From positions 36,502-100,501 of IMG/VR virus record IMGVR_UViG_3300042907_001518: 64,000 bases of DNA; one strand, given 5' to 3'. Under the pieces are notes generated by a model. That model made no database searches and had not been told where the DNA came from. It saw nothing but the letters and a program-made list of their open reading frames with translations. The stretch comes from a virus. This document shows, piece after piece, positions 1 through 64,000 of the stretch (within the stretch, counting starts at the first letter, position 1; every line of letters starts with the position of its first letter). The position numbers and the translations under genes are program-made.

Positions 1-1011
1 CCCAGCGATGCCTTGTTGCCCTTGAGTACCTTGTGATCCAGTAACTCCCTGTTGTCCTTGAGTGCCTTGAGATCCAACACTTCCCTGACTTCCCACAGAT
101 CCCTGAGAACCAGTAGCACCTTGGATTCCCTGAGTACCCTGATTGCCTACACTACCTTGGGTTCCTTGACTTCCTTGACTTCCAATTGTTCCTTGAGTAC
201 CTTGACTACCAACCAATCCCTGTGATCCTATAGAACCCTGACTACCAGTGCTTCCTTGAGATCCTATTGTACCCTGTGAACCTTGAGAACCAACACTTCC
301 CTGACTACCAGCATTTCCTTGAGAACCAGTTAAGCCTTGACTTCCAACTATACCTTGTGTACCATTGCTTCCTTGACTTCCTGTGGCACCTTGTGTTCCT
401 TGACTTCCTTGGTTACCTACTGATCCCTGTGATCCGATAGTTCCTTGTGTTCCCTGATTTCCGCTAGTACCCTGTGAGCCAGTCGCTCCTTGACTACCAA
501 TAAAACCTTGTGTTCCTTGGTTTCCAATCATACCTTGTGTGCCGCTACTGCCTTGACTTCCTATGGCTCCTTGACTACCATTGTTTCCGGTATTGCCTTG
601 AGTTCCTTGTAATCCTATTAACCCTTGACTACCCGTATTACCTTGTGAGCCAGTCAATCCTTGACTTCCGATACCTCCTTGAATACCCTGATTGCCAAGA
701 TTACCTTGAACGCCCTGAATTCCATTTATTCCTTGAGATCCAATATTTCCTTGAATTCCTTGAATACCCTGCATACCAAGTGGACCTTGAATACCAGTAG
801 TTCCTTGAATACTATCAGTAATAGTAATATCAGTAGCACCTATTTGTTCAACAACTATAGCTATTGTGCTATCTGCGGTATTTGTTTGTATATCCAGAGA
901 TGTGGTTTGATCTGTAGATAAATTAGGAGTATTATCTGTTAAAATAAAACCATTAGTAGAAATTTCAATATTATTTTCTGGAATAATATCGACAGTAACA
1001 TTAAAGTCCAT
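1..1011 (-). CDS. Collagen-like (Gly-X-Y) fibre protein, runs off the window start
   Basis: Minus-strand frame from ATG at 1011 reads MDFNVTVDIIPENNIEIST...QGTTGIQG, then continuous G-x-Q-G-x-x triplets (9-bp 'ccttg' periodicity over ~1-810). Not in the ORF track because it has no stop in the window. Confidence 0.85.
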   Translation of the reverse strand, partial: MDFNVTVDIIPENNIEISTNGFILTDNTPNLSTDQTTSLDIQTNTADSTIAIVVEQIGATDITITDSIQGTTGIQGPLGMQGIQGIQGNIGSQGINGIQGVQGNLGNQGIQGGIGSQGLTGSQGNTGSQGLIGLQGTQGNTGNNGSQGAIGSQGSSGTQGMIGNQGTQGFIGSQGATGSQGTSGNQGTQGTIGSQGSVGNQGSQGTQGATGSQGSNGTQGIVGSQGLTGSQGNAGSQGSVGSQGSQGTIGSQGSTGSQGSIGSQGLVGSQGTQGTIGSQGSQGTQGSVGNQGTQGIQGATGSQGSVGSQGSVGSQGTQGQQGVTGSQGTQGQQGIAG

Positions 1012-1014
1012 ATA

Positions 1015-1413
1015 TTAGCATTCTAATAATGTGTTAGAATTACTGTATCTACTGTTTATACTAACAATACCATATAGAATTCTAATTGTTTCTTTACCTC
1101 CACCAACATATAAATCATCGTCCGATTGTAGTTCTAGATCATACCTAGCACTTTTAAATATAAAGTCATTAGTTATACTGGCTGGTAATAATAGGGTAAG
1201 TTTACCATTTGCTCCATCAATAGTAAAACTATATAAATCAGGGTCAATATTATCTGTGGTAAAAGTTTCTGTAGTTCCAGTATTAGTGACCCATGTTAAT
1301 CTAGCACACCAATTAGTAATATCAATAACATTATGATTTTGATCTTTATAAACTAAACTAAGCCTAAATGAAGTACCTTGTTCTATAGTAAAATCATATT
1401 TGCTAGCTGGCAT
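1015..1413 (-). CDS. Putative virion structural protein
   Basis: YDFTIEQGTSF...YDLEL motif style common in phage virion proteins; lies between capsid and fibre genes. Confidence 0.55.
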   Translation of the reverse strand: MPASKYDFTIEQGTSFRLSLVYKDQNHNVIDITNWCARLTWVTNTGTTETFTTDNIDPDLYSFTIDGANGKLTLLLPASITNDFIFKSARYDLELQSDDDLYVGGGKETIRILYGIVSINSRYSNSNTLLEC

Positions 1414-1458
1414 AATATATCCCTCTTCAGATGTAATAAACTATATTATAATACACCT

Positions 1459-1492
1459 AAAAAAAAAGGCCAGCCTTGCGGCTGACCTTCTT
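1459..1492 (-). terminator. Intrinsic terminator after the major capsid gene
   Basis: Minus strand AAGGTCAGCC-GCAA-GGCTGGCC followed by a T run. Confidence 0.8.
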
Positions 1493-1515
1493 TTATTGGC
1501 GTTAAAGTCCGAGGA

Positions 1516-2544
1516 TCAAAGAGCGCCAAGTAGTACTCTGCGGTTATCAAGAACAGCAAAGCCTTGCTCAGCCCAGCCATAGAAACCAGCTCTCTTTTGA
1601 CGATGAAGAGTATCATCTTCGAAGATTTGAACTTCTTGACGAACTGGCATTATGAAACTGTCTCTCTTGCGTAGATCAAGACCAACAACAATCTCAACCT
1701 TATCATTAGCGCTATCACCACCGGCGTTCTGTGGTAGTGTGCCACCAAGGACGTTGCTGTAGAATAGTTGATATTGTTGACCTTCACCTAGCTCATCACG
1801 ATCATGGAGATTGATACCGAAGACACGGTTTAGAGTGCCATCAGCAGCAGTGTAAATCTCACGACGAGTTACTTCGTCGATTTGATCAAGACCCCAATTG
1901 CGGATGTCTTCCATAGCCTCTGGACTAACATAGAGGTCGGTTAACATGCCACGGTTATTACTGGCGGAGTTACCACCACCGTTTCTGCGCATTACTGTCT
2001 TCATGAGACTGACTAATCTCTTGCTGAATAAGCCAGGATTAGCATCAGTATCATAAACTACGATGTTACGATCAACACCAGCAGCAAGAAGTGTATGCCA
2101 GCCGTCATCATTCATCTTCTTAACAAATTGGGCTTCGAGAACTTCCATAGCACGACCAACAACGTCCCAACGGGCGTCACGGGCATACTTTAGAAGATAA
2201 TCGATACTAGCGCCAATGTCATAGGTTGGAACCATGACATAATCGCCTTCAACATGCTTCTGTGGAATATAACCATGATTTGGGATGGTATAAGCCACAA
2301 AGTCTTTTTCAGTACCTGGAGCAAGAAAGTCTAATGGAAACTCTGGAGTGGCACTTTGGGCCAATGCGATTGGCTCGAAAATGTCATCTAGAATATTGCC
2401 ACTAAGGACGCCTTGACGAAGTGGAAGTTCAAGAGCCTTAGCAAATTCATGATTTGCGGCTAATGCTTCCTCTTTGTGTAACGAACCAGACTTAACGAGA
2501 AGGTCTGTTAGTTCTGGTGTGGGTTCAAATTTTCTATTGGACAT
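1516..2544 (-). CDS. Major capsid protein (probable HK97 fold)
   Basis: ~342 aa, strong RBS (AAGGGAG) before ATG 2544, canonical order portal-protease-decoration-MCP, followed by a terminator. Confidence 0.8.
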   Translation of the reverse strand: MSNRKFEPTPELTDLLVKSGSLHKEEALAANHEFAKALELPLRQGVLSGNILDDIFEPIALAQSATPEFPLDFLAPGTEKDFVAYTIPNHGYIPQKHVEGDYVMVPTYDIGASIDYLLKYARDARWDVVGRAMEVLEAQFVKKMNDDGWHTLLAAGVDRNIVVYDTDANPGLFSKRLVSLMKTVMRRNGGGNSASNNRGMLTDLYVSPEAMEDIRNWGLDQIDEVTRREIYTAADGTLNRVFGINLHDRDELGEGQQYQLFYSNVLGGTLPQNAGGDSANDKVEIVVGLDLRKRDSFIMPVRQEVQIFEDDTLHRQKRAGFYGWAEQGFAVLDNRRVLLGAL

Positions 2545-2558
2545 GTTTTTCTCCCTTA

Positions 2559-3017
2559 TCAAGTTATATTAATGTCTACTTTGATGTAACCATCAGCATC
2601 TTTAACGCTCAAGAAACGACCTACTTTAACACTATTTGTGCTAACGTTGGTTAGTTTACCGTTTGCACCGTAGTAAGTATCTTCACCGATGGCTGGACTG
2701 ACTCCAGAAACAACCATATTAGTTGTTACTTGACCCTGACGAAGAAGTGTTACCTTACTGCCAGTCTGAACTTCGTCTTTGTGCCAATTGATGTGCTGTC
2801 TTGTAAGATCAAGACTTACAACATCATTTAGCAATAAGCCAGCTGGTTTTGTACCAGACTGTGAGGCAGAAACTGTTACTAGGGCGAGTGAATCGTCCAT
2901 AGCAACGCCGCTACCGCCAGTACTGTGTACAACAACAACACCACGCTCTGCTGATGCGTCATTGCAGAAGAACGAAATATCTGTGTATGCTTCAACGCGA
3001 TCTGATTTTAAAGCCAT
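2559..3017 (-). CDS. Head decoration/cement protein
   Basis: 152 aa beta-rich protein immediately upstream of the MCP. Confidence 0.6.
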   Translation of the reverse strand: MALKSDRVEAYTDISFFCNDASAERGVVVVHSTGGSGVAMDDSLALVTVSASQSGTKPAGLLLNDVVSLDLTRQHINWHKDEVQTGSKVTLLRQGQVTTNMVVSGVSPAIGEDTYYGANGKLTNVSTNSVKVGRFLSVKDADGYIKVDINIT

Positions 3018-3019
3018 TT

Positions 3020-4501
3020 TTACTCTCCCTTATTAAGTTTTTTACCTAGTCTAATACAAACAAAGTCAACTAAGGCAGCTCTTGTATTCTGCATTTCTGA
3101 TTCTGTTTCGCTACCAACGCTTAGATCAATCTCTTGATCGTTAGTCTCAACGTTTTCTAAAGCGAGCGAAACATCTTCGGTTTTTGCCTCAGTTTCTTCT
3201 GCTTTAGTATCTTCAACACTTGCTGCTGGTTGAACGGTCTTTACAGAAGCTAAAAGTGATGTCATACTTGCGAATGTGTCATCATCTAGTGTTTCGAATT
3301 TTTCAACTGTGGCACTAGCTATTTCTTCTGTTACGCCATTCTCAAGAAGAGTGGCCATTCTTTTCATCTTCTTTTCTTTCTTGGCCATTTCTTCTTCTTT
3401 CATCTTATAACCAGCTAAAGCTTCATTAGCAACTTGTAGTTCGTTAATTGCAGCACTAAGGGCAGCTTTCATTTTTTCCATTTCTTCTTCCTTCTTCTTC
3501 TTCATCATCATATCTTCTGCCATCTTCTTTGCTGCTTCTGTCTGCTCATCAGTTACTGGAGTCACTTCTTCTACCACTACTGTTTCGGCAACTTGAGCCT
3601 CAACAACCGTTGTGACTTCGTTTTCTGGCTGAGCGACTTCGGATTCAATACTCATATTTGTCTCCTTTAAATTGGCTTGATTTGAAAATACACCTTCTTT
3701 TATAAAATCGTCATTTTTTTCTTCTATATTTTTAGTAAAAGCAATCTCTTTATCGAAATGCAAACTGTCTTTTGTAAAAATAATACTTTCTGGATTAGCG
3801 GGTCTATTAACAAAACCCTTACCAGAAAACGTAATTTGTCTTAGTACTCTACCAATCTTATAGTCTTGATGTTCACCTTGTCCACCATAGGCCCTTAAGT
3901 GTCTTGTTAAGAAAGCCGTTTCTTCATTTCTTGGTAAAACATGAAATTTACCAGTACTCTTATTAATTAATCCATAGTCAAATCCCTTAAAAAAGCACTC
4001 CATGCTAACATACTTATTACCTGATTCAATTTCTTCTATTAATGTTGAGGCTCTATCTTTGAGTTCTGGTTCTGTATAACCTGTATAAATTACTGATCCA
4101 GTAAGAATGTGAAATTTTTCTGGTAATTGATCTAGGTTAATATTTTCATTAATTAATTCACCATCATCATTGATTGGCCAATTAGATGTGATGTGGCCAA
4201 CTATCGCGGCTTCATCGTGTTCCAGATTGGTTGGTTTGTGTGTTGGTGTGGATCTGGCTAGCCAAACTTCTTTAGCGTCAAAAATATCATCATTTTTGTT
4301 CCAAGAAGTAGTTACTAAAATAGATTGAGTATAGTATAGGTCGGTATCCTCAATACCGGCCAAAGCTTTCACATTTTGTTTTAGTTGGGAATTATGTACT
4401 TCGTGATCAGATTTTTCTAATAGCGAAGCATAAACAATAGAGGATTTTGCAGAAAGAGCTTCTGATAATCCGGCATCAACTTCTGCTTTATATATTTGCA
4501 T
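3020..4501 (-). CDS. Prohead protease-scaffold fusion
   Basis: N-terminal globular domain (NLEH..IVGH, VSMECFF, FSGKGFVNRPANPES) plus acidic coiled-coil C-terminus; between portal and MCP. Confidence 0.65.
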   Translation of the reverse strand: MQIYKAEVDAGLSEALSAKSSIVYASLLEKSDHEVHNSQLKQNVKALAGIEDTDLYYTQSILVTTSWNKNDDIFDAKEVWLARSTPTHKPTNLEHDEAAIVGHITSNWPINDDGELINENINLDQLPEKFHILTGSVIYTGYTEPELKDRASTLIEEIESGNKYVSMECFFKGFDYGLINKSTGKFHVLPRNEETAFLTRHLRAYGGQGEHQDYKIGRVLRQITFSGKGFVNRPANPESIIFTKDSLHFDKEIAFTKNIEEKNDDFIKEGVFSNQANLKETNMSIESEVAQPENEVTTVVEAQVAETVVVEEVTPVTDEQTEAAKKMAEDMMMKKKKEEEMEKMKAALSAAINELQVANEALAGYKMKEEEMAKKEKKMKRMATLLENGVTEEIASATVEKFETLDDDTFASMTSLLASVKTVQPAASVEDTKAEETEAKTEDVSLALENVETNDQEIDLSVGSETESEMQNTRAALVDFVCIRLGKKLNKGE

Positions 4502-4523
4502 GTTTAACTCTCAAAAGTTAAGT

Positions 4524-6719
4524 TTACTTCGAAGAATACACCGTTTGATAAAAATAGGCTTTAGTATACTTTAATTCTTCTGTGTTAGGTGTTCGATCCA
4601 TTTCTCTGGCCACATTTTTAATTAGCTCATTATATTGGTGGCTTTTTAAGTTAATGTCAATACTATTGATAGTATTGAGTTTTGATAAAACTAGATCTTC
4701 GCTAATTGTGATTAGTGGTTCTAATGAAAAAAAGATTTTAGTTTTGGTAGCTTCTGCTTCGTCATATTCAGCGTTAGATAGACTACGCATATTTTTCTTG
4801 CCATAAAATTCTAGTAGATGTGGATTCAATACTTCTGAGATTTTATCTTGTGCTTCAATGGCCCAAAGTTGTAAAGATGCTCCGGTTTGAGGACTAAATG
4901 TTTTAGTTTTTCTCTTTTCTGTATCTTTGCTATTTTTTGGACGGCCCTGCTGGGGTTGTCCCGGAGTTTTAGTGGATATTGGTTGACCACCACCAAATGG
5001 AGAACCACCAGTTGGTGTTTTCATTTCTAGTGCGCTTTTTTCGTTTGGTTTTTTACGATCCAAGTCTAAACCAACTTGACTAGGAGCAACAATACCAGTT
5101 TGTAAAGCAATCTTTTTAAGATTATCTTCAAGTTGTGGACTAAAGTAAGGACCAGCTTTTGGAACCATTCTTTCACTATCTCTTTGCTTGTTTTCTCTGT
5201 TGAGTCTGGTTTTCTCCATATCTGGATCAAAACCAAATACTCTTTGTAGTAATTCATCACTAACAATATTTCTATCTGCTAGTTGGATGAGCAGTGCCTT
5301 CTCTGCGTCTTCATTACTAAGATCCATTCTATCAAATTCAATTTTAGCTGGAAATCTAAATCCCATAGCCTTTTGTACTATAGCAATTTCTTGTTTCCAA
5401 AATGCCGTTAGTACTTTGCGACCATATTGTAGTCTTTGTGTTAGTGTTTTTAGACTGATAAAATTATTGGTAGTACCAGCAGCGCCATATGTGCCAGTTA
5501 GTGTTGGTGGAATACCAAGACCAGCATAAATACTATTTAAGTGAGGAGTATATTTGCCTTCACCTAGGAATTGATGGACTGATGTTTTACTTTCTATTAA
5601 CTCAAGATCTGGACCCCAAACAAGATCCATTGTGCCACCACCAACGTTACCTTGTAGAATACTGCTAAGTTTACTAGCAGCAGCTTGTGTTGGAGCAATC
5701 TTGTGCTCAAGACTACCTAATTTAAAAATACGAATATTGCTAATAGCACCATCAAGAGCAGCCAAGTCTGCTAGTTTAAGTTTTTCAACAATAGCAATAT
5801 CATCCATGATACTATAGATCATTGGAAAGGCCCAGGTCTTCCAGTCATCTTTTTTATAATGGAATACCAATGTCTTTTCTGTATCAAGCAAATATGGTTT
5901 CTTGCTTTTGGCTGCTTCAATGATAGCGGATGGTAATTGATCTATGATTTTTTGCTCTGCTTCATTTTTTGGAGCATTAATAATTCTTCTAAGAGTTGCT
6001 GGTATTGTAATTGTATATGTTTTATCACCAACAAAAGAGGATAAAGAAGCACCAACCACATCCACAACCCTTGGATCAATAAAAGTATATTTCCAAGGAA
6101 TTTCTCTTTTTTCTACTCTGATTTCATCAGTGTTAATAACAAGATCTGGACTAGCAACACTCTTGTAAAGATTATCAGCAACCTTAACACTTATCTTAGC
6201 TGTTTGTCTATTCACAACAACATTACCAACCCTATATAGATTATTTAGAAAACGCTCGCTGCGTTCCTCACCCCTCACTTTTTCAAACCAATTTCTATAA
6301 AATCTTTCGATACGCTTATTTGGGTGAACTAGTCTAATGCCCTGAGAACCAAAGTCGCCCATAAGATCAACAACATTTTTTACCAAACCAACTCTGTTAT
6401 AGACTTGATCAGCCATAGCAAAAATGGCTTTTATTTCTGTGGGTATTGCTTCGTCTGGACGAAAATAGTCATAATCGCTTCTGGTGAGTCCTGGTCTACC
6501 AGAGGTCAGTCCATCAAGATTCATGAAATTACGGAAACGGCTAGTCGCAGCAGTGGCCTTATTGGTCACTATTCCAAATTCTTCTAATCCTTTACTAGCT
6601 TCATTTAATGCTTCTTTTTTACTCTCTAGAGTATCATCCCATGTAACATACGCATTTTCAGGAATAATATTAGAAGCTGTTGGTATAGAATCGCTTTTTG
6701 GATATTTTTTTCTTGGCAT
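4524..6719 (-). CDS. Portal protein
   Basis: ~730 aa directly after the terminase; AGLGIPPTLTG and low-complexity C-tail with GRP motif typical of large-phage portals. Confidence 0.75.
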   Translation of the reverse strand: MPRKKYPKSDSIPTASNIIPENAYVTWDDTLESKKEALNEASKGLEEFGIVTNKATAATSRFRNFMNLDGLTSGRPGLTRSDYDYFRPDEAIPTEIKAIFAMADQVYNRVGLVKNVVDLMGDFGSQGIRLVHPNKRIERFYRNWFEKVRGEERSERFLNNLYRVGNVVVNRQTAKISVKVADNLYKSVASPDLVINTDEIRVEKREIPWKYTFIDPRVVDVVGASLSSFVGDKTYTITIPATLRRIINAPKNEAEQKIIDQLPSAIIEAAKSKKPYLLDTEKTLVFHYKKDDWKTWAFPMIYSIMDDIAIVEKLKLADLAALDGAISNIRIFKLGSLEHKIAPTQAAASKLSSILQGNVGGGTMDLVWGPDLELIESKTSVHQFLGEGKYTPHLNSIYAGLGIPPTLTGTYGAAGTTNNFISLKTLTQRLQYGRKVLTAFWKQEIAIVQKAMGFRFPAKIEFDRMDLSNEDAEKALLIQLADRNIVSDELLQRVFGFDPDMEKTRLNRENKQRDSERMVPKAGPYFSPQLEDNLKKIALQTGIVAPSQVGLDLDRKKPNEKSALEMKTPTGGSPFGGGQPISTKTPGQPQQGRPKNSKDTEKRKTKTFSPQTGASLQLWAIEAQDKISEVLNPHLLEFYGKKNMRSLSNAEYDEAEATKTKIFFSLEPLITISEDLVLSKLNTINSIDINLKSHQYNELIKNVAREMDRTPNTEELKYTKAYFYQTVYSSK

Positions 6720-6770
6720 AATAGGTATTGTAATAGGTATTGTAATGGGTTTACTAAGTAAGTACACTAT

Positions 6771-8795
6771 TTATCGATAAATCCCACCATATATATTAGT
6801 GTTTGCGGCTTCTGTAAACCAGTTTGGTCCTTTATACATTTGACCGTTTGTTTTTCCAACATCAGCCAAATTATTACCAATAACATCAAATGTTGTTGGT
6901 TGTAAATTTCTGCTCATTTGACGTGCTAACATATTTGCTATTATTAAAGCACTATATCGGTCTTTTCTTAGTTTACCCCTTTTACCATTAGGAAGTTTAA
7001 CCTCTGGAGTGTCCCATCTATCTCTAGCATTTGGACCAGTACTAGTTTGACTCATAATAATAGTGGTTAATTCGTTCTTAAGTTCTTCTATTTCTAATAT
7101 GCATTCGCTTTCACAATCATATAAATTAGTAAGTTCTGTTGTCATAATATCTTTATTTTCTTTGTCTAAAGCAAGAGCGAGCGTTATCTGATCGAATCTT
7201 GGAAATAATAATATTTTATCTTCTAGATCTTTTCTTAATCCATGATTAGCTTGTGCTGTCCAATCTGCTCTCGCAAACTGTACTAACTCTAGGATATGTA
7301 ATCCAGACTGATCATCAGTATCCTTGGACTTATTTATATCTATAATGGGCCAGATTAAAGATTCGCCTTCTTCTATTTTGCCTGGATCGTGAAGCGCTTC
7401 TTCTATAGCCACACCACCACCCTGAGCATCCATCCCTATTCTTGCACAAGGAAAGGTTCGCATTAGATTACGAATCTTGCGAGCACAAAATCCATAAAAG
7501 TCATGCTCGTTTACTAATCCGGTTTTTTGACGATCTTTAAAGTTTGATCTATTGGTTGTCCATCCGTATACAACCCTATTATGATCGGGATGAACCTCTA
7601 GTATAATTATACTAAAGTTATCTTTTTCACTCGCTGGATCAATTCCATAGACGTATTGAAGGTTAGCATTTCCCTTGGTACTAACATCAAACAACACAGG
7701 ATTACCAGACATAACAATTGGTTTATTCTCATTTACCACACAACTTTCTATTAATGATCGACGGAAGAATCCATCACTATCTTCTGTGAAACATGCCGCA
7801 TATTCCATATTATAGATACCAGTATGAATCGTGGCTTTTGCTCGACTAACTTGTTTATCATCCATAAAACCCTTGGGAATAAGTTCGTATGGAACGCGAA
7901 CGATACTATAATCTTGCCAATTAAAGCTATCTGGAACTTCACCTTTAAAAATTTCCTCTAATTTATGTTTGTCTCCACGACTATTAATAATAGATTTGTA
8001 TCTTTTCCAATACTGAGAAAAATGTTTAAAGCTATAATCTGCGGTGCCAGCAATAATAGCTTGATTACCCTTTTTAATTTGTACTGCTTCTAATTCATCT
8101 GTCCATAATCCGGCTTGTCTCATAGCTGCTTTTTTCGCTTCTTCTTTAACGTTTTGGATTGGACTAGCACTCACAGCAGCGAAGCCTGATACTACTGTTT
8201 CATAAATGTCGGGAGATATTGATGCGAACTCGTCTGCGATGATAATGTGTGCTCTTAAACCTCTGATCTTACTACCGTCGCCCATAGGAACCGCGATTGT
8301 CCAACTCTCGCCCAGTCTCATTGTGCATCTATCAACATCTCGACGCGGACCATCATCGTTTCCATTAAAGATGCTGCGCAATATGGGACTATTACGCCAC
8401 AAAGTTTCCATATATTCGAATATGATTTTACTCTGTCTGAAAGCGGCACCAACCACAACTATTTTGGTTCCGGGAACGAGCATGCAACGTAACGTAGAAT
8501 ATAGTGCCATTAAAAAGCTTTTACCAAAACCACGACTCGCCACGAACATGGGAAACGGACGAATCCAAAACTCTTGTAGTATAGCTATCTGAATAGGATG
8601 AAGTTCTATATCAAATAATAGTTTCGCTGTAGTACCAAAATATTTAGGATCTTTTAATAGTCGTAATAAATGAAGATCAGGATTTTCTATATCTTCTTTG
8701 GATCTACCAAGCATATGATTGATAGGTATTTGTATTTTGCTAAGATCTCCAAGCCCTAGCCAAGCATCATCAAATGTTAGTATTTTTTGATCCAT
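6771..8795 (-). CDS. Terminase large subunit
   Basis: Walker A ASRGFGKS, Walker B IIIADE after IRGLRA, RNase H-like GIDPA and C-terminal KDRYSA. Confidence 0.9.
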   Translation of the reverse strand: MDQKILTFDDAWLGLGDLSKIQIPINHMLGRSKEDIENPDLHLLRLLKDPKYFGTTAKLLFDIELHPIQIAILQEFWIRPFPMFVASRGFGKSFLMALYSTLRCMLVPGTKIVVVGAAFRQSKIIFEYMETLWRNSPILRSIFNGNDDGPRRDVDRCTMRLGESWTIAVPMGDGSKIRGLRAHIIIADEFASISPDIYETVVSGFAAVSASPIQNVKEEAKKAAMRQAGLWTDELEAVQIKKGNQAIIAGTADYSFKHFSQYWKRYKSIINSRGDKHKLEEIFKGEVPDSFNWQDYSIVRVPYELIPKGFMDDKQVSRAKATIHTGIYNMEYAACFTEDSDGFFRRSLIESCVVNENKPIVMSGNPVLFDVSTKGNANLQYVYGIDPASEKDNFSIIILEVHPDHNRVVYGWTTNRSNFKDRQKTGLVNEHDFYGFCARKIRNLMRTFPCARIGMDAQGGGVAIEEALHDPGKIEEGESLIWPIIDINKSKDTDDQSGLHILELVQFARADWTAQANHGLRKDLEDKILLFPRFDQITLALALDKENKDIMTTELTNLYDCESECILEIEELKNELTTIIMSQTSTGPNARDRWDTPEVKLPNGKRGKLRKDRYSALIIANMLARQMSRNLQPTTFDVIGNNLADVGKTNGQMYKGPNWFTEAANTNIYGGIYR

Positions 8796-9246
8796 ATTTT
8801 TCGTATATTCTTTTCATGATACTTACTGCGGTACGTTCAGCATTTTCAGCATCGCCACAGAATAGTATGTGAATGTTATGATTTAATTGAGCTTCTACAA
8901 GATACTTCATTATATAATTGCCACTAATTCTTAATTTATCCCACATCTTTTTTGGAATATCGCTGCCCACGGGAAACTGATAAATTTCTTCTAATTCAAA
9001 TTCCATAAGCATAAAACTGTGTGGTATTTGGCCCATTCTTTGCAACACATCTTTGAATCGACTTTCGCTTATATTATTAGCAATTTCACTAACGCTTCGT
9101 TTTCGCTCTATTGTGAAAATATTTTCGAATCCCACCATACTATAATCGCCCGTGTCTAGCTTTTGTTCGCTAGTGGTGTGAAAACCAAATTCCCACGGTA
9201 TTTGTTCTCGTGTATCCACGATAATAGTAAAAGGATCTCGTGTCAT
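8770..9246 (-). CDS. ERCC4/XPF-family nuclease
   Basis: IIVDTREQ, GDYS and IERKR motifs. Confidence 0.8.
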   Translation of the reverse strand: MTRDPFTIIVDTREQIPWEFGFHTTSEQKLDTGDYSMVGFENIFTIERKRSVSEIANNISESRFKDVLQRMGQIPHSFMLMEFELEEIYQFPVGSDIPKKMWDKLRISGNYIMKYLVEAQLNHNIHILFCGDAENAERTAVSIMKRIYEKYGSKNTNI

Positions 9247-9515
9247 TGATTCTTAAGTTTCTGTAATACTAAAGATAAGAAAAATCCTTCATAGTTTTCT
9301 TCGTTATCTTTAATTAGGTCATGATGAATTTTGCAGAGAGAAATTCCGTTGTTTGTATTGTATCGTAAGCCGGGAAAATCGGCCCACTTTTTAATATGAT
9401 GGGCGTGTATTTTCTTTTTGCTATTACAGTGTGGCCACTGACAGGTGTTTTTATCTCTTGTGCGAATATCCTGTCTCCATTTTTTATATTGAGGATCATT
9501 ATAGTTCCTGGTCAT
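9243..9515 (-). CDS. Small HNH endonuclease (packaging-associated)
   Basis: RDKNTCQWPHC...HAHHI...NGISLCKIHH. Confidence 0.85.
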   Translation of the reverse strand: MTRNYNDPQYKKWRQDIRTRDKNTCQWPHCNSKKKIHAHHIKKWADFPGLRYNTNNGISLCKIHHDLIKDNEENYEGFFLSLVLQKLKNQ

Positions 9516-10317
9516 TAACTTCTAAAGCCTCTGGACTAAGTATGGGTGAGTCAACACTGTTATCAGCATATTGATGAAATTCGTGCAATGTTCGTTTAGC
9601 TTTTTCTGTGGCCAAGGCGATAATCTCCATTTCTCGTCCTTCTTTTTCTCTTATAGCTTCGTCTTCTAGCATTCGTATTAAACCAACCCAACTACTTTTA
9701 CCATCCTCTATTCTTTTAATGCGCTGTTCACGAGTGGCCTTTAAATCTTTGCTTATCTTTTGTTGTTCGTTTAAAAGTTTAGTATATTCATTAGTATAAC
9801 TAGCAATACTATTTCGTGCAAAATTTAATTGAGTTTCTAAGTTGGCTAATCGGGGAATATCTCTTTGATCCTCTGGCTTTTCATATTCTTTGTCTACTAA
9901 TTTTTGTAGTTTCTCGGTCTCGGCAATATGACGCTTTCGTTCTTTCATGCTACGATTAATTAATATATCAATAGTGATAAATTGTTTAATTTGAAGTTCT
10001 TCAGCGGGTAAAACGTCCTCTCGAAATTGTTTAATTAGGCCAACCCACGTATCCTCAAAATACTGTAACTCGCCCGTATCCTCATCAAACTGCCTCACCA
10101 CCTCGGTCCAGAAAGTTTTGCTGCGTAACTTGCGCTTGAGAATCTCGTTTTCGCTCTTGTCATCTAAGCTATAGAGTTGATTTTCATCAATATATCGTTT
10201 GATAGGATCCACATTGCGATTAAGAGTATCCGCAATATCTTCTATAGTTAATATGTTAATATTTTCAGTGATGAATTTTTCTTCATCTAAGCTGAGTTGT
10301 CCGCGTTTTTTAGCCAT
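9499..10317 (-). CDS. Hypothetical protein, candidate terminase small subunit
   Basis: N-terminal HTH-like segment (TIEDIADTLNR) plus long coiled coil, upstream of terL. Confidence 0.4.
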   Translation of the reverse strand: MAKKRGQLSLDEEKFITENINILTIEDIADTLNRNVDPIKRYIDENQLYSLDDKSENEILKRKLRSKTFWTEVVRQFDEDTGELQYFEDTWVGLIKQFREDVLPAEELQIKQFITIDILINRSMKERKRHIAETEKLQKLVDKEYEKPEDQRDIPRLANLETQLNFARNSIASYTNEYTKLLNEQQKISKDLKATREQRIKRIEDGKSSWVGLIRMLEDEAIREKEGREMEIIALATEKAKRTLHEFHQYADNSVDSPILSPEALEVNDQEL

Positions 10318-10948
10318 GATCACTTATTATTTGTTTGAGTTTAATAGATAGTTTATCCATATCGCTTTTGCTAACTTTAGCGCCCCCTTTGACTCTTAAG
10401 TAAATTATACGATCTTCGCCAGTAAGATAGGTTTCACACAGTTTTAATATTTCGTTAGTCGCAATATTATTAAATAATGAACTTTCATCGCTACTAAAAG
10501 CGTTACCATAATCTTTAACTTCGTCTATTGTGGTAAGATGCATAAGATTCTTTTTGGTGTTGTTTCTATTAATCCAAGATGAATATAAGGAGCAATCATC
10601 TTTGTTAGAGTATTCTTCACAAGCGCTGGTGCTTTTTTTGCAGTGAGGATCGTAGAGTGGACAACTCAAACATGGTTTGTCGGGCCTTTGATAATTGTCT
10701 CGTTTATAGTTAAACAACCGATTGCGAACGTGGGTCCATAAAAAGTTTTCTAGGGGCCTTTTGCTGTCGTAATTTTTTAATCCTTCCAGAGCAAAAATGC
10801 TGATTTGCTGTTTCATATCATCAAAGTCGTGATATCCAAATTTAAATTTATATGCTAATTTTTTTGCTATTATATCAACGATATTAAGAAATTCAGTTTC
10901 ATCAACCTTCTTGTTCTGAGCTATTGTTTTCTTCGTTTTCTTTTTCAT
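10310..10948 (-). CDS. Phage sigma-70-like factor with Cys-rich insertion
   Basis: Region-2-like DDMKQQISIFALEGLKNYD..LENFLWTHVRNRLFNYKR, then CLSC..HC..C..C insertion and a short region-4-like end. Confidence 0.7.
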   Translation of the reverse strand: MKKKTKKTIAQNKKVDETEFLNIVDIIAKKLAYKFKFGYHDFDDMKQQISIFALEGLKNYDSKRPLENFLWTHVRNRLFNYKRDNYQRPDKPCLSCPLYDPHCKKSTSACEEYSNKDDCSLYSSWINRNNTKKNLMHLTTIDEVKDYGNAFSSDESSLFNNIATNEILKLCETYLTGEDRIIYLRVKGGAKVSKSDMDKLSIKLKQIISDHG

Positions 10949-11139
10949 CTAGTAATTCTGCTATTGTTTTAGTGGGTTGTGCTTTTAGATCGTCTTCTAT
11001 ATTTAGGTTTTCTTTAGCGGTAACGTGTAGTGTGCTGGGCGAAATGTTGTCAATATTCATAAAAACCTCTTGCGTTAAAGTGACCAAAGTATACTATATA
11101 ATATGTTTCGTACACTTTTTGTCAAAAAAGGAAGATTTT

Positions 11140-11343
11140 ATGGCCACATACAAAAGATGGAATGATGCTGAACTTCAGTATATCAAAGATAACTTGGCTC
11201 TGTTTAGCGATGGTGAGTTAGCAACTAAGCTTAGTGAGATGACGGGCGAAACTGTTACTTATGGTATGATTCGTCGTCAACGTCGTAAGTTGGGTGTTAG
11301 CAAACCACGAGGCCGACGCAAGAAAAGTCAGGGATCACTATGA
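11140..11343 (+). CDS. Small HTH DNA-binding protein
   Basis: WNDAELQYI...SDGELATKL...IRRQRRKLG; divergent from the structural operon. Confidence 0.6.
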   Translation: MATYKRWNDAELQYIKDNLALFSDGELATKLSEMTGETVTYGMIRRQRRKLGVSKPRGRRKKSQGSL

Positions 11344-11636
11344 TGAAACTATGCGGATCAGCCGTTTTATTAATGTGTAGTATGGGAGCAGACTGGAATG
11401 TTTATTATATGAGTCAACCAGTTCCGGTTGTGGCTCAACCACCAGTGGTTGTGGCTCATCCGTACTATACTCTAAATTATATGCCAGTGGTTAAGCAAGA
11501 GATTGTGATGGTGCCTGTGGTGCAGCAGGGTGTGGTTTATGGATACTACTATGATACTAGGTGGGTTCCTCAGCCAGCTCCGTGGGGACCGGATCCTTAT
11601 GCTCAATGGTTAAGATGCAGGTATTATAGATACTGA
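11340..11636 (+). CDS. Secreted-type Pro/Val/Tyr-rich small protein
   Basis: Signal-peptide-like N-terminus followed by PVVV/YYY-rich sequence. Confidence 0.5.
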   Translation: MMKLCGSAVLLMCSMGADWNVYYMSQPVPVVAQPPVVVAHPYYTLNYMPVVKQEIVMVPVVQQGVVYGYYYDTRWVPQPAPWGPDPYAQWLRCRYYRY

Positions 11637-11661
11637 AAAACTAGATAATAGTTTCACGATG

Positions 11662-11701
11662 AAAAGAGGCAAGGGTCATGGTGGCTCTTGCCTTTTTTAT
11701 T
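11662..11701 (+). terminator. Intrinsic terminator
   Basis: GAGGCAAGGGTCA...TGGCTCTTGCCTT followed by a T run. Confidence 0.7.
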
Positions 11702-11815
11702 TGGGGAAAGTGGCTATTAAACTGGTCAATTATATATGGTTGGCTTGTTGAGTGTGGACCACCGGGCGTTTTTCAGAAAAATCTGGCATTATCTACAGAA
11801 AACAAAAAAACCCCC

Positions 11816-11893
11816 TAACTCCTTGTGGCATAAAGACTTACGACATATTCTCCCCCGCTTTTGCGTCGTAACTCCTTACTGGGCAATGGTTTA
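11816..11893. repeat. 78-bp twin-box element, copy 1
   Basis: TAACTCCTT-GTGGCAT-AAAGACTTA, 28 bp, TAACTCCTT-ACTGGGC-AATGGTTTA. Confidence 0.9.
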
Positions 11894-12038
11894 CAACAAA
11901 TGTTGAGATACTCAGATTTTTTGCCTGATTTGGCACGCGATTATTTTTTATTTTTTCAAAAGATTTCTCTTGCAATCTAAAGAATACTCTGTATAATGCC
12001 GATATAAGAAGAAGTAAGAAAGAAAGAAGGATAAGAAA

Positions 12039-12284
12039 ATGGTTTTCGAAACGCTGGACGATCTGAATCACTATATCTCGTATGCTGAACCGGATTCGAT
12101 CAACGGATTCCGAGTTGTTGGTGAATTGTTTGATGACTTGAGAGATACGGCTAACAGGGCTAGGGCTGATTGGTATCCTTTGTGCGATGCCTTCGGTTGC
12201 ATGGAAGAGTATATGATGGGAGAAGGTGAGTACCTTGAGATAGATGCGAATGGAGTGATTATTAATTCTAGCGTATACTTCTGA
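12039..12284 (+). CDS. Hypothetical early protein
   Basis: Purine-rich RBS and upstream TTGCAA..TATAAT promoter. Confidence 0.65.
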   Translation: MVFETLDDLNHYISYAEPDSINGFRVVGELFDDLRDTANRARADWYPLCDAFGCMEEYMMGEGEYLEIDANGVIINSSVYF

Positions 12285-12344
12285 ACAGTATTGACAATCT
12301 AAAAATATTCGGTATAATTCAGACATAAGGAAGAGAGAAAGATA

Positions 12345-12494
12345 ATGACCATCCAAGTACAACACACCATTCGTCGCCTAGTTGCTCGCCACGGATATTC
12401 GGCCACGTTTGTTCAGCATATGGGCGAGGGTATTAGCCTGTACAGTATCGGTGGTATCATGTATCGTATTCGTGGTGATGGTACGATTCTCTAA
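12345..12494 (+). CDS. Small hypothetical protein (49 aa); its stop codon is the first TAA of repeat copy 2
   Basis: MTIQVQHTIRRLVARHGYS...GDGTIL*, with its own TTGACA..TATAAT promoter and RBS. Confidence 0.6.
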   Translation: MTIQVQHTIRRLVARHGYSATFVQHMGEGISLYSIGGIMYRIRGDGTIL

Positions 12495-12569
12495 GTTGTT
12501 ACAGCATAAGGGCTTAGGGTAAGGCGGGCGGGCCAAATTCGTCGTAAGTACTTACCACACAACGACTTA
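12492..12569. repeat. 78-bp twin-box element, copy 2
   Basis: TAAGTTGTT-ACAGCAT-AAGGGCTTA, 28 bp, TAAGTACTT-ACCACAC-AACGACTTA. Confidence 0.9.
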
Positions 12570-12700
12570 TGACTACTAAATAATTATTCTATTTGGCATG
12601 AAATTATATTTGAGAAAATCCAAAGATTTCCCTTGCAATGGTCGATAATATCTGTATAATAAGAGCACAAGAGAAAAGGAAAGAGAAAAAGGAAAAGAAA

Positions 12701-12898
12701 ATGACAATCGAAGTTTTTGACAATCAGAAGATGACCATCGGATTTGTGAAGAGCCAGAATCAAATTGAAGGAATGAATATGGTTCGCCAGTATTTCCCCA
12801 ACGTGGGAAGTGTGGACGGTCAGAGTTACCTTCCGACCAATGATAGCCGTTGCAAGATGATTGTCCCTAATGTTTACTCTTGGGAGATTGTTCGATGA
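12701..12898 (+). CDS. Hypothetical protein, paralog of 14117-14302
   Basis: MTIEVF..TIGFV..FP.V..LP..D.RCK.I..NVY.W shared between the two. Confidence 0.7.
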   Translation: MTIEVFDNQKMTIGFVKSQNQIEGMNMVRQYFPNVGSVDGQSYLPTNDSRCKMIVPNVYSWEIVR

Positions 12899-13272
12899 AT
12901 AATCTAGATAAGATTTTCTGTGCTATGCGAAGCGGTAAGTATGGTAGCGTATTAGATACTAAGGGAAATGTTCATGCTGGCATTATCAACTCTATCATGA
13001 AGGAAGATGGTAGCGGTAAGAATTGGATTGTGACGGTATATAATCGCACGGCCAAGAATACGGTTTTCATTCACGCTAAGTAAGGGAATATAAATGTTTG
13101 ATATTAATATAGATTGGATGTGGATGGGTGTGGGATTTGTTGTTGGCATTGGTTGCTCTTGGCTTGTTTCTGACTTGGTTTTTTCTATAAGGAAGAAGTA
13201 AATGAATAATAATATTCTGTTTGGCATATGCTTTGCTTGTGGTTGTGTGTTGACATATGTTATCTCTTGACG

Positions 13273-13350
13273 TAAGATGTTGAGGGATAACGACTTAGGG
13301 CTAATCGGGCGGCGATTTCTTTACCTAAGTACTTGCAGCATATAGAGTTA
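13273..13350. repeat. 78-bp twin-box element, copy 3
   Basis: TAAGATGTT-GAGGGAT-AACGACTTA, 28 bp, TAAGTACTT-GCAGCAT-ATAGAGTTA. Confidence 0.9.
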
Positions 13351-13666
13351 CAGCTAATCTAGACGGCTAGCAAACCCTATGCCATAACTGTACGAATATG
13401 GTAGGATTTGTGTCAAATTCTCTTGACATAAAAATCTCTAGATTTCTCTTGCAAATTAAAGATTCGTCTGGTATAATGTCGATATAAGAGTAAGAGAGAA
13501 AGAAAGAGAAAGAAGATGATGAATAAGACTATGAAGAATGCAAGTAAGAGAATCAAGAATCTTGAGATTCGTGAAAAGGCATACGCTATGCCGATTGTTG
13601 TTAAGGATATGAAAGTGAATGATGAAATGGTTCGTAAGTTTTTTGAAAGCATGAAGGGTTAATAAA

Positions 13667-13867
13667 ATGAATAGCAAAAGACTCGAAACTAAGTTGAATA
13701 AGTTGGGATATAGCCTCTCCAAGAATGGGGATTTTTGGGTAATCAAGGCAGGATCAGACTACCCTGCATTTGCCCGCTATTGCGTTGATTTGACCGCTGT
13801 TCAGACGTTCATCACCGATGAGCAAGCGATGAAAATGTATCGGTCTGGTCGTTCGATTCCGGCTTGA
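13667..13867 (+). CDS. Hypothetical early protein
   Basis: ORF ends 2 bp before repeat copy 4. Confidence 0.6.
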   Translation: MNSKRLETKLNKLGYSLSKNGDFWVIKAGSDYPAFARYCVDLTAVQTFITDEQAMKMYRSGRSIPA

Positions 13868-13869
13868 TA

Positions 13870-13947
13870 TAAGTCCTTGCTGCTACAGCACTTAGGACGA
13901 GCCGGCGCCGCCGAATTTGACGTAACTCCTTTAGTACCAATACTTTA
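13870..13947. repeat. 78-bp twin-box element, copy 4 (plus a lone box at 14007-14031)
   Basis: TAAGTCCTT-GCTGCTA-CAGCACTTA, 28 bp, TAACTCCTT-TAGTACC-AATACTTTA. Confidence 0.9.
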
Positions 13948-14116
13948 CGACTATTTTTTCACGAAACCATGTGTCCATTGGAACGATGAAAAATATCTTT
14001 TCGACCTAAAGCCTTACAACATAAAGACTTAGGAAAAATCTAAAAATCTTTTAAAGATAGAATTTGACTTTAGCCGATAACTAAGATATAATTCAGCATA
14101 AGAAAGAGAGAATGAA

Positions 14117-14302
14117 ATGGTTATCGAAGTTTTCAAAGATGGTCGAACGATTGGTTTTGTGGTTGCAAAAGATAGGCTATCTTCGGTCGATCTGATCGTT
14201 AAGGCTTTCCCCCAAGTGGATCGTGTTGAGACAAATTCATCGCTCCCCAAGAGTGATCCACGATGCAAAAAAATCGCTGAAAATGTTTACGCTTGGGCTT
14301 GA
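14117..14302 (+). CDS. Hypothetical protein, paralog of 12701-12898
   Basis: Shared motifs; own promoter at 14064. Confidence 0.7.
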   Translation: MVIEVFKDGRTIGFVVAKDRLSSVDLIVKAFPQVDRVETNSSLPKSDPRCKKIAENVYAWA

Positions 14303-14353
14303 CCCACTATGCCAGACCTGATAGAATCCAACCAACACAGAAAAGGAAAGAAT

Positions 14354-14689
14354 ATGAAACAGAAATTTGAGATTATCGAAAACGCTAAGAAACAGGCCCG
14401 TATGTGCTTCCTTGGGATTGCTATCCCAACAGAAGTAAAGAATATTGATGGAGAAATGATTCAGGTTGAAAAGGTGATAAAGTTCAACCGTAAGGCTTTG
14501 AAGAATATCGGTAAGCGTAAGGCTGAAAAAGCCGATCCTAGGCTGATTGGTGGTGAAGATACCATGATCGTTCGGGCTGGAAAGCCGGGTTCGCGTGAAC
14601 GTGTTGAGGCTCTGACCATGCAGTATGGTGCTATCCTTGCTTGTGGTGAGGAAGTTTCGCCCTTCGCGTTCAAGGCTGATGACGAATGA
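14354..14689 (+). CDS. Hypothetical protein
   Basis: RBS AAAGGAAAG before MKQKFE; GKPGSRERVEAL motif. Confidence 0.6.
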   Translation: MKQKFEIIENAKKQARMCFLGIAIPTEVKNIDGEMIQVEKVIKFNRKALKNIGKRKAEKADPRLIGGEDTMIVRAGKPGSRERVEALTMQYGAILACGEEVSPFAFKADDE

Positions 14690-14797
14690 AAACGAAAAAA
14701 CTGTTCAGAAAATGAAGAAAGAAACCCAACGGGCTATTTCTCATGTTATGATGTTGGAAAAAATGTATTTGGAAATGATCAAACAAAAGGAAAAGAA

Positions 14798-15112
14798 ATG
14801 ACACACTCTGAAGCATACATGATGGTTCGCGGCAAGCGTGGCGTTATGCGTCGTAAGGTTGGTAACAATACCTATGCTGAAATCTTGCAGGATGGGTCGA
14901 TTGGTATCATGCTTCATAGTACGTATGTGGTAAAGATTCACACTGGCGATACATATACTATGCAAACGGGTGGGTGGTATACTGTTACTACAAAAGATAG
15001 AATCAATCAGTATGTTCCGGGACGAGTGTATCAAGCGGATGGGCAGTGGTACTATAAGCATCCTAAGGGCAAGACGTATGAATTCATCGACGGAATGGTA
15101 GTGGGGAATTGA
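14798..15112 (+). CDS. Hypothetical phage protein
   Basis: RKVGNNTY..LHST.VV..TGGW.TVTTKDRIN motif style of small phage early proteins. Confidence 0.65.
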   Translation: MTHSEAYMMVRGKRGVMRRKVGNNTYAEILQDGSIGIMLHSTYVVKIHTGDTYTMQTGGWYTVTTKDRINQYVPGRVYQADGQWYYKHPKGKTYEFIDGMVVGN

Positions 15113-15114
15113 CG

Positions 15115-15192
15115 TAAAGCCTTGCCACTAAAGAACTTAGGGCGAGGCCGCGCCGCCCCGCGAAGCGTAAGTGCTTATGCTGCAACAACTTA
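15115..15192. repeat. 78-bp twin-box element, copy 5
   Basis: TAAAGCCTT-GCCACTA-AAGAACTTA, 28 bp, TAAGTGCTT-ATGCTGC-AACAACTTA. Confidence 0.9.
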
Positions 15193-15525
15193 CGACGAAT
15201 CTTAACGCAACTCTCGTGCCAAAAATATTTTTGTTTTTTCCAAAGATTTCGCTTGCATTGGTCGATTATATCTGTATAATGACAGCATCACAAGGGAAAC
15301 CCATAAGGAAGTCGATAATGTATTCTTTCGAAGAAATCAACAGTATCCTTGATCAGATGGCACAGCAAGGTACAATTGAGCCTATGGTCGAGCCGATTGA
15401 CGATCCCAGCGAGGAAGTAAATTTTTGGGATTGGGCCGATGTGGTTGGTGCAGTTGACGATTTCGCTCCTCAGTCTATGGTTGACGAGGACGGTGAAGTA
15501 TGGTATGTTTCTTGAATAGGAGAAA

Positions 15526-15771
15526 ATGATGAGTCACCCTGACCCCCTTTATGATGCTGATAACTCTTATGAGGATGATATGAATTACGATGACCACAAT
15601 GATTTTTGGGGATTGCCCGAAAATGAGTTGGATGAACTGCAAGATGAGGAAGACGAGGAGAATGATTGGGATGATTCGTATGATGATAGTATGGATGGGG
15701 ATCATGAGAGTGGCCTATCTTCCGCTGGATGGGGAACCGATGAGGATTACGGCTACTATGGTGATGAGTGA
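15526..15771 (+). CDS. Highly acidic small protein
   Basis: D/E-rich; DGDHESGLSSAGWGTDEDYG; RBS AGGAG. Confidence 0.7.
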   Translation: MMSHPDPLYDADNSYEDDMNYDDHNDFWGLPENELDELQDEEDEENDWDDSYDDSMDGDHESGLSSAGWGTDEDYGYYGDE

Positions 15772-15803
15772 ATATTAATAGTTTAACTTTAAGGAAAAAA
15801 GAA

Positions 15804-16031
15804 ATGAAGTGCATTGTAACTCACACGGATACTTTTGCTGGTGAGGCTAACTACGGTTGGGTAAAGCGTTGGGAGTTTGTACCCAAGTATGAATCTCAGC
15901 GTAGCGTTATTCGCAAGGCCAAGGCTTTGGCCGGCTTTACGGGTGTAAAGTCTGAAACCGAAGATTATGGTGACGGCTATACCATTAAGCCTCGCGGCTA
16001 TGCTCAAATCATCTTTGTTGATTTTGAGTAA
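15804..16031 (+). CDS. Hypothetical phage protein
   Basis: TDTFAGEANYGWVKR motif; RBS AAGGA. Confidence 0.65.
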   Translation: MKCIVTHTDTFAGEANYGWVKRWEFVPKYESQRSVIRKAKALAGFTGVKSETEDYGDGYTIKPRGYAQIIFVDFE

Positions 16032-16045
16032 AGTTTTCCTCGTCG

Positions 16046-16123
16046 TAAACCCTTTGTACGTAAGCACTTAGGGCCGACGGGGCGCGCCGGCCTCGACGTA
16101 AGTCCTTTGATACCAAACACTTA
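16046..16123. repeat. 78-bp twin-box element, copy 6
   Basis: TAAACCCTT-TGTACGT-AAGCACTTA, 28 bp, TAAGTCCTT-TGATACC-AAACACTTA. Confidence 0.9.
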
Positions 16124-16234
16124 CGGCTAAAAAGATTTTTCTCTTTGGCATGGCATTATTTTTCAAGAATCCCTCTTGCATTGGTCGATAAATATGATAT
16201 GCTTAGGGTATCACAAGAGAAGAAAGGGTTAATC

Positions 16235-16498
16235 ATGAGTGTTGACGGAACCTATAACGGATACGCTAACTACCAGACTTGGAACGTTTGTCTGTGGATT
16301 GCCAATGATCAATTTCTGTATGGTCTGGCAAGTCAATGTGAGTCTTATAATGATTTTAAGATTTTACTGCGTGATATTTTTGACTCGAACGATATGAAGC
16401 ATGAAACGCCGGACAGCGTTTCTTGGAACGATAGCGGCATCAACCTTGCGGAATTGCAAGAGTTTTGGGTCGAAAATTTTTCTAAAGTTTGTGCTTGA
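16235..16498 (+). CDS. Hypothetical phage protein
   Basis: YNGYANYQTWNVCLWIAND motif of a common small phage family. Confidence 0.65.
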   Translation: MSVDGTYNGYANYQTWNVCLWIANDQFLYGLASQCESYNDFKILLRDIFDSNDMKHETPDSVSWNDSGINLAELQEFWVENFSKVCA

Positions 16499-16558
16499 CA
16501 AGTGTCGATAATAGGGTAGAATGGTGCTAAAGGGTTTTTCTAACTGAAGGAGTTTCTT

Positions 16559-16969
16559 ATGAACGACGTGATTTTGTTTGGTTTGATTTTTGCTGGTGTG
16601 GTTGCTTGTATGATTGCGTTCGGTGGCTTTCATATCTATCGTGGCGTTAACGGTAGCCTTGCTAATGCTCAGGTTGGAGAAGTTTATAACTTTGAATATC
16701 TCCAGCCGCATCATGGTGATCCGGTGCGAGTGCTTGCTAGGGTGATCGAACCTGCGTATACGCTTAGTGATGAGAGTATCCGTAGGCTGAATACTAAGAG
16801 CAACTATCGTATCAGTGATCCTGAGTTCAAGCGTACTCGCCACCTTGTAACGTGCGAGACTCCCAATGGTGAAGTGCGACAGTTCTATGCCGAGCGTGCT
16901 AAGAACGTGCGTCGTCCTCTTCTTGCGGGACTGCTCTTCCGTACAGGAACTGCACACCTGTTCGCGTGA
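16559..16969 (+). CDS. Membrane-anchored hypothetical protein
   Basis: N-terminal TM helix; RBS AAGGAG; promoter at 16495. Confidence 0.65.
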   Translation: MNDVILFGLIFAGVVACMIAFGGFHIYRGVNGSLANAQVGEVYNFEYLQPHHGDPVRVLARVIEPAYTLSDESIRRLNTKSNYRISDPEFKRTRHLVTCETPNGEVRQFYAERAKNVRRPLLAGLLFRTGTAHLFA

Positions 16970-16999
16970 ACGATTGTTCAGTTCGGTTAACCCTGGCCC

Positions 17000-17077
17000 T
17001 AAGTTGTTGCCACGCAATGACTTAGGGTTCGGGGGCGCCGCCGAGTTGGTCGTAACTCCTTATCTCATAAGGGCTTA
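17000..17077. repeat. 78-bp twin-box element, copy 7
   Basis: TAAGTTGTT-GCCACGC-AATGACTTA, 28 bp, TAACTCCTT-ATCTCAT-AAGGGCTTA. Confidence 0.9.
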
Positions 17078-17366
17078 CAGAATATTTAAATAATGCTTGA
17101 CAAAATGCCGATATAGTATATACTAGACACAACAGGAGACAGTATGCAAAAATATGCTTGGATAATTTGGGTAGGATGCGAGATTAAGGGAACTATAGAA
17201 GCATATAGTGCCTGGGAAGCAGAGGCAAAAGCAGTAGAAAAATTCGGCAAATTGGTTAGGGTTGAACGAGATTGCTAGTTTCACCTAATCCTACGGATTT
17301 GGGCTGGGTGGGTATAGTCAGCGAGAACCTCTTGACAAATGAATTTTAGCAGTGTAGGATAGACTT

Positions 17367-17645
17367 ATGGAATATGGATACGGCGAAGGGTTGTGGATCA
17401 ATGGCTCTCACTGGTATGGTGATCCGTATCATTTGTATTCTGATTTTACTACCAATTTTGATTTGAGTCCTAACCCTTTATATATTTATAATGATGGTGG
17501 ACAGAATCTCTATATCTTTTATAATGCTGTTCTCAAGCCAGATATCCAGCCCGTACCAGTACCCGAACCATCTTGCCTATTCTTGGCAGTATGCTCAATC
17601 TTAATGATCTTTTTTTTAAAGAAAAGGGTCTTGACAAGTCGATAA
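17367..17645 (+). CDS. PEP-CTERM sorting-domain protein
   Basis: C-terminal VPEP, hydrophobic helix (SCLFLAVCSILMIFFL), then KKR. Confidence 0.7.
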   Translation: MEYGYGEGLWINGSHWYGDPYHLYSDFTTNFDLSPNPLYIYNDGGQNLYIFYNAVLKPDIQPVPVPEPSCLFLAVCSILMIFFLKKRVLTSR

Positions 17646-17661
17646 TAGAGTGTAGAATGAT

Positions 17662-18097
17662 TGAAGAACAAGCAAACGCTTGTTGGCTGTGTCGGGCCGA
17701 GCAGCCGGTAAAAACGGTAGTTGATGTCCTAGGAAACGTCTTCTACAATCGGTCCTAACAATACAAACTTGCGTATGGTAGTTGCTACTACTAGAGAGAT
17801 AGCCCAGCAAACAGCGTCTGCATCTAATGGGTGTACGGGGTTGCCGACCTAGGCTATAGGAAGGCTTATGCTGCTCTCTATTGGGTTGGATTCCCGACAT
17901 ACGTTATAATACAACCAGTAACCGTCACCAAGAGCCAGACTAACCGGAACATGATGCTAGCAGTTCATCCGGTTACAGGGAGGTTTCCGTGGGCGGTTTC
18001 CACCAGTGTTTACCTTGCTCCAAGGGTTCAGAATATCGGAGTATTGGTGGATTATAGAATCGGATCGTAAAAGATTCGCTGGTTTTAATACAAAGGA
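17662..18097 (+). ncRNA. Candidate large structured non-coding RNA
   Basis: Follows promoter TTGACA(17631)..TAGAAT; no ORF with an RBS; many hairpins, including a tRNA-like domain at 17772-17903. Confidence 0.5.
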
Positions 18098-18858
18098 AAA
18101 AGAATGACTAAAGATGAAGCAATAATTAAGGTTCTCAAGGTTCTAAAGAATCCTATGCTGGTTATGAGTCCTGCTAAACAAGAGGCATTGACTTTAGCAG
18201 AAGAATACGGTATAATGGCTAAAGATTTGATTGAGAGTTGGTCGAATATAGCAATGAGGACATAATGACTGTTAACGAACTTATCGAGGCTCTTAACCAC
18301 TATCCCGGCAATATGAGGGTTCTTACTCTTGGATATGAGGGTGGATATGATGATGTGGGCATACGAACCGAAGAGATTGTGTTCAATGTTAATGATAAAG
18401 ACACTTGGTATTATGGGCCTCATGAATGTGTGAAGTATACCGATAGTGATGCTGGTACAAAATGTTTGATTGTTTGGAGGGGAAAATGATCTATCTTAAT
18501 CTTAATGAGATTGAGCGATTGGCCGAAATCGTATCCGAACTGGTTAAGTTGGGTATGAGTGTTACTGCTGAACTCAAATATGATAGGTGGCAGATAGAGG
18601 TATATAAGTAATGGAATGGATTAGTTTTCATGGACCACGACGCCCTATTAATGGCCAGAAGATTATCTATTATGGTGAGGCTATTGGTGTGTGGCGTGGA
18701 GTCTATAAAATAGATTACAATGATAAGTTCTGTATTCATATCATTCATTGCGGTGAATCGTGGGGTGCTGTAGACTATATGGATGCTCCATGGTGGATGC
18801 CAGATGAGGGACAAGATAAGCCAGCACCACCAGAGTTCGATTATCCACCAGATTATCC

Positions 18859-18936
18859 TAAGTGATTACTGTATAAGGACTTAGAGCGAATCGGGCGGGC
18901 CAAATTTGTCGTAAGTTCTTATCCTACAAGCACTTA
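18859..18936. repeat. 78-bp twin-box element, copy 8
   Basis: TAAGTGATT-ACTGTAT-AAGGACTTA, 28 bp, TAAGTTCTT-ATCCTAC-AAGCACTTA. Confidence 0.9.
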
Positions 18937-18956
18937 GGATTTTTTAAAGAACCCTA

Positions 18957-18985
18957 TTGACAAAAGCCGATAATAGTAGTATACT
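18957..18985 (+). promoter_or_regulatory. Sigma-70-type early promoter with GCCGATA in the spacer (representative of about 20)
   Basis: TTGACA-AAAGCCGATAATAGTAG-TATACT. Confidence 0.8.
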
Positions 18986-19172
18986 AGAACAAGACGATAG
19001 ATGAGGGCCGCTGGCAGAATGATATCAAAGAAGCCGCGGTTAAATGCAAAGCCGAGTATGGCATAACCCAATCTATTGTTTTTCCTAATCCTAGCGGATT
19101 GGCGTGAGTGGCTGTAGTCAGCGAATATCTAGTGGTCTTGACAACGATTGGTCGATAAGGTATACTATAAGC

Positions 19173-19598
19173 ATGAAACAGAACAAACTACATGGCGAAG
19201 TTCGATTTCACCTGAGTAATGGCCAGCATTATATGCACTGGCAAGTGAAAGTTAAGCAGGGTGGCGAGACTGTTGATGTCTATTATTATAACCCCAAAGA
19301 ATATCAGTTGGAAATGATTGGTTGTAAATTAGTGAATAAGCCTAATAAAGCCAAGAAAGTTCATGCTGCTGGTGTGCATGATGTTAGTGGGTGGGTGCGA
19401 TGTGAAGAAGTTATGTTGAGGAAGGATTTTCATCCGGCTCTACCTATTGACAATCTTGAGAAGTTGTTTTATAACCCATTAAGAGATCCATACTGGCGAC
19501 GAGAAAGTGACAATAGTGAGTTTATTTGGGACAATACCGAATACTCCACATTGATTACACAGGGCAAACAAGTTTACGTTTTAGAGGAAAGAACCTAA
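19173..19598 (+). CDS. Hypothetical protein; its stop codon is the first TAA of repeat copy 9
   Basis: Promoter at 19138; ATG close behind the -10 box (possibly leaderless). Confidence 0.65.
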   Translation: MKQNKLHGEVRFHLSNGQHYMHWQVKVKQGGETVDVYYYNPKEYQLEMIGCKLVNKPNKAKKVHAAGVHDVSGWVRCEEVMLRKDFHPALPIDNLEKLFYNPLRDPYWRRESDNSEFIWDNTEYSTLITQGKQVYVLEERT

Positions 19599-19673
19599 AG
19601 CCTTGCTGCTAAAAGACTTAGCACAAGGCGGGCCGGCCCCGCTCGTCATAACTCCTTATCTACCAACCACTTA
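19596..19673. repeat. 78-bp twin-box element, copy 9
   Basis: TAAAGCCTT-GCTGCTA-AAAGACTTA, 28 bp, TAACTCCTT-ATCTACC-AACCACTTA. Confidence 0.9.
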
Positions 19674-19876
19674 GAACAAATTTGAGAAATCTAGAAAAGG
19701 ATTCACGAACGGGGTTGACAGTGCCGATAAGTATAGTATACTGATAGCATCACACGACAAGACGACCGCAGATGCCAACAGCAGAAACCATCTGGCAGAC
19801 TCTTGACAAATGATGTTTGATAGGGTATAGTTACTTTACTTGGTTCGATAACACTTTTGGAAAGGTTAGGTTGATT

Positions 19877-20134
19877 ATGCGTACTTATGATTTTGCTGTT
19901 GCGGTTGCTTCTGACTCGCTGGATACTGAGGTGGTTGAGGATACGATCAAGCAGGCTCTTGCTGATGGTCTGCCCGATGGTACTCTTGTGGTTGTAAAGG
20001 CCCAGGGGATCAAGGATTATTCGGAGCAGGGTTGGAAGGTTGCTCGTAATCGTAAGTTTGGCGTGAGCGTCAAGCAGGCCGGTGATGGTCACAAGGCTAA
20101 GACTACTAAGGTTGAAGTTGAGACTGTTGCCTGA
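19877..20134 (+). CDS. Hypothetical protein
   Basis: MRTYDF start after AGGTT; followed by a terminator-like hairpin at 20157-20197. Confidence 0.6.
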   Translation: MRTYDFAVAVASDSLDTEVVEDTIKQALADGLPDGTLVVVKAQGIKDYSEQGWKVARNRKFGVSVKQAGDGHKAKTTKVEVETVA

Positions 20135-20199
20135 GTATAAAAATATGCTATAATATCCGATAGACCGCTGGTGTTGAACTGGCGGCTATCGGTTTTTAT

Positions 20200-20271
20200 G
20201 GCCCCATAGTTAAATGGATATAACAAGTGCCTTCTAAGCACTGGTTAGAGGTTCGATTCCTCTTGGGGCTA
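20200..20271 (+). tRNA. tRNA-Arg(TCT)
   Basis: Acceptor GGCCCCA/TGGGGCT; anticodon arm AGTGC-CTTCTAA-GCACT; GTTCGATTC T-loop. Confidence 0.9.
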
Positions 20272-20277
20272 CTTTTG

Positions 20278-20351
20278 GGGGGTGTAGATCAATCGGTTAG
20301 ATCGCCAGCCTGTCACGCTGGAGGTTGCGGGTTCGAGTCCCGTCACCCTCG
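20278..20351 (+). tRNA. tRNA-Asp(GTC)
   Basis: Anticodon arm CCAGC-CTGTCAC-GCTGG; full cloverleaf. Confidence 0.95.
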
Positions 20352-20358
20352 CTTGCTC

Positions 20359-20436
20359 TAAGTATATACTGCATAAGGACTTAGGGTTCGTCCGCGGGGC
20401 CTCGTTCGTCGTAACTCGTGATGAGACAAGAACTTA
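20359..20436. repeat. 78-bp twin-box element, copy 10
   Basis: TAAGTATAT-ACTGCAT-AAGGACTTA, 28 bp, TAACTCGTG-ATGAGAC-AAGAACTTA. Confidence 0.85.
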
Positions 20437-20517
20437 CGTCAAAAATATTTTTACCAAAGTTTTTCTCTTGACTGTGCCGATACCATAGTGTAGAATCGCT
20501 ATACATAGGAGACAATC

Positions 20518-21228
20518 ATGAAAACCGCAAATGGTAATGATAAGTTGGGTAAGGAAAACTGCATCGTAGTGAGTCGTCCCGTTGGCGATACTTGTCCTAG
20601 CGATTGTGATTTTCTCGGAAACGGATGCTATGCTGAGGATTTGGAAAATATCTATCCCGGTGTTCGTCCCGCTGGTATGCAAAATCTTATCACGGAAAAA
20701 AATCGTATTCGTGCCATGCTGGTCGATGCCGCTAAGAAAAATAAGGATGTCCGGTGGCATGAGCGTGGCGACTTTTTCAAGTATGGTGAACTTGACACTG
20801 AATATGTCGATAATGTACTGTGGGCTTGTGAGAGTATCTTGTCCAGTGGCGGTAGTCTGCCGACTATGTGGGCCTATACCCATATTTATGATGCTCGGTT
20901 GTCTACCGAACTTGGCAAGTATATCAATATGTATGCTAGTATTCATAATGGTGAAGATATGAAACAAGCAAAAGAGGCTGGTTTCAAGCATTTCGCATGG
21001 TGTGATAGTGATACTAAGATTGCTCCGAAGCGTCCTCGCAGTAAGGCTAAAGCCGACGCATGGAGAGCGGCACTGCCGAAACTGATTGTGCTGGAAGGTG
21101 AGAAGTTTATCACTTGCCCGGAAATTCGTCGTGGTCGTGGTGTTGTGACTTGCACCGAAAGTAAAAATAGTGTACACTGCGATTTGTGTCCGCGTGGTCT
21201 GGCTAATGTTTTGTTTCCATCTCACTAA
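20518..21228 (+). CDS. Gp88-like Cys-rich phage protein
   Basis: GNDKLG, TCPSDC..CYA, RWHERGDF, WAYTH, TCPE..TC..CDLC pattern. Confidence 0.6.
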   Translation: MKTANGNDKLGKENCIVVSRPVGDTCPSDCDFLGNGCYAEDLENIYPGVRPAGMQNLITEKNRIRAMLVDAAKKNKDVRWHERGDFFKYGELDTEYVDNVLWACESILSSGGSLPTMWAYTHIYDARLSTELGKYINMYASIHNGEDMKQAKEAGFKHFAWCDSDTKIAPKRPRSKAKADAWRAALPKLIVLEGEKFITCPEIRRGRGVVTCTESKNSVHCDLCPRGLANVLFPSH

Positions 21229-21235
21229 GGAACGG

Positions 21236-21769
21236 ATGATGACATACGTTTTAGAAAAGTATCATTCTTGCGGTAGCCGGTCTGACTTTTATACTCTCAA
21301 GGATAGTATCTATGGTTTCAAAACTTTTAAAAACAAAGATGATGCTGAACGTGCTAGGTCAACTCAAATAGTATTAGCCGAGCATGATCTTGCTCCGAAA
21401 GTATACAGTGAAGTAGGCCGGATTAAGGTTGGAAAAAGCAAAAAACGTCAACAATTAAGTAATTGGGGATATATCACAGAGGTTGCGGAATTGCCCGGCT
21501 GTGGTGGAAACGCTTGTGAATGTGGAGACTGTGAGTATCTTGAAGATGAGTTATTTGATGAAATAGAAAATTTAAAATTTGAGATTAATGAAACCACTAA
21601 CTACTATTTTTCAGATGCTCACGTTGGGAATATAGGATATGTACGCAGAGGGATTCATAAACTTTTGGTTTGCATAGATACTGGATATGAAAGCGTAAGC
21701 ACTTATGATCCAGACGATGATGATTGTGATTGTTCGATATGTATGGCGGCAGCGAAAGGCAACAAATAA
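21236..21769 (+). CDS. Minimal protein-kinase-like protein (paralog of 52406-52939)
   Basis: LAPKVY, GYITE, DAHVGN (catalytic-loop-like), VCIDTG (DFG-like). Confidence 0.6.
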   Translation: MMTYVLEKYHSCGSRSDFYTLKDSIYGFKTFKNKDDAERARSTQIVLAEHDLAPKVYSEVGRIKVGKSKKRQQLSNWGYITEVAELPGCGGNACECGDCEYLEDELFDEIENLKFEINETTNYYFSDAHVGNIGYVRRGIHKLLVCIDTGYESVSTYDPDDDDCDCSICMAAAKGNK

Positions 21770-22016
21770 TGAAATATTATATTAAATGTGGAACACTACA
21801 ACTAAAATATAGTACAGATAAAAATCCTATTGACGCAGCAGTAACTACTCTGGGAGAAAGTAATAAATTCGATGTGTTGGGTGAGCATTTCTATATTGAT
21901 GAACGTGGTTTTAGGGATTATGCTAGTGCTGACAAACTCACGCAGGTAATTAAGTTAAGTAAGGTGTGTAGATTAGCCGGTTGGGAACTAAACAGAGAAG
22001 ACGAATAAACAACCCG

Positions 22017-22094
22017 TAAACCCTTTGTGTGTAAGCACTTAGGGCTTGCGGGGCCGGCCCGGTTTGACGTAAGTCCTTATCTCATAACAACTTA
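22017..22094. repeat. 78-bp twin-box element, copy 11
   Basis: TAAACCCTT-TGTGTGT-AAGCACTTA, 28 bp, TAAGTCCTT-ATCTCAT-AACAACTTA. Confidence 0.9.
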
Positions 22095-22594
22095 CGGAAA
22101 ATCTTAAAAATCTCTCAAGTTCCACCCGTAGGCTGTCGATATATAGAATATGATCACAAGAATCAAGGTTAGATGGGTATTGACAAGAAGTGAACGTATG
22201 ATACAATGGGTGGGTGTTTTGATTGCTTTATTCGGTTTGGCCTATACTGGTGTAAAGGATTATCAGAAGGGGGAAATCAAACTTCCGACGATTCAAAAAC
22301 CCTTGACAAAAACAGTTTATCCTATACAATATTGCTTAATGGCTTACGATCCTAACTTAGAAAAGGTTTTTTACTTACACGAAAATGGTCAATGGTATGA
22401 TTACGCTCCACAACAACGACGATATGCGTCCTCGCCGTAAATACAGCAATATTAAGATTCAGACTAAAAAATCATGGGAAGTACCTACGGGTCACAGGGA
22501 ACACCGTGATACGCTCATGGACAATCGCCCGAAGCGTCAGCGTACCAGAAAAGATATTGACAGGAGTTGGCGTAAAGAGTATGATATGTAGATT

Positions 22595-22667
22595 GCCGAT
22601 GTAACTCAGTTGGTAGAGTAGCAGTTTTGTAAACTGCCTGTCGTCGGTTCGACTCCGACCATCGGCT
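22595..22667 (+). tRNA. tRNA-Thr(TGT)
   Basis: GCCGATG/CATCGGC acceptor; GCAGT-TTTGTAA-ACTGC anticodon arm. Confidence 0.95.
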
Positions 22668-22672
22668 CTTGT

Positions 22673-22744
22673 TGCCCGATAGCACAATGGTACTGCAACG
22701 GATTTTGGTTCCGTCGTTTCTAGGTTCGAATCCTAGTCGGGCAT
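22673..22744 (+). tRNA. tRNA-Gln(TTG)
   Basis: TGCCCGA/TCGGGCA acceptor; ACGGA-TTTTGGT-TCCGT anticodon arm. Confidence 0.9.
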
Positions 22745-22810
22745 TAAATTATGGTTCGAATCTTGACTCTCAGATGGTGTATAATTATTATATACTAGGA
22801 GTCAAGAACT

Positions 22811-23245
22811 ATGAAATTAAAAGATCAAATTTTACAACTAAAAGCTGAGGGTTATTCTTATAGACAAATACAAGATAAGCTTGGGTGTTCAAAAGGCACA
22901 ATAGCATATCATGTAGGAATAGGCCAAAAAGATAAGACTAAAAACAGAACTAAAGAATACAGAACAAAAGTAAGAAAATATATACAAGAATATAAAGCTG
23001 GAAAAAAATGCTCAGACTGTAAAGAAGATTATCCCTATTGGCTGTTAGAATTTGATCATATCGGAGACGATAAGAATTTCAATATCTCAGAATTTTCAGA
23101 ACACAGTACGTCAATAGAAATAATAAAAGAAGAAATTAGTAAGTGTGAGCTGGTTTGTTGTAATTGTCATAGAAATAGAACATTTATGAGACAAACTAGT
23201 GATGCTAGATATGTTGGTTTAGAGTTTTGTAAATACGAAGAATGA
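22811..23245 (+). CDS. Free-standing HNH homing endonuclease with N-terminal HTH, inside the tRNA cluster
   Basis: GYSYRQIQDKLGCSKGTIAYH; CSDC..LEFDH..KCELVCCNCHRNRT. Confidence 0.85.
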   Translation: MKLKDQILQLKAEGYSYRQIQDKLGCSKGTIAYHVGIGQKDKTKNRTKEYRTKVRKYIQEYKAGKKCSDCKEDYPYWLLEFDHIGDDKNFNISEFSEHSTSIEIIKEEISKCELVCCNCHRNRTFMRQTSDARYVGLEFCKYEE

Positions 23246-23249
23246 TTGA

Positions 23250-23321
23250 TGCCCGATAGCACAATGGTAGTGCGGCAAACTGTTAATTTGTAGGTTCTAG
23301 GTTCGAGTCCTAGTCGGGCAG
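23250..23321 (+). tRNA. tRNA-Asn(GTT)
   Basis: GCAAA-CTGTTAA-TTTGT anticodon arm; G discriminator. Confidence 0.9.
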
Positions 23322-23349
23322 TTCGGAGGCTGGCGATGAGTTTCGGTGT

Positions 23350-23422
23350 GGCCCTATCGTCTAGTGGACTAGGACAACGGATTTTCGTTCCGTTTACCAG
23401 GGTTCGAATCCCTGTAGGGTCA
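23350..23422 (+). tRNA. tRNA-Glu(TTC)
   Basis: GTCTAGTGGACTAGGAC D arm; ACGGA-TTTTCGT-TCCGT anticodon arm. Confidence 0.9.
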
Positions 23423-23475
23423 CTAAAGTTTTAGGATTGACAAGCCGATAAAGATATGGTATACTAGCACACGAT

Positions 23476-23548
23476 GGGCCTTTAGCTCAACTGGCAGAGC
23501 AAGGAGCTTTTAACTCTTAGGTTGTGGGTTCGAGTCCCACAGGGCCCA
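23476..23548 (+). tRNA. tRNA-Lys(TTT)
   Basis: AGGAG-CTTTTAA-CTCTT anticodon arm; own promoter at 23437. Confidence 0.95.
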
Positions 23549-23597
23549 TTGACAGTTTGACCGGTTTGGTGTATAATAGTTTCAAAGGAGAAAGGCA

Positions 23598-23780
23598 ATG
23601 GCACGATATGATGACATCGATTCTTATTATGACCACGGTTATGATTATGACAATATCGCTAGAGACTGCGATGACCTGTATACATGCGACGAGGAATCTT
23701 TTGACGATGACGCTGGCAACGATGAAAACAAGTGGGAAAACTACTACCATAACATAGCAGACGAGTTGATTGAAGAATAA
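23598..23780 (+). CDS. Highly acidic small protein
   Basis: D/E/Y-rich; RBS AAGGAG. Confidence 0.65.
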   Translation: MARYDDIDSYYDHGYDYDNIARDCDDLYTCDEESFDDDAGNDENKWENYYHNIADELIEE

Positions 23781-23791
23781 GCCTTCTCTTC

Positions 23792-23880
23792 GGAATGAAT
23801 GCCACTTGGTGGGACAAGTATTTTATAATAAGAATTATCCTTTCTTTCTTTTCTAGTGGTTCGAATCCACCATTCGTTCT
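23792..23880 (+). ncRNA. tRNA-like element or tRNA pseudogene
   Basis: GGAATGAATG/CATTCGTTCT closing stem; T arm GTGG-TTCGAAT-CCAC; no recognisable anticodon arm. Confidence 0.35.
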
Positions 23881-23885
23881 TTTTT

Positions 23886-24398
23886 ATGAGTAATATTTTT
23901 AATCAGTCTATTGAGGATGTTCGTAAGACAGTTGATGGAAGATATATCCAAGGTGCTAGCCACACCTGTCATGTACTGAATCATAAGGCTAGAAATAAGA
24001 TTATTATCAAGGCTGTTTGTGATCTAAGAAAAATAGCAGATACTTTTGATAGCATTGCCTGCTGCGGTGTAAGTGGATTGATGGTAGTTCCACAAATCGC
24101 AGAGTTACTCAACAAGAATATTGTTGTGGTAAGAAAGGGGGAACAATGCTATTCAGAGTTTCGTACCGAGGGAGTGGCTCCTTTTCAATATATTATATTA
24201 GACGATTTAATCTGTTCTGGCTCGACCGTTAAACATATTAAAAGAGTTATCAAGGATGAATACTCGCGTTCTCATTGTGTTGGGGTCTATTGCTATCTGC
24301 CTAGTGAATGTGCTTATCGTGACAATAAGGATGGTTCTAAACTGTGCCAGCGAGATCTTGGGATTACGCTCTTAAACCTAGGCCACACAAAGACTTAG
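23886..24398 (+). CDS. Type I phosphoribosyltransferase
   Basis: PRPP-binding motif YIILDDLICSGST; VVVRK loop. Confidence 0.8.
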   Translation: MSNIFNQSIEDVRKTVDGRYIQGASHTCHVLNHKARNKIIIKAVCDLRKIADTFDSIACCGVSGLMVVPQIAELLNKNIVVVRKGEQCYSEFRTEGVAPFQYIILDDLICSGSTVKHIKRVIKDEYSRSHCVGVYCYLPSECAYRDNKDGSKLCQRDLGITLLNLGHTKT

Positions 24399-24450
24399 GA
24401 CTAGGGCGGCCGGCCCGTCAAAACGTAACTCCTTACGCCACAACGACTTA
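24373..24450. repeat. 78-bp twin-box element, copy 12 (box 1 overlaps the PRT C-terminus)
   Basis: TAAACCTAG-GCCACAC-AAAGACTTA, 28 bp, TAACTCCTT-ACGCCAC-AACGACTTA. Confidence 0.85.
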
Positions 24451-24551
24451 CGCCAAAAAATTTTCCCACAAGTTTTCCGCTTGACAAGTCGATAACATAC
24501 TGTAGAATGATAGCATACGAGTGAGAAGTTAACCCACGAAGGAGTTTGATT

Positions 24552-25496
24552 ATGCCTGCTGCTGTTGAAAAGATGATGTTTGTTGGTGAGACGCCTTGGC
24601 ATGGCCTTGGAAATAGCGTTGACGAGGGTATCACGGTCAATGATGCTATCGTTGCTGCTGGTTTGGATTGGGAAGTTGGTCTGAAGGACTTGCAGACCGT
24701 TGACGGTACGCCCGTTAACCATCGTGCAACCTATCGCAAGAGTGATGGTAGCATCCTTGGCGTTGTCGGGCCTCGCTATACACCTCTCCAGAATAAGGAT
24801 GCGTTCGATTGGTTCCAGCCTTTCCTTGATGCTAACGAGTGTTCGATCCATACTGCTGGTTCGCTGCATCTGGGTCAAAAGGTTTGGGTGCTTGCTCAAC
24901 TCAACCGCGACAATAGCGAGATTGTTCCGGGTGACGAGGTAAGCAAGTTTATCCTGCTGAGTAATAGCCACGATGGTACAACGGCTATTCGTGTCGGATA
25001 CACTCCGATTCGTGTTGTGTGCGTGAACACGCTGTCATATGCTCACAAGCATGCGAACAGCCAACTGATTCGTATTCGTCATACTCGCTCCAGCCAGAAG
25101 AATCTGGAACAAGTCCGCGATATTATGGATAATATTAACGCTGGTTTTGAGGCTACTGCGGAACAGTATCGGTTCCTCGCTAGTAAGAGTTTTAACCAGA
25201 ATGATATTGAGAAGTATGTTAAGGTTGTGTTGAATATTAAGGGTGCTGATGAGGATATCAAGACTCGTACCCGTAATATTATGGACGATATTCTCGCCCG
25301 TATCGAAGGCCCGAAGCAGACTGCGGCTAATGTTCGCGGTACTTGGTGGGCAGCGTATAATGGGTTCAATGAATATCTGAACTATGGTAAGGGTCGCACG
25401 ACCGACAACCGACTCGATAGCCTCTGGTTCGGCCAGAACGCTAATGAGAATAATAAGGCGTTGGAATCTGCTCTGGAGTTTGCCAACGCTATCTAA
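24552..25496 (+). CDS. DUF932 family phage/plasmid protein
   Basis: PWHGLG, AGLDWEV, YTPLQN, NSHDG, TPIRVVCVNTL, GTWWAAYNG motifs. Confidence 0.9.
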   Translation: MPAAVEKMMFVGETPWHGLGNSVDEGITVNDAIVAAGLDWEVGLKDLQTVDGTPVNHRATYRKSDGSILGVVGPRYTPLQNKDAFDWFQPFLDANECSIHTAGSLHLGQKVWVLAQLNRDNSEIVPGDEVSKFILLSNSHDGTTAIRVGYTPIRVVCVNTLSYAHKHANSQLIRIRHTRSSQKNLEQVRDIMDNINAGFEATAEQYRFLASKSFNQNDIEKYVKVVLNIKGADEDIKTRTRNIMDDILARIEGPKQTAANVRGTWWAAYNGFNEYLNYGKGRTTDNRLDSLWFGQNANENNKALESALEFANAI

Positions 25497-25519
25497 TACT
25501 CCTTTCGTGGGGATTGTGG

Positions 25520-25571
25520 GAGAGGGCCGTGGCTGGGAAACCGGCTGCGGCCTTCTCTTTTATTTTTTTTT
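25520..25571 (+). terminator. Intrinsic terminator
   Basis: GAGGGCCGTGGCTGG-GAAA-CCGGCTGCGGCCTTC followed by a T-rich tract. Confidence 0.8.
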
Positions 25572-25582
25572 AAGATTTGACA

Positions 25583-25660
25583 TAAGTACTTACCACATAA
25601 GGACTTACGACACGGCCGGCCCGCAAATTTCGTCCTAAGTTGAGTAGCCACAAGGACTTA
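25583..25660. repeat. 78-bp twin-box element, copy 13 (plus a lone box at 25731-25755)
   Basis: TAAGTACTT-ACCACAT-AAGGACTTA, 28 bp, TAAGTTGAG-TAGCCAC-AAGGACTTA. Confidence 0.9.
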
Positions 25661-26856
25661 CGTCTAAATCTAGCCAGTTATCCAAAGTTGCGTCATGGAC
25701 ATTTGGCCTAAGTGCCGATACAATGGAGTGTAAGTCCAGTGGTGACAAGGGTTTAGATCAGATTTAGATTTGACTTATGACTCGTCTACTAATCCTAAGT
25801 AGATTATAAGTCTTAGATTTTTCTTGTTCCAGCCCAACCACCGGGTTTGCGGTCGTGGCGATAGTCAGCCAAAACTTAGTGTCCTTTGAATGATGCAGAA
25901 AGGGAAAAAGATGGATGATATTGTTCGATCACTTAATTATACCTTAGATTGTTCTAGTCAAAGACTCAAGTGGTATATGGATACTGGTAATGAGAAGTAT
26001 CTTACTGATTGTGAGATGTATTTGAGGGTTGCTAATATTTATATGACTGAAATTAATAAGGGGAAAAAGCATGAAGATTGTTGTAATATTTGACGAACCT
26101 TCTATTAAAGACCCTGATAGTCAAGAGGCTACTAATGCTATTGAGATTCTTAGTGAGGAATTGAGGGTGATGGATGATAGGGGTTATGATTGGTATATTG
26201 ATGAAGTAATTGGAGATATACCTGATGAAAATAATTAAAATTAGTATGGAACTTATTGTAGACAACGATCTTGACTATGATAAGGATAGGATTGCTAATT
26301 ATCTGAATAATAAATTATATAGTGATCCTGAATTCTTTGGGGATTTTGGCCCTGAGAATATTATTAGTGTTGGAGAATTTGAATAGCACAATAGTAACAA
26401 GACTCATGGATCAATAGTCACATCTGATCCTAAGTCGAGCAATACCAAGGGTTTGCGTGTTGCTACTTATATGGTATAATGGACGAGTGGTGCAGACAAC
26501 AGCCTTCTTACTCTCTGGAGATTTTATTTATATGACGTATATTATTATTCTTAGCGCTTGTGTTGGTATTGTGAGTTCTTATATGGATATGGTTAAGTAA
26601 CACTCACTGAGTACTAAGAGTAGTATATTGCCCCCTCTGCATAATATATAACCTGTAACTACCAATTGTCAACAAGAAAAATTTTCTCCCGCCGCCTTTG
26701 CATAATATTTATAAAAGGGGATTAAGAATTTTCTTGTGATTATTAGTGGTTTGATAGAGAATAGTCCACGGTCTACTATAAGGTAGTCTGGAATCTACAG
26801 AGGCCCGTTGAGAAGGCTCATGGTTGCTCTGGATCGGTCAATATTTAATTGTTTCA

Positions 26857-26941
26857 GGAGAGATGGCAGAGTGGTTTAATGCACCGGTTTACTAAACCGA
26901 CGAACTGAAAAGTTCCGGGGGTTCGAATCCCTCTCTCTCCG
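26857..26941 (+). tRNA. tRNA-Ser with unusual ACT anticodon
   Basis: GGAGAGA/TCTCTCC acceptor, G discriminator, long variable arm GAAC-TGAAAA-GTTC, loop TT-ACT-AA. Confidence 0.85.
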
Positions 26942-26980
26942 TTAGTATTATTTGGGGTAATTTTGTCTTACCCAATATAA

Positions 26981-27195
26981 CGGGTTCGGATTTATGGGTA
27001 CAGTCAGCCAAAATAGTCAGAGAATTGTCTCAGCCCTTGTAACCGGATCGTTTTTGTGGTTGTAGTCAGTCAGATTAGATGGTCTTTAAGAATACTTTTT
27101 TGACTTTAAGAAATCGGCCACTATCATATAGTAATGAGGGATGGAACTGTCACACTCCATCTTGTCTATTCGGTTTTATGGGAACAGTCAGTCAA
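26981..27195 (+). repeat. Cluster of three CGG...TGG-N3-YAGTCAG direct repeats (others at 17294, 19095, 25842)
   Basis: For example CGGGTTCGGATTTATGGGTACAGTCAGCCAA and CGGATCGTTTTTGTGGTTGTAGTCAGTCAG. Confidence 0.65.
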
Positions 27196-30100
27196 AATGA
27201 TACTATTGGCACAAACGGTAACTATTGTTAAGAAACCACTTTGTCCAACTTTTATTCATGATGATATATCAAGACTATTCATTTGTGCAGTAGGAATATT
27301 ACTGTGTGTGGGTGTCTTATATTTTATTATGAGATATTTTAATGGAACACAATGATCTAGGATACATGAAAGATTATGGTCAGTGGATACTATCAGGGGT
27401 ATTAATATTATATGGCCTACTATTCTCTTTTCTGCATAAAGATCTGGAGATAGATAGTGATGATATTTGAAACCCTAGCATCTTGTTGCATGATTCTATT
27501 CTCCATTTTTTTCATATACTCACTATTAACCCTATCAAGGTTCTAAAATGAAAACTTCAGAATTTCACATTCCTTTCATAAAAAGTCTACTATTAGTATC
27601 CATAGTCACCATACTATCCATGCTTTCTGCTCCATATTTTGTTGATAAACTATATACCATGAGCGGTAAAACACAGGTTTTTACTACTATACAATCTGGT
27701 AATATCTCAGAATCTAGGGATTAAACTCCTTTCTGCATCAAGTTTGCGACAAAATTTCGGGAAATTTACTTATTAAATTGGCCCGTGGTAAAAAGGATTA
27801 AAGGCCACTAATGGAAAAGGCCGATAAACCACTATTGACAACCTTGGTTCTATCGAGTATACTGGTCATGGTAGTAGATGTATTTTTCTTAATAGGTATA
27901 GTGAATTATGTATAGGAATGTATTATTGACCGATAAAGAAATCGCTCTCCTCAAGACCATTATTGGTCAAACTTTAGCCGAAAAGATTGTGCCTCAAGCA
28001 AAGAATTTGACCATTATTCACAACAGACTAAGAGGAATCAAGCCCCTTGTTTCTAATAATCAATTCTTCAGTTATGGTAAATGAGGATCGAATCCCACAG
28101 AAATGAAAACAATCAATATAAGCATGGGCAGGAAACCCACAAAATGATCGAACCTACCATTTATACTCTTGATGATCTATCAAATCTTTATTTAGTTTTT
28201 AGTTCACCAGCAATCAAAAGATTCTAAAAATGATAAATAATATTTTACACTTTCTAGGATTTTGTCCTTGTTCTCATTCTCATTTTGACTTGCAAGATAT
28301 TTTATTGCTGTTTCCTTTTTTATATGCTACATTGTATTCTTTACTAAATAACTTTTACAAAAAATGAATATTAATCTTGACAAGCATGATATTAGCCTAA
28401 TTCTTGATGCTCTGGAAAGTTACCAATTGGATATTGAGCATGGTATTGTCTAGGGAAGATTTAAAGGGGTTGGCCGATTTTATTTATGAAACTATTGGTG
28501 AAAAGAAATGATAACTATTCCACGCTGGGAATATTATCTACTTTATTTTATTGCATTTATGCAATGTCTAAAATTTATAGATAGAATATTGAATCTACAA
28601 TGAATGTTTATATTGTTATTGGTACAAAAGAGAATGTTTATCAAGATGTTATTGGTGGGGAATTTTTGCCTCATCCAGACAAAGAAATTGTAAGAGTGTT
28701 TTCTAATAATGATGATGCTAGAAAATTTGTGGCCGATAATAAACTGGCTAAAGGCAAAAGAGAGCGTTATGGTGATACTTGTTATTACCGTAATGGATAT
28801 TATGATATGGAAATTGAAAGTTGGGAAGTAGAATGAATAAACTAATGGAAAATGGAACAGTTGTAGTATTTGAACCCAAAAATTTTAATCCAGAGTTTTG
28901 GAATAACCTTCCAGAAAAAGATAGGATTAAGTATTACGGGCCTTTGGGTTATGGATCGGACAAGAAGAAGTTTTTTGTATTTTTGACCGAAATTAAAAAC
29001 GCTCCCGGCCATTGTGTTCTTGTTGATCTTGACGATGGACATATAGAGGTTATGCGTCATGTTTCTGATTTTAGAGAAGTTAATGAAGAAGAATTTTAGG
29101 AGAATAACTAATGAAATTCATTTTAATTGTTGTAGACTCAAACGAAAAAACAAAATATTTTGGGCCATTTGACGATGGAGAAAAGGCACTGGATTGGGGA
29201 GAAGAACATTTTAATGAAGAATATTTCTTAATGTCAACCACTCTGTATGAGCCTTCATTGGAGAATAAATAATGACTAAATCTTGGACAGAATTATTGGG
29301 GGTTCCTCATCATACTGATTGTGTTGTTGGAAATGAGATAGTAAGAACAACTAATTATTTTACTCTAGGGGACTTTGGGGTAAGAAGGCCAATATTTGAA
29401 ATCTTGTGGAAATTTGACAGTAACGAAAAGGCTAGTGGAAGTTTTAATGAATGGACGGAAGAAAACAAATGAGCATTAAAGATGATTATATGATTAGTAT
29501 TGATAATCCTCATTATAATATTGATAAAAATATTAGTATGGAAGTATTTATGCGGGATAGTTCAAACTGTTATGTATCTATTTATAATGATCGCAACGAT
29601 AGTTGTGTGGCTTTTCAAACGTCCAGAGATAATATAAAGGGTTTGGCCGATTTTATCTACAAAGTTATCAACAAGAATGATACCAACTAAACTAGGTGAA
29701 GTAAATTATGACGGCTACATTGTTGAAGTTCATTATAATACTAATTTAAAAATTAAACCATATTTGATTAGAATTTATAGTTGCCATAATTTTCCCTATG
29801 AATGTAGAATAGATAAATTAGAGGTTGATCAATTATTAGACTTAATAGAAAAGGTAATAAAAGATAATGAATCTTATTGAATGTTTCAGTTTTGTTCATG
29901 GTCACAAAGAGGCTCAAGATGTTGTGATTGATCTTAATGCTATGAAAAGCGTTAAGTGTGATCCTTTTTATATTGAATATAATAAGACTCAAGATTATAG
30001 CAAGAATGGTTCTTATTTAATTAAGGGAAATGTTACAGAAGAAGATTGGGACGAATTAGATTTATCATCAGATTTTATGCAGATATAGGGCGATAAAGTG

Positions 30101-30898
30101 GAGAATAATTAATGACTGAAAACCCACTACAACTAGCAACTAAAAATTGGATAGAAGCAGTCCAGAAGTATTATGAGAATACTCGTAGTAATGAATTGAC
30201 CCAAATACATATGAGAGGGCATTTTAGTGGTTGGAGCGAAAGAGAGATAGTGAATTTAGCGAACATATTGGCTAAAAACGAACAGGATTATCCTTTGTGG
30301 AGAGATAAAGAGTAATTTAAGGGTCAGGGTTGACAACCGCCGATAACACCGTATACTTAGAGCATCCTTTGGAGAAAAACTAATGAGCCAATACGAAATT
30401 GTAGCCAGAGCAGAATATAGGTATCTCGTTGATGCCAATAATGAGCATGAAGCAATTAATATTTATATAAACGATAATGATAGTTGTATCCCCACAGATG
30501 GAGGATTGCTTAATATTAGTGCAGAGAAAGTTTCAACATGACGCAAGAAGAAAAGTTTGCAATATTCTGGTGTTTTAATAAAGCCATGAAATATATGGAA
30601 GTTGATGAATTTGACAGAGATAAAGAGATAGTAGTGAACGGTATCAATATCAACGAAACCATTAGGAAACTTTTGAGCGATAGACTATTCGTATGAAACT
30701 ATATAGGCCAATTCTTATCTTGGCAAGAGCGATAGATCACAGGGTTGGTCAAGATGACTATGATGCTCCAAATATTCCTATACTTACTCAAGTAGAAGCA
30801 TGGACTGCTTTTTGGGTTAAACTCTGTATTATTCTGATTAATTTTATTACTTGTGGTTTTATTATAGCCAATACGATTCATCATTGGTAGTTTCATTT

Positions 30899-31291
30899 AT
30901 GACAGGTTTTAACATACAGAATCCTTGGTCTAACCTTTTAATTAATGGTTTGAAAACCGTCGAAACCAGAACGTATACCATACCTAAAAAATACGAGGGT
31001 GTTGAGTTGGCTATTGTAGAAACACCGGGGAAATCGGCTAAGTTTAAGAGTAGAATTATTGGGACCATCACCTTTAGCCACTCCTTTCAATACCCAGATA
31101 AAGAATCATGGAAGGAAGACTACCAAAGACATAAGGTTGAAGAAGACGATAGAGATTGTGGGTGGAATGAAAATAAAAACAAATACGGATGGGTAGTTAG
31201 CGATATCAAAAAATTTGAAAAATTTATACCAGCACCAATGAAAAAGGGAATAGTATTTACAAAAAACTGTCAAGTGCTGTTTGACAAATGA
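30899..31291 (+). CDS. ASCH-domain protein
   Basis: NIQNPWSNLLINGLKTVETR matches the ASCH GxKxxExR signature. Confidence 0.8.
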   Translation: MTGFNIQNPWSNLLINGLKTVETRTYTIPKKYEGVELAIVETPGKSAKFKSRIIGTITFSHSFQYPDKESWKEDYQRHKVEEDDRDCGWNENKNKYGWVVSDIKKFEKFIPAPMKKGIVFTKNCQVLFDK

Positions 31292-32192
31292 CGATACTAG
31301 GATATACTTGGAGTAACCTTTGGAGAAAACCTATGAGTCCCGCAGTAAAAGAAAAAACCACCCTGTTAATTGAAAAGTATTTTATTGGTCAGCAGAACAA
31401 TGAGTTGGTCATCAATGCTGATAGTATGGGTAAGTTTTTACACGAATATAGTGAACTTGTTATTTCTCGTACTCTTGACGTAGCCTTTGGAATGAAAGGG
31501 TAGATATGATCTCAGAAAATTATTCGGAATTTACAAACGCCGCTATGGAATGTGCTAGATATATTTTTGATAGTGATTGTGAACAACTTAGTTATCAAGA
31601 GTTTATTCAGGATGGCAATGACCCAAGAGATCATATTCTGTATCATGCTGCTATGGTTTTGGGACAAACACAAGAATTTGAAGTAGATGTTAGAGAATAT
31701 GAAAAGGAGACTGCTAATGGATAGGTTTGAACTAGAAAATAAGATTAATCAGACTACAAACTTTGCGGATCAACTCCGTTCCATTGCTGGAGCGGTTTTG
31801 GAAAATAATATGAGCGAGGATCGTTTGGCTAATGTTCTTGAAGGTTTGGCTATTTTGATCGAACTTCATACTGATGAAACTTTTGAAGTTTTTAAGCAGG
31901 CTTTTAGACTGGATAATTATAGTGAGAACTTACAAAGACAAGACGATTAAGGCTCTGGATACTGTATATTGTGATATTTGTGGAGGATCTACAACTATAC
32001 TAGAACAAATTGGGCCAGATTATGCAACTCTTGAAAGTTGTTGGGGATATGGCAGCCTTAATGATGGGATAAAATATGATTTACAGTTTTGCGAACACTG
32101 CTTTAATGAGATGTTAGGAACAATAAAACAAAAGCGTCAAAAAATTCTTGGCTCACTGAAATACCCATATCCTATTGATCCTTTGAATGGTA

Positions 32193-32816
32193 TTACTTAT
32201 TCCTAGACCAATTTACTTTATTATTTTTTCTTAAATTATCTTTTGCCCATAGAGGTTGTAAATTAGTATAATGAAAACATTGTTTCTGTTGCTGTGGATT
32301 ACTTAAATTAAAACTTGTACAAGGTCTAATGTGGTCTATGTGCCACCCATGATAACCATAGTTCTTCCAACTCATACCTTTTGTAAATTGTTTTTCTAAA
32401 TAGCCCCTCAACTGCTCAATAGAACAACCAACTAAATTTAATGTGTTTTCAGTTTTTATGTTACCCAGTATTGCAGAACGAACACGTCCCCTCAAATTTC
32501 TAGCCAGTTTAAAATGAATATCTGTTTTTAGTCTTTCTTTTTGCTGAAAATTTCTTTTTTCTTTATTTGCCTTTTGCCATTTTTTATTTAAAATACTTCC
32601 TCTTTTTTTATATAATTCTCTATGTGCTATAATTTTATCTTGATTATTTATTCGATATTCTTTTTTTTTGTTTAATATTTGTGTTTTATTTTGTAATTGA
32701 TATTCTTTAATACATAGTTTACAACGACAACATAATCCGTCTTTTAGTTTAATATTTTTATGAAATTCCGATAAAGTTTTTTTTAATTTACACTTACTAC
32801 AAACTTTCTTTTTCAT
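32193..32816 (-). CDS. HNH homing endonuclease, antisense insertion
   Basis: N-terminal CxxC..CxxC; C-terminal GMSWKNYG..WHIDHIRPC..FHYTNLQPLWAKDNLRK. Confidence 0.85.
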   Translation of the reverse strand: MKKKVCSKCKLKKTLSEFHKNIKLKDGLCCRCKLCIKEYQLQNKTQILNKKKEYRINNQDKIIAHRELYKKRGSILNKKWQKANKEKRNFQQKERLKTDIHFKLARNLRGRVRSAILGNIKTENTLNLVGCSIEQLRGYLEKQFTKGMSWKNYGYHGWHIDHIRPCTSFNLSNPQQQKQCFHYTNLQPLWAKDNLRKNNKVNWSRNK

Positions 32817-33209
32817 ACATAGCCATAAAACAGAAAGCCCAAACTCTGTCAAATTGCGGTTGACAAAATTCAGGCTTCTGGTATAATAAATTGTATGGTT
32901 TTTTAGAAATGTCCGCAATACATCTCTAGTGTAGAGATACACCAAAAAGATATATATCTATAGATGATTTACTATGAGCAAAAAAGTAATCAAAGAAAAA
33001 TCAGCAAAAGGAGTCAAGGGCTTTTTGCTTTATAGCCCACTAACAAAAGATTATTTCTTTAGGGTTTATAATAAAAAAAATCCCGGCAAGTTTAAAGACT
33101 ATAAATTAACAGCAGAAGATATACAGATAGAATTACTCTCTGATTGTAATGCCTTGATAGAAAAACAGGGGAAGCGTTATCTAGATTATAGTAAAAGAGT
33201 TCTAGGGAA

Positions 33210-33833
33210 ATGAAAAATCAAATAACACTTATTGGCGACGTTCATGGCAAATATGATCGTTACCATAAAATTCTAATGAGATCGAAGGAGAATCCTTATA
33301 CGGTTCAACTTGGTGATCTAGGGTTTAAATACGATGTGTTAAAACCATTTGATTCAAAATGTCATATTTTTATCGGAGGCAATCACGATAACTACGACAA
33401 AATTAATGATGTCCCCAATTATCTTGGCGATTATGGATATATGGTTAACTTTAATGGTATAGATTTTTTCTATTATCGTGGAGCATGGAGTATTGATCGT
33501 CAATATAGAACTATTGGTATAGATTGGTGGGAAGAAGAACAGGTTGCTATAGATCAATTTATGAAGGCTAGAGAACTTTATAGAGATATCAAGCCAGATA
33601 TTATGATAACTCATGATTGCCCACAAGATATTGTTTTACAAATGCTCAAGCCGGGAGATAGAGTATTTGAGAATAATACCTCTTGGGCTTTGCAGGAGTT
33701 GTTTAATATTCATCAACCAAAGATATGGTTTTTTGGTCACTGGCACAAGTCACGACAAATCCAGCATGGAAACACAAAGTTTATTTGTTTGGATGAGTTA
33801 GAGACTTATAATTTAGTTAAAGATTCCTATTGA
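33210..33833 (+). CDS. Calcineurin-like metallophosphoesterase
   Basis: GDVHG, GDLG, GNHD, THDCP, FGHWH. Confidence 0.9.
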   Translation: MKNQITLIGDVHGKYDRYHKILMRSKENPYTVQLGDLGFKYDVLKPFDSKCHIFIGGNHDNYDKINDVPNYLGDYGYMVNFNGIDFFYYRGAWSIDRQYRTIGIDWWEEEQVAIDQFMKARELYRDIKPDIMITHDCPQDIVLQMLKPGDRVFENNTSWALQELFNIHQPKIWFFGHWHKSRQIQHGNTKFICLDELETYNLVKDSY

Positions 33834-34081
33834 CAAACGCCGATAGTGTGGTATAATACTAGTGTTGTTTCTTTTAGTTTTTACATAGAGGATACCTATG
33901 AGTCTTGGTGTTGCAGAAAAGAGTGGTAAGTTTGTTGTTACTCAGAATGGTCAGCCTATTAATCTTCCTAAGACTGATGGACAGGCTATTATTACTGAAT
34001 TTAATAGCAAGAGCGATGCCGAAAGGTATATGGGTATTCTTTCCACACTTCAAAAGCAGAAGAAATATAAGATGAATTAAA

Positions 34082-34534
34082 ATGGATCAAGAACTACAAG
34101 ATAAACTTTACGCAAAGTATCCAGAACTTTTTTCTAATAAAGATAAAAGTGCTATGGAAAGTTGCATGGCATGGGGATGCGACGTAGGAAATGGTTGGTA
34201 TGAAATTATCAGTAGCGTATGCTGGATGATAAAACAGCATGAACGTAATAAAGAAGATAATAAGAAGTATTTGGAAAAGAACGATCCAGCAAGATTGGCA
34301 TCATTACCAGAGTATTTTCCCTTCAAGTTCGATCAAGTTAAAGAAAAGTACGGTGGACTTCGATTATATTTTAGTGGTGGAGATGAATATGCGGAAGGTC
34401 TTGTGAGCATGGCAGAGGCTATGAGTTATAAGATTTGTGAAGTTTGTGGAAATGCTGGCAAACCAAATAAGGGAGGGTGGATAAGTACACTATGTGATAG
34501 TTGTAGGAATAAAAGTTATGGAAGCAATACTTAA
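34082..34534 (+). CDS. Conserved phage protein
   Basis: GNGW..QVKEKYGGLRLY..ICEVCG..GW..TLC. Confidence 0.65.
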   Translation: MDQELQDKLYAKYPELFSNKDKSAMESCMAWGCDVGNGWYEIISSVCWMIKQHERNKEDNKKYLEKNDPARLASLPEYFPFKFDQVKEKYGGLRLYFSGGDEYAEGLVSMAEAMSYKICEVCGNAGKPNKGGWISTLCDSCRNKSYGSNT

Positions 34535-34735
34535 ATTCAATTTACCTGACGAGCAACATGAATACAATGTTGTTACACAAGCCTCAAGGGTTCGGTCTTT
34601 TGTATGGGATTTTGCCCAACAGTTAAGGTCTTGGGATAAATATCATCACGACTTTAAAGATGCCGATGACGCACTAGACAAAATTAGGGAAGAGTTTTAT
34701 AGACTACTCAACGAGCATAGGGTGGAGATAGACTA

Positions 34736-35476
34736 ATGTTTAGACTAAAGAAAAGAAGCAGAATGGACTATTGGAGTTGCTCTAAACTTGCCGATTGGAT
34801 TAGAGGTACTCCTAAACCATTTGCTCTTGAATGGAAAGCATGGGATACTTGGCGTAATGACGCAAAGAAAAAGAACTCTTTGAGATATTGGGTGGCAGAA
34901 AAGTTGCTTGATTCTCTACAGGATTTTGTAAACTTGCCAATGGATATTTATCACACTATTGAAGTGTACATTCGTAATAGGTTTATTGATAAAACTCATT
35001 GCCTAAAAACCGGCCTAAAAGCCGGAGAGTATTACGATCTTGACTATAGAATACTACATGGTTTATTTAATGAGTTGGTGGAGTTGGTAGAACTAGATTT
35101 TGCTAATAGAGCAATATGGGACGATGAAAAGAAAAAGAAATACAAATTTGTCAAGGGTCGCTGTGTTGAGGCTGGGCTGGATTATTTAAACTGGGCGTCC
35201 AGTTTGAGATACAATAAAGATTATGGCATCACAAAGCAAGACAAGCACTATAATGAGCCAACAGATCAAGCAGTCGCCGCCCAAAAAACCTTAGAACTTT
35301 ACAACTGGTGGAAGAATGTGCGATCTAATAGACCAGAAGCACACGATCTTTTCTCAGAAGAAAAAGACGGCAAATATTATTTTAGGAAGATTGGTAAGAT
35401 GGAAGACTCTTACGATAAAGAAGATACTAAAATGCTAATCGAACTCATTAAGATCAGAGGTTCTTTATGGACGTAA
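34736..35476 (+). CDS. Hypothetical phage protein
   Basis: 246-aa ORF in an operon; ends IELIKIRGSLWT. Confidence 0.65.
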   Translation: MFRLKKRSRMDYWSCSKLADWIRGTPKPFALEWKAWDTWRNDAKKKNSLRYWVAEKLLDSLQDFVNLPMDIYHTIEVYIRNRFIDKTHCLKTGLKAGEYYDLDYRILHGLFNELVELVELDFANRAIWDDEKKKKYKFVKGRCVEAGLDYLNWASSLRYNKDYGITKQDKHYNEPTDQAVAAQKTLELYNWWKNVRSNRPEAHDLFSEEKDGKYYFRKIGKMEDSYDKEDTKMLIELIKIRGSLWT

Positions 35477-36669
35477 ATTTAGAAAATGATTTATTAAATT
35501 CAGAACATATGAAAAATAAGTGCAAAACAAGCGATGTTTATTCACAAAATTTATACGCTGCTTTATGTAATAACCGATTCTTTTATGGAGATAAAGAGTG
35601 GACTTGTTCTTGGCGATATTCTGGTGGTATAATTGCTGATATTAGACAAGAGGGCGAGTACATTAGTTGGTATTGTAGCGGTATAGTATCAGATATTGAT
35701 GGTTATGTTGGGGAGGGTGAAGTTACTGATGAAATTAAATTAGACTTAATTAAAATTGGATGGATAGTTAAGCCATATGAGTCTAAACTGGAGAATAAAA
35801 ATGTCTGAGGAAAACCTACCAGATACCAAGATTCCTTGGTGGGATAATCACTATGAAGATGTTTATAGTGAAGACCCTGAAGATGGATACCCTTATGACA
35901 TGGGAAGTAAGGTGCAAGAATGACTACTGGTTGGACATATCGCATCCTTAAAAAAGAAGACCAATATGGACTATATCCAGTATTTATTGACGATAACCAA
36001 GATGTTGTAAACATTCATAATATGCCGGTTTACTTAAATGATAGTTTACCAGACTTACTGGCCGTACAAAATAAAGCAGGTATACCACTGCCTTCTTTGA
36101 TGAAAGAGGCTTGGGATTATCCTGTTCTTGATTATAGTTCTGGAGAAGAAATATAACATGACGTTTGAAGAATTTATACTTAAAGTAGAAGAGACTTTTG
36201 TTAACAATCAAGCCTCTGCTAATCACTGGAGATATGGTCAAACAGTAATGAATGTTCTTTGGGATATTTGGCCCGAGAAACATAATGAAATTAAAGATAG
36301 TGATTTTAACTGTTTTTATACTAATCGTAATGTTGCTATGGTTCTAAATAAATTAGAGAAAGAATGGCGATGAACAGAGATATAAATTCTGATAAAGATT
36401 TTAGTATGAGTGTGGATGAATACTTATCAACCTACAAACCCGGCCCTTTCATCCCCTATGCCGTCTACAACGCTCACAGAGACTCTATAACGGTCTATTT
36501 TAAAAAAGATAGGGACTACACACAGCCATTAAACGACGCCTTAGAACTGCATTTATCGCAAGAGACAAATGAGATAGTAGGAGCGACTATTTTCAATATC
36601 AAGAAACTTTGTGAGAAACAAGATGAAACTAACTAATCAAGACTTACTAGATTTTTACAAAGAGGAAGC

Positions 36670-36966
36670 ATGAAAGGCCCACTAATTTACTACGATATTA
36701 AAGAAATGTATGGTTCTGATTTGAACAGTAAACAATCTGCTGTTGAATTGAAACAATCTATTCTAGAAGATACTGATCTTGGTTTTAATGTTGAGATTGA
36801 TTTTAAAGATGTTCATTCATTAAGTCGTGGATGGACACGAAATGTCTTTGGGGTTATTATAAAAACAAAGGGCGAAACTTTTTTTAAGAATCATATACTA
36901 TTAAGTAATATGAGCAAAAGCGTTAGAAAAATCGTGTTAGAAGGAGTAGACGAAACACTTGTATGA
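36670..36966 (+). CDS. STAS-like (DUF4325-type) protein
   Basis: VEIDFKDVHSLSRGW..NVFG pattern. Confidence 0.55.
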   Translation: MKGPLIYYDIKEMYGSDLNSKQSAVELKQSILEDTDLGFNVEIDFKDVHSLSRGWTRNVFGVIIKTKGETFFKNHILLSNMSKSVRKIVLEGVDETLV

Positions 36967-37810
36967 GAACTCTTTACTTTATAGTCCGAGGGTGGAGATA
37001 ATGATATTTTTGTTGATGGAATTAATATAACAGAAATAGTCAAGGAATTACTACAGGACAGACTATTCGTATGACTTTCCAACAATTTTTAAACAAAGTA
37101 GATGCTACATATAATGCTCATCCATTTGAGTTAAGATATGGTCAAACAGTTATGAATGTATTGTATGATGCTTGGCCCGATAAATATAAACAAATATCTG
37201 GTGGAGACTACGATTGTTTTTATGATGATGGTACAGTTATATTGACTCTAGAATTCTTAGAAAAGGAATGGATATGAAAGACCGATTTAATCTAGAAGAT
37301 GAAATTAATCATTTGTATAGTTTTTGTGATAATATCAATAATCTTTGTGAAGGAATTTTAGAGCAAGACTTAGACCAAGATGATATTGTAAATGCTCTTA
37401 GCGGATTAAAAGTATTGTTATCAATACAAACGTGCAAATTAAATGATACTATGTCTCAATGTTTCAAACTGGATAAGTATAACTATGAATAATAAATTAT
37501 CTAAGAATGTCGCCTCATTTATAGATGTTGTGGGATATTATATCTATATGGAATATAAACCAAAGTATTATAAAGAGTATACTAGAGATAAAAATCTCGC
37601 TAAATTATTTGATTTTGTTGGTAGTTATTATATGGGAGGCAATAATGTACCAGACACAGCAAGATATGTTGTGGAATTAATTAACAATGGAAACCTCTAA
37701 ATCAATAGAGGAACTACCTATTTATGGTTTAGAACTTAATGACGGAGTTAACTCTCCGTTCGCTGATTTGTATCTTGATCTTTTTCCAGAACTCTATGAT
37801 GTAGAATAAC

Positions 37811-38350
37811 ATGGAATATACTATTATAATAAATGATATTAAGCCAATTGTAATTGATAATCATATGATTGAAGGATATAGTATATCCAAGGATGGAATA
37901 GTTTATTCTCACCATAAACGTATAAAGGCAGATGAAAATGGTCACCGTAATAAATCTATAATAGATTATAATCATCGAAAACAACTAAAAACAAGAATTA
38001 TTAATGGATATTTATCGGTTGAAATAGGTTTCCTTCCGGGTAAATTAGATTATAAATATAGAATGAGAAGTAATAGCGGTAAACAACATAAAACGTGCAG
38101 GATTCATCAACTGGTAATGGATGCTTGGAAACCATTTGCTCAATACTTACCCAAAGGTATTTCAAGATCAGACTATAATAAAACACCAAAGCCTATTCAG
38201 AAACTATTACCAAGATTATTTTTTATTAACCATAAAGATCATGATAAACTTAATAATCATGTTGATAATCTGGAGAGAGTAACACCAAGAGAAAATACTA
38301 GAAAAGCCAAAAAATATTACAATGGTAATTTTGCTAATATCAAAAAATAA
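37811..38350 (+). CDS. NUMOD4/HNH endonuclease
   Basis: YSISKDGIVYS, RIHQLV, INHKDHDKLNNHVDNLERVT..EN. Confidence 0.85.
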   Translation: MEYTIIINDIKPIVIDNHMIEGYSISKDGIVYSHHKRIKADENGHRNKSIIDYNHRKQLKTRIINGYLSVEIGFLPGKLDYKYRMRSNSGKQHKTCRIHQLVMDAWKPFAQYLPKGISRSDYNKTPKPIQKLLPRLFFINHKDHDKLNNHVDNLERVTPRENTRKAKKYYNGNFANIKK

Positions 38351-39350
38351 ATAATGCTAAAACTAAAAAAAGAACCCTATAATAGTGTTTGGATTAGTGC
38401 AGACTCTCAAAAAGAGTTGGGAGAAACTTTTATTCGCTTTCAAGAATACTACGAAAGTCCTAGTAAAAAATACCGTAATAAGATATTTACTCTTGGAGAC
38501 ATTAAAAATTATTACAGTTTACAATATGGGGCTGATTTATATACCGATCTATGGATAGGATTTAACTTTCCTAGTTCTGTTTTAATTCCTTTTAAACAAG
38601 GATTGTTTGATCCATTGACCTCTACAGAAAAAGAATTACTTGGATCTCTTAAATATAGACACGATAATTTCTATATTATAGGAGCACAAAATAATAGTAC
38701 CCTAAGACATGAACTATCTCATGCTCTGTATGGTTTTAATGCAAAATATAAAGACGAGATAGATAGTCTAATTAAAAAATACCATAAAGATTTTGCTAAA
38801 GTTTCAAAATATATTCTTAAAAAAGGCTATGATAAGAGTGTGTTAAACGATGAACTTCAAGCATATATTACAGACAACGATGATGAGTTTATACGAAATA
38901 ATTTAAATCCTAATAGAATCAACGATATATTTTCTATCTATAAGAGGCACAGAAAACATGATAAAAAACTTGGATGAATTGTGTGATGAAGAAAAATCTT
39001 TTTTTGAATGGATGAATAATCAAGACGATATTAATAATCAATTATTTGATCTATTAAAAATAGTATATGTACAAGGATATGCTGCTGGCTTTCAATATAA
39101 ACAAGAACAAAACGCTATGGAACAACTACAAAAATGAAAGAAAAAATACCCTTGAAATATGAGTGTCTAGATGGCTTTTCTGATAAGATAAAGTCTTGTA
39201 CAGATGCTAATCTAGCCAAACTATTAATAGAAATGTATGATCTTATAGTTTATCAGATGAATGAGATTAAAGAACAAAGAATGGAGATTATAGCGTATAA
39301 ACATAAATCAGCATGGAAACATTATGATAAACCTATAGAAAATTATGATC

Positions 39351-39785
39351 CTAATATAAGACAGTATGTTGACAAGCCGCCAAAATCTGGTAATATGAGT
39401 TGTTAATAAATAATTTTAGAGTGTTTTTTCTTTTCCATTCTCTTTCTTTTTGTCTTATTTTACTTTTATTTTCTTGTCGATATTTTTTCATATATTCGTC
39501 ATGTTCTTTTTTTCTACTTTTTCTATAAGCCTTATATTTTATTAAATTATTTTGATAATATTGTTTTTGTTTTTTTTTAATACTTAATTTATTTTTTTGT
39601 CTGTATATTTTTTGTTTTTTAGAAATAGTTTTTTTATTTTTTTGTCCATATGTTTTTTGATATAAATCTTGACAATTTTTACATTCTGGTCTTTTACCAT
39701 CAGATGTTGCTTTTTTATTTCTAAAATCACATAACAATTTTTTGATTCCACATTTTGAACATATTTTATGCTGAAGCATTGACAA
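39351..39785 (-). pseudogene. Truncated HNH endonuclease (zinc-finger and basic N-terminus only)
   Basis: CSKC..DG..CKNC N-terminus like 32816 and 43650, but no HNH domain; its tail overlaps the plus-strand gene end. Confidence 0.55.
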
Positions 39786-40221
39786 CCTCCTGCGAGAAAG
39801 TATAATACTGTAACAGGAGTATGCACCAAAATGTTTGTTTGGAAAGAAATTCGTTCTTGGGCCAAATCTAATGGGTATGAAACTCTAAAAGATAAAGAAG
39901 ATAATCAATATTATTGGGCAAAATTAGACGATCCAGATGCTAGTGGTGTTGCTAAAAGTGTTAGCAAACTTGCTTTTGCTATTTATAATCATATGACAGA
40001 TAATAAATGGTTGGATCATCAACAAAAGTATAAAGAAAATTTAGAAATTAAAAAAGACGAACGTAAGTGACTACTAAAAAGAAAAACATAGTTTATACTT
40101 GTGTTGTTGTACCAGTAGCGGTTGCTAATGGTATAGTTGGTGGTATTTCTAGTGTTATTACAGTTTATTTTTTCCAGCCCCTATGGAATCGTACCGTTAA
40201 ATGGTGGAACGATCAATACAA

Positions 40222-40869
40222 ATGAATGTTAAACTAATAAGTGTTACTCCAGATGCCGAAAAAACTATGGCATATTGTGCTAGAGTGAGTAATCCATCCA
40301 ATCAAGAAAATGACAACTATGCTAAACTATTAAAATACTGCATAGACCATCAGCATTGGAGTATTTTTGAAATGGCTTTTATGACTCTGGAAATCAATAC
40401 AACCAGAGGTCTTGCTGCTCAAATTTTAAGGCATCGTAGTTTTACATTTCAAGAATTTAGTCAGCGTTATGCTGATACTACATTATTGGCTGATGATATT
40501 CCTTTATTTGAATTGCGTCGTCAAGATAATAAAAATAGACAAAACAGCATTGATGATATGTCAGATGAGATACGCACCAAATGGAGAGTAAAAATAAGAG
40601 AACACTTCGCAAAAGCAAAAGCAATATATGATGGAATGATAACTGATGGTATTGCAAAAGAGTGTGCTAGATTTGTTTTGCCACTAGCAACTCCAACTCG
40701 ACTCTATATGAGCGGCAGCGTCAGATCATGGACTCATTACATTAATCTACGTTCTGCTCATGGAACACAAAAAGAGCATATGTTAATTGCTAATGAATGT
40801 AAACAAATTTTTACGCAACAATTTCCTACTATTGGAGAGGCTCTTGGTTGGAAAAATGAAAATATTTAA
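40222..40869 (+). CDS. thyX: Flavin-dependent thymidylate synthase
   Basis: [33 protein letters not shown]. Confidence 0.95.
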
Positions 40870-41088
40870 TATTACTGGATTAATTTATCACAAAGAAGAT
40901 ACTACAAAACAAACTATTTTTATGAACGAAATAGTTTCAGCACTTTGCGAGTCTGAGGCTAAATTAGTATTTCATAAACAACTTGAAAAGCAATATCAAG
41001 TAGTTAAAGTTTACTCTATTGAAGAAATTCTTAAAGAAGTGGCTTGACAATGGCCGATAATCTGATATACTGTGATCAAGGAGATTCT

Positions 41089-42006
41089 ATGAACAGATAC
41101 GGTCTTTGCTGCATTAGTCTTAAACTTAAAGAGCAGGGTTTTAGTCATCAGACTATGACCTATAAGCGTTTTAGTTCACTACCAAGAGAACAAGCACTAG
41201 AGATTCTTGGTAGTAGAATTCAAAACAATCTCATGGTTACAGATAAGACTATCGAATTCTGTGCTGAAAATAATTATGTTTATCGTGTTAGTAGCGATAT
41301 TTTTCCATTAATTACTTATGATGAAGCGAATGTCAAACTGGAGGACTTGCCTAATTATGACGCTATACAAAATGAGTTTACGAATATTTCACAAACTATT
41401 TCCCGCACTGGCGTCAGGGTTTCTAGTCATCCTAGCGAATTTAATGTATTGGCTTCGATGAATGATAAGGCTGTTGACAAAACTATTATTGAACTAAATT
41501 TCTATAGTTGGTTTTTTGATCGTATTGGATTACCAGCAAATTATGACGCACCAATGAACCTTCATGTACATAATAAAAATGGAACACACTCTGAAATCAT
41601 TGATAGATTTATTCAAAATTTTAATCGTCTTGATCCTAATTGTAGGAGCAGATTGGTTATTGAAAATGATGACAAAGTTAATTGCTGGAGCGTAAGAGAA
41701 CTCATCACTCATTTTCATCCCAAAACAAATATCCCCATCACCTTCGACTATTTGCATCATAAGTGTAATCAGGATATTCTAGAAGAAGAAACTGCTATCA
41801 AGGCTTGTCACGATACTTGGCATGGATATAAACCGCTTTTTCACTACAGCGAAAGTAAACCGGGCAATAATCCGCGTGCTCATGCTGACTACGCAGAAAA
41901 TCCTTTTAATAACTATGGATTAGAATTTGATATTGACTTTGAACTGAAAGCCAAAGACTATGCTATAGAACATCATGTTGAAATTTGTAAAGGAGTAATT
42001 GTATGA
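41089..42006 (+). CDS. uvsE: UV-damage endonuclease
   Basis: YRVSSDIFP, SSHP, LVIENDD, FDYLHH, FHYSES, RAHAD, ELKAKD. Confidence 0.9.
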   Translation: MNRYGLCCISLKLKEQGFSHQTMTYKRFSSLPREQALEILGSRIQNNLMVTDKTIEFCAENNYVYRVSSDIFPLITYDEANVKLEDLPNYDAIQNEFTNISQTISRTGVRVSSHPSEFNVLASMNDKAVDKTIIELNFYSWFFDRIGLPANYDAPMNLHVHNKNGTHSEIIDRFIQNFNRLDPNCRSRLVIENDDKVNCWSVRELITHFHPKTNIPITFDYLHHKCNQDILEEETAIKACHDTWHGYKPLFHYSESKPGNNPRAHADYAENPFNNYGLEFDIDFELKAKDYAIEHHVEICKGVIV

Positions 42007-42322
42007 GTGCATGGCTAATTGCTTTTACTGGTTGCTGCTACCTATATGTTGCTGCGGAACAAGGATATAAAGGTAATATTGGTATGCTTATTACTTATAT
42101 TGGATATGCTTTTGCTAATGTAGGCTTATATTTACTAGCATCAAAGTGAGGAAAATATGAAAAAACCTAAGTTAATACCACTATCAGATAATCCAAGATG
42201 CAAAGACGTATCTAAAATTCCACTAACACAATCTAATCAGTTTGATATTCAGATGCAAGATGATACTTATCTAAATCCGAATGACTATAAAACTTTTTGG
42301 CGAACACAGACTTTAGAAAAAA

Positions 42323-42784
42323 ATGATGAAGATAATCAACAAAACAATTCGTAAAGCATATGCCAACTGGAATCCTAATCCATTAATTCGCTGCTACCAT
42401 TACTGTTCAGCCTTTAATGGAAACAAGATGATTTGTTTCAGCAAAAACAACCCGATTAAAACAAACGCTAAAGCCCATCGTATCGGTGAACAGTTTAATC
42501 TTCCTAAATATATAGAGTACCCATATGCACACGCTGAATCTCATCTTATTTCTAAACTATTGGATAGATATAACGCCATTGATTCTAATTGGAGTATATG
42601 TGTACTCAGAATTAATAGACGAGGATTGATTTTAGGAAGTAAGCCATGTATTAATTGTGAAAAACTCTTAAAAGCAGTGGGTCTAAAGTCTATTTATTAT
42701 AGCACAGATGACGGCAATTTTAGTGACAACTTTGGAAATATTACTCATGCCAGCGAGTTGACAATGCCGATGATGATGGTATAA
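42323..42784 (+). CDS. Cytidine/dCMP deaminase-fold protein
   Basis: HAE and SKPCINC zinc motifs. Confidence 0.75.
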   Translation: MMKIINKTIRKAYANWNPNPLIRCYHYCSAFNGNKMICFSKNNPIKTNAKAHRIGEQFNLPKYIEYPYAHAESHLISKLLDRYNAIDSNWSICVLRINRRGLILGSKPCINCEKLLKAVGLKSIYYSTDDGNFSDNFGNITHASELTMPMMMV

Positions 42785-42806
42785 TCCCAAGACGGGAGAC
42801 ATACTA

Positions 42807-43025
42807 ATGAACTGTATTTACTGTAAAAATTGCGTTGGGATGGATCGTTATCAATTTCTGATAGAGACCAATCGTAAAATTATTTGTAGAGAATGTTCTA
42901 CAGAGAATAAAGCGGTAGGGTTTATGAATTATTCCCATAAAACCGCACCAGACTTGGTTGTTTGTCCCGCCAACGCTAAAGAAAGCCTGCGTATTTTACA
43001 CAGAGCAAATCGTCGTGCTAGATAA
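42807..43025 (+). CDS. DksA/TraR-like C4 zinc-finger protein
   Basis: CIYC..R...CREC. Confidence 0.5.
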   Translation: MNCIYCKNCVGMDRYQFLIETNRKIICRECSTENKAVGFMNYSHKTAPDLVVCPANAKESLRILHRANRRAR

Positions 43026-43650
43026 TTTTATCTGATTTTCTTATGTTGTCTTTAGCCCATAGTGGTTGTAGATTTGTAAAGTGAAAACAAAGTTTTTGTT
43101 CAGACTCTAAACTTAAATCAAAACTAGCACATGGTTTAATATGATCTATATGCCACTTGCCATAATTTTTCCAACTCATACCTTTTGTAAACTGTTTTTC
43201 TAAATAAATTTTTAATTCTTCTATAGAACATCCAAGCAAATCTAATGATGTAGAATATTTTGAACTACGTTTAATGGCTTTAGTTATACGTCCCCTAAGT
43301 AATCTGACTAATCTGTAGTTTAAATCCTCATAATATTTTTTATTAGCATACAATCTATTTTTAATTCTTAAACTATCTTTATGTTTTTGTTTATACTTCT
43401 TAGCACGTTCTTTTGATTTTTCATGATTATTATAGTATGATTTTAAACGACTTTTACGAACACTTTCTATATTGTTATTTTTCCATTTATCATGAATTTT
43501 TTTGTCTTGTTTGGGGTTGTTTTGTCTCCATTCTCTATTTATAATAGTATAACAACTACGACAATAAACACACTTGCCGTCTTTTTTAGCCTTATTATTA
43601 CTGAAATCGCTCAGATCTTTTTCGATCTTACATTTAACGCACGTTTTCAT
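43018..43650 (-). CDS. HNH homing endonuclease, antisense insertion (paralog of 32193-32816)
   Basis: YLEKQFTKGMSWKNYG..WHIDHIKPC..TNLQPLWAKDN shared. Confidence 0.85.
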   Translation of the reverse strand: MKTCVKCKIEKDLSDFSNNKAKKDGKCVYCRSCYTIINREWRQNNPKQDKKIHDKWKNNNIESVRKSRLKSYYNNHEKSKERAKKYKQKHKDSLRIKNRLYANKKYYEDLNYRLVRLLRGRITKAIKRSSKYSTSLDLLGCSIEELKIYLEKQFTKGMSWKNYGKWHIDHIKPCASFDLSLESEQKLCFHFTNLQPLWAKDNIRKSDKII

Positions 43651-44429
43651 ACCAATCCTTGACTTTACGAGACTATCAGATATAATCAACATACACCGAT
43701 TGGATACAGAAAACCAATATTTTAGGACGCAAATATGATTAAAACCAAACTATTCGATATTGGTCGCAAAAACTCCGATCAGATTAATGAATGGTTAGAA
43801 CAAAATCCAGATATAGCAATACTATCAACTAATTCATTTTCTAATAAGGCTGGCTGGGGCTATATTATTCTTTATAAGGATATGAAACCACAAAATTCGA
43901 TACTTCCCATGAAAGAAGGAGAAATCCAAAATGAACTGGCTTGATTTATATACTTTTCTACATGAACGAGCAAATGATATTCAAAATCCGGGGAGTTTTC
44001 CTTGGCAAGAAAAGGTACAAGCCTTTGATTTTGGTACATTAGAATATTATCCAATTGATTTTATTCAAACATTACCCGATCAAAAAATTTCTTTTAATAT
44101 TGATACTTCTGAAATCGGAGAAGATAATGGATCTTGAAATCGAAAGTCTGCTTTTTAAACAAGTAGAAAAATCTAAAAATTTTTTAATGACCAAAATTAT
44201 TAATGTGTTTAATAATAGATATCGTGTTAATGTATACATAGAAATTTATGAGGATAATCTCGTAAAGAAACGTATTCAAAGTAGTTATTTTTGTCACTAT
44301 AATCCCGGTAAATTAGTCATTATTCCAGAGAACGACAAAAAACTGAAACTCCACTAAAGAATCGGTCTTGACAGTGCCGATTAGTGTGATATACTTAGAG
44401 CATCACAACAACAACACAGGAGACTAACA

Positions 44430-44837
44430 ATGCCTAAAGGTAAAAAGACTTGCGATAAGTGTGGCACGATGACAGGCCCAAGGGCTTTTATGTGTTCAAA
44501 ATGCAACACTCCTTTTATTTTCAAATGCCAGAGTAAAGAGAAAAAGAACACGAAAATTATTCGTGACTTTAATTGGTGTGAACTTGTTAAGGGAGATAGA
44601 ATTAGGGTTGCTGGTGGCCCATACTACTTCTCTAAAGGAGAGTTTATCCCTATGGGATATAGGGGACGATTTGTTGTTGAGGGTATTGACCAAAATGGCA
44701 TTAAGGCATGGGGCATAGATAAGCACACGGGATTCTGTCATATCTATATGGGTGGAGACATTCAAAACAAAGAAACCAGCGTATGGAAAATCAAACACAA
44801 GTTGATGAAACTCAAGCAGAAAGAAGTTGTTCAATGA
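44430..44837 (+). CDS. Zinc-ribbon hypothetical protein
   Basis: CDKC..CSKC N-terminus; promoter at 44368; RBS AGGAG. Confidence 0.65.
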   Translation: MPKGKKTCDKCGTMTGPRAFMCSKCNTPFIFKCQSKEKKNTKIIRDFNWCELVKGDRIRVAGGPYYFSKGEFIPMGYRGRFVVEGIDQNGIKAWGIDKHTGFCHIYMGGDIQNKETSVWKIKHKLMKLKQKEVVQ

Positions 44838-45691
44838 GTTTAAATCAAGAGCAAAGAGATCAATTTAATAGATTGATTGACTATAAAGACGACATATCTC
44901 ATGCTCTATTTCATATTGAAAGAATTTTAAAAACATATTTTCCAGAAGAATTTGAAGTCGCCTATCAGCACTGGATTCCACAAATTACCACAGCACTATA
45001 TGAAGATAGTAGGTGGCTACCTAGAGGCGAAAGAAATATGCAACAGACTATTAGCCATTTAATGGATAAATTTGCTGCTGATTCTGATAGGGGTGTATCT
45101 AAATATATCAAATGATCTTGGAGTATAAAAATGTCAAAAGTTTATGCTATTACTAATTTGGATGGATATTCAGCAGAAATGAGGAAAGCCGCTGCTGATG
45201 CTTTGTGTGACAATAACACAGAGAATCTGGATGACTATATTAGTCTGTATCAAATGAAGGGATTGGTGGAAGAACACTGTATTGGATATGATAATCAAGA
45301 CCACCCTTTGCTTAATGAAGAAACTAGTGAAATGATTTTTGAAGAAGCAACAGTGTGGATTAATAATGTGGGTCTTGCAAAGTTGGCTGGAAAAGATTTA
45401 ATTGAGTGTTCTTTTGATGATGAGGTTAATGATTTTATTTTCTGGTCAAAAAAGAAAGAGACAGAATCAAATGATCAATCAAATAGACATGAAGATATGG
45501 GAAATCAAAAATAAAATAGCAGATATTAGAGAATACATTAGTTCTGATTTTTGTACTAATTGTGTACAGATGTATAAACAAAGAGAAGTCTTAGAAAAAG
45601 AACTCAAGGAATTAGAATCACAAAAAAATCAATCGTAACACTTTGATTCAAGTATTGACACTGTTGTGTCGATCATGTATAATACAATCAT

Positions 45692-45765
45692 GGGGCGTTG
45701 CCGCCGGTAGTGGCACATACTCTTATAAGGTATTCAAAAGGTTGGTTCGACTCCAACACGCCCTA
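45692..45765 (+). tRNA. Atypical tRNA-Ile(TAT)
   Basis: GGGGCGT/ACGCCCT acceptor; ATACT-CTTATAA-GGTAT anticodon arm; GTTGG-TTCGACT-CCAAC T arm; non-canonical D arm. Confidence 0.7.
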
Positions 45766-46076
45766 TTAAGGAGACTATAAATGTTAAACAGATCAGTTCA
45801 TATGCCATATTACTGTATTCTAATTGGTTTGCTTTCAATGTCGGTAGGATATAATATTCTATTTTGGAATCGTATTCAGATACTTACAGTTAAGCAATCT
45901 TCCTCTTGGGTTACTCCACAAGAAATGCAACTTATTCAGCAGGAAATTGAGCGTTTAGAAAGAGGCTCGGTCAATTTAAATAATAATTAGTGTACTAACT
46001 TAGAAGGGTGCGTAAAGGTTTCGACTACATAGATAGAATTATATTAGCAAGTAGTGGTTGATCTAAGGGCCACTAG

Positions 46077-46699
46077 TTGTTTGGTGTTTCTTTAAAAATT
46101 TTACCCGATCAAAACCCGATTTGGTGTATTTCACTTTACAATCAAACTCTGGTGAGATCAAATTATGGAGGATTTAGTTCAAAAAATATCAGAAGAATAT
46201 CTTAGCGGCTTAAGTATACATAATATAGCCAAAAATCATAATTTAAACTACAGTTTTGTAAGATATCATTTGGTAAAAAATAATGTTTATAAGCCAAATT
46301 CTAAATTCAAAAAGAATGGCAAAATTACTTGTAAACTTTGTAATAAAAAATATCCTGAAAAAGATATGCCAAAAGATTATCAAAGGTCTGGTAGAAGATT
46401 ATGTAAAAGTTGTCTTGGTAGACATCAGTTAAAATACAATATGAAGAAACTGGGAACAACAACAGAAGTTTATGATGAACTATATTTAAAACAAAATGGC
46501 ATGTGCGATATTTGTGGTAATAATATTGGCCATAAAACAGCAAAGGGTTTGGATGCAAAATTAGCACTAGATCATTGTCATAAAACAAATAAAGTTCGTG
46601 GCTTATTATGTAATAAATGCAATAGATGTCTAGGATATGTAAATGATGATTTGAACTATCTCCAAAATATGTTAGAGTATTTAAAGAAACACCAAACAG
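46077..46699 (+). mobile_element. Inverted-repeat-bounded homing endonuclease insertion in tmRNA pseudoknot 1
   Basis: TGTTTGGTGTTTCTTTAAA (46078-46096) is the exact reverse complement of TTTAAAGAAACACCAAACA (46680-46698). Confidence 0.8.
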
Positions 46700-46704
46700 A
46701 TTAA
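46165..46704 (+). CDS. Endonuclease VII-family homing endonuclease
   Basis: QNGMCDIC..LALDHCHKTNKVRGLLCNKCNRCLG; N-terminal HTH and CxxC. Confidence 0.9.
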   Translation: MEDLVQKISEEYLSGLSIHNIAKNHNLNYSFVRYHLVKNNVYKPNSKFKKNGKITCKLCNKKYPEKDMPKDYQRSGRRLCKSCLGRHQLKYNMKKLGTTTEVYDELYLKQNGMCDICGNNIGHKTAKGLDAKLALDHCHKTNKVRGLLCNKCNRCLGYVNDDLNYLQNMLEYLKKHQTD

Positions 46705-47162
46705 AAATAGATCAAATGCTTTAACTGGCAATACTCAGTTAGCACTTGCTGCTTAATTAAATAACAGCAACAATCTTAGAAAGCGATGAAGGTAGCGTTC
46801 AAAAGATTGATGTAAAATCCTTCGGCTGCTAGGATAGCCAACGGGTTCTAGCCTGAGACTAGTTGGTACGGGAAGATGAATGTTGTTTGTTCTTTAATCT
46901 TTCTCAAAATTTATGAACATAATAAACTTGTAGAATGTATAGTTTGATATATGCTAGGACGCGGGTTCGATTCCCGCCGCATCCACTTAATGAAAGGTAT
47001 AATATGAGTTTCTGGAAAAAAGTATTAAAGAAATTTAAGAAGCAACAAGACCATGACCCAAAAGGATTGATAGAAGATAAATATTTTCATAAACTACAAA
47101 AAAAACTAGATAAATTAGAAGATCAACCAAAAAAGAAAAAGAAATGAAAGAACTATTTTAAC

Positions 47163-47819
47163 ATGGGTAATTATCTTAATGTAGATATACCAATATTTAT
47201 TGCATATTTAGATACAAGTTTTTTTTATAATAAATCTCCAGACATAAATGCTGAAAGAATACCTGTAGAAGTTTTTAGTTTTACAAGTATACCACAAAGA
47301 TGTGGCTTGTTTTCGATAATGACAGAATATGGTAGTCAACACGCTAGAGTGCCTATTCATTATCTTAGAGCCAATAATCAGAGTGGTGGTTCTGACTATC
47401 CTTTGGATTGGCTACAATTATGGGACAGCATGAGTTATTATGCAAGCGTTAATATAAATCAATATACTAAAAATAGAGCAGCAAATATTCTGATTAAAAA
47501 TAAGACGCTACATAAAGTTAAATATCTATTTACAATAGATTGGTGTTTAGGCCCACAATATGAAAATGGATACGGTGAAATGGCCGCTGGGCATAAGTGT
47601 GGTCATTTTTTTGAAGGTAGCGATGGGCAATATTTTATACAGCCAAATAATAGAGTTTTATGGATGGATGGCGGTGCTTTTATCAGTAAAAAATTTGATA
47701 ATAAACCAGACTGGAAAGTATTTAGTCAAGAATTTAGTTGTGAAAATACTGGTAGTAGATGGGTAAGCGAGAGTGACGAAGAAATGTATTTCTATGAATT
47801 TAAAGAAAAAATGGATTAA
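47163..47819 (+). CDS. Conserved hypothetical phage protein
   Basis: LQLWD..SY, YLFTIDW, HKCGH, QPNNRVLW motifs. Confidence 0.65.
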   Translation: MGNYLNVDIPIFIAYLDTSFFYNKSPDINAERIPVEVFSFTSIPQRCGLFSIMTEYGSQHARVPIHYLRANNQSGGSDYPLDWLQLWDSMSYYASVNINQYTKNRAANILIKNKTLHKVKYLFTIDWCLGPQYENGYGEMAAGHKCGHFFEGSDGQYFIQPNNRVLWMDGGAFISKKFDNKPDWKVFSQEFSCENTGSRWVSESDEEMYFYEFKEKMD

Positions 47820-48064
47820 TCATTTACAAGAAAATAATATGACATATTTGGAGCATATGATATTTGCTCTATTTTATGGAATTTTTTGTTTATTGGCTGG
47901 ATTATATCTAATCATACATTCAATTCTGCCATGCTTTTTTCCAACAGCAGGAAGTGATTTAATCACAAAGTTGGGTAAACGATTCAAGAAACGACAGTAG
48001 ATTGTCGATACTTGACAGAGGGATTGGCGTATGGTAGAATACGCTAAACACAGGAGACTATTTG

Positions 48065-49378
48065 ATGGTTCACGATTTTAATTATGTTTCGGGAATGGTT
48101 CGTGATCTTCGTGCCACTAGCAGCACTATTGATAAACAGGGAATTATTGAAGATTATTGCAATCATAGTAGTGCCGCTGCTAGTTTTACAAAAAATATTC
48201 TATTGTATACCTATCATCCATTGTGGCAATACAATGTCACTAGTGATAATCTCAAGAAGAAGAATCATCTTGTAGCCAGAAAGAATGAATACAAAAACTT
48301 CTTCGACCTCCTTGATGCTCTAAAAAGCAGAAAGATTACAGGACATGATGCTATTGCTGCTGTGAATAGTTTTATTGAACACCATTCTGAATATGAAGAA
48401 CTTATACATTGTATTATCGACAAAGACTTGAAAACCCGTGCTGGTGATAAGATTATTAATAAGGCTATTGCTGACCATATTCCAGAGTTTAGTGTTGCTC
48501 TGGCAGATAAGTACGAGCCTAAACTTGTAGACTGGAAGGATGGATGGTATGTTAGTCGTAAGATCGACGGGGCTAGATGTATTGCTATTGTTGATTCTGA
48601 CGGTAACACTACTTTCTATTCCCGCACGGGAAAAGAATTTGATACTCTTGGTGTTGTTAGGGATGGGATTAAAAATCTTGGCATTACTGATGTAGTATTT
48701 GATGGTGAACTTTGTCTTGTGGATGATGATGGCAATGAGGATTTTCAAGGAGTAATGAAACAACTAAAGAAGAAGGATCATACTATTCCCAATCCTTCGT
48801 ATAAGATTTTTGATATGATTACGCACGATGAATTCTATAGCAAGAAGGGTGCGAAGAATCGTCCGTATTCTATTCGCTATAATAATCTACGAGAAGTTAT
48901 GAGAGATAATACTTGTACTTGTCTTAGTGTGCTTGGTCAAGAACTTATCGAAGATGATGACCATTTTAGTGAGTGGATAGGCAAAGCCAAGGAATATGGT
49001 TGGGAGGGTCTAATGCTTCGTGCTGATGAACCATATAAAGGTAAGCGATCCAAAGACCTTCTAAAATTTAAAAGTTTCTTTGATGATGAATATGAAGTAG
49101 TCGATGTTGAAATGGGGCCATTTAGATATGTTCTTAATGGTAAAGAGCATGAGGAAACCATGCTTTCTTGTGTGATGATTAGTCATAAGGGATATATTGT
49201 GAGAGTTGGAAGCGGATTTACTATAGAACAACGCAAAGAATTGTATCAAAATCCTGAGAAAATTCTGGATAAAGTGATTTTAGTACAGTATTTTGAGGAA
49301 ACTAAGAACCAAGACGGTGGTATCTCTTTAAGATTTCCTACATTTAAATATCTTTATGGAGAAAAGAGGGATACTTAA
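48065..49378 (+). CDS. lig: ATP-dependent DNA ligase
   Basis: KIDGAR, FDGEL, EGLMLR, LLKFK, VGSGF, SLRFP. Confidence 0.95.
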   Translation: MVHDFNYVSGMVRDLRATSSTIDKQGIIEDYCNHSSAAASFTKNILLYTYHPLWQYNVTSDNLKKKNHLVARKNEYKNFFDLLDALKSRKITGHDAIAAVNSFIEHHSEYEELIHCIIDKDLKTRAGDKIINKAIADHIPEFSVALADKYEPKLVDWKDGWYVSRKIDGARCIAIVDSDGNTTFYSRTGKEFDTLGVVRDGIKNLGITDVVFDGELCLVDDDGNEDFQGVMKQLKKKDHTIPNPSYKIFDMITHDEFYSKKGAKNRPYSIRYNNLREVMRDNTCTCLSVLGQELIEDDDHFSEWIGKAKEYGWEGLMLRADEPYKGKRSKDLLKFKSFFDDEYEVVDVEMGPFRYVLNGKEHEETMLSCVMISHKGYIVRVGSGFTIEQRKELYQNPEKILDKVILVQYFEETKNQDGGISLRFPTFKYLYGEKRDT

Positions 49379-49404
49379 TTCTTCAATAGAGAGGTATAAA
49401 AATA

Positions 49405-50103
49405 ATGCTTCAACTACTCCGTACACATACTTGCTATATTGAAAAGTTTGTTATTTACGGAGAGAGACATTCTGGTACTAATTTTTTAGAAAAGTGCATT
49501 AAACATCAGTTTGGTATAGATAGAACTGAATTTTACGACAATAAACATTTTTTTGGATGGAGTAAACCAGAAGTTATAACGTATAAAGGTAGACACACTC
49601 TCTTTATAGGCATAGTGCGTAATCCTTATGATTGGATTTCTGGTATGATAAGTTTTCCTCATCATGTTGAACATACAAGAATTCTAAATATTGATAAGTT
49701 TTTATTAGACGAATGGTATTCTATAGATTATCATGGTAAAGAAATTTTAGAGGATAGAAACTATACTAATAGAAAGAGATACAAAAATATATTTGAAATG
49801 AGAAAATATAAATATCTTTTTCTTTCCCAAATAATGCCTCTTATTGCTAGAAACTATGTTCTATTATCTTATGATAGTTTTCTAAAAAATCATAATAATT
49901 ATCTCAATATAATTGGTAATAGATTTGATTTAAAAACTAAAGGTATTCCACCAGAAGTAGATAAAGATAAAAAATCATACATAGTTAATAATCATATATT
50001 AGATATTATCAATAATAATACCGATTGGGATGTTGAGGCTAGTTTGGGTTTTTTTAGAAAGCCTCAAGAACGATGGCTTGACAAGCCGATAACGCTAGTG
50101 TAG
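49405..50103 (+). CDS. Sulfotransferase-like protein
   Basis: GERHSGTNFL (PAPS-loop-like) and VRNPYDW. Confidence 0.6.
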   Translation: MLQLLRTHTCYIEKFVIYGERHSGTNFLEKCIKHQFGIDRTEFYDNKHFFGWSKPEVITYKGRHTLFIGIVRNPYDWISGMISFPHHVEHTRILNIDKFLLDEWYSIDYHGKEILEDRNYTNRKRYKNIFEMRKYKYLFLSQIMPLIARNYVLLSYDSFLKNHNNYLNIIGNRFDLKTKGIPPEVDKDKKSYIVNNHILDIINNNTDWDVEASLGFFRKPQERWLDKPITLV

Positions 50104-50143
50104 AATCGGAGCATACACTTTGGAACTAAACTTTGGAGAAGAT

Positions 50144-50854
50144 ATGGGCGAAGTAGTTGTTGAGAAAAAGCCTGTTGTTATGAGTACCACCAAGGCTGAT
50201 GAGTTTTTTAATAACTTTCCCAAGGACAAGGTTCTTGCCTATAAAGACTATTGGGAAACTGTTCGACCAAAGAATAATGATGATATTTTTCGCCGCTATC
50301 TATTCAGTTTTATGAGCGTCCATACAACATGGAAATCAAATGTCAACGGATACAATGCTATCAAAAATTTTAGCGATTGGATGGATGATAAAGAGACTCT
50401 GAGAGAGAAGATTAAGAATAGTGGTTGCGGACTCTATAACAATAGAACAAAGTTTATCTGGGACTTCAAGGATCAGTTTTGGGCTAATCCTAAAGACTTC
50501 TATTTCACCACCAAAAAGTATCACGTTAAGAAACGAGATAGCATCGTTAATAAAATCACCGGATTGGGTTCTGCTAAGATTTCCTTCAGTCTGGAACAAA
50601 TTCATCCTAATGAATGTAGAGTATTCTGTGGAGATACCCATATGCTTGAGTTGTATGGGATGAAAACTCTTACATATCAGAGTAAAGCCGGATTGTCTCT
50701 GTATAAGAAGATGGAAAGACATTGGAGTATTAATTGCGGAAAACTTAATGTTCCTTTGTATATTGCTAGATGTATTTTTTGGGATGCAAAACAAAATAAG
50801 ACTGATTCTCGTTATTGGTCTTATGTCTTTGAGGAAGAGTCTGTGGCTCTATAA
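50144..50854 (+). CDS. HhH-GPD DNA glycosylase-like protein
   Basis: HhH ITGLGSAKISF and downstream DTHM. Confidence 0.6.
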   Translation: MGEVVVEKKPVVMSTTKADEFFNNFPKDKVLAYKDYWETVRPKNNDDIFRRYLFSFMSVHTTWKSNVNGYNAIKNFSDWMDDKETLREKIKNSGCGLYNNRTKFIWDFKDQFWANPKDFYFTTKKYHVKKRDSIVNKITGLGSAKISFSLEQIHPNECRVFCGDTHMLELYGMKTLTYQSKAGLSLYKKMERHWSINCGKLNVPLYIARCIFWDAKQNKTDSRYWSYVFEEESVAL

Positions 50855-51331
50855 TAAGAGTCAGGAGAGTTAGAAATGAGCCAAAACGGAAAAGGATCAA
50901 AAAGACGGCCAAAAAATATTGATCAAAAAATTTTCGATAAAAATTGGGATAGAATATTTAAGAAGAAAAAGAAAAAGTGTAATTAATATAATATCTATCC
51001 ATAAATTAATGGAGCCTAAAATGATAATGAAAAATTATGTTGCTGATGAATTAGCCAATAAGGTCTTTCACTTACATAAGGCTCTAAATCAAGCAGAAAA
51101 TATTATTTCTGTCTTGGAAGAAGAAAATCAAAAATTAAAGAATCTGTTGTTTCCTAACGATAACACAGAGAATAAGGACACAGTAAAAATACAGTGCGTT
51201 GCTTGAAAAAAATCAAGTTCGCTGAGTTGACAAGACGATACAGGATGGTAGAATGAGGAAGTCGATGCAAGGGTTTCAGTCGAGCGACTGACTTGCTGAG
51301 ACACAATTTGGAAATGATTTGGAGGTTGATT

Positions 51332-51613
51332 ATGGCAGAGGTTACTACGGTTACGAAGCAGACCCGTGTTCGTTGCTCTGATGAGCAGTTTATTGAGGCT
51401 GTTTTTTCGTCTAGGACTTACGCAGAGATTGCTGCTAAGACTGGTCAGAAGGTTCCTACTACAATGGCTCGTTATGCCCGTGTAAAGGCCGCTCTTTCTA
51501 AGAGAGGTGAGGAACTTCCGGCGATGGAACGTGCGAAGCCAACAAAGACTGTTGATAATGTAGAGGCTATGGCAGAGGTTGTTCGTCGCCTCAAGGCCCA
51601 TGCCAATGGCTGA
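51332..51613 (+). CDS. Small HTH protein
   Basis: SDEQFIEAV..TYAEIAAKTG; RBS GGAGG; promoter at 51227. Confidence 0.6.
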   Translation: MAEVTTVTKQTRVRCSDEQFIEAVFSSRTYAEIAAKTGQKVPTTMARYARVKAALSKRGEELPAMERAKPTKTVDNVEAMAEVVRRLKAHANG

Positions 51614-51710
51614 TTTTTAAACCAAGGGTAGTCGGCTACAACAGTTATAATGGATGAGGCACACAAGCATAATCAACCTCAAACTTTGATTGTTGTAGTC
51701 GATTACTTAT

Positions 51711-51783
51711 GGCGGCTTAGACCAATGGCAGAGTCACAAAACTTAAAATTTTGCAAGTGTGGGTTCGAGTCCCACAGCCGCTA
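51711..51783 (+). tRNA. tRNA-Leu(TAA) with short variable loop
   Basis: GGCGGCT/AGCCGCT acceptor; CAAAA-CTTAAAA-TTTTG anticodon arm; A discriminator. Confidence 0.85.
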
Positions 51784-52405
51784 TTTATTTTTTCCTCAAA
51801 GAGTTTGAAATGAACAAACAGTCTAATCCGATTGAATTTTTAATTGAATTTGCTTGGGCAAATGGGGCTGATCGCTTTGTAATAAATAACGCTAAAGATG
51901 AATTATTGAAATTACGTCAAGAAGTAGACAACTATAAGATAGTGGGTTGGACAAGAATAAATAGCAGGGGCGATTTGTACGATCCAAGGTTCTGCTACAA
52001 TCCCTTTACTCAAGAAGAATCAATTCCCCTGTATAAAAACCAAAAAGAATTTGAGGCACGGTGTGGTAGGAATACCTAATAGATTTTATCGTGGAGTTGT
52101 TCATAGTCCCAAAGATAAAAAACATCCTAATTTTCGTTATATTTTAGTAGATACTGTCTATGAAAAACAGGATGAAAATGGTGATTGGTATTCGGAGTCT
52201 TTTGAATTCCACGAGGACTATCTACTACATAATCGTGATAACAGCGAAATATTCTATGGAGTATATGGTTCCTACTGGATTGATATTCCAAAGAGTGGAA
52301 TAAAAATTACAGAAACAAATAGTTTGCAACAAGCCATAACTATTGCAGAGGAAATAATGGGTACTAAAATTATAGACACTGAACTTCCTATTTCTTTTAA
52401 AAAAA

Positions 52406-52939
52406 ATGCTTAATACCGATTATGAAATTGATTATAGTGATTGGTTTGATGAAGGTGGATATTGTCAAGTATATCCTATAAAGGGAAAATCAAACTGGAT
52501 ATTCAAAGAATTTTATACTAAGAAGAAAGCCACAGACTCATATAAATATCATAAACAATTAGCCAAATTCGATTTAGCCCCTAAAATCTACAGCAGTATT
52601 TGTCGATTAAAATTTGCTGACGATGGAGATATTTGTTTTGACGATCCTAGTGATTGGGGCTATATTACAGAATATGCTAAAACTCACGAAGCCAATACTA
52701 TTATAACGATGAAAGATATACAAAATCTGGTTGATGAAATTTATCAAAAAACTGGACTAAAATTTTGGGATTGTCATTGGTATAATGTGGGTGTTGTAAA
52801 AAGAAAAAATAAAAAGAAAGTTGTTTGTATTGATACCGGCAAAGAAAGTTTTGACGGTGATTCTAATGCTTGGGGATTTGCTGATCCCGGCCCAAAATGT
52901 AGTTATTGTTTAAGATACAACTGTAAGTGTGAGGATTAA
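52406..52939 (+). CDS. Minimal protein-kinase-like protein
   Basis: EGGYCQVY Gly-loop, IFKEF, LAPKIY, DCHWYN, VCIDTG. Confidence 0.65.
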   Translation: MLNTDYEIDYSDWFDEGGYCQVYPIKGKSNWIFKEFYTKKKATDSYKYHKQLAKFDLAPKIYSSICRLKFADDGDICFDDPSDWGYITEYAKTHEANTIITMKDIQNLVDEIYQKTGLKFWDCHWYNVGVVKRKNKKKVVCIDTGKESFDGDSNAWGFADPGPKCSYCLRYNCKCED

Positions 52940-53891
52940 ATGCCATACATTAAAGAAGAAGATAGAGAAGAACTAGACGCTGCTATAGACCAAATGATCA
53001 AATCTATTAGAGATATTCATCATTCATTGAATAATCCCCACGATTTTAGTATTTATTTGGGTAGAATAAATTATTCTTTTTCTCGCATATTAGGCGGTCT
53101 AATAAACGAGCCATCCTATAATAAGATTGCTATGGTTACTGGTGTATTAGAAAATATAAAGCAAGAATTTTATCGTCGCATAGCATCACAATATGAAGAT
53201 AAGAAAATTCTTGAAAATGGAGATATCATAGAATATAAAACAATCAAGTAGGAGATTGATATGTCACGCGATTTTGATGATATTGCAAAAAATATAGTGA
53301 AACAAAACAAAGAAATTCATAATATAGAAAATAATATCTCAAAAGACATAGATAATCTTCACAAAAGCATTAAAAAAATTGAAACGAAAATTAATGCTAT
53401 GGACGAAACTTTGATAAAGTTATTTGAGATTATGAATAATATTACTATCTTTTTAGAGGACGCTGAAGAATCAGAGCCAGAATTGGATGATGAGGAAGAT
53501 TGGACTCCATATGATGAGCGTAATTTTTCTTATGAGGATGATAGCGATGAGGATTACGAAGATTATGAGAATAACTAATGGCTAGTCTAGCACTAATTGT
53601 TGGAATAATATTTTTAATTGTTGTTTTGAGCGGGCCTATACTCTATATTATAGCCAAAATAAATATTCTACCATATTTTATTATTGATATATTAGCAGTA
53701 ATTGTAATAGGCTTGGGTTTATGGTGGGCATTTATTATTCCCACATTTATTAGATTTTTGGGTTTGCTTACAGCATTGTTAGGATGGAAAGCGATGATGC
53801 TCTCAAGAAAGGATGCTTGACAAGCCGATACAGTATGGTATGATGCTGAGACAGGAACGACGGTAACACACAGGAAACATTGGAGTTAATT

Positions 53892-56567
53892 ATGAAGTTG
53901 GCAGATCGCACAGTCGAAGTTCATAGTGCTGGTATTAGTAGTGCTAATCAGTTCACTATTGCTCAGACTAGTAAAATGTTTAAGATTTTGTCGGACTCTC
54001 TTTATTCCGACAAGGTAATGGCAGCGATTCGTGAACTGTCTACCAATGCGTATGATAGTCACATCTCTGCTGGCAATAAGAATCCTTTTAAGGTGACTTT
54101 GCCTACTGCTGCCAATCCCACCTTTATGGTTAGGGATTATGGCACTGGTCTTAGTCAGCATAATATGGAGGACTTGTACACAACCTATGGAGCATCCAAC
54201 AAGAATGATAGCAACGATTTTGTTGGTTGTCTTGGTCTAGGTTCAAAGAGTCCGTTCGCCTATACTAAGAGTTTTACCACAGCATCTTATTATAATGGTA
54301 AGAAACACACCTACATTGCAGCAATTGATGAGAGCGGTGTTCCTACTCTGAATCTTTTTAATACTTCAGATACGTCTGAGCCTAATGGTCTTGAGATTAG
54401 TTTTGCTGTTAAGCAGCACGACTTCCAAGAGTTTAGCGATAAGGCTAAGAGAATCTTCCATTACTTTCGTATGAAGCCCATCATCGAAGGTGGCATCGGG
54501 AGCGGCCTAAAGGATCATAAATATAGTAATACCAACATTATTATTAGTGGTCAGGGCTGGAGGGTATGCAGACTCAATACAGATAACCAGTATTATCCTA
54601 ATAATTATCACAGAATCGATAGTGGTATTGTGGCTATCATGGGTAATATCGCATACCCTGTTCAAGCCGCCCAGATTGTTGGTCAAGAAAAAGAAGAGAC
54701 TCCCGACCATATTCAGAAATGGAATAGGGCTTTCCAAAAAGCCGATATTGATTCTTGGAAGAGTTTCGTTAGCGAAATCATTAACTCCGGTCTTTATCTG
54801 GAGCTTGATTTTGGTATCGGTGAACTTGAAATGGATGTTTCCAGAGAAGGTTTGCAGTATACCAAGGACGTTATTAAGTCTCTGCGTAAAAAGACCCAAG
54901 AAATTTATATGGAGATGAAGGAAGAATTCTCCAAGAAAATTCAAGCATCTAAGAATAAAGTAGAAGCAATTACTTCATATTATACTATGAACGAACTTGC
55001 TGGTGGCTGGGGAGTTGGTGCGTCTTGGACTGATGCAAAAGGCAAGGATCATCCTATTAACTCTGGCAATGACTTGGAATATAAAATTCCGGCTGGCAAG
55101 AGTCTGTACGTTTTTAATTATAAAACCGCAGGGTATCGTTCTCGTCGCATGGTTGCTCTGACAGATAAGATTCATCATGAGACTCTTACTGGTAAAGGTT
55201 CCTATTATTGGAATAATGCCAAAAAGAGAGGACAGATGACATTCTTTGTGTGCGATGTAAAGGGAGAAGAAAGTGCCAAGAAAATTGTCACAAAGTATTG
55301 CAATACCAACGATTGCTTTGCTTATCTCTTGATTGATACTAAGGATTATACTCAAAGTGGTGAAGGTTTTGATAAACTAATCGAAGATATTGGGGCTGAA
55401 AATCTACTGAAGGTTTCAGACTACAAACATCTAACCCAAAGTTCTGGCCCAAGAAAGACTTCTGCTAGAAACTCTAATGGTAGTGTCAGCGACCAAGATG
55501 TGTTTTATATTCATGGATCGACTAAGGATAGTGGTAGTATTAGTAATCCATATAATGATGCTGTTCATCTCAAAACTTTGACACAAGATCAACTGGATGG
55601 TTTTCTTAACGAAGACGAAATAGTCTATGTGCCAATGCTAAGGTATGCTTCTGTTATTGATGATAATGAATATCCATCTATCGAGAATATCTCCTCGTTG
55701 ATCAAGGACGAGCATCTGAAACTAATAGTCAAAGATCTTTTGGGATCCAGTAAGATCTATGCTATTAAAACAGCGTTCGTATCTAAACTTCAAAAGGACG
55801 GATATCCTCTTGTAGACTTTAATACTTTCTTGAAGCGTCAATTAAAGAATGTTGCTAAGAATAAGTTTGAGAATGTCTCTTCTTATAATGCTCTAGTTGA
55901 GTATTCTAAGAAAGACTTCAATAAAGAGGAAGATAATAGAAACGAATACCGTTACTATAATCATGCTACCACAGATAGGCAGTTTTTGTACCACATGCTT
56001 AATATCTTTGGATTAAAGTATGCGGATTTTATCAAGAACGATATTCTGGTGCAAGCACTCGATGATATTATGGTTCTTGAATTTTTTAGCGACACTGTGC
56101 ATAGGGCGGGTTTTGATATCTCTAAGTTTAATCAGTCTGATTATTTTGATCATGTAACTAAACTTCTTGCTAAGATAGGAATTAAGAATATCGACAGCAA
56201 GGATATTCGTAACACGAACGTAGCCTATAACCAATTAGTTTATATGCTAGAAAAGAAGTTGTATATCCAAGGGAATTCCCATGAGTATACAAATTTGATT
56301 AAAACCAAGGTATCAGAAAAGTACCAACTTCCCAAAATTGATACTATTAGAGAAAATATTAAAGCAGAGACAGATAAGAATCCGATGCTAAAATATATTC
56401 TTGGAGTCAGTCAAAATAATGGTAATCTTCGTGAACTAAAAGCACAGAATCCCATTAGCCAGATTGACAACAATAATCACTATAATAGAAGCAAGTCTTG
56501 GTATAATCAAATGAGTGCAGATAATGTCGATCTGTTTAAGATTCAGTTGAGTAGTCTGATAAAGTAG
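53892..56567 (+). CDS. rIIA: rIIA-like protein (GHKL ATPase N-terminus)
   Basis: LSDSLYSDKVMAAIRELSTNAYD, RDYGTGL, GCLGLGSKSPFAY, SREGL; followed by rIIB. Confidence 0.85.
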   Translation: MKLADRTVEVHSAGISSANQFTIAQTSKMFKILSDSLYSDKVMAAIRELSTNAYDSHISAGNKNPFKVTLPTAANPTFMVRDYGTGLSQHNMEDLYTTYGASNKNDSNDFVGCLGLGSKSPFAYTKSFTTASYYNGKKHTYIAAIDESGVPTLNLFNTSDTSEPNGLEISFAVKQHDFQEFSDKAKRIFHYFRMKPIIEGGIGSGLKDHKYSNTNIIISGQGWRVCRLNTDNQYYPNNYHRIDSGIVAIMGNIAYPVQAAQIVGQEKEETPDHIQKWNRAFQKADIDSWKSFVSEIINSGLYLELDFGIGELEMDVSREGLQYTKDVIKSLRKKTQEIYMEMKEEFSKKIQASKNKVEAITSYYTMNELAGGWGVGASWTDAKGKDHPINSGNDLEYKIPAGKSLYVFNYKTAGYRSRRMVALTDKIHHETLTGKGSYYWNNAKKRGQMTFFVCDVKGEESAKKIVTKYCNTNDCFAYLLIDTKDYTQSGEGFDKLIEDIGAENLLKVSDYKHLTQSSGPRKTSARNSNGSVSDQDVFYIHGSTKDSGSISNPYNDAVHLKTLTQDQLDGFLNEDEIVYVPMLRYASVIDDNEYPSIENISSLIKDEHLKLIVKDLLGSSKIYAIKTAFVSKLQKDGYPLVDFNTFLKRQLKNVAKNKFENVSSYNALVEYSKKDFNKEEDNRNEYRYYNHATTDRQFLYHMLNIFGLKYADFIKNDILVQALDDIMVLEFFSDTVHRAGFDISKFNQSDYFDHVTKLLAKIGIKNIDSKDIRNTNVAYNQLVYMLEKKLYIQGNSHEYTNLIKTKVSEKYQLPKIDTIRENIKAETDKNPMLKYILGVSQNNGNLRELKAQNPISQIDNNNHYNRSKSWYNQMSADNVDLFKIQLSSLIK

Positions 56568-56663
56568 TCAGGAATCTCTCAAGACCCCTTGACAACTTTG
56601 CCGATTAGTGTAAAATGATGGTATCACAGGTTTCGTAACTATAAAGTATTAGGAGTTTGGATT

Positions 56664-57527
56664 ATGGCTGTTCCATTTATGTTTGTGGATGGTAATTTGA
56701 CGCTGGTTCTTAATAATCAGAGTTATCAGGTGTTGCCAGATCATATTAACTATAAGTTAATTCTGGCAAATCTTCCTACTGCTACGGCAGAGGAACTGTT
56801 GGAAATCGTTGATGTTCAAAAGGCTGTTGCTTCTTTTAGCGATGGTCTTGTTGAGATCAAGAACGGACAGGTTCTTTATGAGGGAGAGGAGGTTCATGGT
56901 AGTATCAGTAAGCGTATTCTGGAGTTTATGAGCAAGGGTCTACCTTTTCAGCCCCTAGTTAATTTCCTGAATAATCTTATGGATAATCCTAGTATGCAAA
57001 GTCAAAAGGAACTCTATGATTTCCTTGAGCATGAGCATCTGCCTATTACTGAGGATGGTCATTTCCTTGCTTATAAGGCAGTCAGGAGCGATTTTAAGGA
57101 TAAGTATCGTGGAGTATTTGATAACGGCGTTGGTCAGATTGTTAAGATGCAACGTGCCAAGGTTGATGATGATCGTGCCAGAGGTTGCTCTGACGGACTT
57201 CATGCTGGTGCATTGAATTATGTTGCTGGTTATGGTTCTTTAGAATCTGGTGATCGTATCGTGATTGTCAAGATTAATCCTCGTGATGTTGTTAGTGTTC
57301 CAAGCGATTGTAATTGTGAGAAACTTCGCACTTGCCAATATGAAGTTGTTGGAGAGTATCAAGGCGAACTTCTCAAGCCTCTTTATGCGGCAACCTTTAG
57401 CGAGGATGACTATGCTGATGAAGAAGATGAGCATAAAAATGATTATAATTGGGCTTGGAATGACGACGAAGAAGATCTAGATGAAGGTTATTATGCTGAT
57501 GAGGAAGATTACGACGATCAGTATTGA
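56664..57527 (+). CDS. rIIB: rIIB-like protein
   Basis: ELYDFL, ITEDGHFLAYKAV, CSDGLH, VKINPRDVVSVP, KLRTCQYEVV. Confidence 0.85.
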   Translation: MAVPFMFVDGNLTLVLNNQSYQVLPDHINYKLILANLPTATAEELLEIVDVQKAVASFSDGLVEIKNGQVLYEGEEVHGSISKRILEFMSKGLPFQPLVNFLNNLMDNPSMQSQKELYDFLEHEHLPITEDGHFLAYKAVRSDFKDKYRGVFDNGVGQIVKMQRAKVDDDRARGCSDGLHAGALNYVAGYGSLESGDRIVIVKINPRDVVSVPSDCNCEKLRTCQYEVVGEYQGELLKPLYAATFSEDDYADEEDEHKNDYNWAWNDDEEDLDEGYYADEEDYDDQY

Positions 57528-57537
57528 TAGTAAAAAG

Positions 57538-57624
57538 AAAGTGGAGTCTGGCGACTAAAATAATAGCCTCTGGTTGGGAAACTCGACAAACGCTATGTGA
57601 GAAGGTTCGATTCCTTCCCACCTT
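57538..57624 (+). ncRNA. tRNA-like element
   Basis: AAAGTGG/CCACCTT stem; AGTC-TGGC-GACT hairpin; ATAGC..GCTAT arm; T arm GAAGG-TTCGATT-CCTTC. Confidence 0.4.
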
Positions 57625-58424
57625 TTTAAAGGATAAATAATGCACGAAGATTATGAAGATGAAGGCTATGACGATGATGAGTATGATTATGATCATCCAT
57701 CACTAAGTCCTTATTATTTTAAATTTGATGTGTCTGCTGATAGTCCGTTATCAAAATGGTTAACTGATATGTTTATAGACTGGACACCATCTATTCCGTT
57801 AAATATAAGTGGCTTTCCTGTGTTTAGTGTTCCTGTGAATAGTTGGAATCCCAATGCTGGTAAGGGTAAAACCTTCCAGTATTTGGGATCCAATTATAGT
57901 GGTGAACCAATATGGAAAAGTAAATATTTTATCCATGATAAACTACAATCAGAGTATATTCATCATTTAAGTAGTCATGCTATATATTTTATAAAACAAC
58001 CATCGTATTATAAATCTTTATATGAAATTCTGAACTAGAAAAACATTAATGAATAATCCATGGTATGAAATAAATAATATTGAAGAATTTGTTAATGCCT
58101 CTAGAGCATTAATCTTTAATAGTTTTGGTAAAAATCTAGATGGTTCTGATCAAGATTCTCTTGATAGTCTAATAGACTTCTCTCAACCAGCAGACAAAGA
58201 AGAATTAGATAAATCACTGTCATACGATGAATCTGCCACTATAGCAAAAGCAGTTTTTACTCTTGATCAAGATAAATACTTTGGAAGTGATAAAGATTTT
58301 ATGAAATTTTTAGAACTTCTAAACGACAGACTAGTTAGTAATATTCTAAATAACTTGGCAAACATGGGTCTAGTAGAATCAGCATATGACAGTGATTCAA
58401 ATGACTTTATTTTTTGGATAAAAG

Positions 58425-58820
58425 ATGAACACAAAGAAGATATCAAAAAATTTATTGAAAATCCAGAAACCGATTGAGTACGATATTCATCTTAAATATA
58501 GATGTAAAAAATGTGCTCAAGATCATTGGTTATCCTTAAATGAGGCGTCTACTAAGAATTTTAAAGTAGTCTGCTACTGTGGTAAAGTATTTGGTGTTAG
58601 GCTAGTAAAAGGCTTTAAACTAAAATACGAGCCACACATAAATAAAAAGATCACTAAGATTCCAGTTGATCTACTAGACAAGTCTGTTAAATTACTGGTT
58701 GGTTACGGATTTACCAACACAGAAGCAAATGATTTAATACAGACTTCTTATATGAAAAATCCTAATGATGATTTTGCGTCTTTGGTTAAACAAACTTTGG
58801 CATCAATGAGGAATGAATAA
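58425..58820 (+). CDS. Zinc-ribbon protein with RuvA C-terminal (domain III)-like end; start uncertain
   Basis: CKKC..CYC, then SVKLLVGYGFTNTEANDLI..FASLVKQTL; overlaps the ruvB start. Confidence 0.55.
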   Translation: MNTKKISKNLLKIQKPIEYDIHLKYRCKKCAQDHWLSLNEASTKNFKVVCYCGKVFGVRLVKGFKLKYEPHINKKITKIPVDLLDKSVKLLVGYGFTNTEANDLIQTSYMKNPNDDFASLVKQTLASMRNE

Positions 58821-59719
58821 TGGCAACTAATATTATGCGACCGACAACTTTTGAGGATGTTATAGGCCAACAAGATGTTATATCACGACTCCGTATTGTG
58901 GTGAGAGGCTGTTTAAACTCACAGGGGGTGATGCCTCATGTTTTAATAGATGGGCCACCGGGGCTTGGTAAAACAACCATAGCGGGTGCTATAGCCAGTG
59001 AGTTGAACACCAACCTATACACTGTGAACGCGGCAAACATTAGAAGTATCAAGAATATTCTACCATACCTTATGGGTATAGAAGCAAAATCTGTATTATT
59101 TATAGATGAAATCCATAGACTTCCTAAGATAGTAGAAGAATTCTTATATCCAGTAATGGAAGATTTTACTCTAAATATTACTTTAGATACTAAACCAGAA
59201 ACTATTGATCTACCAATGTTCACTATTATTGGTGCTACAACTAGTGGTGGTAGCCTAAGTCAGCCATTTTATGATCGTTTCACAATAAAAGAACATCTTT
59301 CTTTTTATACCCCGGATGAGTTAGCCAAACTAGCCGGATCGAACGCAAATAAACTCGGACTAATTATTGAGAAGTCTGACCTACTAGAAATAGCCAAAAG
59401 AAGCAAAGGCACACCAAGAATTTTAAACGCTAGATTACAGTGGTATAAAAATTATACAGCATTTTATGAGAATAAGAAGATAGATATTGATGAAATATTT
59501 AACAGTCAGGGTATTGATAGTAGAGGACTGGATACTTATGATAGATTATATTTGGATGTATTACAAAAATCTAGAGGTAATGCTTTGGGACTAAAAAGTA
59601 TATCTTCTATGACTGGTATCGCAATCGAAACCATAGAAAATAGTATAGAACCATATCTAATCAGAGAAAAATTTGTCATTAGAACACCAAAAGGTCGAGT
59701 AATAGGAAACAAAAAATGA
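58820..59719 (+). CDS. ruvB: Holliday junction branch-migration ATPase RuvB
   Basis: MRPTTFEDVIGQ, GPPGLGKTT, LFIDEIHRL, LYPVMEDF, IGATT, RSKGTPRI, IEPYLI..RTPKGR. Confidence 0.95.
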   Translation: MATNIMRPTTFEDVIGQQDVISRLRIVVRGCLNSQGVMPHVLIDGPPGLGKTTIAGAIASELNTNLYTVNAANIRSIKNILPYLMGIEAKSVLFIDEIHRLPKIVEEFLYPVMEDFTLNITLDTKPETIDLPMFTIIGATTSGGSLSQPFYDRFTIKEHLSFYTPDELAKLAGSNANKLGLIIEKSDLLEIAKRSKGTPRILNARLQWYKNYTAFYENKKIDIDEIFNSQGIDSRGLDTYDRLYLDVLQKSRGNALGLKSISSMTGIAIETIENSIEPYLIREKFVIRTPKGRVIGNKK

Positions 59720-60096
59720 AATTCATATTATCCTCTATATTTGCGTTACTACTATCATCAACTATTTTTGCTGCTGAACCACCCATTTTTGTAAATGATA
59801 TGGTCGATGCTTTAGCGTTGTCAGAAAATACTAATAAACAAATATTAGTAGTATTTACCGCGGATTGGTGCAAACAATGTCAAATTATGAAAAAAGATAT
59901 CGCAGATAATCCAGATACGGTTTCTGATACTATTGTTTGCTATTTAAATATTGATTTCAATCAGGGTCTGGCAAAAGAATATGATATAAAATTTATTCCA
60001 GACTATTGTATTCTAAGAAAGAAAATTCAAATTAGAAGACAGGGTGGATATACTACACGAGCAAAATTCATTAAATGGTTTCAAGATGACAAATAG
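59716..60096 (+). CDS. Exported thioredoxin-like protein
   Basis: Signal peptide; FTADWCKQC. Confidence 0.75.
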   Translation: MKFILSSIFALLLSSTIFAAEPPIFVNDMVDALALSENTNKQILVVFTADWCKQCQIMKKDIADNPDTVSDTIVCYLNIDFNQGLAKEYDIKFIPDYCILRKKIQIRRQGGYTTRAKFIKWFQDDK

Positions 60097-60382
60097 TATA
60101 ATTATTATCCTGATACTTTTAATTCTAAATTTTTTCTCTTTTATTCTAGGTTTGCTTTGTGGTAGAATTTTTATGTCTTCAAAAGCCACTCATGATACAG
60201 AATCTTTTTTTAAGCAACAAAACAAGAAAGAAAAACATACTATATCTATTGATGATACAAAATATGTTGTGGATATTAATACAGATAATTTAGAGAAAAA
60301 ATACGATAAGTTGGGAGATACCAAACAATCCACAGAACAAATATCCTCATCAATAAACAAACTCAAGAATCTCAAAAAATAG
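60086..60382 (+). CDS. Single-pass membrane protein
   Basis: N-terminal hydrophobic helix; basic C-terminal helix. Confidence 0.6.
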   Translation: MTNSIIIILILLILNFFSFILGLLCGRIFMSSKATHDTESFFKQQNKKEKHTISIDDTKYVVDINTDNLEKKYDKLGDTKQSTEQISSSINKLKNLKK

Positions 60383-60433
60383 GCTATTTATGGTGTAATT
60401 ATAGTTATACCAATATTTAGAAAGGCCGAAATT

Positions 60434-61438
60434 ATGTCAAAAGGTTTAGATGTCGGAACAAGTTTTATAGTATTGTCAACAGATAAATCCGATGGCACTG
60501 TTGAATATAAAGATTTTAGAGATGCTTTTTATATCATTAAACCAACAACTCCTGTCGCTACAAAAATGATAGAGAAAGGATTATCTGGTAAAACTTTTAT
60601 TAAAGATATGGATGGTTCTTTTATTCTATTAGGTAAAGACGCTATTGAAAAAGCCATAGAAAGAAACGATACGGCTAAACGTCCCATGTACAGAGGCGTA
60701 GTATCTGCTAAAGAAAAAGACGCTAAAAGAATTCTAGCCTTTATTCTTAAAGAAGTTGCTGGTCAAGCGTCAGAGGCAAATGAAAAATTAGTATTTTGCG
60801 TTCCAGCACAACCAGTAGATCAAGATGATGATGATTTCGATGTTGGATATCATGAAGATATCGTAAAAACAGTATTAGCAGAATGTGGTTATGATGCCAG
60901 AGCAATTAATGAAGCAGAAGCGCTATGTTATGCTGAACTTGATAATGATGATTATACCGGCATAGCAATTAGTTGTGGTGCTGGTATGACAAATGTTTGT
61001 GTGATGTTAAATGGAGAACCAACAGTAGTCTTTAGCACCACCAAGTCAGGCGATTGGGTTGATCGTATGAGTGCTGTGGCGACCGGAGAAACCGATAGTG
61101 TTGTTCAAGCAGAGAAGGAGGCCGGTGGTTTTAAAGTTGGCGAACCGAACGAAAACCCAGTGCTGTCTGCCGTGTCAGCCTATTATGACCGTCTTATAGA
61201 CTATACTGCTAAACAACTATCTAATGCACTATCTCATCATAAATCGCTTCCAAAATTTAAAAATCCATTAACAATTGTGGTCGCTGGTGGTACTTCTCAA
61301 GCAGACGGATACATAGACCTATTTACTAAAAAATTAACAGAAAATAATTTTCCATTACAAATAAAAGAGGTTAGACACGCAACCGATCCTCTACACGCAG
61401 TTTCTAAAGGATGTCTAATAGCCTCAAAAGTTTTGTAA
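60434..61438 (+). CDS. Actin-fold ATPase (MreB/FtsA/ParM superfamily)
   Basis: Phosphate-1 GLDVGTS, connect-1 INEAEA, phosphate-2 ISCGAGMT, adenosine VVAGGTS, connect-2 AVSKGC. Confidence 0.8.
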   Translation: MSKGLDVGTSFIVLSTDKSDGTVEYKDFRDAFYIIKPTTPVATKMIEKGLSGKTFIKDMDGSFILLGKDAIEKAIERNDTAKRPMYRGVVSAKEKDAKRILAFILKEVAGQASEANEKLVFCVPAQPVDQDDDDFDVGYHEDIVKTVLAECGYDARAINEAEALCYAELDNDDYTGIAISCGAGMTNVCVMLNGEPTVVFSTTKSGDWVDRMSAVATGETDSVVQAEKEAGGFKVGEPNENPVLSAVSAYYDRLIDYTAKQLSNALSHHKSLPKFKNPLTIVVAGGTSQADGYIDLFTKKLTENNFPLQIKEVRHATDPLHAVSKGCLIASKVL

Positions 61439-61520
61439 TACTAAATTAATAGACTGATAAAATTGTTGGACTAATCAATTAGTGTATAAGTAATATACAA
61501 CTATTCGTATTGGAGAGGCT

Positions 61521-62261
61521 ATGAAAAAAGTATTTTTTAGTTTTTTATTAGCCATATTATATTCTAATCTTTTATTTAGTGGTACTATTGATCCATCAGT
61601 ACCAGATGAAAAATATATTGAATATGGCAAATCTTTTGAATATATAGTTAGTCTATGTGGACAAACACAAGATGAAAAAACATACTGTGCTTCCGCTGTT
61701 ATCATTAAGCCTAAGTTCATACTAACAGCCGCACACGTTGTAAAGGACGCTTCCACAGGATTTATTACTTTTAATGGTAAGAAATATAAAATTGAATATT
61801 TCTTTTATCCTAAAGAATACGACCACAATCAGTTTGGAAAATGTGATATAGCAATAGGAAAATTGGAAAAGGAGGTGGAGTTAAAGTTTTATCCACCATT
61901 ATATAAAGATAATGATGAAGTAGGTAAAATCTGTTGTATATCTGGATTTGGTCTTACAGGTAATTTTAATACTGGTGCAAATATGTCCGATAACAGAAGA
62001 CGCGCTGGTTCTAATGTTATTGATTATATAGATAAAGATTTATTGATTTGTTCACCATCAAAAAACGATAGACAAAAAACAAGTTTAGAATTTTTAATTG
62101 CTAGTGGAGATAGTGGTGGTGGTTTATTTATTGATGGTAAGTTAGCTGGAATAAATTCTTGTGTTATAGCAGATAAGGTTCCACGCTCAGACTATAAAAC
62201 AGAAGCCGGTCATACAAGAATAAGTAATTTCATAGAATGGATAGAAGAAAACACAGAGTAA
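61521..62261 (+). CDS. Trypsin-like serine protease with signal peptide
   Basis: LTAAHV, CDIAI, GDSGGG catalytic triad motifs. Confidence 0.9.
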   Translation: MKKVFFSFLLAILYSNLLFSGTIDPSVPDEKYIEYGKSFEYIVSLCGQTQDEKTYCASAVIIKPKFILTAAHVVKDASTGFITFNGKKYKIEYFFYPKEYDHNQFGKCDIAIGKLEKEVELKFYPPLYKDNDEVGKICCISGFGLTGNFNTGANMSDNRRRAGSNVIDYIDKDLLICSPSKNDRQKTSLEFLIASGDSGGGLFIDGKLAGINSCVIADKVPRSDYKTEAGHTRISNFIEWIEENTE

Positions 62262-63072
62262 TAGTATATTCACCCGCTGCATAATAAATATATCCAATAT
62301 GGTCATTTGTCAAGCAATAAAAAATCTTATTGGTCGCTTGACTTCAAAAATTCACAACCTACTAATAAGTATTAGATTCGTATACAAACTCAAACCAATA
62401 TGTCAGATTTAGATAAAAAAGACGTTCGACGCCAAAAACTTTTAGATAAAAACTTTAAAAAAGACAAAGTTTCAGAAGAGCAGAAGTTTGTTGCTAAAAA
62501 TAAAAAACAACTTAAGCGACGTATGGAAGATATGAAAGCAGAAGAATTGTGGGAAGATTGGGAAAATGAAATACATTGAAGAACTTTGTCCTGGAGATAT
62601 TTTTCAGAGCAACGATAAATTTTTCCTATTAACCTCTGACTTTAAAAAAAGCGGAGCAAAACTAGCATTTTCTCTACAAGACGGTTCTGCCAAATGGTTC
62701 GATAGTCAGACTATTATTGAGACCCTATCAATATATAGATTAGATAACGATAATAATACTATTCCTATTAAAATATCCTATAATGTTCCTAATCAGATTA
62801 CAAACATTTCTTAAATCTTTATTTTGGCATATTAGCAGAGGATTGCCCAAAAGCGATAAAAAAACTATTTCATATAGATTCTCTATTTGCACAGATTGTG
62901 ATCAATACGATAAAATCAATAAAATATGCTGTGTTTGTGGATGTAACATATCCGATAAAAGCATATTTCTAAATAAATTAGCTTGGGCCGATCAAAAGTG
63001 TCCACTACAGAAATGGTAAAATAGTGGTGTATAATACAATAATAGCCAACCACACTAATTAAAGAGGACAAG

Positions 63073-63933
63073 ATGGCCGTCAAAATTCAACTACGAAGAG
63101 ATACTTCTACCAACTGGTCAACTATCAATCCCGTATTAGCCCAAGGCGAACCCGGCTATGAAACAAATACTGGTAAAGTAAAGTTTGGTGATGGGTCTTT
63201 AAACTGGAATAGTTTATCATATTTTGCTGATGGTGCGTCCTTAACTATTGAACAAGTTGAGGATACTTTAGGAACATCATTTTTAGTTGCTGGTAGCGGT
63301 ATTGTTCTTAACTATAGTGATAGTGGCAATACTCTAACTATAAGTTCTAGTGGTAGTGGAGGCGTTACATTAGAACAAGTACAAGACAATTTAGGCACAT
63401 CGTTTCTTGTTGCTGGTACAGGAATATCGCTATCTTATAATGATGGTAGTGATACCTTAACTATTAACGCAACATCTGTAGCAAATAGTGGCGATAACAG
63501 AATATTAACTAGCACAGGTACTAACACGGGTATTAATGCTGAAGCTAATATGACATTTAATGGTACTAGTCTCATTGTTAGCGGTAATGCTAAGTTTACT
63601 CAAGTACATCCAACAGTATCAGACGTAGCCACAACCTCTGGGTCAATAACATCGAACATATCTACTGGTCAAATTTTTGATATTACTATTAATGGATCAA
63701 CTACATTAAGTAATCCTACTAATAGTATTGATGGTGTTACGGTGAGATGGAGAATAACTCAAGGTGGTTCTGGCTCCAATTCCATAAGTCTAGGTGGAAA
63801 GTTTAACATTCCTTCATCAGCAACTAGCCCATTACCTTGGAGTACTGGTGTTGGAGCAACAGATATATTAGCAGCAACATATGATTCCGGTCGAGATGAA
63901 TGGGATGTTATCGCTTTCGTGCCCGGTTATTAA
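63073..63933 (+). CDS. Tail-fibre-like protein (Mtd/hyaluronidase N-terminal motif)
   Basis: IQLRRDT..W...NPVLAQGEPGYETNTGKVKFGDG; internal repeat EQVxDxLGTSFLVAG twice. Confidence 0.75.
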   Translation: MAVKIQLRRDTSTNWSTINPVLAQGEPGYETNTGKVKFGDGSLNWNSLSYFADGASLTIEQVEDTLGTSFLVAGSGIVLNYSDSGNTLTISSSGSGGVTLEQVQDNLGTSFLVAGTGISLSYNDGSDTLTINATSVANSGDNRILTSTGTNTGINAEANMTFNGTSLIVSGNAKFTQVHPTVSDVATTSGSITSNISTGQIFDITINGSTTLSNPTNSIDGVTVRWRITQGGSGSNSISLGGKFNIPSSATSPLPWSTGVGATDILAATYDSGRDEWDVIAFVPGY

Positions 63934-64000
63934 TTTAATAGGAGATTATTATGAATTTACCCAATCCAGTTACTATACAGCCACCAACAATCACCAGAGC

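Follow-up and report, generated by a model that had tools for sequence, protein, structure and literature searches.

Twin-box DNA elements phased to the promoters of an early region in uncultured freshwater phages: candidate boundary operators of early transcription

In Cluster A mycobacteriophages such as L5 and Bxb1, the immunity repressor binds to stoperators, of which more than 20 and up to about 30 copies per genome are located in short intergenic spaces in an orientation tied to transcription. Stoperators are thought to stop elongating RNA polymerase, and both the motif and its factor differ between phage subgroups (PMC9283540, PMC6550527). The T4-type phages RB49 and phi1 carry PeSL (promoter-early stem-loop) cassettes, which combine a promoter with a stable terminating stem-loop and mediate recombination and mini-circle formation (PMC2839356). 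Cluster O mycobacteriophages, in turn, harbor more than 30 copies of a 17-bp dyad repeat, TGTTCGGNNNCCGAACA, of unknown function; it is dispersed and palindromic, with many copies being intergenic, and was likened to stoperators by the authors who described it (PMC4351075). Here, we analyzed a 64,000-nucleotide stretch of a virus record (IMGVR_UViG_3300042907_001518, positions 36,502 to 100,501; hereafter, the window), in which 13 elements with two palindromic boxes each punctuate an early gene region. Like stoperators, these twin boxes occur in many intergenic copies oriented with transcription, and their types differ between phage groups. However, stoperators are single 13-bp asymmetric sites that are bound by a monomer and found genome-wide in temperate phages, whereas each twin-box element spans 90 bp, consists of two dyads and a GC core, and keeps a phased distance to the next promoter; its occurrence is limited to one early region, in phages that encode no integrase and in which no repressor gene was found. 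With the PeSL cassettes, the twin boxes share the character of repeated regulatory punctuation between small early genes, a GC-rich component, and an arrangement in which the stop codon of the upstream gene is followed by an AT-rich tract and then by a strong sigma70 promoter (PMC2839356). In contrast to PeSL, the twin-box repeat is located upstream of the promoter, shows no selected stem-loop, comprises two dyads at a fixed 53 bp, and does not mark synteny breakpoints. The Cluster O repeat differs in being a single short dyad with 1/3 of its copies inside genes and no orientation bias, and it possesses neither a twin geometry nor a GC core or a fixed relation to promoters (PMC4351075).

The original prediction had listed 13 twin-box copies in the window, and our analysis confirmed the start coordinate of every one of them (Table 1). 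The skeleton TAA-N19-TTA-N28-TAA-N19-TTA was matched 13 times, compared with 0.04 matches expected from 100 shuffles, and scanning the whole 100,501-bp record with a box weight matrix confined the boxes to window positions 11816-25755, in agreement with the restricted distribution that had been proposed. All the copies (13/13) share one orientation. Apart from the twin elements, two solo boxes were identified in the window; at about 10 other loci, solo boxes are found at the same promoter offset as the one at 25731-25755. Each element indeed contains two 25-bp boxes, as described, but their fuller extent is a dyad of about 37 bp per box, T.G.C.-TAA..CCTT-N7-AAGGACTTA-.G.C.A, and the conserved positions of the entire element run from -5 to +84 (about 90 bp in all). 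The core of about 16 bp between the boxes is GC-rich, as had been noted, but its supposed self-complementarity is no more than base composition gives. Similarly, the spacing that was described as invariant is nearly but not strictly so, as 389 of the 402 close box pairs across the family (97%) are 53 bp apart. At about 5 helical turns, this distance brings both dyads onto one face of the helix. The palindromes deviate from perfect symmetry in a systematic manner, with TAAAC/GTTTA variants in the outer half-sites and ACTTA/TAAGT kept in the inner ones.

Table 1. Twin-box elements, solo boxes, and associated promoters in the early region (window coordinates)
Feature	Coordinates	Strand	Remarks
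Twin-box element 1 (type A)	11816..11893	+	67.8 bits; box TAA is the stop of ORF 11678-11818
Twin-box element 2	12492..12569	+	90.4 bits; box TAA is the stop of g12345
Twin-box element 3	13273..13350	+	59.2 bits
Twin-box element 4	13870..13947	+	91.4 bits; upstream ORF ends at 13867
Solo box	14007..14031	+	25.8 bits; 32 bp upstream of the -35 hexamer at 14064
Twin-box element 5	15115..15192	+	99.6 bits
Twin-box element 6	16046..16123	+	96.5 bits
Twin-box element 7	17000..17077	+	82.6 bits; -35 hexamer 19 bp downstream
Twin-box element 8	18859..18936	+	87.4 bits; -35 hexamer 20 bp downstream
Twin-box element 9	19596..19673	+	92.1 bits; orthologous junction occupied in 19/19 relatives
Twin-box element 10	20359..20436	+	76.7 bits; 6 bp after tRNA-Asp; junction occupied in 23/23 relatives
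Twin-box element 11	22017..22094	+	99.8 bits; junction occupied in 20/20 relatives
Twin-box element 12	24373..24450	+	76.4 bits; junction occupied in 15/15 relatives
Twin-box element 13	25583..25660	+	80.3 bits; directly after terminator 25518-25559
Solo box	25731..25755	+	At about +1 of promoter 25696-25724
13 sigma70-type promoters following elements	11970..25724	+	
-35 hexamer starts	11970, 12633, 13449, 14064, 15253, 16176, 17097		
-35 hexamer starts, continued	18957, 19715, 20468, 22180, 24481, 25696		

The placement of the elements is tied to gene ends and promoters. The stop codons that had been assigned to the first TAA of a box, to the interior or edge of box 1, or to a position 2 bp ahead of it are located as claimed, and family-wide the upstream ORFs end mostly at -4 (TGA), +1 (TAA), or +24 (TAG). 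A fresh promoter, which was said to follow most copies, is of the sigma70 type and present within 19-116 bp of 13/13 copies in the window; two of these promoters (15253 and 16176) were located through their alignment with promoter repeat family D7. Across the family, a sigma70 promoter was identified within 150 bp downstream of 75% of the copies, as opposed to 6% on the other side, and the elements reach from the upstream stop codon to the A/T-rich UP-like tract of that next promoter. At loci chosen by the neighboring protein and not by the element, 374 of 391 elements point in the same direction as the gene. Moreover, the distance between the element's end and the -35 hexamer clusters at 19-21, 29-32, and 40-43 bp, around preferred offsets of 20, 30-31, and 41 bp, and this phasing survives collapse of the copies to 144 sequence clusters (vector strength of 0.41-0.54 at periods of 10-11.5 bp; 99.9th percentile of the null, 0.22). 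Such a 10.5-bp ladder could also arise, with no element-bound factor touching RNA polymerase, if the number of UP-like subsites in the linker simply varied from one to three.

The elements are widespread among phages, with at least 608 distinct copies on about 190 contigs, and the phages that bear them are a large group of uncultured freshwater phages. Complete genomes of 223-238 kb carry 15-17 copies, all inside one 18-20 kb region. Gene order is largely conserved among relatives, and the elements are found at the same junctions (19/19, 23/23, and 20/20 relatives at three junctions), while their presence inside operons was 0/11 and 0/19. A scan of one genome from each of 185,579 species found no copy in isolate bacterial genomes; the 12 true matches were all located on contigs of metagenome-assembled genomes (MAGs) with inconsistent taxonomy and several copies each, and a further 6 matches were attributable to chance. 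In window positions 11000-27000, Rfam covariance models detected tRNAs only, at E up to 1. Paired imperfect palindromes with a linker at operon 3' ends are also a feature of REP/BIME elements, which are hairpin-forming repeats of enterobacterial host chromosomes linked to RAYT (Y1) transposases. Identity with REP/BIME was rejected, as the species scan yielded no host copies, no Y1 transposase (PF01797) was found in 4 complete genomes, and hairpin covariation was not detected.

Comparison with sister phages revealed a different twin box (CTGCCAAAATGGCAG, a GC core, and a repeat) at the same junctions, referred to here as type B, with 10-19 copies per genome. The two types almost never mix in one genome: 177 loci are A only, 13 are B only, and 1 is truly mixed. 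The genes between the elements are mosaic and 90-100% identical across types A and B, and both types occur in the same samples and exchange genes. That the types are rarely mixed despite these mosaic genes suggests a type-specific binding factor. When 4 type-A and 4 type-B genomes were compared, no gene proved to be present throughout one type and missing from the other, and no binding protein emerged. In addition, one genome carries a hybrid type C, in which a type-A box is combined with half a type-B motif, and this hybrid makes a separate factor for each type less plausible.

The elements directly follow stop codons and a tRNA gene in a region where canonical terminators are rare, which would be compatible with a role in RNA, namely in terminating early transcripts, in their processing by an RNase, or in stabilizing their 3' ends; T7 RNase III sites and REP/BIME elements are parallels for such a role. 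The self-complementary sequences and the folding z-scores of about -2.1 point in the same direction, but these scores are equal on both strands and no common structure emerged. Among 405 distinct copies, Watson-Crick pairing equaled the column-composition expectation in all three pairing models, the highest mutual-information pairs were all adjacent columns, and TAAAC was accompanied by a complementary GTTTA in the same box in 0 of 134 cases. Because covariation is absent and complementary variants are avoided, the twin-box element is a double-stranded DNA site and not an RNA hairpin. The strand that carries the wobble-compatible variants differs between box 1 and box 2, and this, as well as the lack of an Rfam match, further argues against a role in RNA, which we regard as highly unlikely. 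Specifically, an intrinsic (Rho-independent) terminator was rejected: there is no U-tract, terminator-like scores were obtained for only 6 of 608 elements (1%) in the sense and for 6 in the antisense orientation, and the core folding energy is that of the column-shuffled control (-8.30 vs. -8.22). A canonical terminator precedes the element in only 6% of copies, and the region has a single strong intrinsic terminator (25518-25559), which is itself located upstream of element 13. The original prediction had also considered recombination sites that shuffle gene cassettes, comparable to PeSL elements or the attC sites of integrons. Relatives do differ in the order of some small gene groups (e.g. 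L104, L017, and L098), and an element is present at 61% of synteny breakpoints (63/103); however, conserved adjacencies carry one almost as often (132/249, 53%; odds ratio 1.4, p=0.19), overall gene order is largely conserved, and the elements occupy fixed orthologous junctions. The copies are only about 65% identical, which is too low for efficient homologous exchange, and attC-type structure covariation was not detected. Neither a tyrosine recombinase nor a serine recombinase or Y1 transposase was found in 4 complete genomes, and a search for PF00589 that detected it in 14/14 control genomes gave no match in the window's record or in 4 complete type-A genomes. An integron attC/cassette array was rejected on the grounds that an IntI-type recombinase gene, compensatory changes, and breakpoint enrichment are all missing, and cassette shuffling is the least probable of the explanations considered.

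Two further explanations were considered. The elements might serve a purpose apart from transcription, either as phased sites in the first-entering DNA (for stepwise entry, protection, or condensation), possibly in a long terminal repeat, or as hot spots of replication or recombination. Confinement to one 14-20 kb region and the rigid geometry with its GC core agree with such a role, but neither the tight association with gene ends and promoters nor the polarity with transcription or the 10.5-bp periodicity of the distance to the -35 hexamer would be anticipated for an entry or packaging signal, and we consider such a role quite improbable. Alternatively, a host nucleoid protein, e.g. a homodimeric IHF- or Fis-like DNA bender, might use the elements as upstream sites with an architectural or activating function; it would shape the DNA ahead of the UP element and enhance the early promoters from DNA entry on. 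At rrnB P1, lambda PL, and Mu Pe, Fis or IHF sites are located on one helix face just upstream of the UP element or the -35 hexamer, where paired sites bend the DNA, and the protein sites of the phi29 p4/p6 switch reportedly also lie just upstream of strong promoters. To our knowledge, none of these systems is repeated 13-17 times as unit boundaries or displays mutually exclusive types. The twin-box elements likewise adjoin a UP-like A/T tract and are in helical phase with the -35 hexamer, and the phages encode no HU/IHF homologue, whereas a host factor would be there at time zero. The half-boxes fit YAA-N4-TTR at +3 to +12 from the box center, a geometry that we take to resemble that of the IHF core. 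The likeness to the IHF core in the original prediction held only in part: compared with the IHF consensus WATCAANNNNTTR, the right half of box 2 contains CAA-N4-TTA (C at position 69 in 62%, AA and TTA in more than 89%), but in box 1 the position corresponding to this C mostly has T or A, and the WATC part shows no conservation (at most 0.2 bit at the WAT positions). The sequences do not conform to a Fis site, which has G at -7 and C at +7. Furthermore, many promoters of equal strength in the region lack an element, none is present upstream of the first early operon, and no copies were found in isolate bacterial genomes. If one host supplied both factors, mixing of types A and B should be neutral, yet the two types share samples and exchange genes and almost never mix in one genome. 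Taken with these observations, a host nucleoid protein appears to be an unlikely occupant.

Our preferred, albeit tentative, reading is that the array represents boundary operators for early transcription, through which one factor would coordinate about 13-17 early units; we assign this a probability of roughly 0.45. The dyads without covariation, the 53-bp ruler, the polarity, and the promoter phasing fit the phased protein-binding array or transcription roadblock that the original prediction had offered as an alternative to shuffling. Each element would provide a docking site on duplex DNA, with two dyads of about 37 bp and a GC-rich spacer of fixed length, and its occupant would most likely be two dimers or one tetramer of a sequence-specific protein. 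Such sites would be present at every boundary between early units transcribed by the host RNA polymerase, where the bound factor could act against read-through into the following promoter, as a switch of the strong early promoters, or in both ways. With promoters this close to consensus, early transcription should start ahead of the synthesis of any phage protein, so that a factor made by the phage could come into play only afterwards. Switching would most likely take the form of a timed shut-off, in a mode similar to that of the mycobacteriophage stoperators.

The different putative docking sequences at the same places in sister phages point to an undescribed system of early-gene control. A broader proposal, which we consider possible but rather doubtful, is that lytic jumbo phages possess a hitherto unknown specificity system with the twin boxes as its cis half; the arrays of boundary operators would co-evolve with a trans factor and thereby give rise to incompatibility types (A, B, and the hybrid C) among co-circulating, recombining phages. 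If this were true, each genome would have to carry one type at all of its approximately 15 early-unit boundaries, and the types would be an analogue of immunity groups that governs the early program of non-lysogenizing phages.

The twin-box array is a much larger phenomenon than the original prediction, made from the sequence of the window alone, could have seen. All 13 copies that it proposed were recovered with exact coordinates, and the skeleton TAA-N19-TTA-N28-TAA-N19-TTA gave 13 matches in the window, compared with 0.04 expected (maximum 1) in dinucleotide-preserving shuffles of the same search. When a 25-bp box matrix was applied to the whole 100,501-bp record, boxes were found at 11,816-25,755 only, in line with the claim that no copies lie outside approximately 11.8-25.8 kb, and two solo boxes were detected within this range. 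The record, a single virus record of which the window spans bases 36,502-100,501 and which has a CheckV completeness of 73%, belongs to a tailed phage encoding a terminase, a portal, a sigma factor, rIIA, a DNA ligase, 10 tRNA genes, and one tmRNA gene. Its terminase shares approximately 25% identity with Microcystis and Bacillus phage terminases, and the genome is distant from all cultured phages; in the cultured-phage collection, a megablast search with the element region returned nothing and a blastn search with one element returned chance 25-bp matches only. The element region itself comprises small genes, all on the + strand, with a very dense set of near-consensus sigma70 promoters.

Elements of the kind found in the window (hereafter type A) are widespread among related viruses. 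A pattern scan of IMG/VR identified at least 119 stretches, mostly multi-copy, in which a 90-column weight matrix (threshold of at least 25 bits; best score on shuffled loci, -31 bits) found at least 437 copies, and the same matrix yielded at least 608 distinct type-A copies over all loci fetched. Five complete genomes of 223-238 kb contained 9-14 strict pattern matches each, and the matrix scan, run on three of these, recovered 15-17; in the complete genomes, every copy lay inside one 18-20 kb region and none elsewhere. A scan covering 185,579 species of bacteria and archaea, with one genome per species, returned 18 loci, of which 6 were chance matches and the other 12 were short MAG contigs of inconsistent taxonomy, most of them multi-copy and several from lakes (Baikal, Mendota, and Lanier), which we read as mis-binned phage DNA. 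Since only chance matches and apparently mis-binned contigs were present among these species, an origin as a host REP or MITE was ruled out. An Rfam search with the element matched zero families, and literature searches with the motif strings found nothing.

The information content of the type-A element spans positions -5 to +84. The left half reads T.G.C(G)-TAA(G/A)(T/C)CCTT-N7-AAGGACTTA-(G)G.C.A and is followed by a core of eight bases, all G/C (G36 91%, C43 80%), and by the right half T.G.CG-TAAGTNCTTA-N5-CAA..ACTTA-.G.C.A, a pattern from which each box emerges as a dyad of approximately 37 bp and the whole element as a larger dyad. The spacing, predicted to be invariant, was 53 bp in 389 of the 402 close box pairs, with exceptions at 52 bp (7 pairs) and at other values (6 pairs).

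To ask whether the element acts as DNA or RNA, three pairing models were examined, namely pairing within box 1 or box 2, pairing of box 1 with box 2, and pairing of the spacer on itself. Across 405 distinct copies, the Watson-Crick frequency at each column pair equaled the product of the column compositions under all three models, and the forty top mutual-information pairs were nearly all adjacent or next-but-one columns, with no base-pairing partners among them. The common outer variant TAAAC was accompanied by its complement GTTTA within one box in 0 of 134 cases and was depleted alongside GTTTA in the partner box, and wobble-compatible variants pointed to opposite strands in box 1 and box 2. 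The central 34 nt folded no better than column-shuffled controls (-8.30 vs -8.22 kcal/mol), and whole-element folding gave z of approximately -2.1 on both strands, with heterogeneous shapes. The absence of covariation, together with heterogeneous and strand-equal folding, led us to reject an RNA or single-strand hairpin, whether within a box, between the boxes, or at the central core. Dyad symmetry without selection for pairing thus indicates a double-stranded site that would be recognized by a putative symmetric protein, and the protein-site alternative of the original prediction holds on this evidence.

The cassette-shuffling alternative fared differently. Mapping the early proteins of the window onto related loci revealed a largely conserved gene order, with an element at the same junctions throughout: g19173/g19871 (19 of 19 loci), g19871/g20518 (23 of 23), g21769/g22180 (20 of 20), and g23856/g24546 (15 of 15). 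The within-operon junctions g16235/g16559, g21236/g21769, and g18265/g18611 carried an element in 0/11, 0/19, and 0/10 cases, respectively. Module reordering had been expected to break at the elements; they were found at 63 of 103 rearranged adjacencies vs 132 of 249 conserved ones (odds ratio 1.4, p=0.19). Moreover, four complete genomes lack genes for tyrosine recombinases, serine recombinases, and Y1 transposases, and these breakpoint statistics and missing genes together led us to reject cassette recombination. An HNH endonuclease gene lies amid the tRNA genes of the window, and its homologues occupy varying positions and strands in relatives, as for a mobile homing gene.

The elements are polar. 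In 80 loci fetched via a GP88-like protein, a choice hence made without regard to the element, 374 of 391 copies were oriented with the neighboring GP88-like protein gene. As predicted, a promoter usually follows: a sigma70 promoter matching the consensus at 10 or more of 12 bases was identified within 150 bp downstream of 75% of the copies, vs one directed away on the opposite side of only 6%. Upstream ORFs end at -4 (TGA, within the conserved TTGACG arm), +1 (the box TAA), or +24 (TAG). A canonical terminator was located within 120 nt upstream of only 6% of the copies and, where present, precedes the element; the identity of the element itself as an intrinsic terminator was tested and rejected. 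Distances between the end of the element and the -35 hexamer peaked at 19-21, 29-32, and 40-43 bp, a non-random pattern that persisted in 144 sequence clusters, with a vector strength of 0.41-0.54 at periods of 10-11.5 bp vs a 99.9th-percentile null of 0.22; the gaps in the window are 19, 20, 30, 31, 35, 41, 52, 60, 63, 76, 85, 98, and 116 bp. The linker runs from an A-tract through a T-tract to CAAG and, judged by the UP consensus, appears to resemble an UP element.

Several further features accompany the early promoters. Nearly all of those in the window share a G(N)CGATA(A/C)T box between -35 and -10, with a UP-like A/T tract upstream. Some promoters are preceded by a further repeat, GTGGC.ATAGTCAGCCAAAA, and in relatives the related words AGCCAGC(G/C)AAA and GTGCCAAA stand ahead of the UP-like tract. 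Solo boxes have no single preferred position, except for approximately ten located at about +1 of a promoter, which may be orthologous. The last early promoter listed below starts an ORF-less stretch of approximately 90 nt that has a solo box at its start, contains more TAAGT/ACTTA words, closes with a CTAAG...CTTAG hairpin and a subsequent T-run, and may be a small RNA; a solo box occurs at the same promoter offset in approximately ten related loci.

Features of the early region and of alternative element types (window positions unless a related locus, L, or compared genome, G, is named)
Feature	Location	Strand	Remarks
First early-region gene	11140-11343	+	67 aa, very basic
Early promoters with shared box	11970-25724		
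49-aa basic protein	12345-12494	+	pI 10.2; stop codon is the TAA of element 2
Solo boxes	14,007; 25,731		25-bp box matrix
Conserved ORF-less region	17640-18100		promoter-driven
GTGGC repeat	19095-19127; 25842-25874; 26981-27013		
HNH endonuclease gene	22811-23245	+	
Terminator	25518-25559		upstream of its element
Promoter of ORF-less stretch	25696-25724		
ORF-less stretch	25725-25830		
Type-B carriers	L145, L173, L174, L176, L196, L205, L206; G006, G008, G009, G010		
Type-C examples	L160: 5863-5924, 8114-8175, 13785-13846		

Approximately one-quarter of the independently fetched relatives lack any type-A element. Type-B elements, which occupy junctions that carry type A in the window, read c-TGCCAAAATGGCA-G, a 14-bp GC-rich core, and C-TGCCAAAATGGCA-g, with a 29-bp period and a 16-bp gap, containing the core, between the two motif copies. 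The promoter mostly follows 24-25 or 13-16 bp further on and is of the same kind as that found after type-A elements in relatives. Four type-B genomes (122-224 kb) had their 10-19 copies confined to a single 13-20 kb region, with zero type-A copies, and four type-A genomes contained zero type-B copies. Among 217 loci, 177 carried type A only, 13 type B only, and a single one (L105) was truly mixed; a second locus flagged as mixed was a chance match. Gene content is mosaic across the types: the type-B locus L145 has genes in common with the type-A window (g20518, 93%; g18486, 100%; and g24546, 90% identical), and some type-A relatives are more distant than this. Both types co-occur in samples such as IMG sample 3300002835. 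Type C, found in L160 of the 195-kb genome G007, combines a single type-A box with a CGGCCGCAC core and a TGCCAAAA half-motif, TGCCA(A/T)AA; G007 has zero A-A or B-B twin elements. This comparison revealed a conserved dyad-GC core-dyad architecture at a conserved position, with a replaceable recognition sequence. Each genome uses one element type throughout, as was nearly always seen among the loci, the outcome expected of a trans factor specific to each type. With genes still exchanged across types and mixing almost absent, we favor a phage-encoded factor over a host-encoded one. The main rival reading, in which the elements would serve a host architectural activator, seems to us unlikely.

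None of the searches for this putative factor recovered it. Conserved early proteins returned no informative and no DNA-binding match in Pfam, PHROGs, or PDB sequences, and phage-encoded HU/IHF was rejected as the factor, its homologues not being found in these phages. Presence/absence profiling of four type-A vs four type-B genomes identified two type-A-restricted small basic proteins, one of 49 aa and a 96-aa family, neither of which occurs in every complete type-A genome. The 49-aa protein is confined to type-A genomes, although two complete ones, G003 and G004, lack it; its sequences in the carriers are 92-97% identical, compared with 40-70% for its neighbors. The 67-aa first early protein, conserved in 8 of 8 genomes compared and in both types, has an N-terminal pattern like the GcrA helix-turn-helix (language-model look-alike score of 0.84), a weak lead. 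The ORF-less region listed in the table, which contains no credible ORF, retains 85-93% DNA identity across G001, G003, and G008, with much lower conservation of the flanking protein genes; it fits a structured RNA gene, had no Rfam match, and, being found in both types A and B, is not the type determinant.

Among known systems, Cluster A mycobacteriophage stoperators come nearest in behavior; they are present in many copies, intergenic, and oriented with transcription, and their sites and repressors vary by subgroup (PMC9283540; PMC6550527). Unlike the twin boxes, however, stoperators are single 13-bp asymmetric monomer sites of temperate phages. PeSL cassettes likewise place a stop codon, an AT tract, and a promoter in succession but possess a real terminator stem-loop and undergo recombination (PMC2839356). 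The dispersed and unexplained 17-bp dyad repeat of Cluster O is without orientation, twin geometry, or a promoter link (PMC4351075).

We consider that the elements may be boundary operators for early transcription units, a reading to which we assign a probability of approximately 45%; they could insulate the units, coordinate the switching of their promoters, or both. To our knowledge, early-gene organization and shut-off in large lytic phages are known from a few model phages only. Here, a clade of abundant uncultured freshwater phages follows a strict and readily recognizable grammar of stop codon, twin-box site, UP-like tract, and consensus promoter, and its interchangeable site types, placed at the same junctions and not mixed within a genome, provide a ready means of recognizing early regions in phage genomes from metagenomes. 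The clade also offers a natural experiment in which cis sites and their putative factor would change jointly across approximately 15 positions at once, and the 90-bp element is a defined bait for isolating that factor. Should host RNA polymerase be blocked or switched at these sites, synthetic biology may further gain compact, orthogonal insulators from them.

Follow-up and report, generated by a model that had tools for sequence, protein, structure and literature searches.

The window analysed here is a stretch of 64,000 nucleotides from the virus record IMGVR_UViG_3300042907_001518. On its plus strand lies a tmRNA gene (46006-46986) that is split inside pseudoknot 1 (pk1). The 5' exon (46006-46075), delimited by the ARAGORN start found after deletion of the insert and by alignment with 67 insert-free alleles, contains the 5' strand of the acceptor stem (46006-12), a D-loop-like GGTTTCGAC, the 5' strands of helix 2, pk1 stem 1 (46053-57 with 46070-74) and the 5' strand of pk1 stem 2 (46058-65). 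The 3' exon (46701-46986), delimited by ARAGORN, Rfam and a base-pair model, continues with loop 3 (46701-07), the 3' strand of pk1 stem 2 (46708-15), the resume codon and tag, helix 5, pk2-pk4, the T arm (46961-77) and the 3' strand of the acceptor stem (46978-84). The acceptor stem has 7 bp, pairing GGGTGCG with CGCATCC and including G3:U70, and forms, with the T arm, the tRNA-like domain expected of an RF00023 member. The resume codon and tag ORF (46727-46756) encode GNTQLALAA*, a tag that ends in ...LAA followed by a stop codon. The order of the gene is the standard 5' to 3' one and not that of a permuted gene, in which the acceptor piece lies upstream of the coding piece. A preliminary description, made from the window alone, had proposed a tmRNA split in pk1, with the partners of stem 2 about 640 nt apart and followed by the tag and the 3' tRNA-like domain. 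This architecture is confirmed: TTGATCTA (46058-65) faces TAGATCAA (46708-15) across the insert, and all elements were found, with shifts of at most 1 nt.

Annotation tools do not read the gene correctly. On the intact DNA, ARAGORN calls the tag GNTQLALAA* and misplaces the 5' end at 46551. Deletion of 46076-46700, as the preliminary description had suggested, or four neighbouring variants of it, gives a tmRNA that starts at 46006 and is 339-360 nt long depending on the variant. On the genomic sequence, Rfam model RF00023 matches the 3' part alone, with 33 bits against a cut-off of 47; the score stays under the gathering threshold because the 5' part is 626 nt away. All 94 pairs of our tmRNA model are formed in the window, in 15 helices that include helix 2 and pk1-pk4, a figure inflated by the fact that the model was drawn on the window's own sequence. 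In the 66 other alleles, between 71% and 100% of the cells in these columns form pairs, and most positions show several pair types. Comparison with the nearest insert-free alleles reveals 4-8 double compensatory changes and no pair-breaking change. Two of the compensatory changes belong to pk1 stem 2 and thus span the insert. The decayed helices that would have pointed to a non-functional RNA are therefore not observed.

The intervening cassette (46076-46700, plus strand, boundary within 1 nt) is 625-626 nt long and is located exactly where pk1 stem 1 meets loop 3. Its GC content is 28%, as compared to 36% for the whole window. It occurs once in the record; its arms are also unique there, which rules out that they belong to a dispersed repeat such as promoter stem-loops. 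The 67 distinct insert-free alleles from related phages, a search for which had been proposed, define the exact empty site as CCACT/TTAAAA. They were gathered with a 16-mer that lies upstream of the tag; a 15-mer taken from helix 2 proved too unspecific. The insertion site was placed by eye and checked with ARAGORN deletions, MAFFT having misplaced the large gap. Among the fetched 16-mer matches, no interrupted allele was found apart from the window's own record. A degenerate right-junction pattern gave no match in IMG/VR, the GenBank phage collection contains no match to the locus or to the surrounding 12 kb, and the 5' UTR of the cassette has no relative anywhere in the fetched DNA.

The cassette carries one ORF, a homing-endonuclease-type gene of 179 aa (46165-46704, plus strand) assigned from Pfam, PHROG and structural neighbours. 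It matches Pfam Endonuclease_7 (PF02945) with E = 2e-19, as well as PHROG endonuclease VII families. The N-terminus of the protein is HTH-like; the protein also has a CxxC...CxxC module and a domain of the endonuclease VII (His-Me) type. The DHCH...CNKCN motif is intact and aligns with those of Hpy99I and T4 endonuclease VII, which are also the nearest solved structures. The TAA stop codon (46702-04) is inside loop 3 of the tmRNA, in agreement with the preliminary description; the non-coding part of the cassette, put there at about 90 nt, measures 89 nt. Seven further intact variants of the nuclease, with 72-99% identity, bring the number of intact versions to eight including the window; for the closest homologues, P0001 (90%), P0002 (72%) and P0056-60, the evidence is at the protein level only. 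Variants of 181 aa end with ...DKK, precisely the product of a single change, T46702A, that would extend the reading frame into the tmRNA AAAAATAG. These variants can therefore be placed at the same tmRNA site. Scans of IMG/VR and JGI metagenomes with the nuclease returned only homologues of at most 53% identity, near which ARAGORN detected no tmRNA. We also considered that the ORF might be the endonuclease VII gene usually adjacent to the tmRNA gene in this phage clade, in a displaced position. This was rejected in view of 26-28% identity and of an extra N-terminal domain.

The insert is closed by a perfect 19-nt inverted repeat (46078-96 and 46680-98), as first noticed. At the RNA level the helix is longer, with 20 bp, an A.A mismatch and 6 further bp (46077-46103 with 46673-46699). 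Its left arm is non-coding and starts 2 nt past pk1 stem 1, and its right arm encodes the C-terminal end of the nuclease, ...EYLKKHQTD. The YLKK tail is also conserved in Hpy99I; adaptation must therefore come from the left arm, which is non-coding. The energy of the closing duplex is -34.0 kcal/mol, as compared to -13.7 +/- 3.2 kcal/mol with shuffled left arms, and the helix is far beyond what is expected by chance. Among 119 other endonuclease VII ORFs, none shows more than 11 nt of such complementarity, as counted by the longest complement. A second long-range helix (46170-46183 with 46650-46663, 12 of 14 positions paired), just past the start codon, is found in the predicted folds, and minimum free energy folds predict a local hairpin in the 5' UTR (46107-46159) that covers the Shine-Dalgarno-like GGTGAG. 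In the fold predicted for the whole precursor, the closing helix forms alongside the acceptor stem, helix 2, pk1 stem 1 and the T arm.

Homologous cassettes, with 35-40% protein identity, are present in two planctomycete genomes (Gemmataceae/Planctomycetales), L482 and L483, in contexts of bacterial type. The insertion site, GGCCACG/(T)AAAAA, corresponds to the same junction as in the phage. In each of the two genomes the interrupted gene is the only RF00023 match above the cut-off, although both are metagenome-assembled and a second tmRNA gene could be missing from the bin. This lends further support to the idea that the insert is harmless to the tmRNA. A standard tmRNA is found in 128 of 151 Gemmataceae genomes, and about 20 of the 151 give no tmRNA match. 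Of 267 genomes of the bacterial order, two have a full-length homologue of the nuclease, and a 400-genome sample of the phylum revealed no additional carrier. Such a sporadic distribution, combined with a precise site, is that of a homing element. The exons of the three carrier lineages differ by 10-22%.

In all three cassettes the closing helix has 26-28 bp, with a different sequence in each. As for the window, the duplex energies of L482 (-62.2 versus -29.4 +/- 4.2 kcal/mol) and L483 (-55.4 versus -26.5 +/- 4.1 kcal/mol) are well below those of shuffled controls. A codon-anchored comparison of the window with L482 shows 17 pairs changed on both sides and still paired, 11 identical pairs and 5 pairs changed on one side; the covariation is based on three cassettes only. 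The repeat is thus kept in position and covaries in homologous cassettes. A lack of its conservation or covariation had been named beforehand as one of three results that would refute the proposal of an insert looped out harmlessly as a long stem, the others being decayed tmRNA helices and a match to an intron model; on each of the three, the outcome supports the proposal. The closing duplex is better on the sense strand in L482, about equal on both strands in the window and slightly worse on the sense strand in L483, so that this minus-strand control is not counted as evidence for selection at the RNA level. For the fold of the whole insert, z-scores are -7.0 (sense) and -3.0 (antisense). In each of the three cassettes, either the Shine-Dalgarno sequence or the start codon of the nuclease is hidden in the predicted folds. 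Altogether, the element has the features of an intervening sequence of the rRNA type, namely a ribozyme-free insert closed by a long stem at a loop or at a helix end of a structured RNA.

Our preferred explanation, which we hold to be probable though well short of certain, is that a ribozyme-free, helix-closed homing-endonuclease cassette resides in pk1 of a functional tmRNA and that RNase III cuts this tmRNA into two pieces. A free-standing homing gene of the endonuclease VII/His-Me type would have invaded the tmRNA DNA at the boundary between pk1 stem 1 and loop 3, and the left arm, which is non-coding, would have evolved complementarity to the final codons of the nuclease gene. The 0.6-kb insert would thereby become a rod, closed by a 26-28 bp helix and extending from 1-2 nt past stem 1 to loop 3. 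With this rod, the two halves of pk1 and the remainder of the tmRNA may fold just as they would if the gene had no insert, and the folds may also hide the ribosome-binding site or the start codon of the nuclease. The nuclease would spread by cutting conserved pk1 DNA (GTGGTTGATC-N4-GGCCAC), which appears to be common to the phage clade and to Gemmataceae. Our guess, to which we commit, is that RNase III cuts the closing helix as it does in rRNA intervening sequences, without religation. The product would be a non-permuted two-piece tmRNA, with a 5' piece of ca 80 nt and a 3' piece of ca 290 nt that stay associated through the acceptor stem, helix 2 and pk1 stem 2.

From the sequences, we infer that the interrupted gene makes a working tmRNA. 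A phage can probably do without its tmRNA; therefore, intact phage exons alone would be no proof of function. Excision of the insert by a double-strand RNase, leaving a non-permuted two-piece tmRNA, is the probable outcome. PK1 is important for tagging, and in the course of translocation it moves past the A-site finger (PMC3968760). A 0.6-kb appendage at such a place argues for removal.

It is unlikely, in our opinion, that the insert is never removed and that a mature tmRNA of ca 980 nt works with the rod protruding at the base of pk1, like an expansion segment. The helix does position the insert on the outer end of stem 1, with an intact loop 3 (UUAAAAA) after it, the whole insert is predicted to fold as an independent domain, and in E. 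coli a simple hairpin can take the place of PK1 (PMC3968760). However, during translocation PK1 and helix 2 move through the space between the two ribosomal subunits and touch the A-site finger (PMC3968760), where a branched 0.6-kb rod would likely clash, and a perfect helix of at least 20 bp would be a natural target for double-strand RNases. We find it quite improbable that a recent selfish insertion simply broke the tmRNA gene, the helix serving only translation control of the nuclease or mRNA stability. In favour of this reading are the folds that hide the Shine-Dalgarno sequence or the start codon in three cassettes, concealment of the ribosome-binding site being a usual means of control for phage homing endonucleases, the foreign composition of the insert, and a tmRNA that may be dispensable to the phage. 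Against this stand the two bacterial genomes in which the interrupted gene is the sole tmRNA gene found, as well as the exons, where all pairs are kept and compensatory changes occur across the insert, in three lineages 10-22% apart. Moreover, the helix runs exactly from stem 1 to loop 3, which a translational element would not need, and none of the 119 free-standing relatives has such a helix.

An unrecognised intron, with a degenerate or novel ribozyme or with protein-aided splicing and religated exons, is very unlikely. Rfam gave no match to group I or group II introns at E <= 10 on 45900-47100 or 46040-46730, and none in the cassettes of L482 and L483. The group I core (P3-P9, RF00028) is missing from all three, as the preliminary description had claimed for the window, and the ORF is a nuclease and not the reverse transcriptase usual in group II introns, which are built of domains I-VI. 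In the window, the boundary rule of group I introns (U before the insert, G last) can be read in U46074 and G46699, the last paired base of the insert, a 4-bp P1-like pairing CACU/GGUG can be drawn, and the interior of the insert has a sense-strand fold somewhat stabler than shuffled sequences (z = -2.4). However, the boundary bases of L482 and L483 are G...G, outside the rule, and the non-coding length is only 33-89 nt in the three cassettes, which have no non-coding sequence in common. Finally, the inverted repeats might act as DNA, either as transposon-like terminal repeats or as a cruciform cut by an enzyme of the endonuclease VII type; we give this very little credence. T4 endonuclease VII, a member of the same Pfam family as the ORF, is an enzyme that cleaves branched DNA, and the repeats lie on either side of the ORF. 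Nevertheless, the nearest solved relative, Hpy99I, is a sequence-specific enzyme, and the G.U pairs of the helix would turn into A.C mismatches on the opposite strand. Only one copy of the element occurs in the record, its sole ORF is the nuclease and not a transposase, and no flanking bases are duplicated. The exact same site in phage and bacteria is expected for homing, not for transposition.

Our literature search retrieved descriptions of standard, permuted and T-loop-intron tmRNA genes only. A 2025 catalogue of 97,179 tmRNA sequences likewise lists three gene forms, with introns only in the T-loop, and its authors state that introns at other sites may have been missed (PMC11915505). As related cassettes occupy the same position in the sole tmRNA gene detected in two planctomycete bacteria, the cassette-bearing tmRNA gene looks like an undescribed, working form. 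It may even represent a fourth natural form of tmRNA gene, defined by a ribozyme-free homing gene in pk1, a self-supplied helix, a two-piece product and movement between planctomycete chromosome and phage through shared pk1 DNA, but for this full combination we put the chances at slightly below even. Because neither ARAGORN nor Rfam copes with the pk1 form, the tmRNA is truncated or absent in the annotation of carriers. The cassette illustrates how a selfish nuclease gene may survive in an essential structured RNA without a ribozyme, by means of a helix evolved against its own coding end. According to the predicted folds, this helix could have a double role, restoring the fold of the host RNA and silencing translation of the nuclease. 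A tmRNA that may work when broken in pk1 can now be studied directly by experiment, and two lineages of bacteria seem to rely on a gene of this kind. The cassette also links this clade of uncultured phages with planctomycete hosts, and its presence in both suggests passage of homing endonucleases between phage and host through a gene that both carry.

The closest parallel is found in the intervening sequences of bacterial 23S and 16S rRNA, such as the 428-nt ORF-bearing one in helix 45 of Coxiella burnetii 23S rRNA (PMC4990558; overview in PMC11270868). These inserts are also selfish, ribozyme-free and sporadic; they interrupt the gene of a structured RNA, have a long closing stem and sometimes carry an ORF, and the host RNA stays functional as RNase III-cut pieces that remain base-paired without ligation. 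In our case, the host is tmRNA, the ORF can be recognised as a homing endonuclease, the stem has coding sequence in one of its arms and cutting is a proposal. Inserts in the rRNA genes of CPR bacteria encode homing endonucleases and match no intron model (PMC11270868). They resemble the cassette in bringing an endonuclease into structured RNA genes with no detectable group I or II core. However, they reside in rRNA and are mostly of the LAGLIDADG family, and a covarying closing helix made with the end of the ORF is not described in PMC11270868.

Within tmRNA genes, T-loop group I introns are represented by 883 unique sequences, 4% of which have LAGLIDADG genes (PMC11915505). They are mobile interruptions too, can carry a homing endonuclease gene and are miscalled by standard annotation tools. 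In contrast to the pk1 loop 3 cassette, with its endonuclease VII-family gene and no core, they occupy four T-loop subsites only, have a full group I core and are self-splicing. Permuted tmRNAs of Alphaproteobacteria, Cyanobacteria and others (PMC11915505) also consist of two base-paired RNAs, as would the present tmRNA if the helix is cut. Their break lies downstream of the tag, whereas here it would be in pk1, with an unpermuted order and a protein-encoding intervening segment. Free-standing homing endonucleases are known in T4-like phages as seg and mob genes; in phage Aeh1, the insertion of mobE has left nrdA as two genes, the products of which reassemble (PMC2988022, PMC3045599). There too, a homing gene devoid of intron or intein lies inside a functional gene whose product is rebuilt from pieces. 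The nrdA proteins reassemble through acquired interaction domains, whereas the tmRNA would do so as RNA, through its own helices and that of the cassette.

The tmRNA gene of the window (46006-46986) is interrupted at one exact junction of its first pseudoknot (pk1) by a cassette without a ribozyme, whose ends pair in a conserved, covarying RNA helix. The exons, that is the tmRNA parts on either side, are intact, and in two bacterial assemblies the sole tmRNA gene detected is interrupted in the same way. The preliminary description had seen a tmRNA split within pk1 by a hairpin-bounded endonuclease VII homing endonuclease gene, with about 90 nt of non-coding insert and no group I intron core. 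That observation is confirmed and its reading is supported.

The source record is an uncultured-virus contig of 100.5 kb with an estimated completeness of 73%. On the intact DNA, ARAGORN calls the tag GNTQLALAA* but sets a spurious 5' end within an ORF, at 46551. Rfam RF00023 aligns 46675-46988 alone, with 33 bits for a cut-off of 47. Removal of 46076-46700, or of four nearby variants of this segment, restores an ARAGORN tmRNA from 46006 (339-360 nt by variant). This tmRNA starts with GGGTGCG, followed by the D-loop-like GGTTTCGAC; the acceptor partner CGCATCC is at 46978-84 and a G3:U70 pair is included. Upstream, at 45655-45766, a perfect sigma-70 consensus (TTGACA, 17-nt spacer, TATAAT) immediately precedes tRNA-Ile(UAU). 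This predicted promoter could also drive the downstream 69-aa ORF and the tmRNA.

IMG/VR scans for phage relatives yielded 67 distinct tmRNA alleles without an interruption (350-358 nt), the empty alleles that the preliminary description had proposed to look for. In these alleles, GGCCACT is directly followed by TTAAAA and stem 2. At the same point the window has GGCCACT, an insert beginning with AG and ending with GA, then TTAAAAA-TAGATCAA. This comparison gives an insert of 625-626 nt, placed after the 3' strand of pk1 stem 1 and before loop 3. It is present once in the record and has a GC content of 28%, versus 36% for the window. Its sole ORF (46165-46704, 179 aa) matches Pfam Endonuclease_7 (E = 2e-19), in line with its assignment as a homing endonuclease of this family. 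The protein has an HTH-like N-terminus and an intact DHxH...CxxCN motif. PHROGs places it in endonuclease VII families, and the nearest solved structures are Hpy99I, a sequence-specific His-Me enzyme, and T4 endonuclease VII. As first described, its stop codon (TAA, 46702-04) consists of pk1 loop-3 bases. Seven more intact variants, 72-99% identical, were found from other assemblies in a large protein collection. The 181-aa variants end in ...DKK, the exact product of T46702 to A and readthrough into tmRNA AAAAATAG; judging from this coding sequence, they very probably sit in the same tmRNA site.

The insert carries a perfect 19-nt inverted repeat (46078-96 and 46680-98) that is present nowhere else. 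As RNA, it forms a closing helix of 20 bp (46077-96 with 46680-99), an A.A mismatch and 6 further pairs (46098-103 with 46673-78), at -34.0 kcal/mol versus -13.7 +/- 3.2 for shuffled controls. An additional helix pairs 46170-83, directly after the start codon, with 46650-63. The fold of the insert has z = -7.0 in sense and z = -3.0 in antisense against dinucleotide shuffles. For comparison, 119 other distinct ORFs of the endonuclease VII family were taken from viral and metagenome contigs; their longest perfect complement from 5' leader to ORF 3' end spans 6-11 nt, versus 19 nt here. The helix thus characterizes this cassette rather than its gene family. The right arm encodes the nuclease C-terminus, ...EYLKKHQTD, a tail that is conserved in Hpy99I too. 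Thus, the non-coding left arm must be the fitted one.

A search with an alignment of the nuclease against one genome per prokaryote species identified two full-length homologs (40% and 35% identity), in a Gemmataceae MAG (locus L482) and a Planctomycetales MAG (locus L483). At both loci, the tmRNA 5' end and pk1 stem 1 (...GTGGTTGATC-N4-GGCCACG) are followed by a 33-34-nt leader, the ORF, CGGCGG-AAAAA and the stem-2 partner. Once the insert is deleted, ARAGORN recognizes a full tmRNA at each locus; the tags are AEPQLTLAA and AEPQFSLAA. In ordinary tmRNAs of this family, GGCCACG is directly followed by TAAAAA at this point; the bacterial site is therefore the same as the phage site. The L482 closing helix has 5 bp, one bulged A and 23 bp (-62.2 kcal/mol versus -29.4 +/- 4.2 for shuffled sequences). 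That of L483 reaches -55.4 kcal/mol (shuffled, -26.5 +/- 4.1). The arms are unrelated in sequence, AT-rich in the phage and GC-rich in the bacteria, at homologous positions. With the right arms anchored by the protein alignment, 17 pairs are changed on both sides yet still paired between the window and each bacterial helix, and 11 are identical; one side is changed in 5 pairs for L482 and in 1 for L483. The inverted repeat is thus conserved and covarying. In the bacterial models, a Shine-Dalgarno-like GAGG or AAGG just 5' of the ATG would be covered by the helix. Between the two loci, exons differ by 22% and nuclease proteins by 32%, and pk1 stem 2 is kept through different complements (GATCGGA/TCCGATC and GATCAGC/GCTGATC).

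The neighboring genes are of bacterial type, with a Ser/Thr kinase, Macro and PARP domains at L482 and an acetylesterase and a reverse transcriptase at L483. Immediately 3' of the interrupted tmRNAs are the Macro- and PARP-domain genes (L482:2448-3449) and the reverse transcriptase gene (L483:2331-3233); these downstream genes may be islands integrated at ssrA. The full-length nuclease is present in 2 of 267 genomes of the order and in none of 400 further genomes sampled from the phylum, a sporadic distribution as expected for a homing element. An ordinary tmRNA (115-170 bits) was found in 128 of 151 sampled genomes of the family. About 20 of the 151 (G037, G144, G248, G112 and some 17 more, G001 family) have only tRNA-sized RF00023 matches; some may be incomplete bins, and others could hold hidden interrupted tmRNA genes.

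Is the interrupted gene used? If it were dead, decayed helices would be expected relative to empty alleles. A clade model of 15 helices and 94 pairs was written out, and the window forms 94 of 94 pairs, a count that favors the window because the helices were drawn on its own sequence. In the other 66 alleles, the model's alignment columns are paired in 71-100% of cells, with several pair types at most positions, so that the model is valid for the clade beyond the window. No insert-free allele exceeds 90% identity to the window tmRNA. Compared with the five nearest, the window shows 4-8 both-side pair changes, 2-6 one-side changes and no pair-breaking change. Of the both-side changes, two (G-C to A-U) fall within pk1 stem 2; its strands are separated here by 640 nt, the distance first estimated. 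RF00023 has a single match over the cut-off in each carrier genome (10.6 and 5.6 Mb), namely the interrupted locus, although a second copy may be missed in such metagenome assemblies; the remaining matches are under the cut-off and mostly tRNA-sized. A cryptic intron is another, unlikely reading. The non-coding part of the insert is 89 nt only, and no group I or group II intron matched in Rfam at E <= 10 over 45900-47100 and 46040-46730, nor did any intron family in the bacterial cassettes. The insert has no ribozyme and belongs to no known kind of intron. A role of the repeats at the DNA level is very unlikely.

We favor an RNA-level reading in which the closing helix would join the two halves of pk1 and let the tmRNA fold. 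The predicted structure of the full 981-nt precursor contains the insert rod alongside the acceptor stem, helix 2, the T arm and the stem-1 hairpin of pk1. The insert might be retained in the tmRNA, but PK1 and helix 2 travel between the subunits and contact the A-site finger in translocation (PMC3968760), leaving scant space for a 0.6-kb appendage. For this reason, we favor RNase III cleavage of the 26-28-bp helix. It would occur as in rRNA intervening sequences, which are cut without religation (PMC4990558, PMC11270868), and a non-permuted gene would then give rise to a tmRNA in two pieces. The nuclease would home on pk1-coding DNA, where the core GTGGTTGATC-N4-GGCCAC is common to the phage clade and Gemmataceae.

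The phage clade's tmRNA gene is a hot spot for small genes of the endonuclease VII family. Among the loci of 67 relatives (including L026:2574-2918 and L419:3406-3834), 47 have a gene of about 114 aa downstream on the same strand, starting 1-10 nt past the tmRNA 3' end in 14 of the 47. Three have a different gene just upstream, and both genes are absent from at least 9 loci with full coverage. These adjacent nucleases are only 26-28% identical to the window ORF. In many relatives the small gene sits between the tmRNA and a 218-aa gene (PHROG 'ferredoxin'); at that position the window (47004-47147) has nothing but a lysine-rich ORF of 47 aa that matches no family. No second Endonuclease_7 gene was found in the window's own record. 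At 32697-32816 (minus strand), a 254-aa open frame weakly resembles the zinc-finger N-terminus of the relatives' tmRNA-adjacent nuclease (E = 9e-4) and may be another homing endonuclease. The pk1 DNA of the phage clade closely resembles that of Gemmataceae tmRNAs (46046-46075 compared with L482:1417-1443 and L572-L601), as do its tags (G-x-x-Q-L-A-L-A-A and A-E-P-Q-F/L-x-L-A-A). These likenesses point to planctomycete hosts, despite a phage GC of only 36%.

A 2025 tmRNA catalogue distinguishes three gene forms, namely standard genes, permuted genes and genes whose T-loop contains a group I intron. The endonucleases it detected in such introns were of the LAGLIDADG type, and the authors allowed that other sites may have been missed (PMC11915505). 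Full-text literature searches gave no description of a pk1 insert or of an endonuclease VII gene within tmRNA. The cassette, found in phage and bacteria alike, joins two known kinds of element, an intervening sequence and a free-standing homing endonuclease, and neither its host RNA nor its site has an earlier description. Its closest analogs are ORF-bearing rRNA intervening sequences and, on the protein side, mobE, which splits nrdA in phage Aeh1 (PMC3045599).
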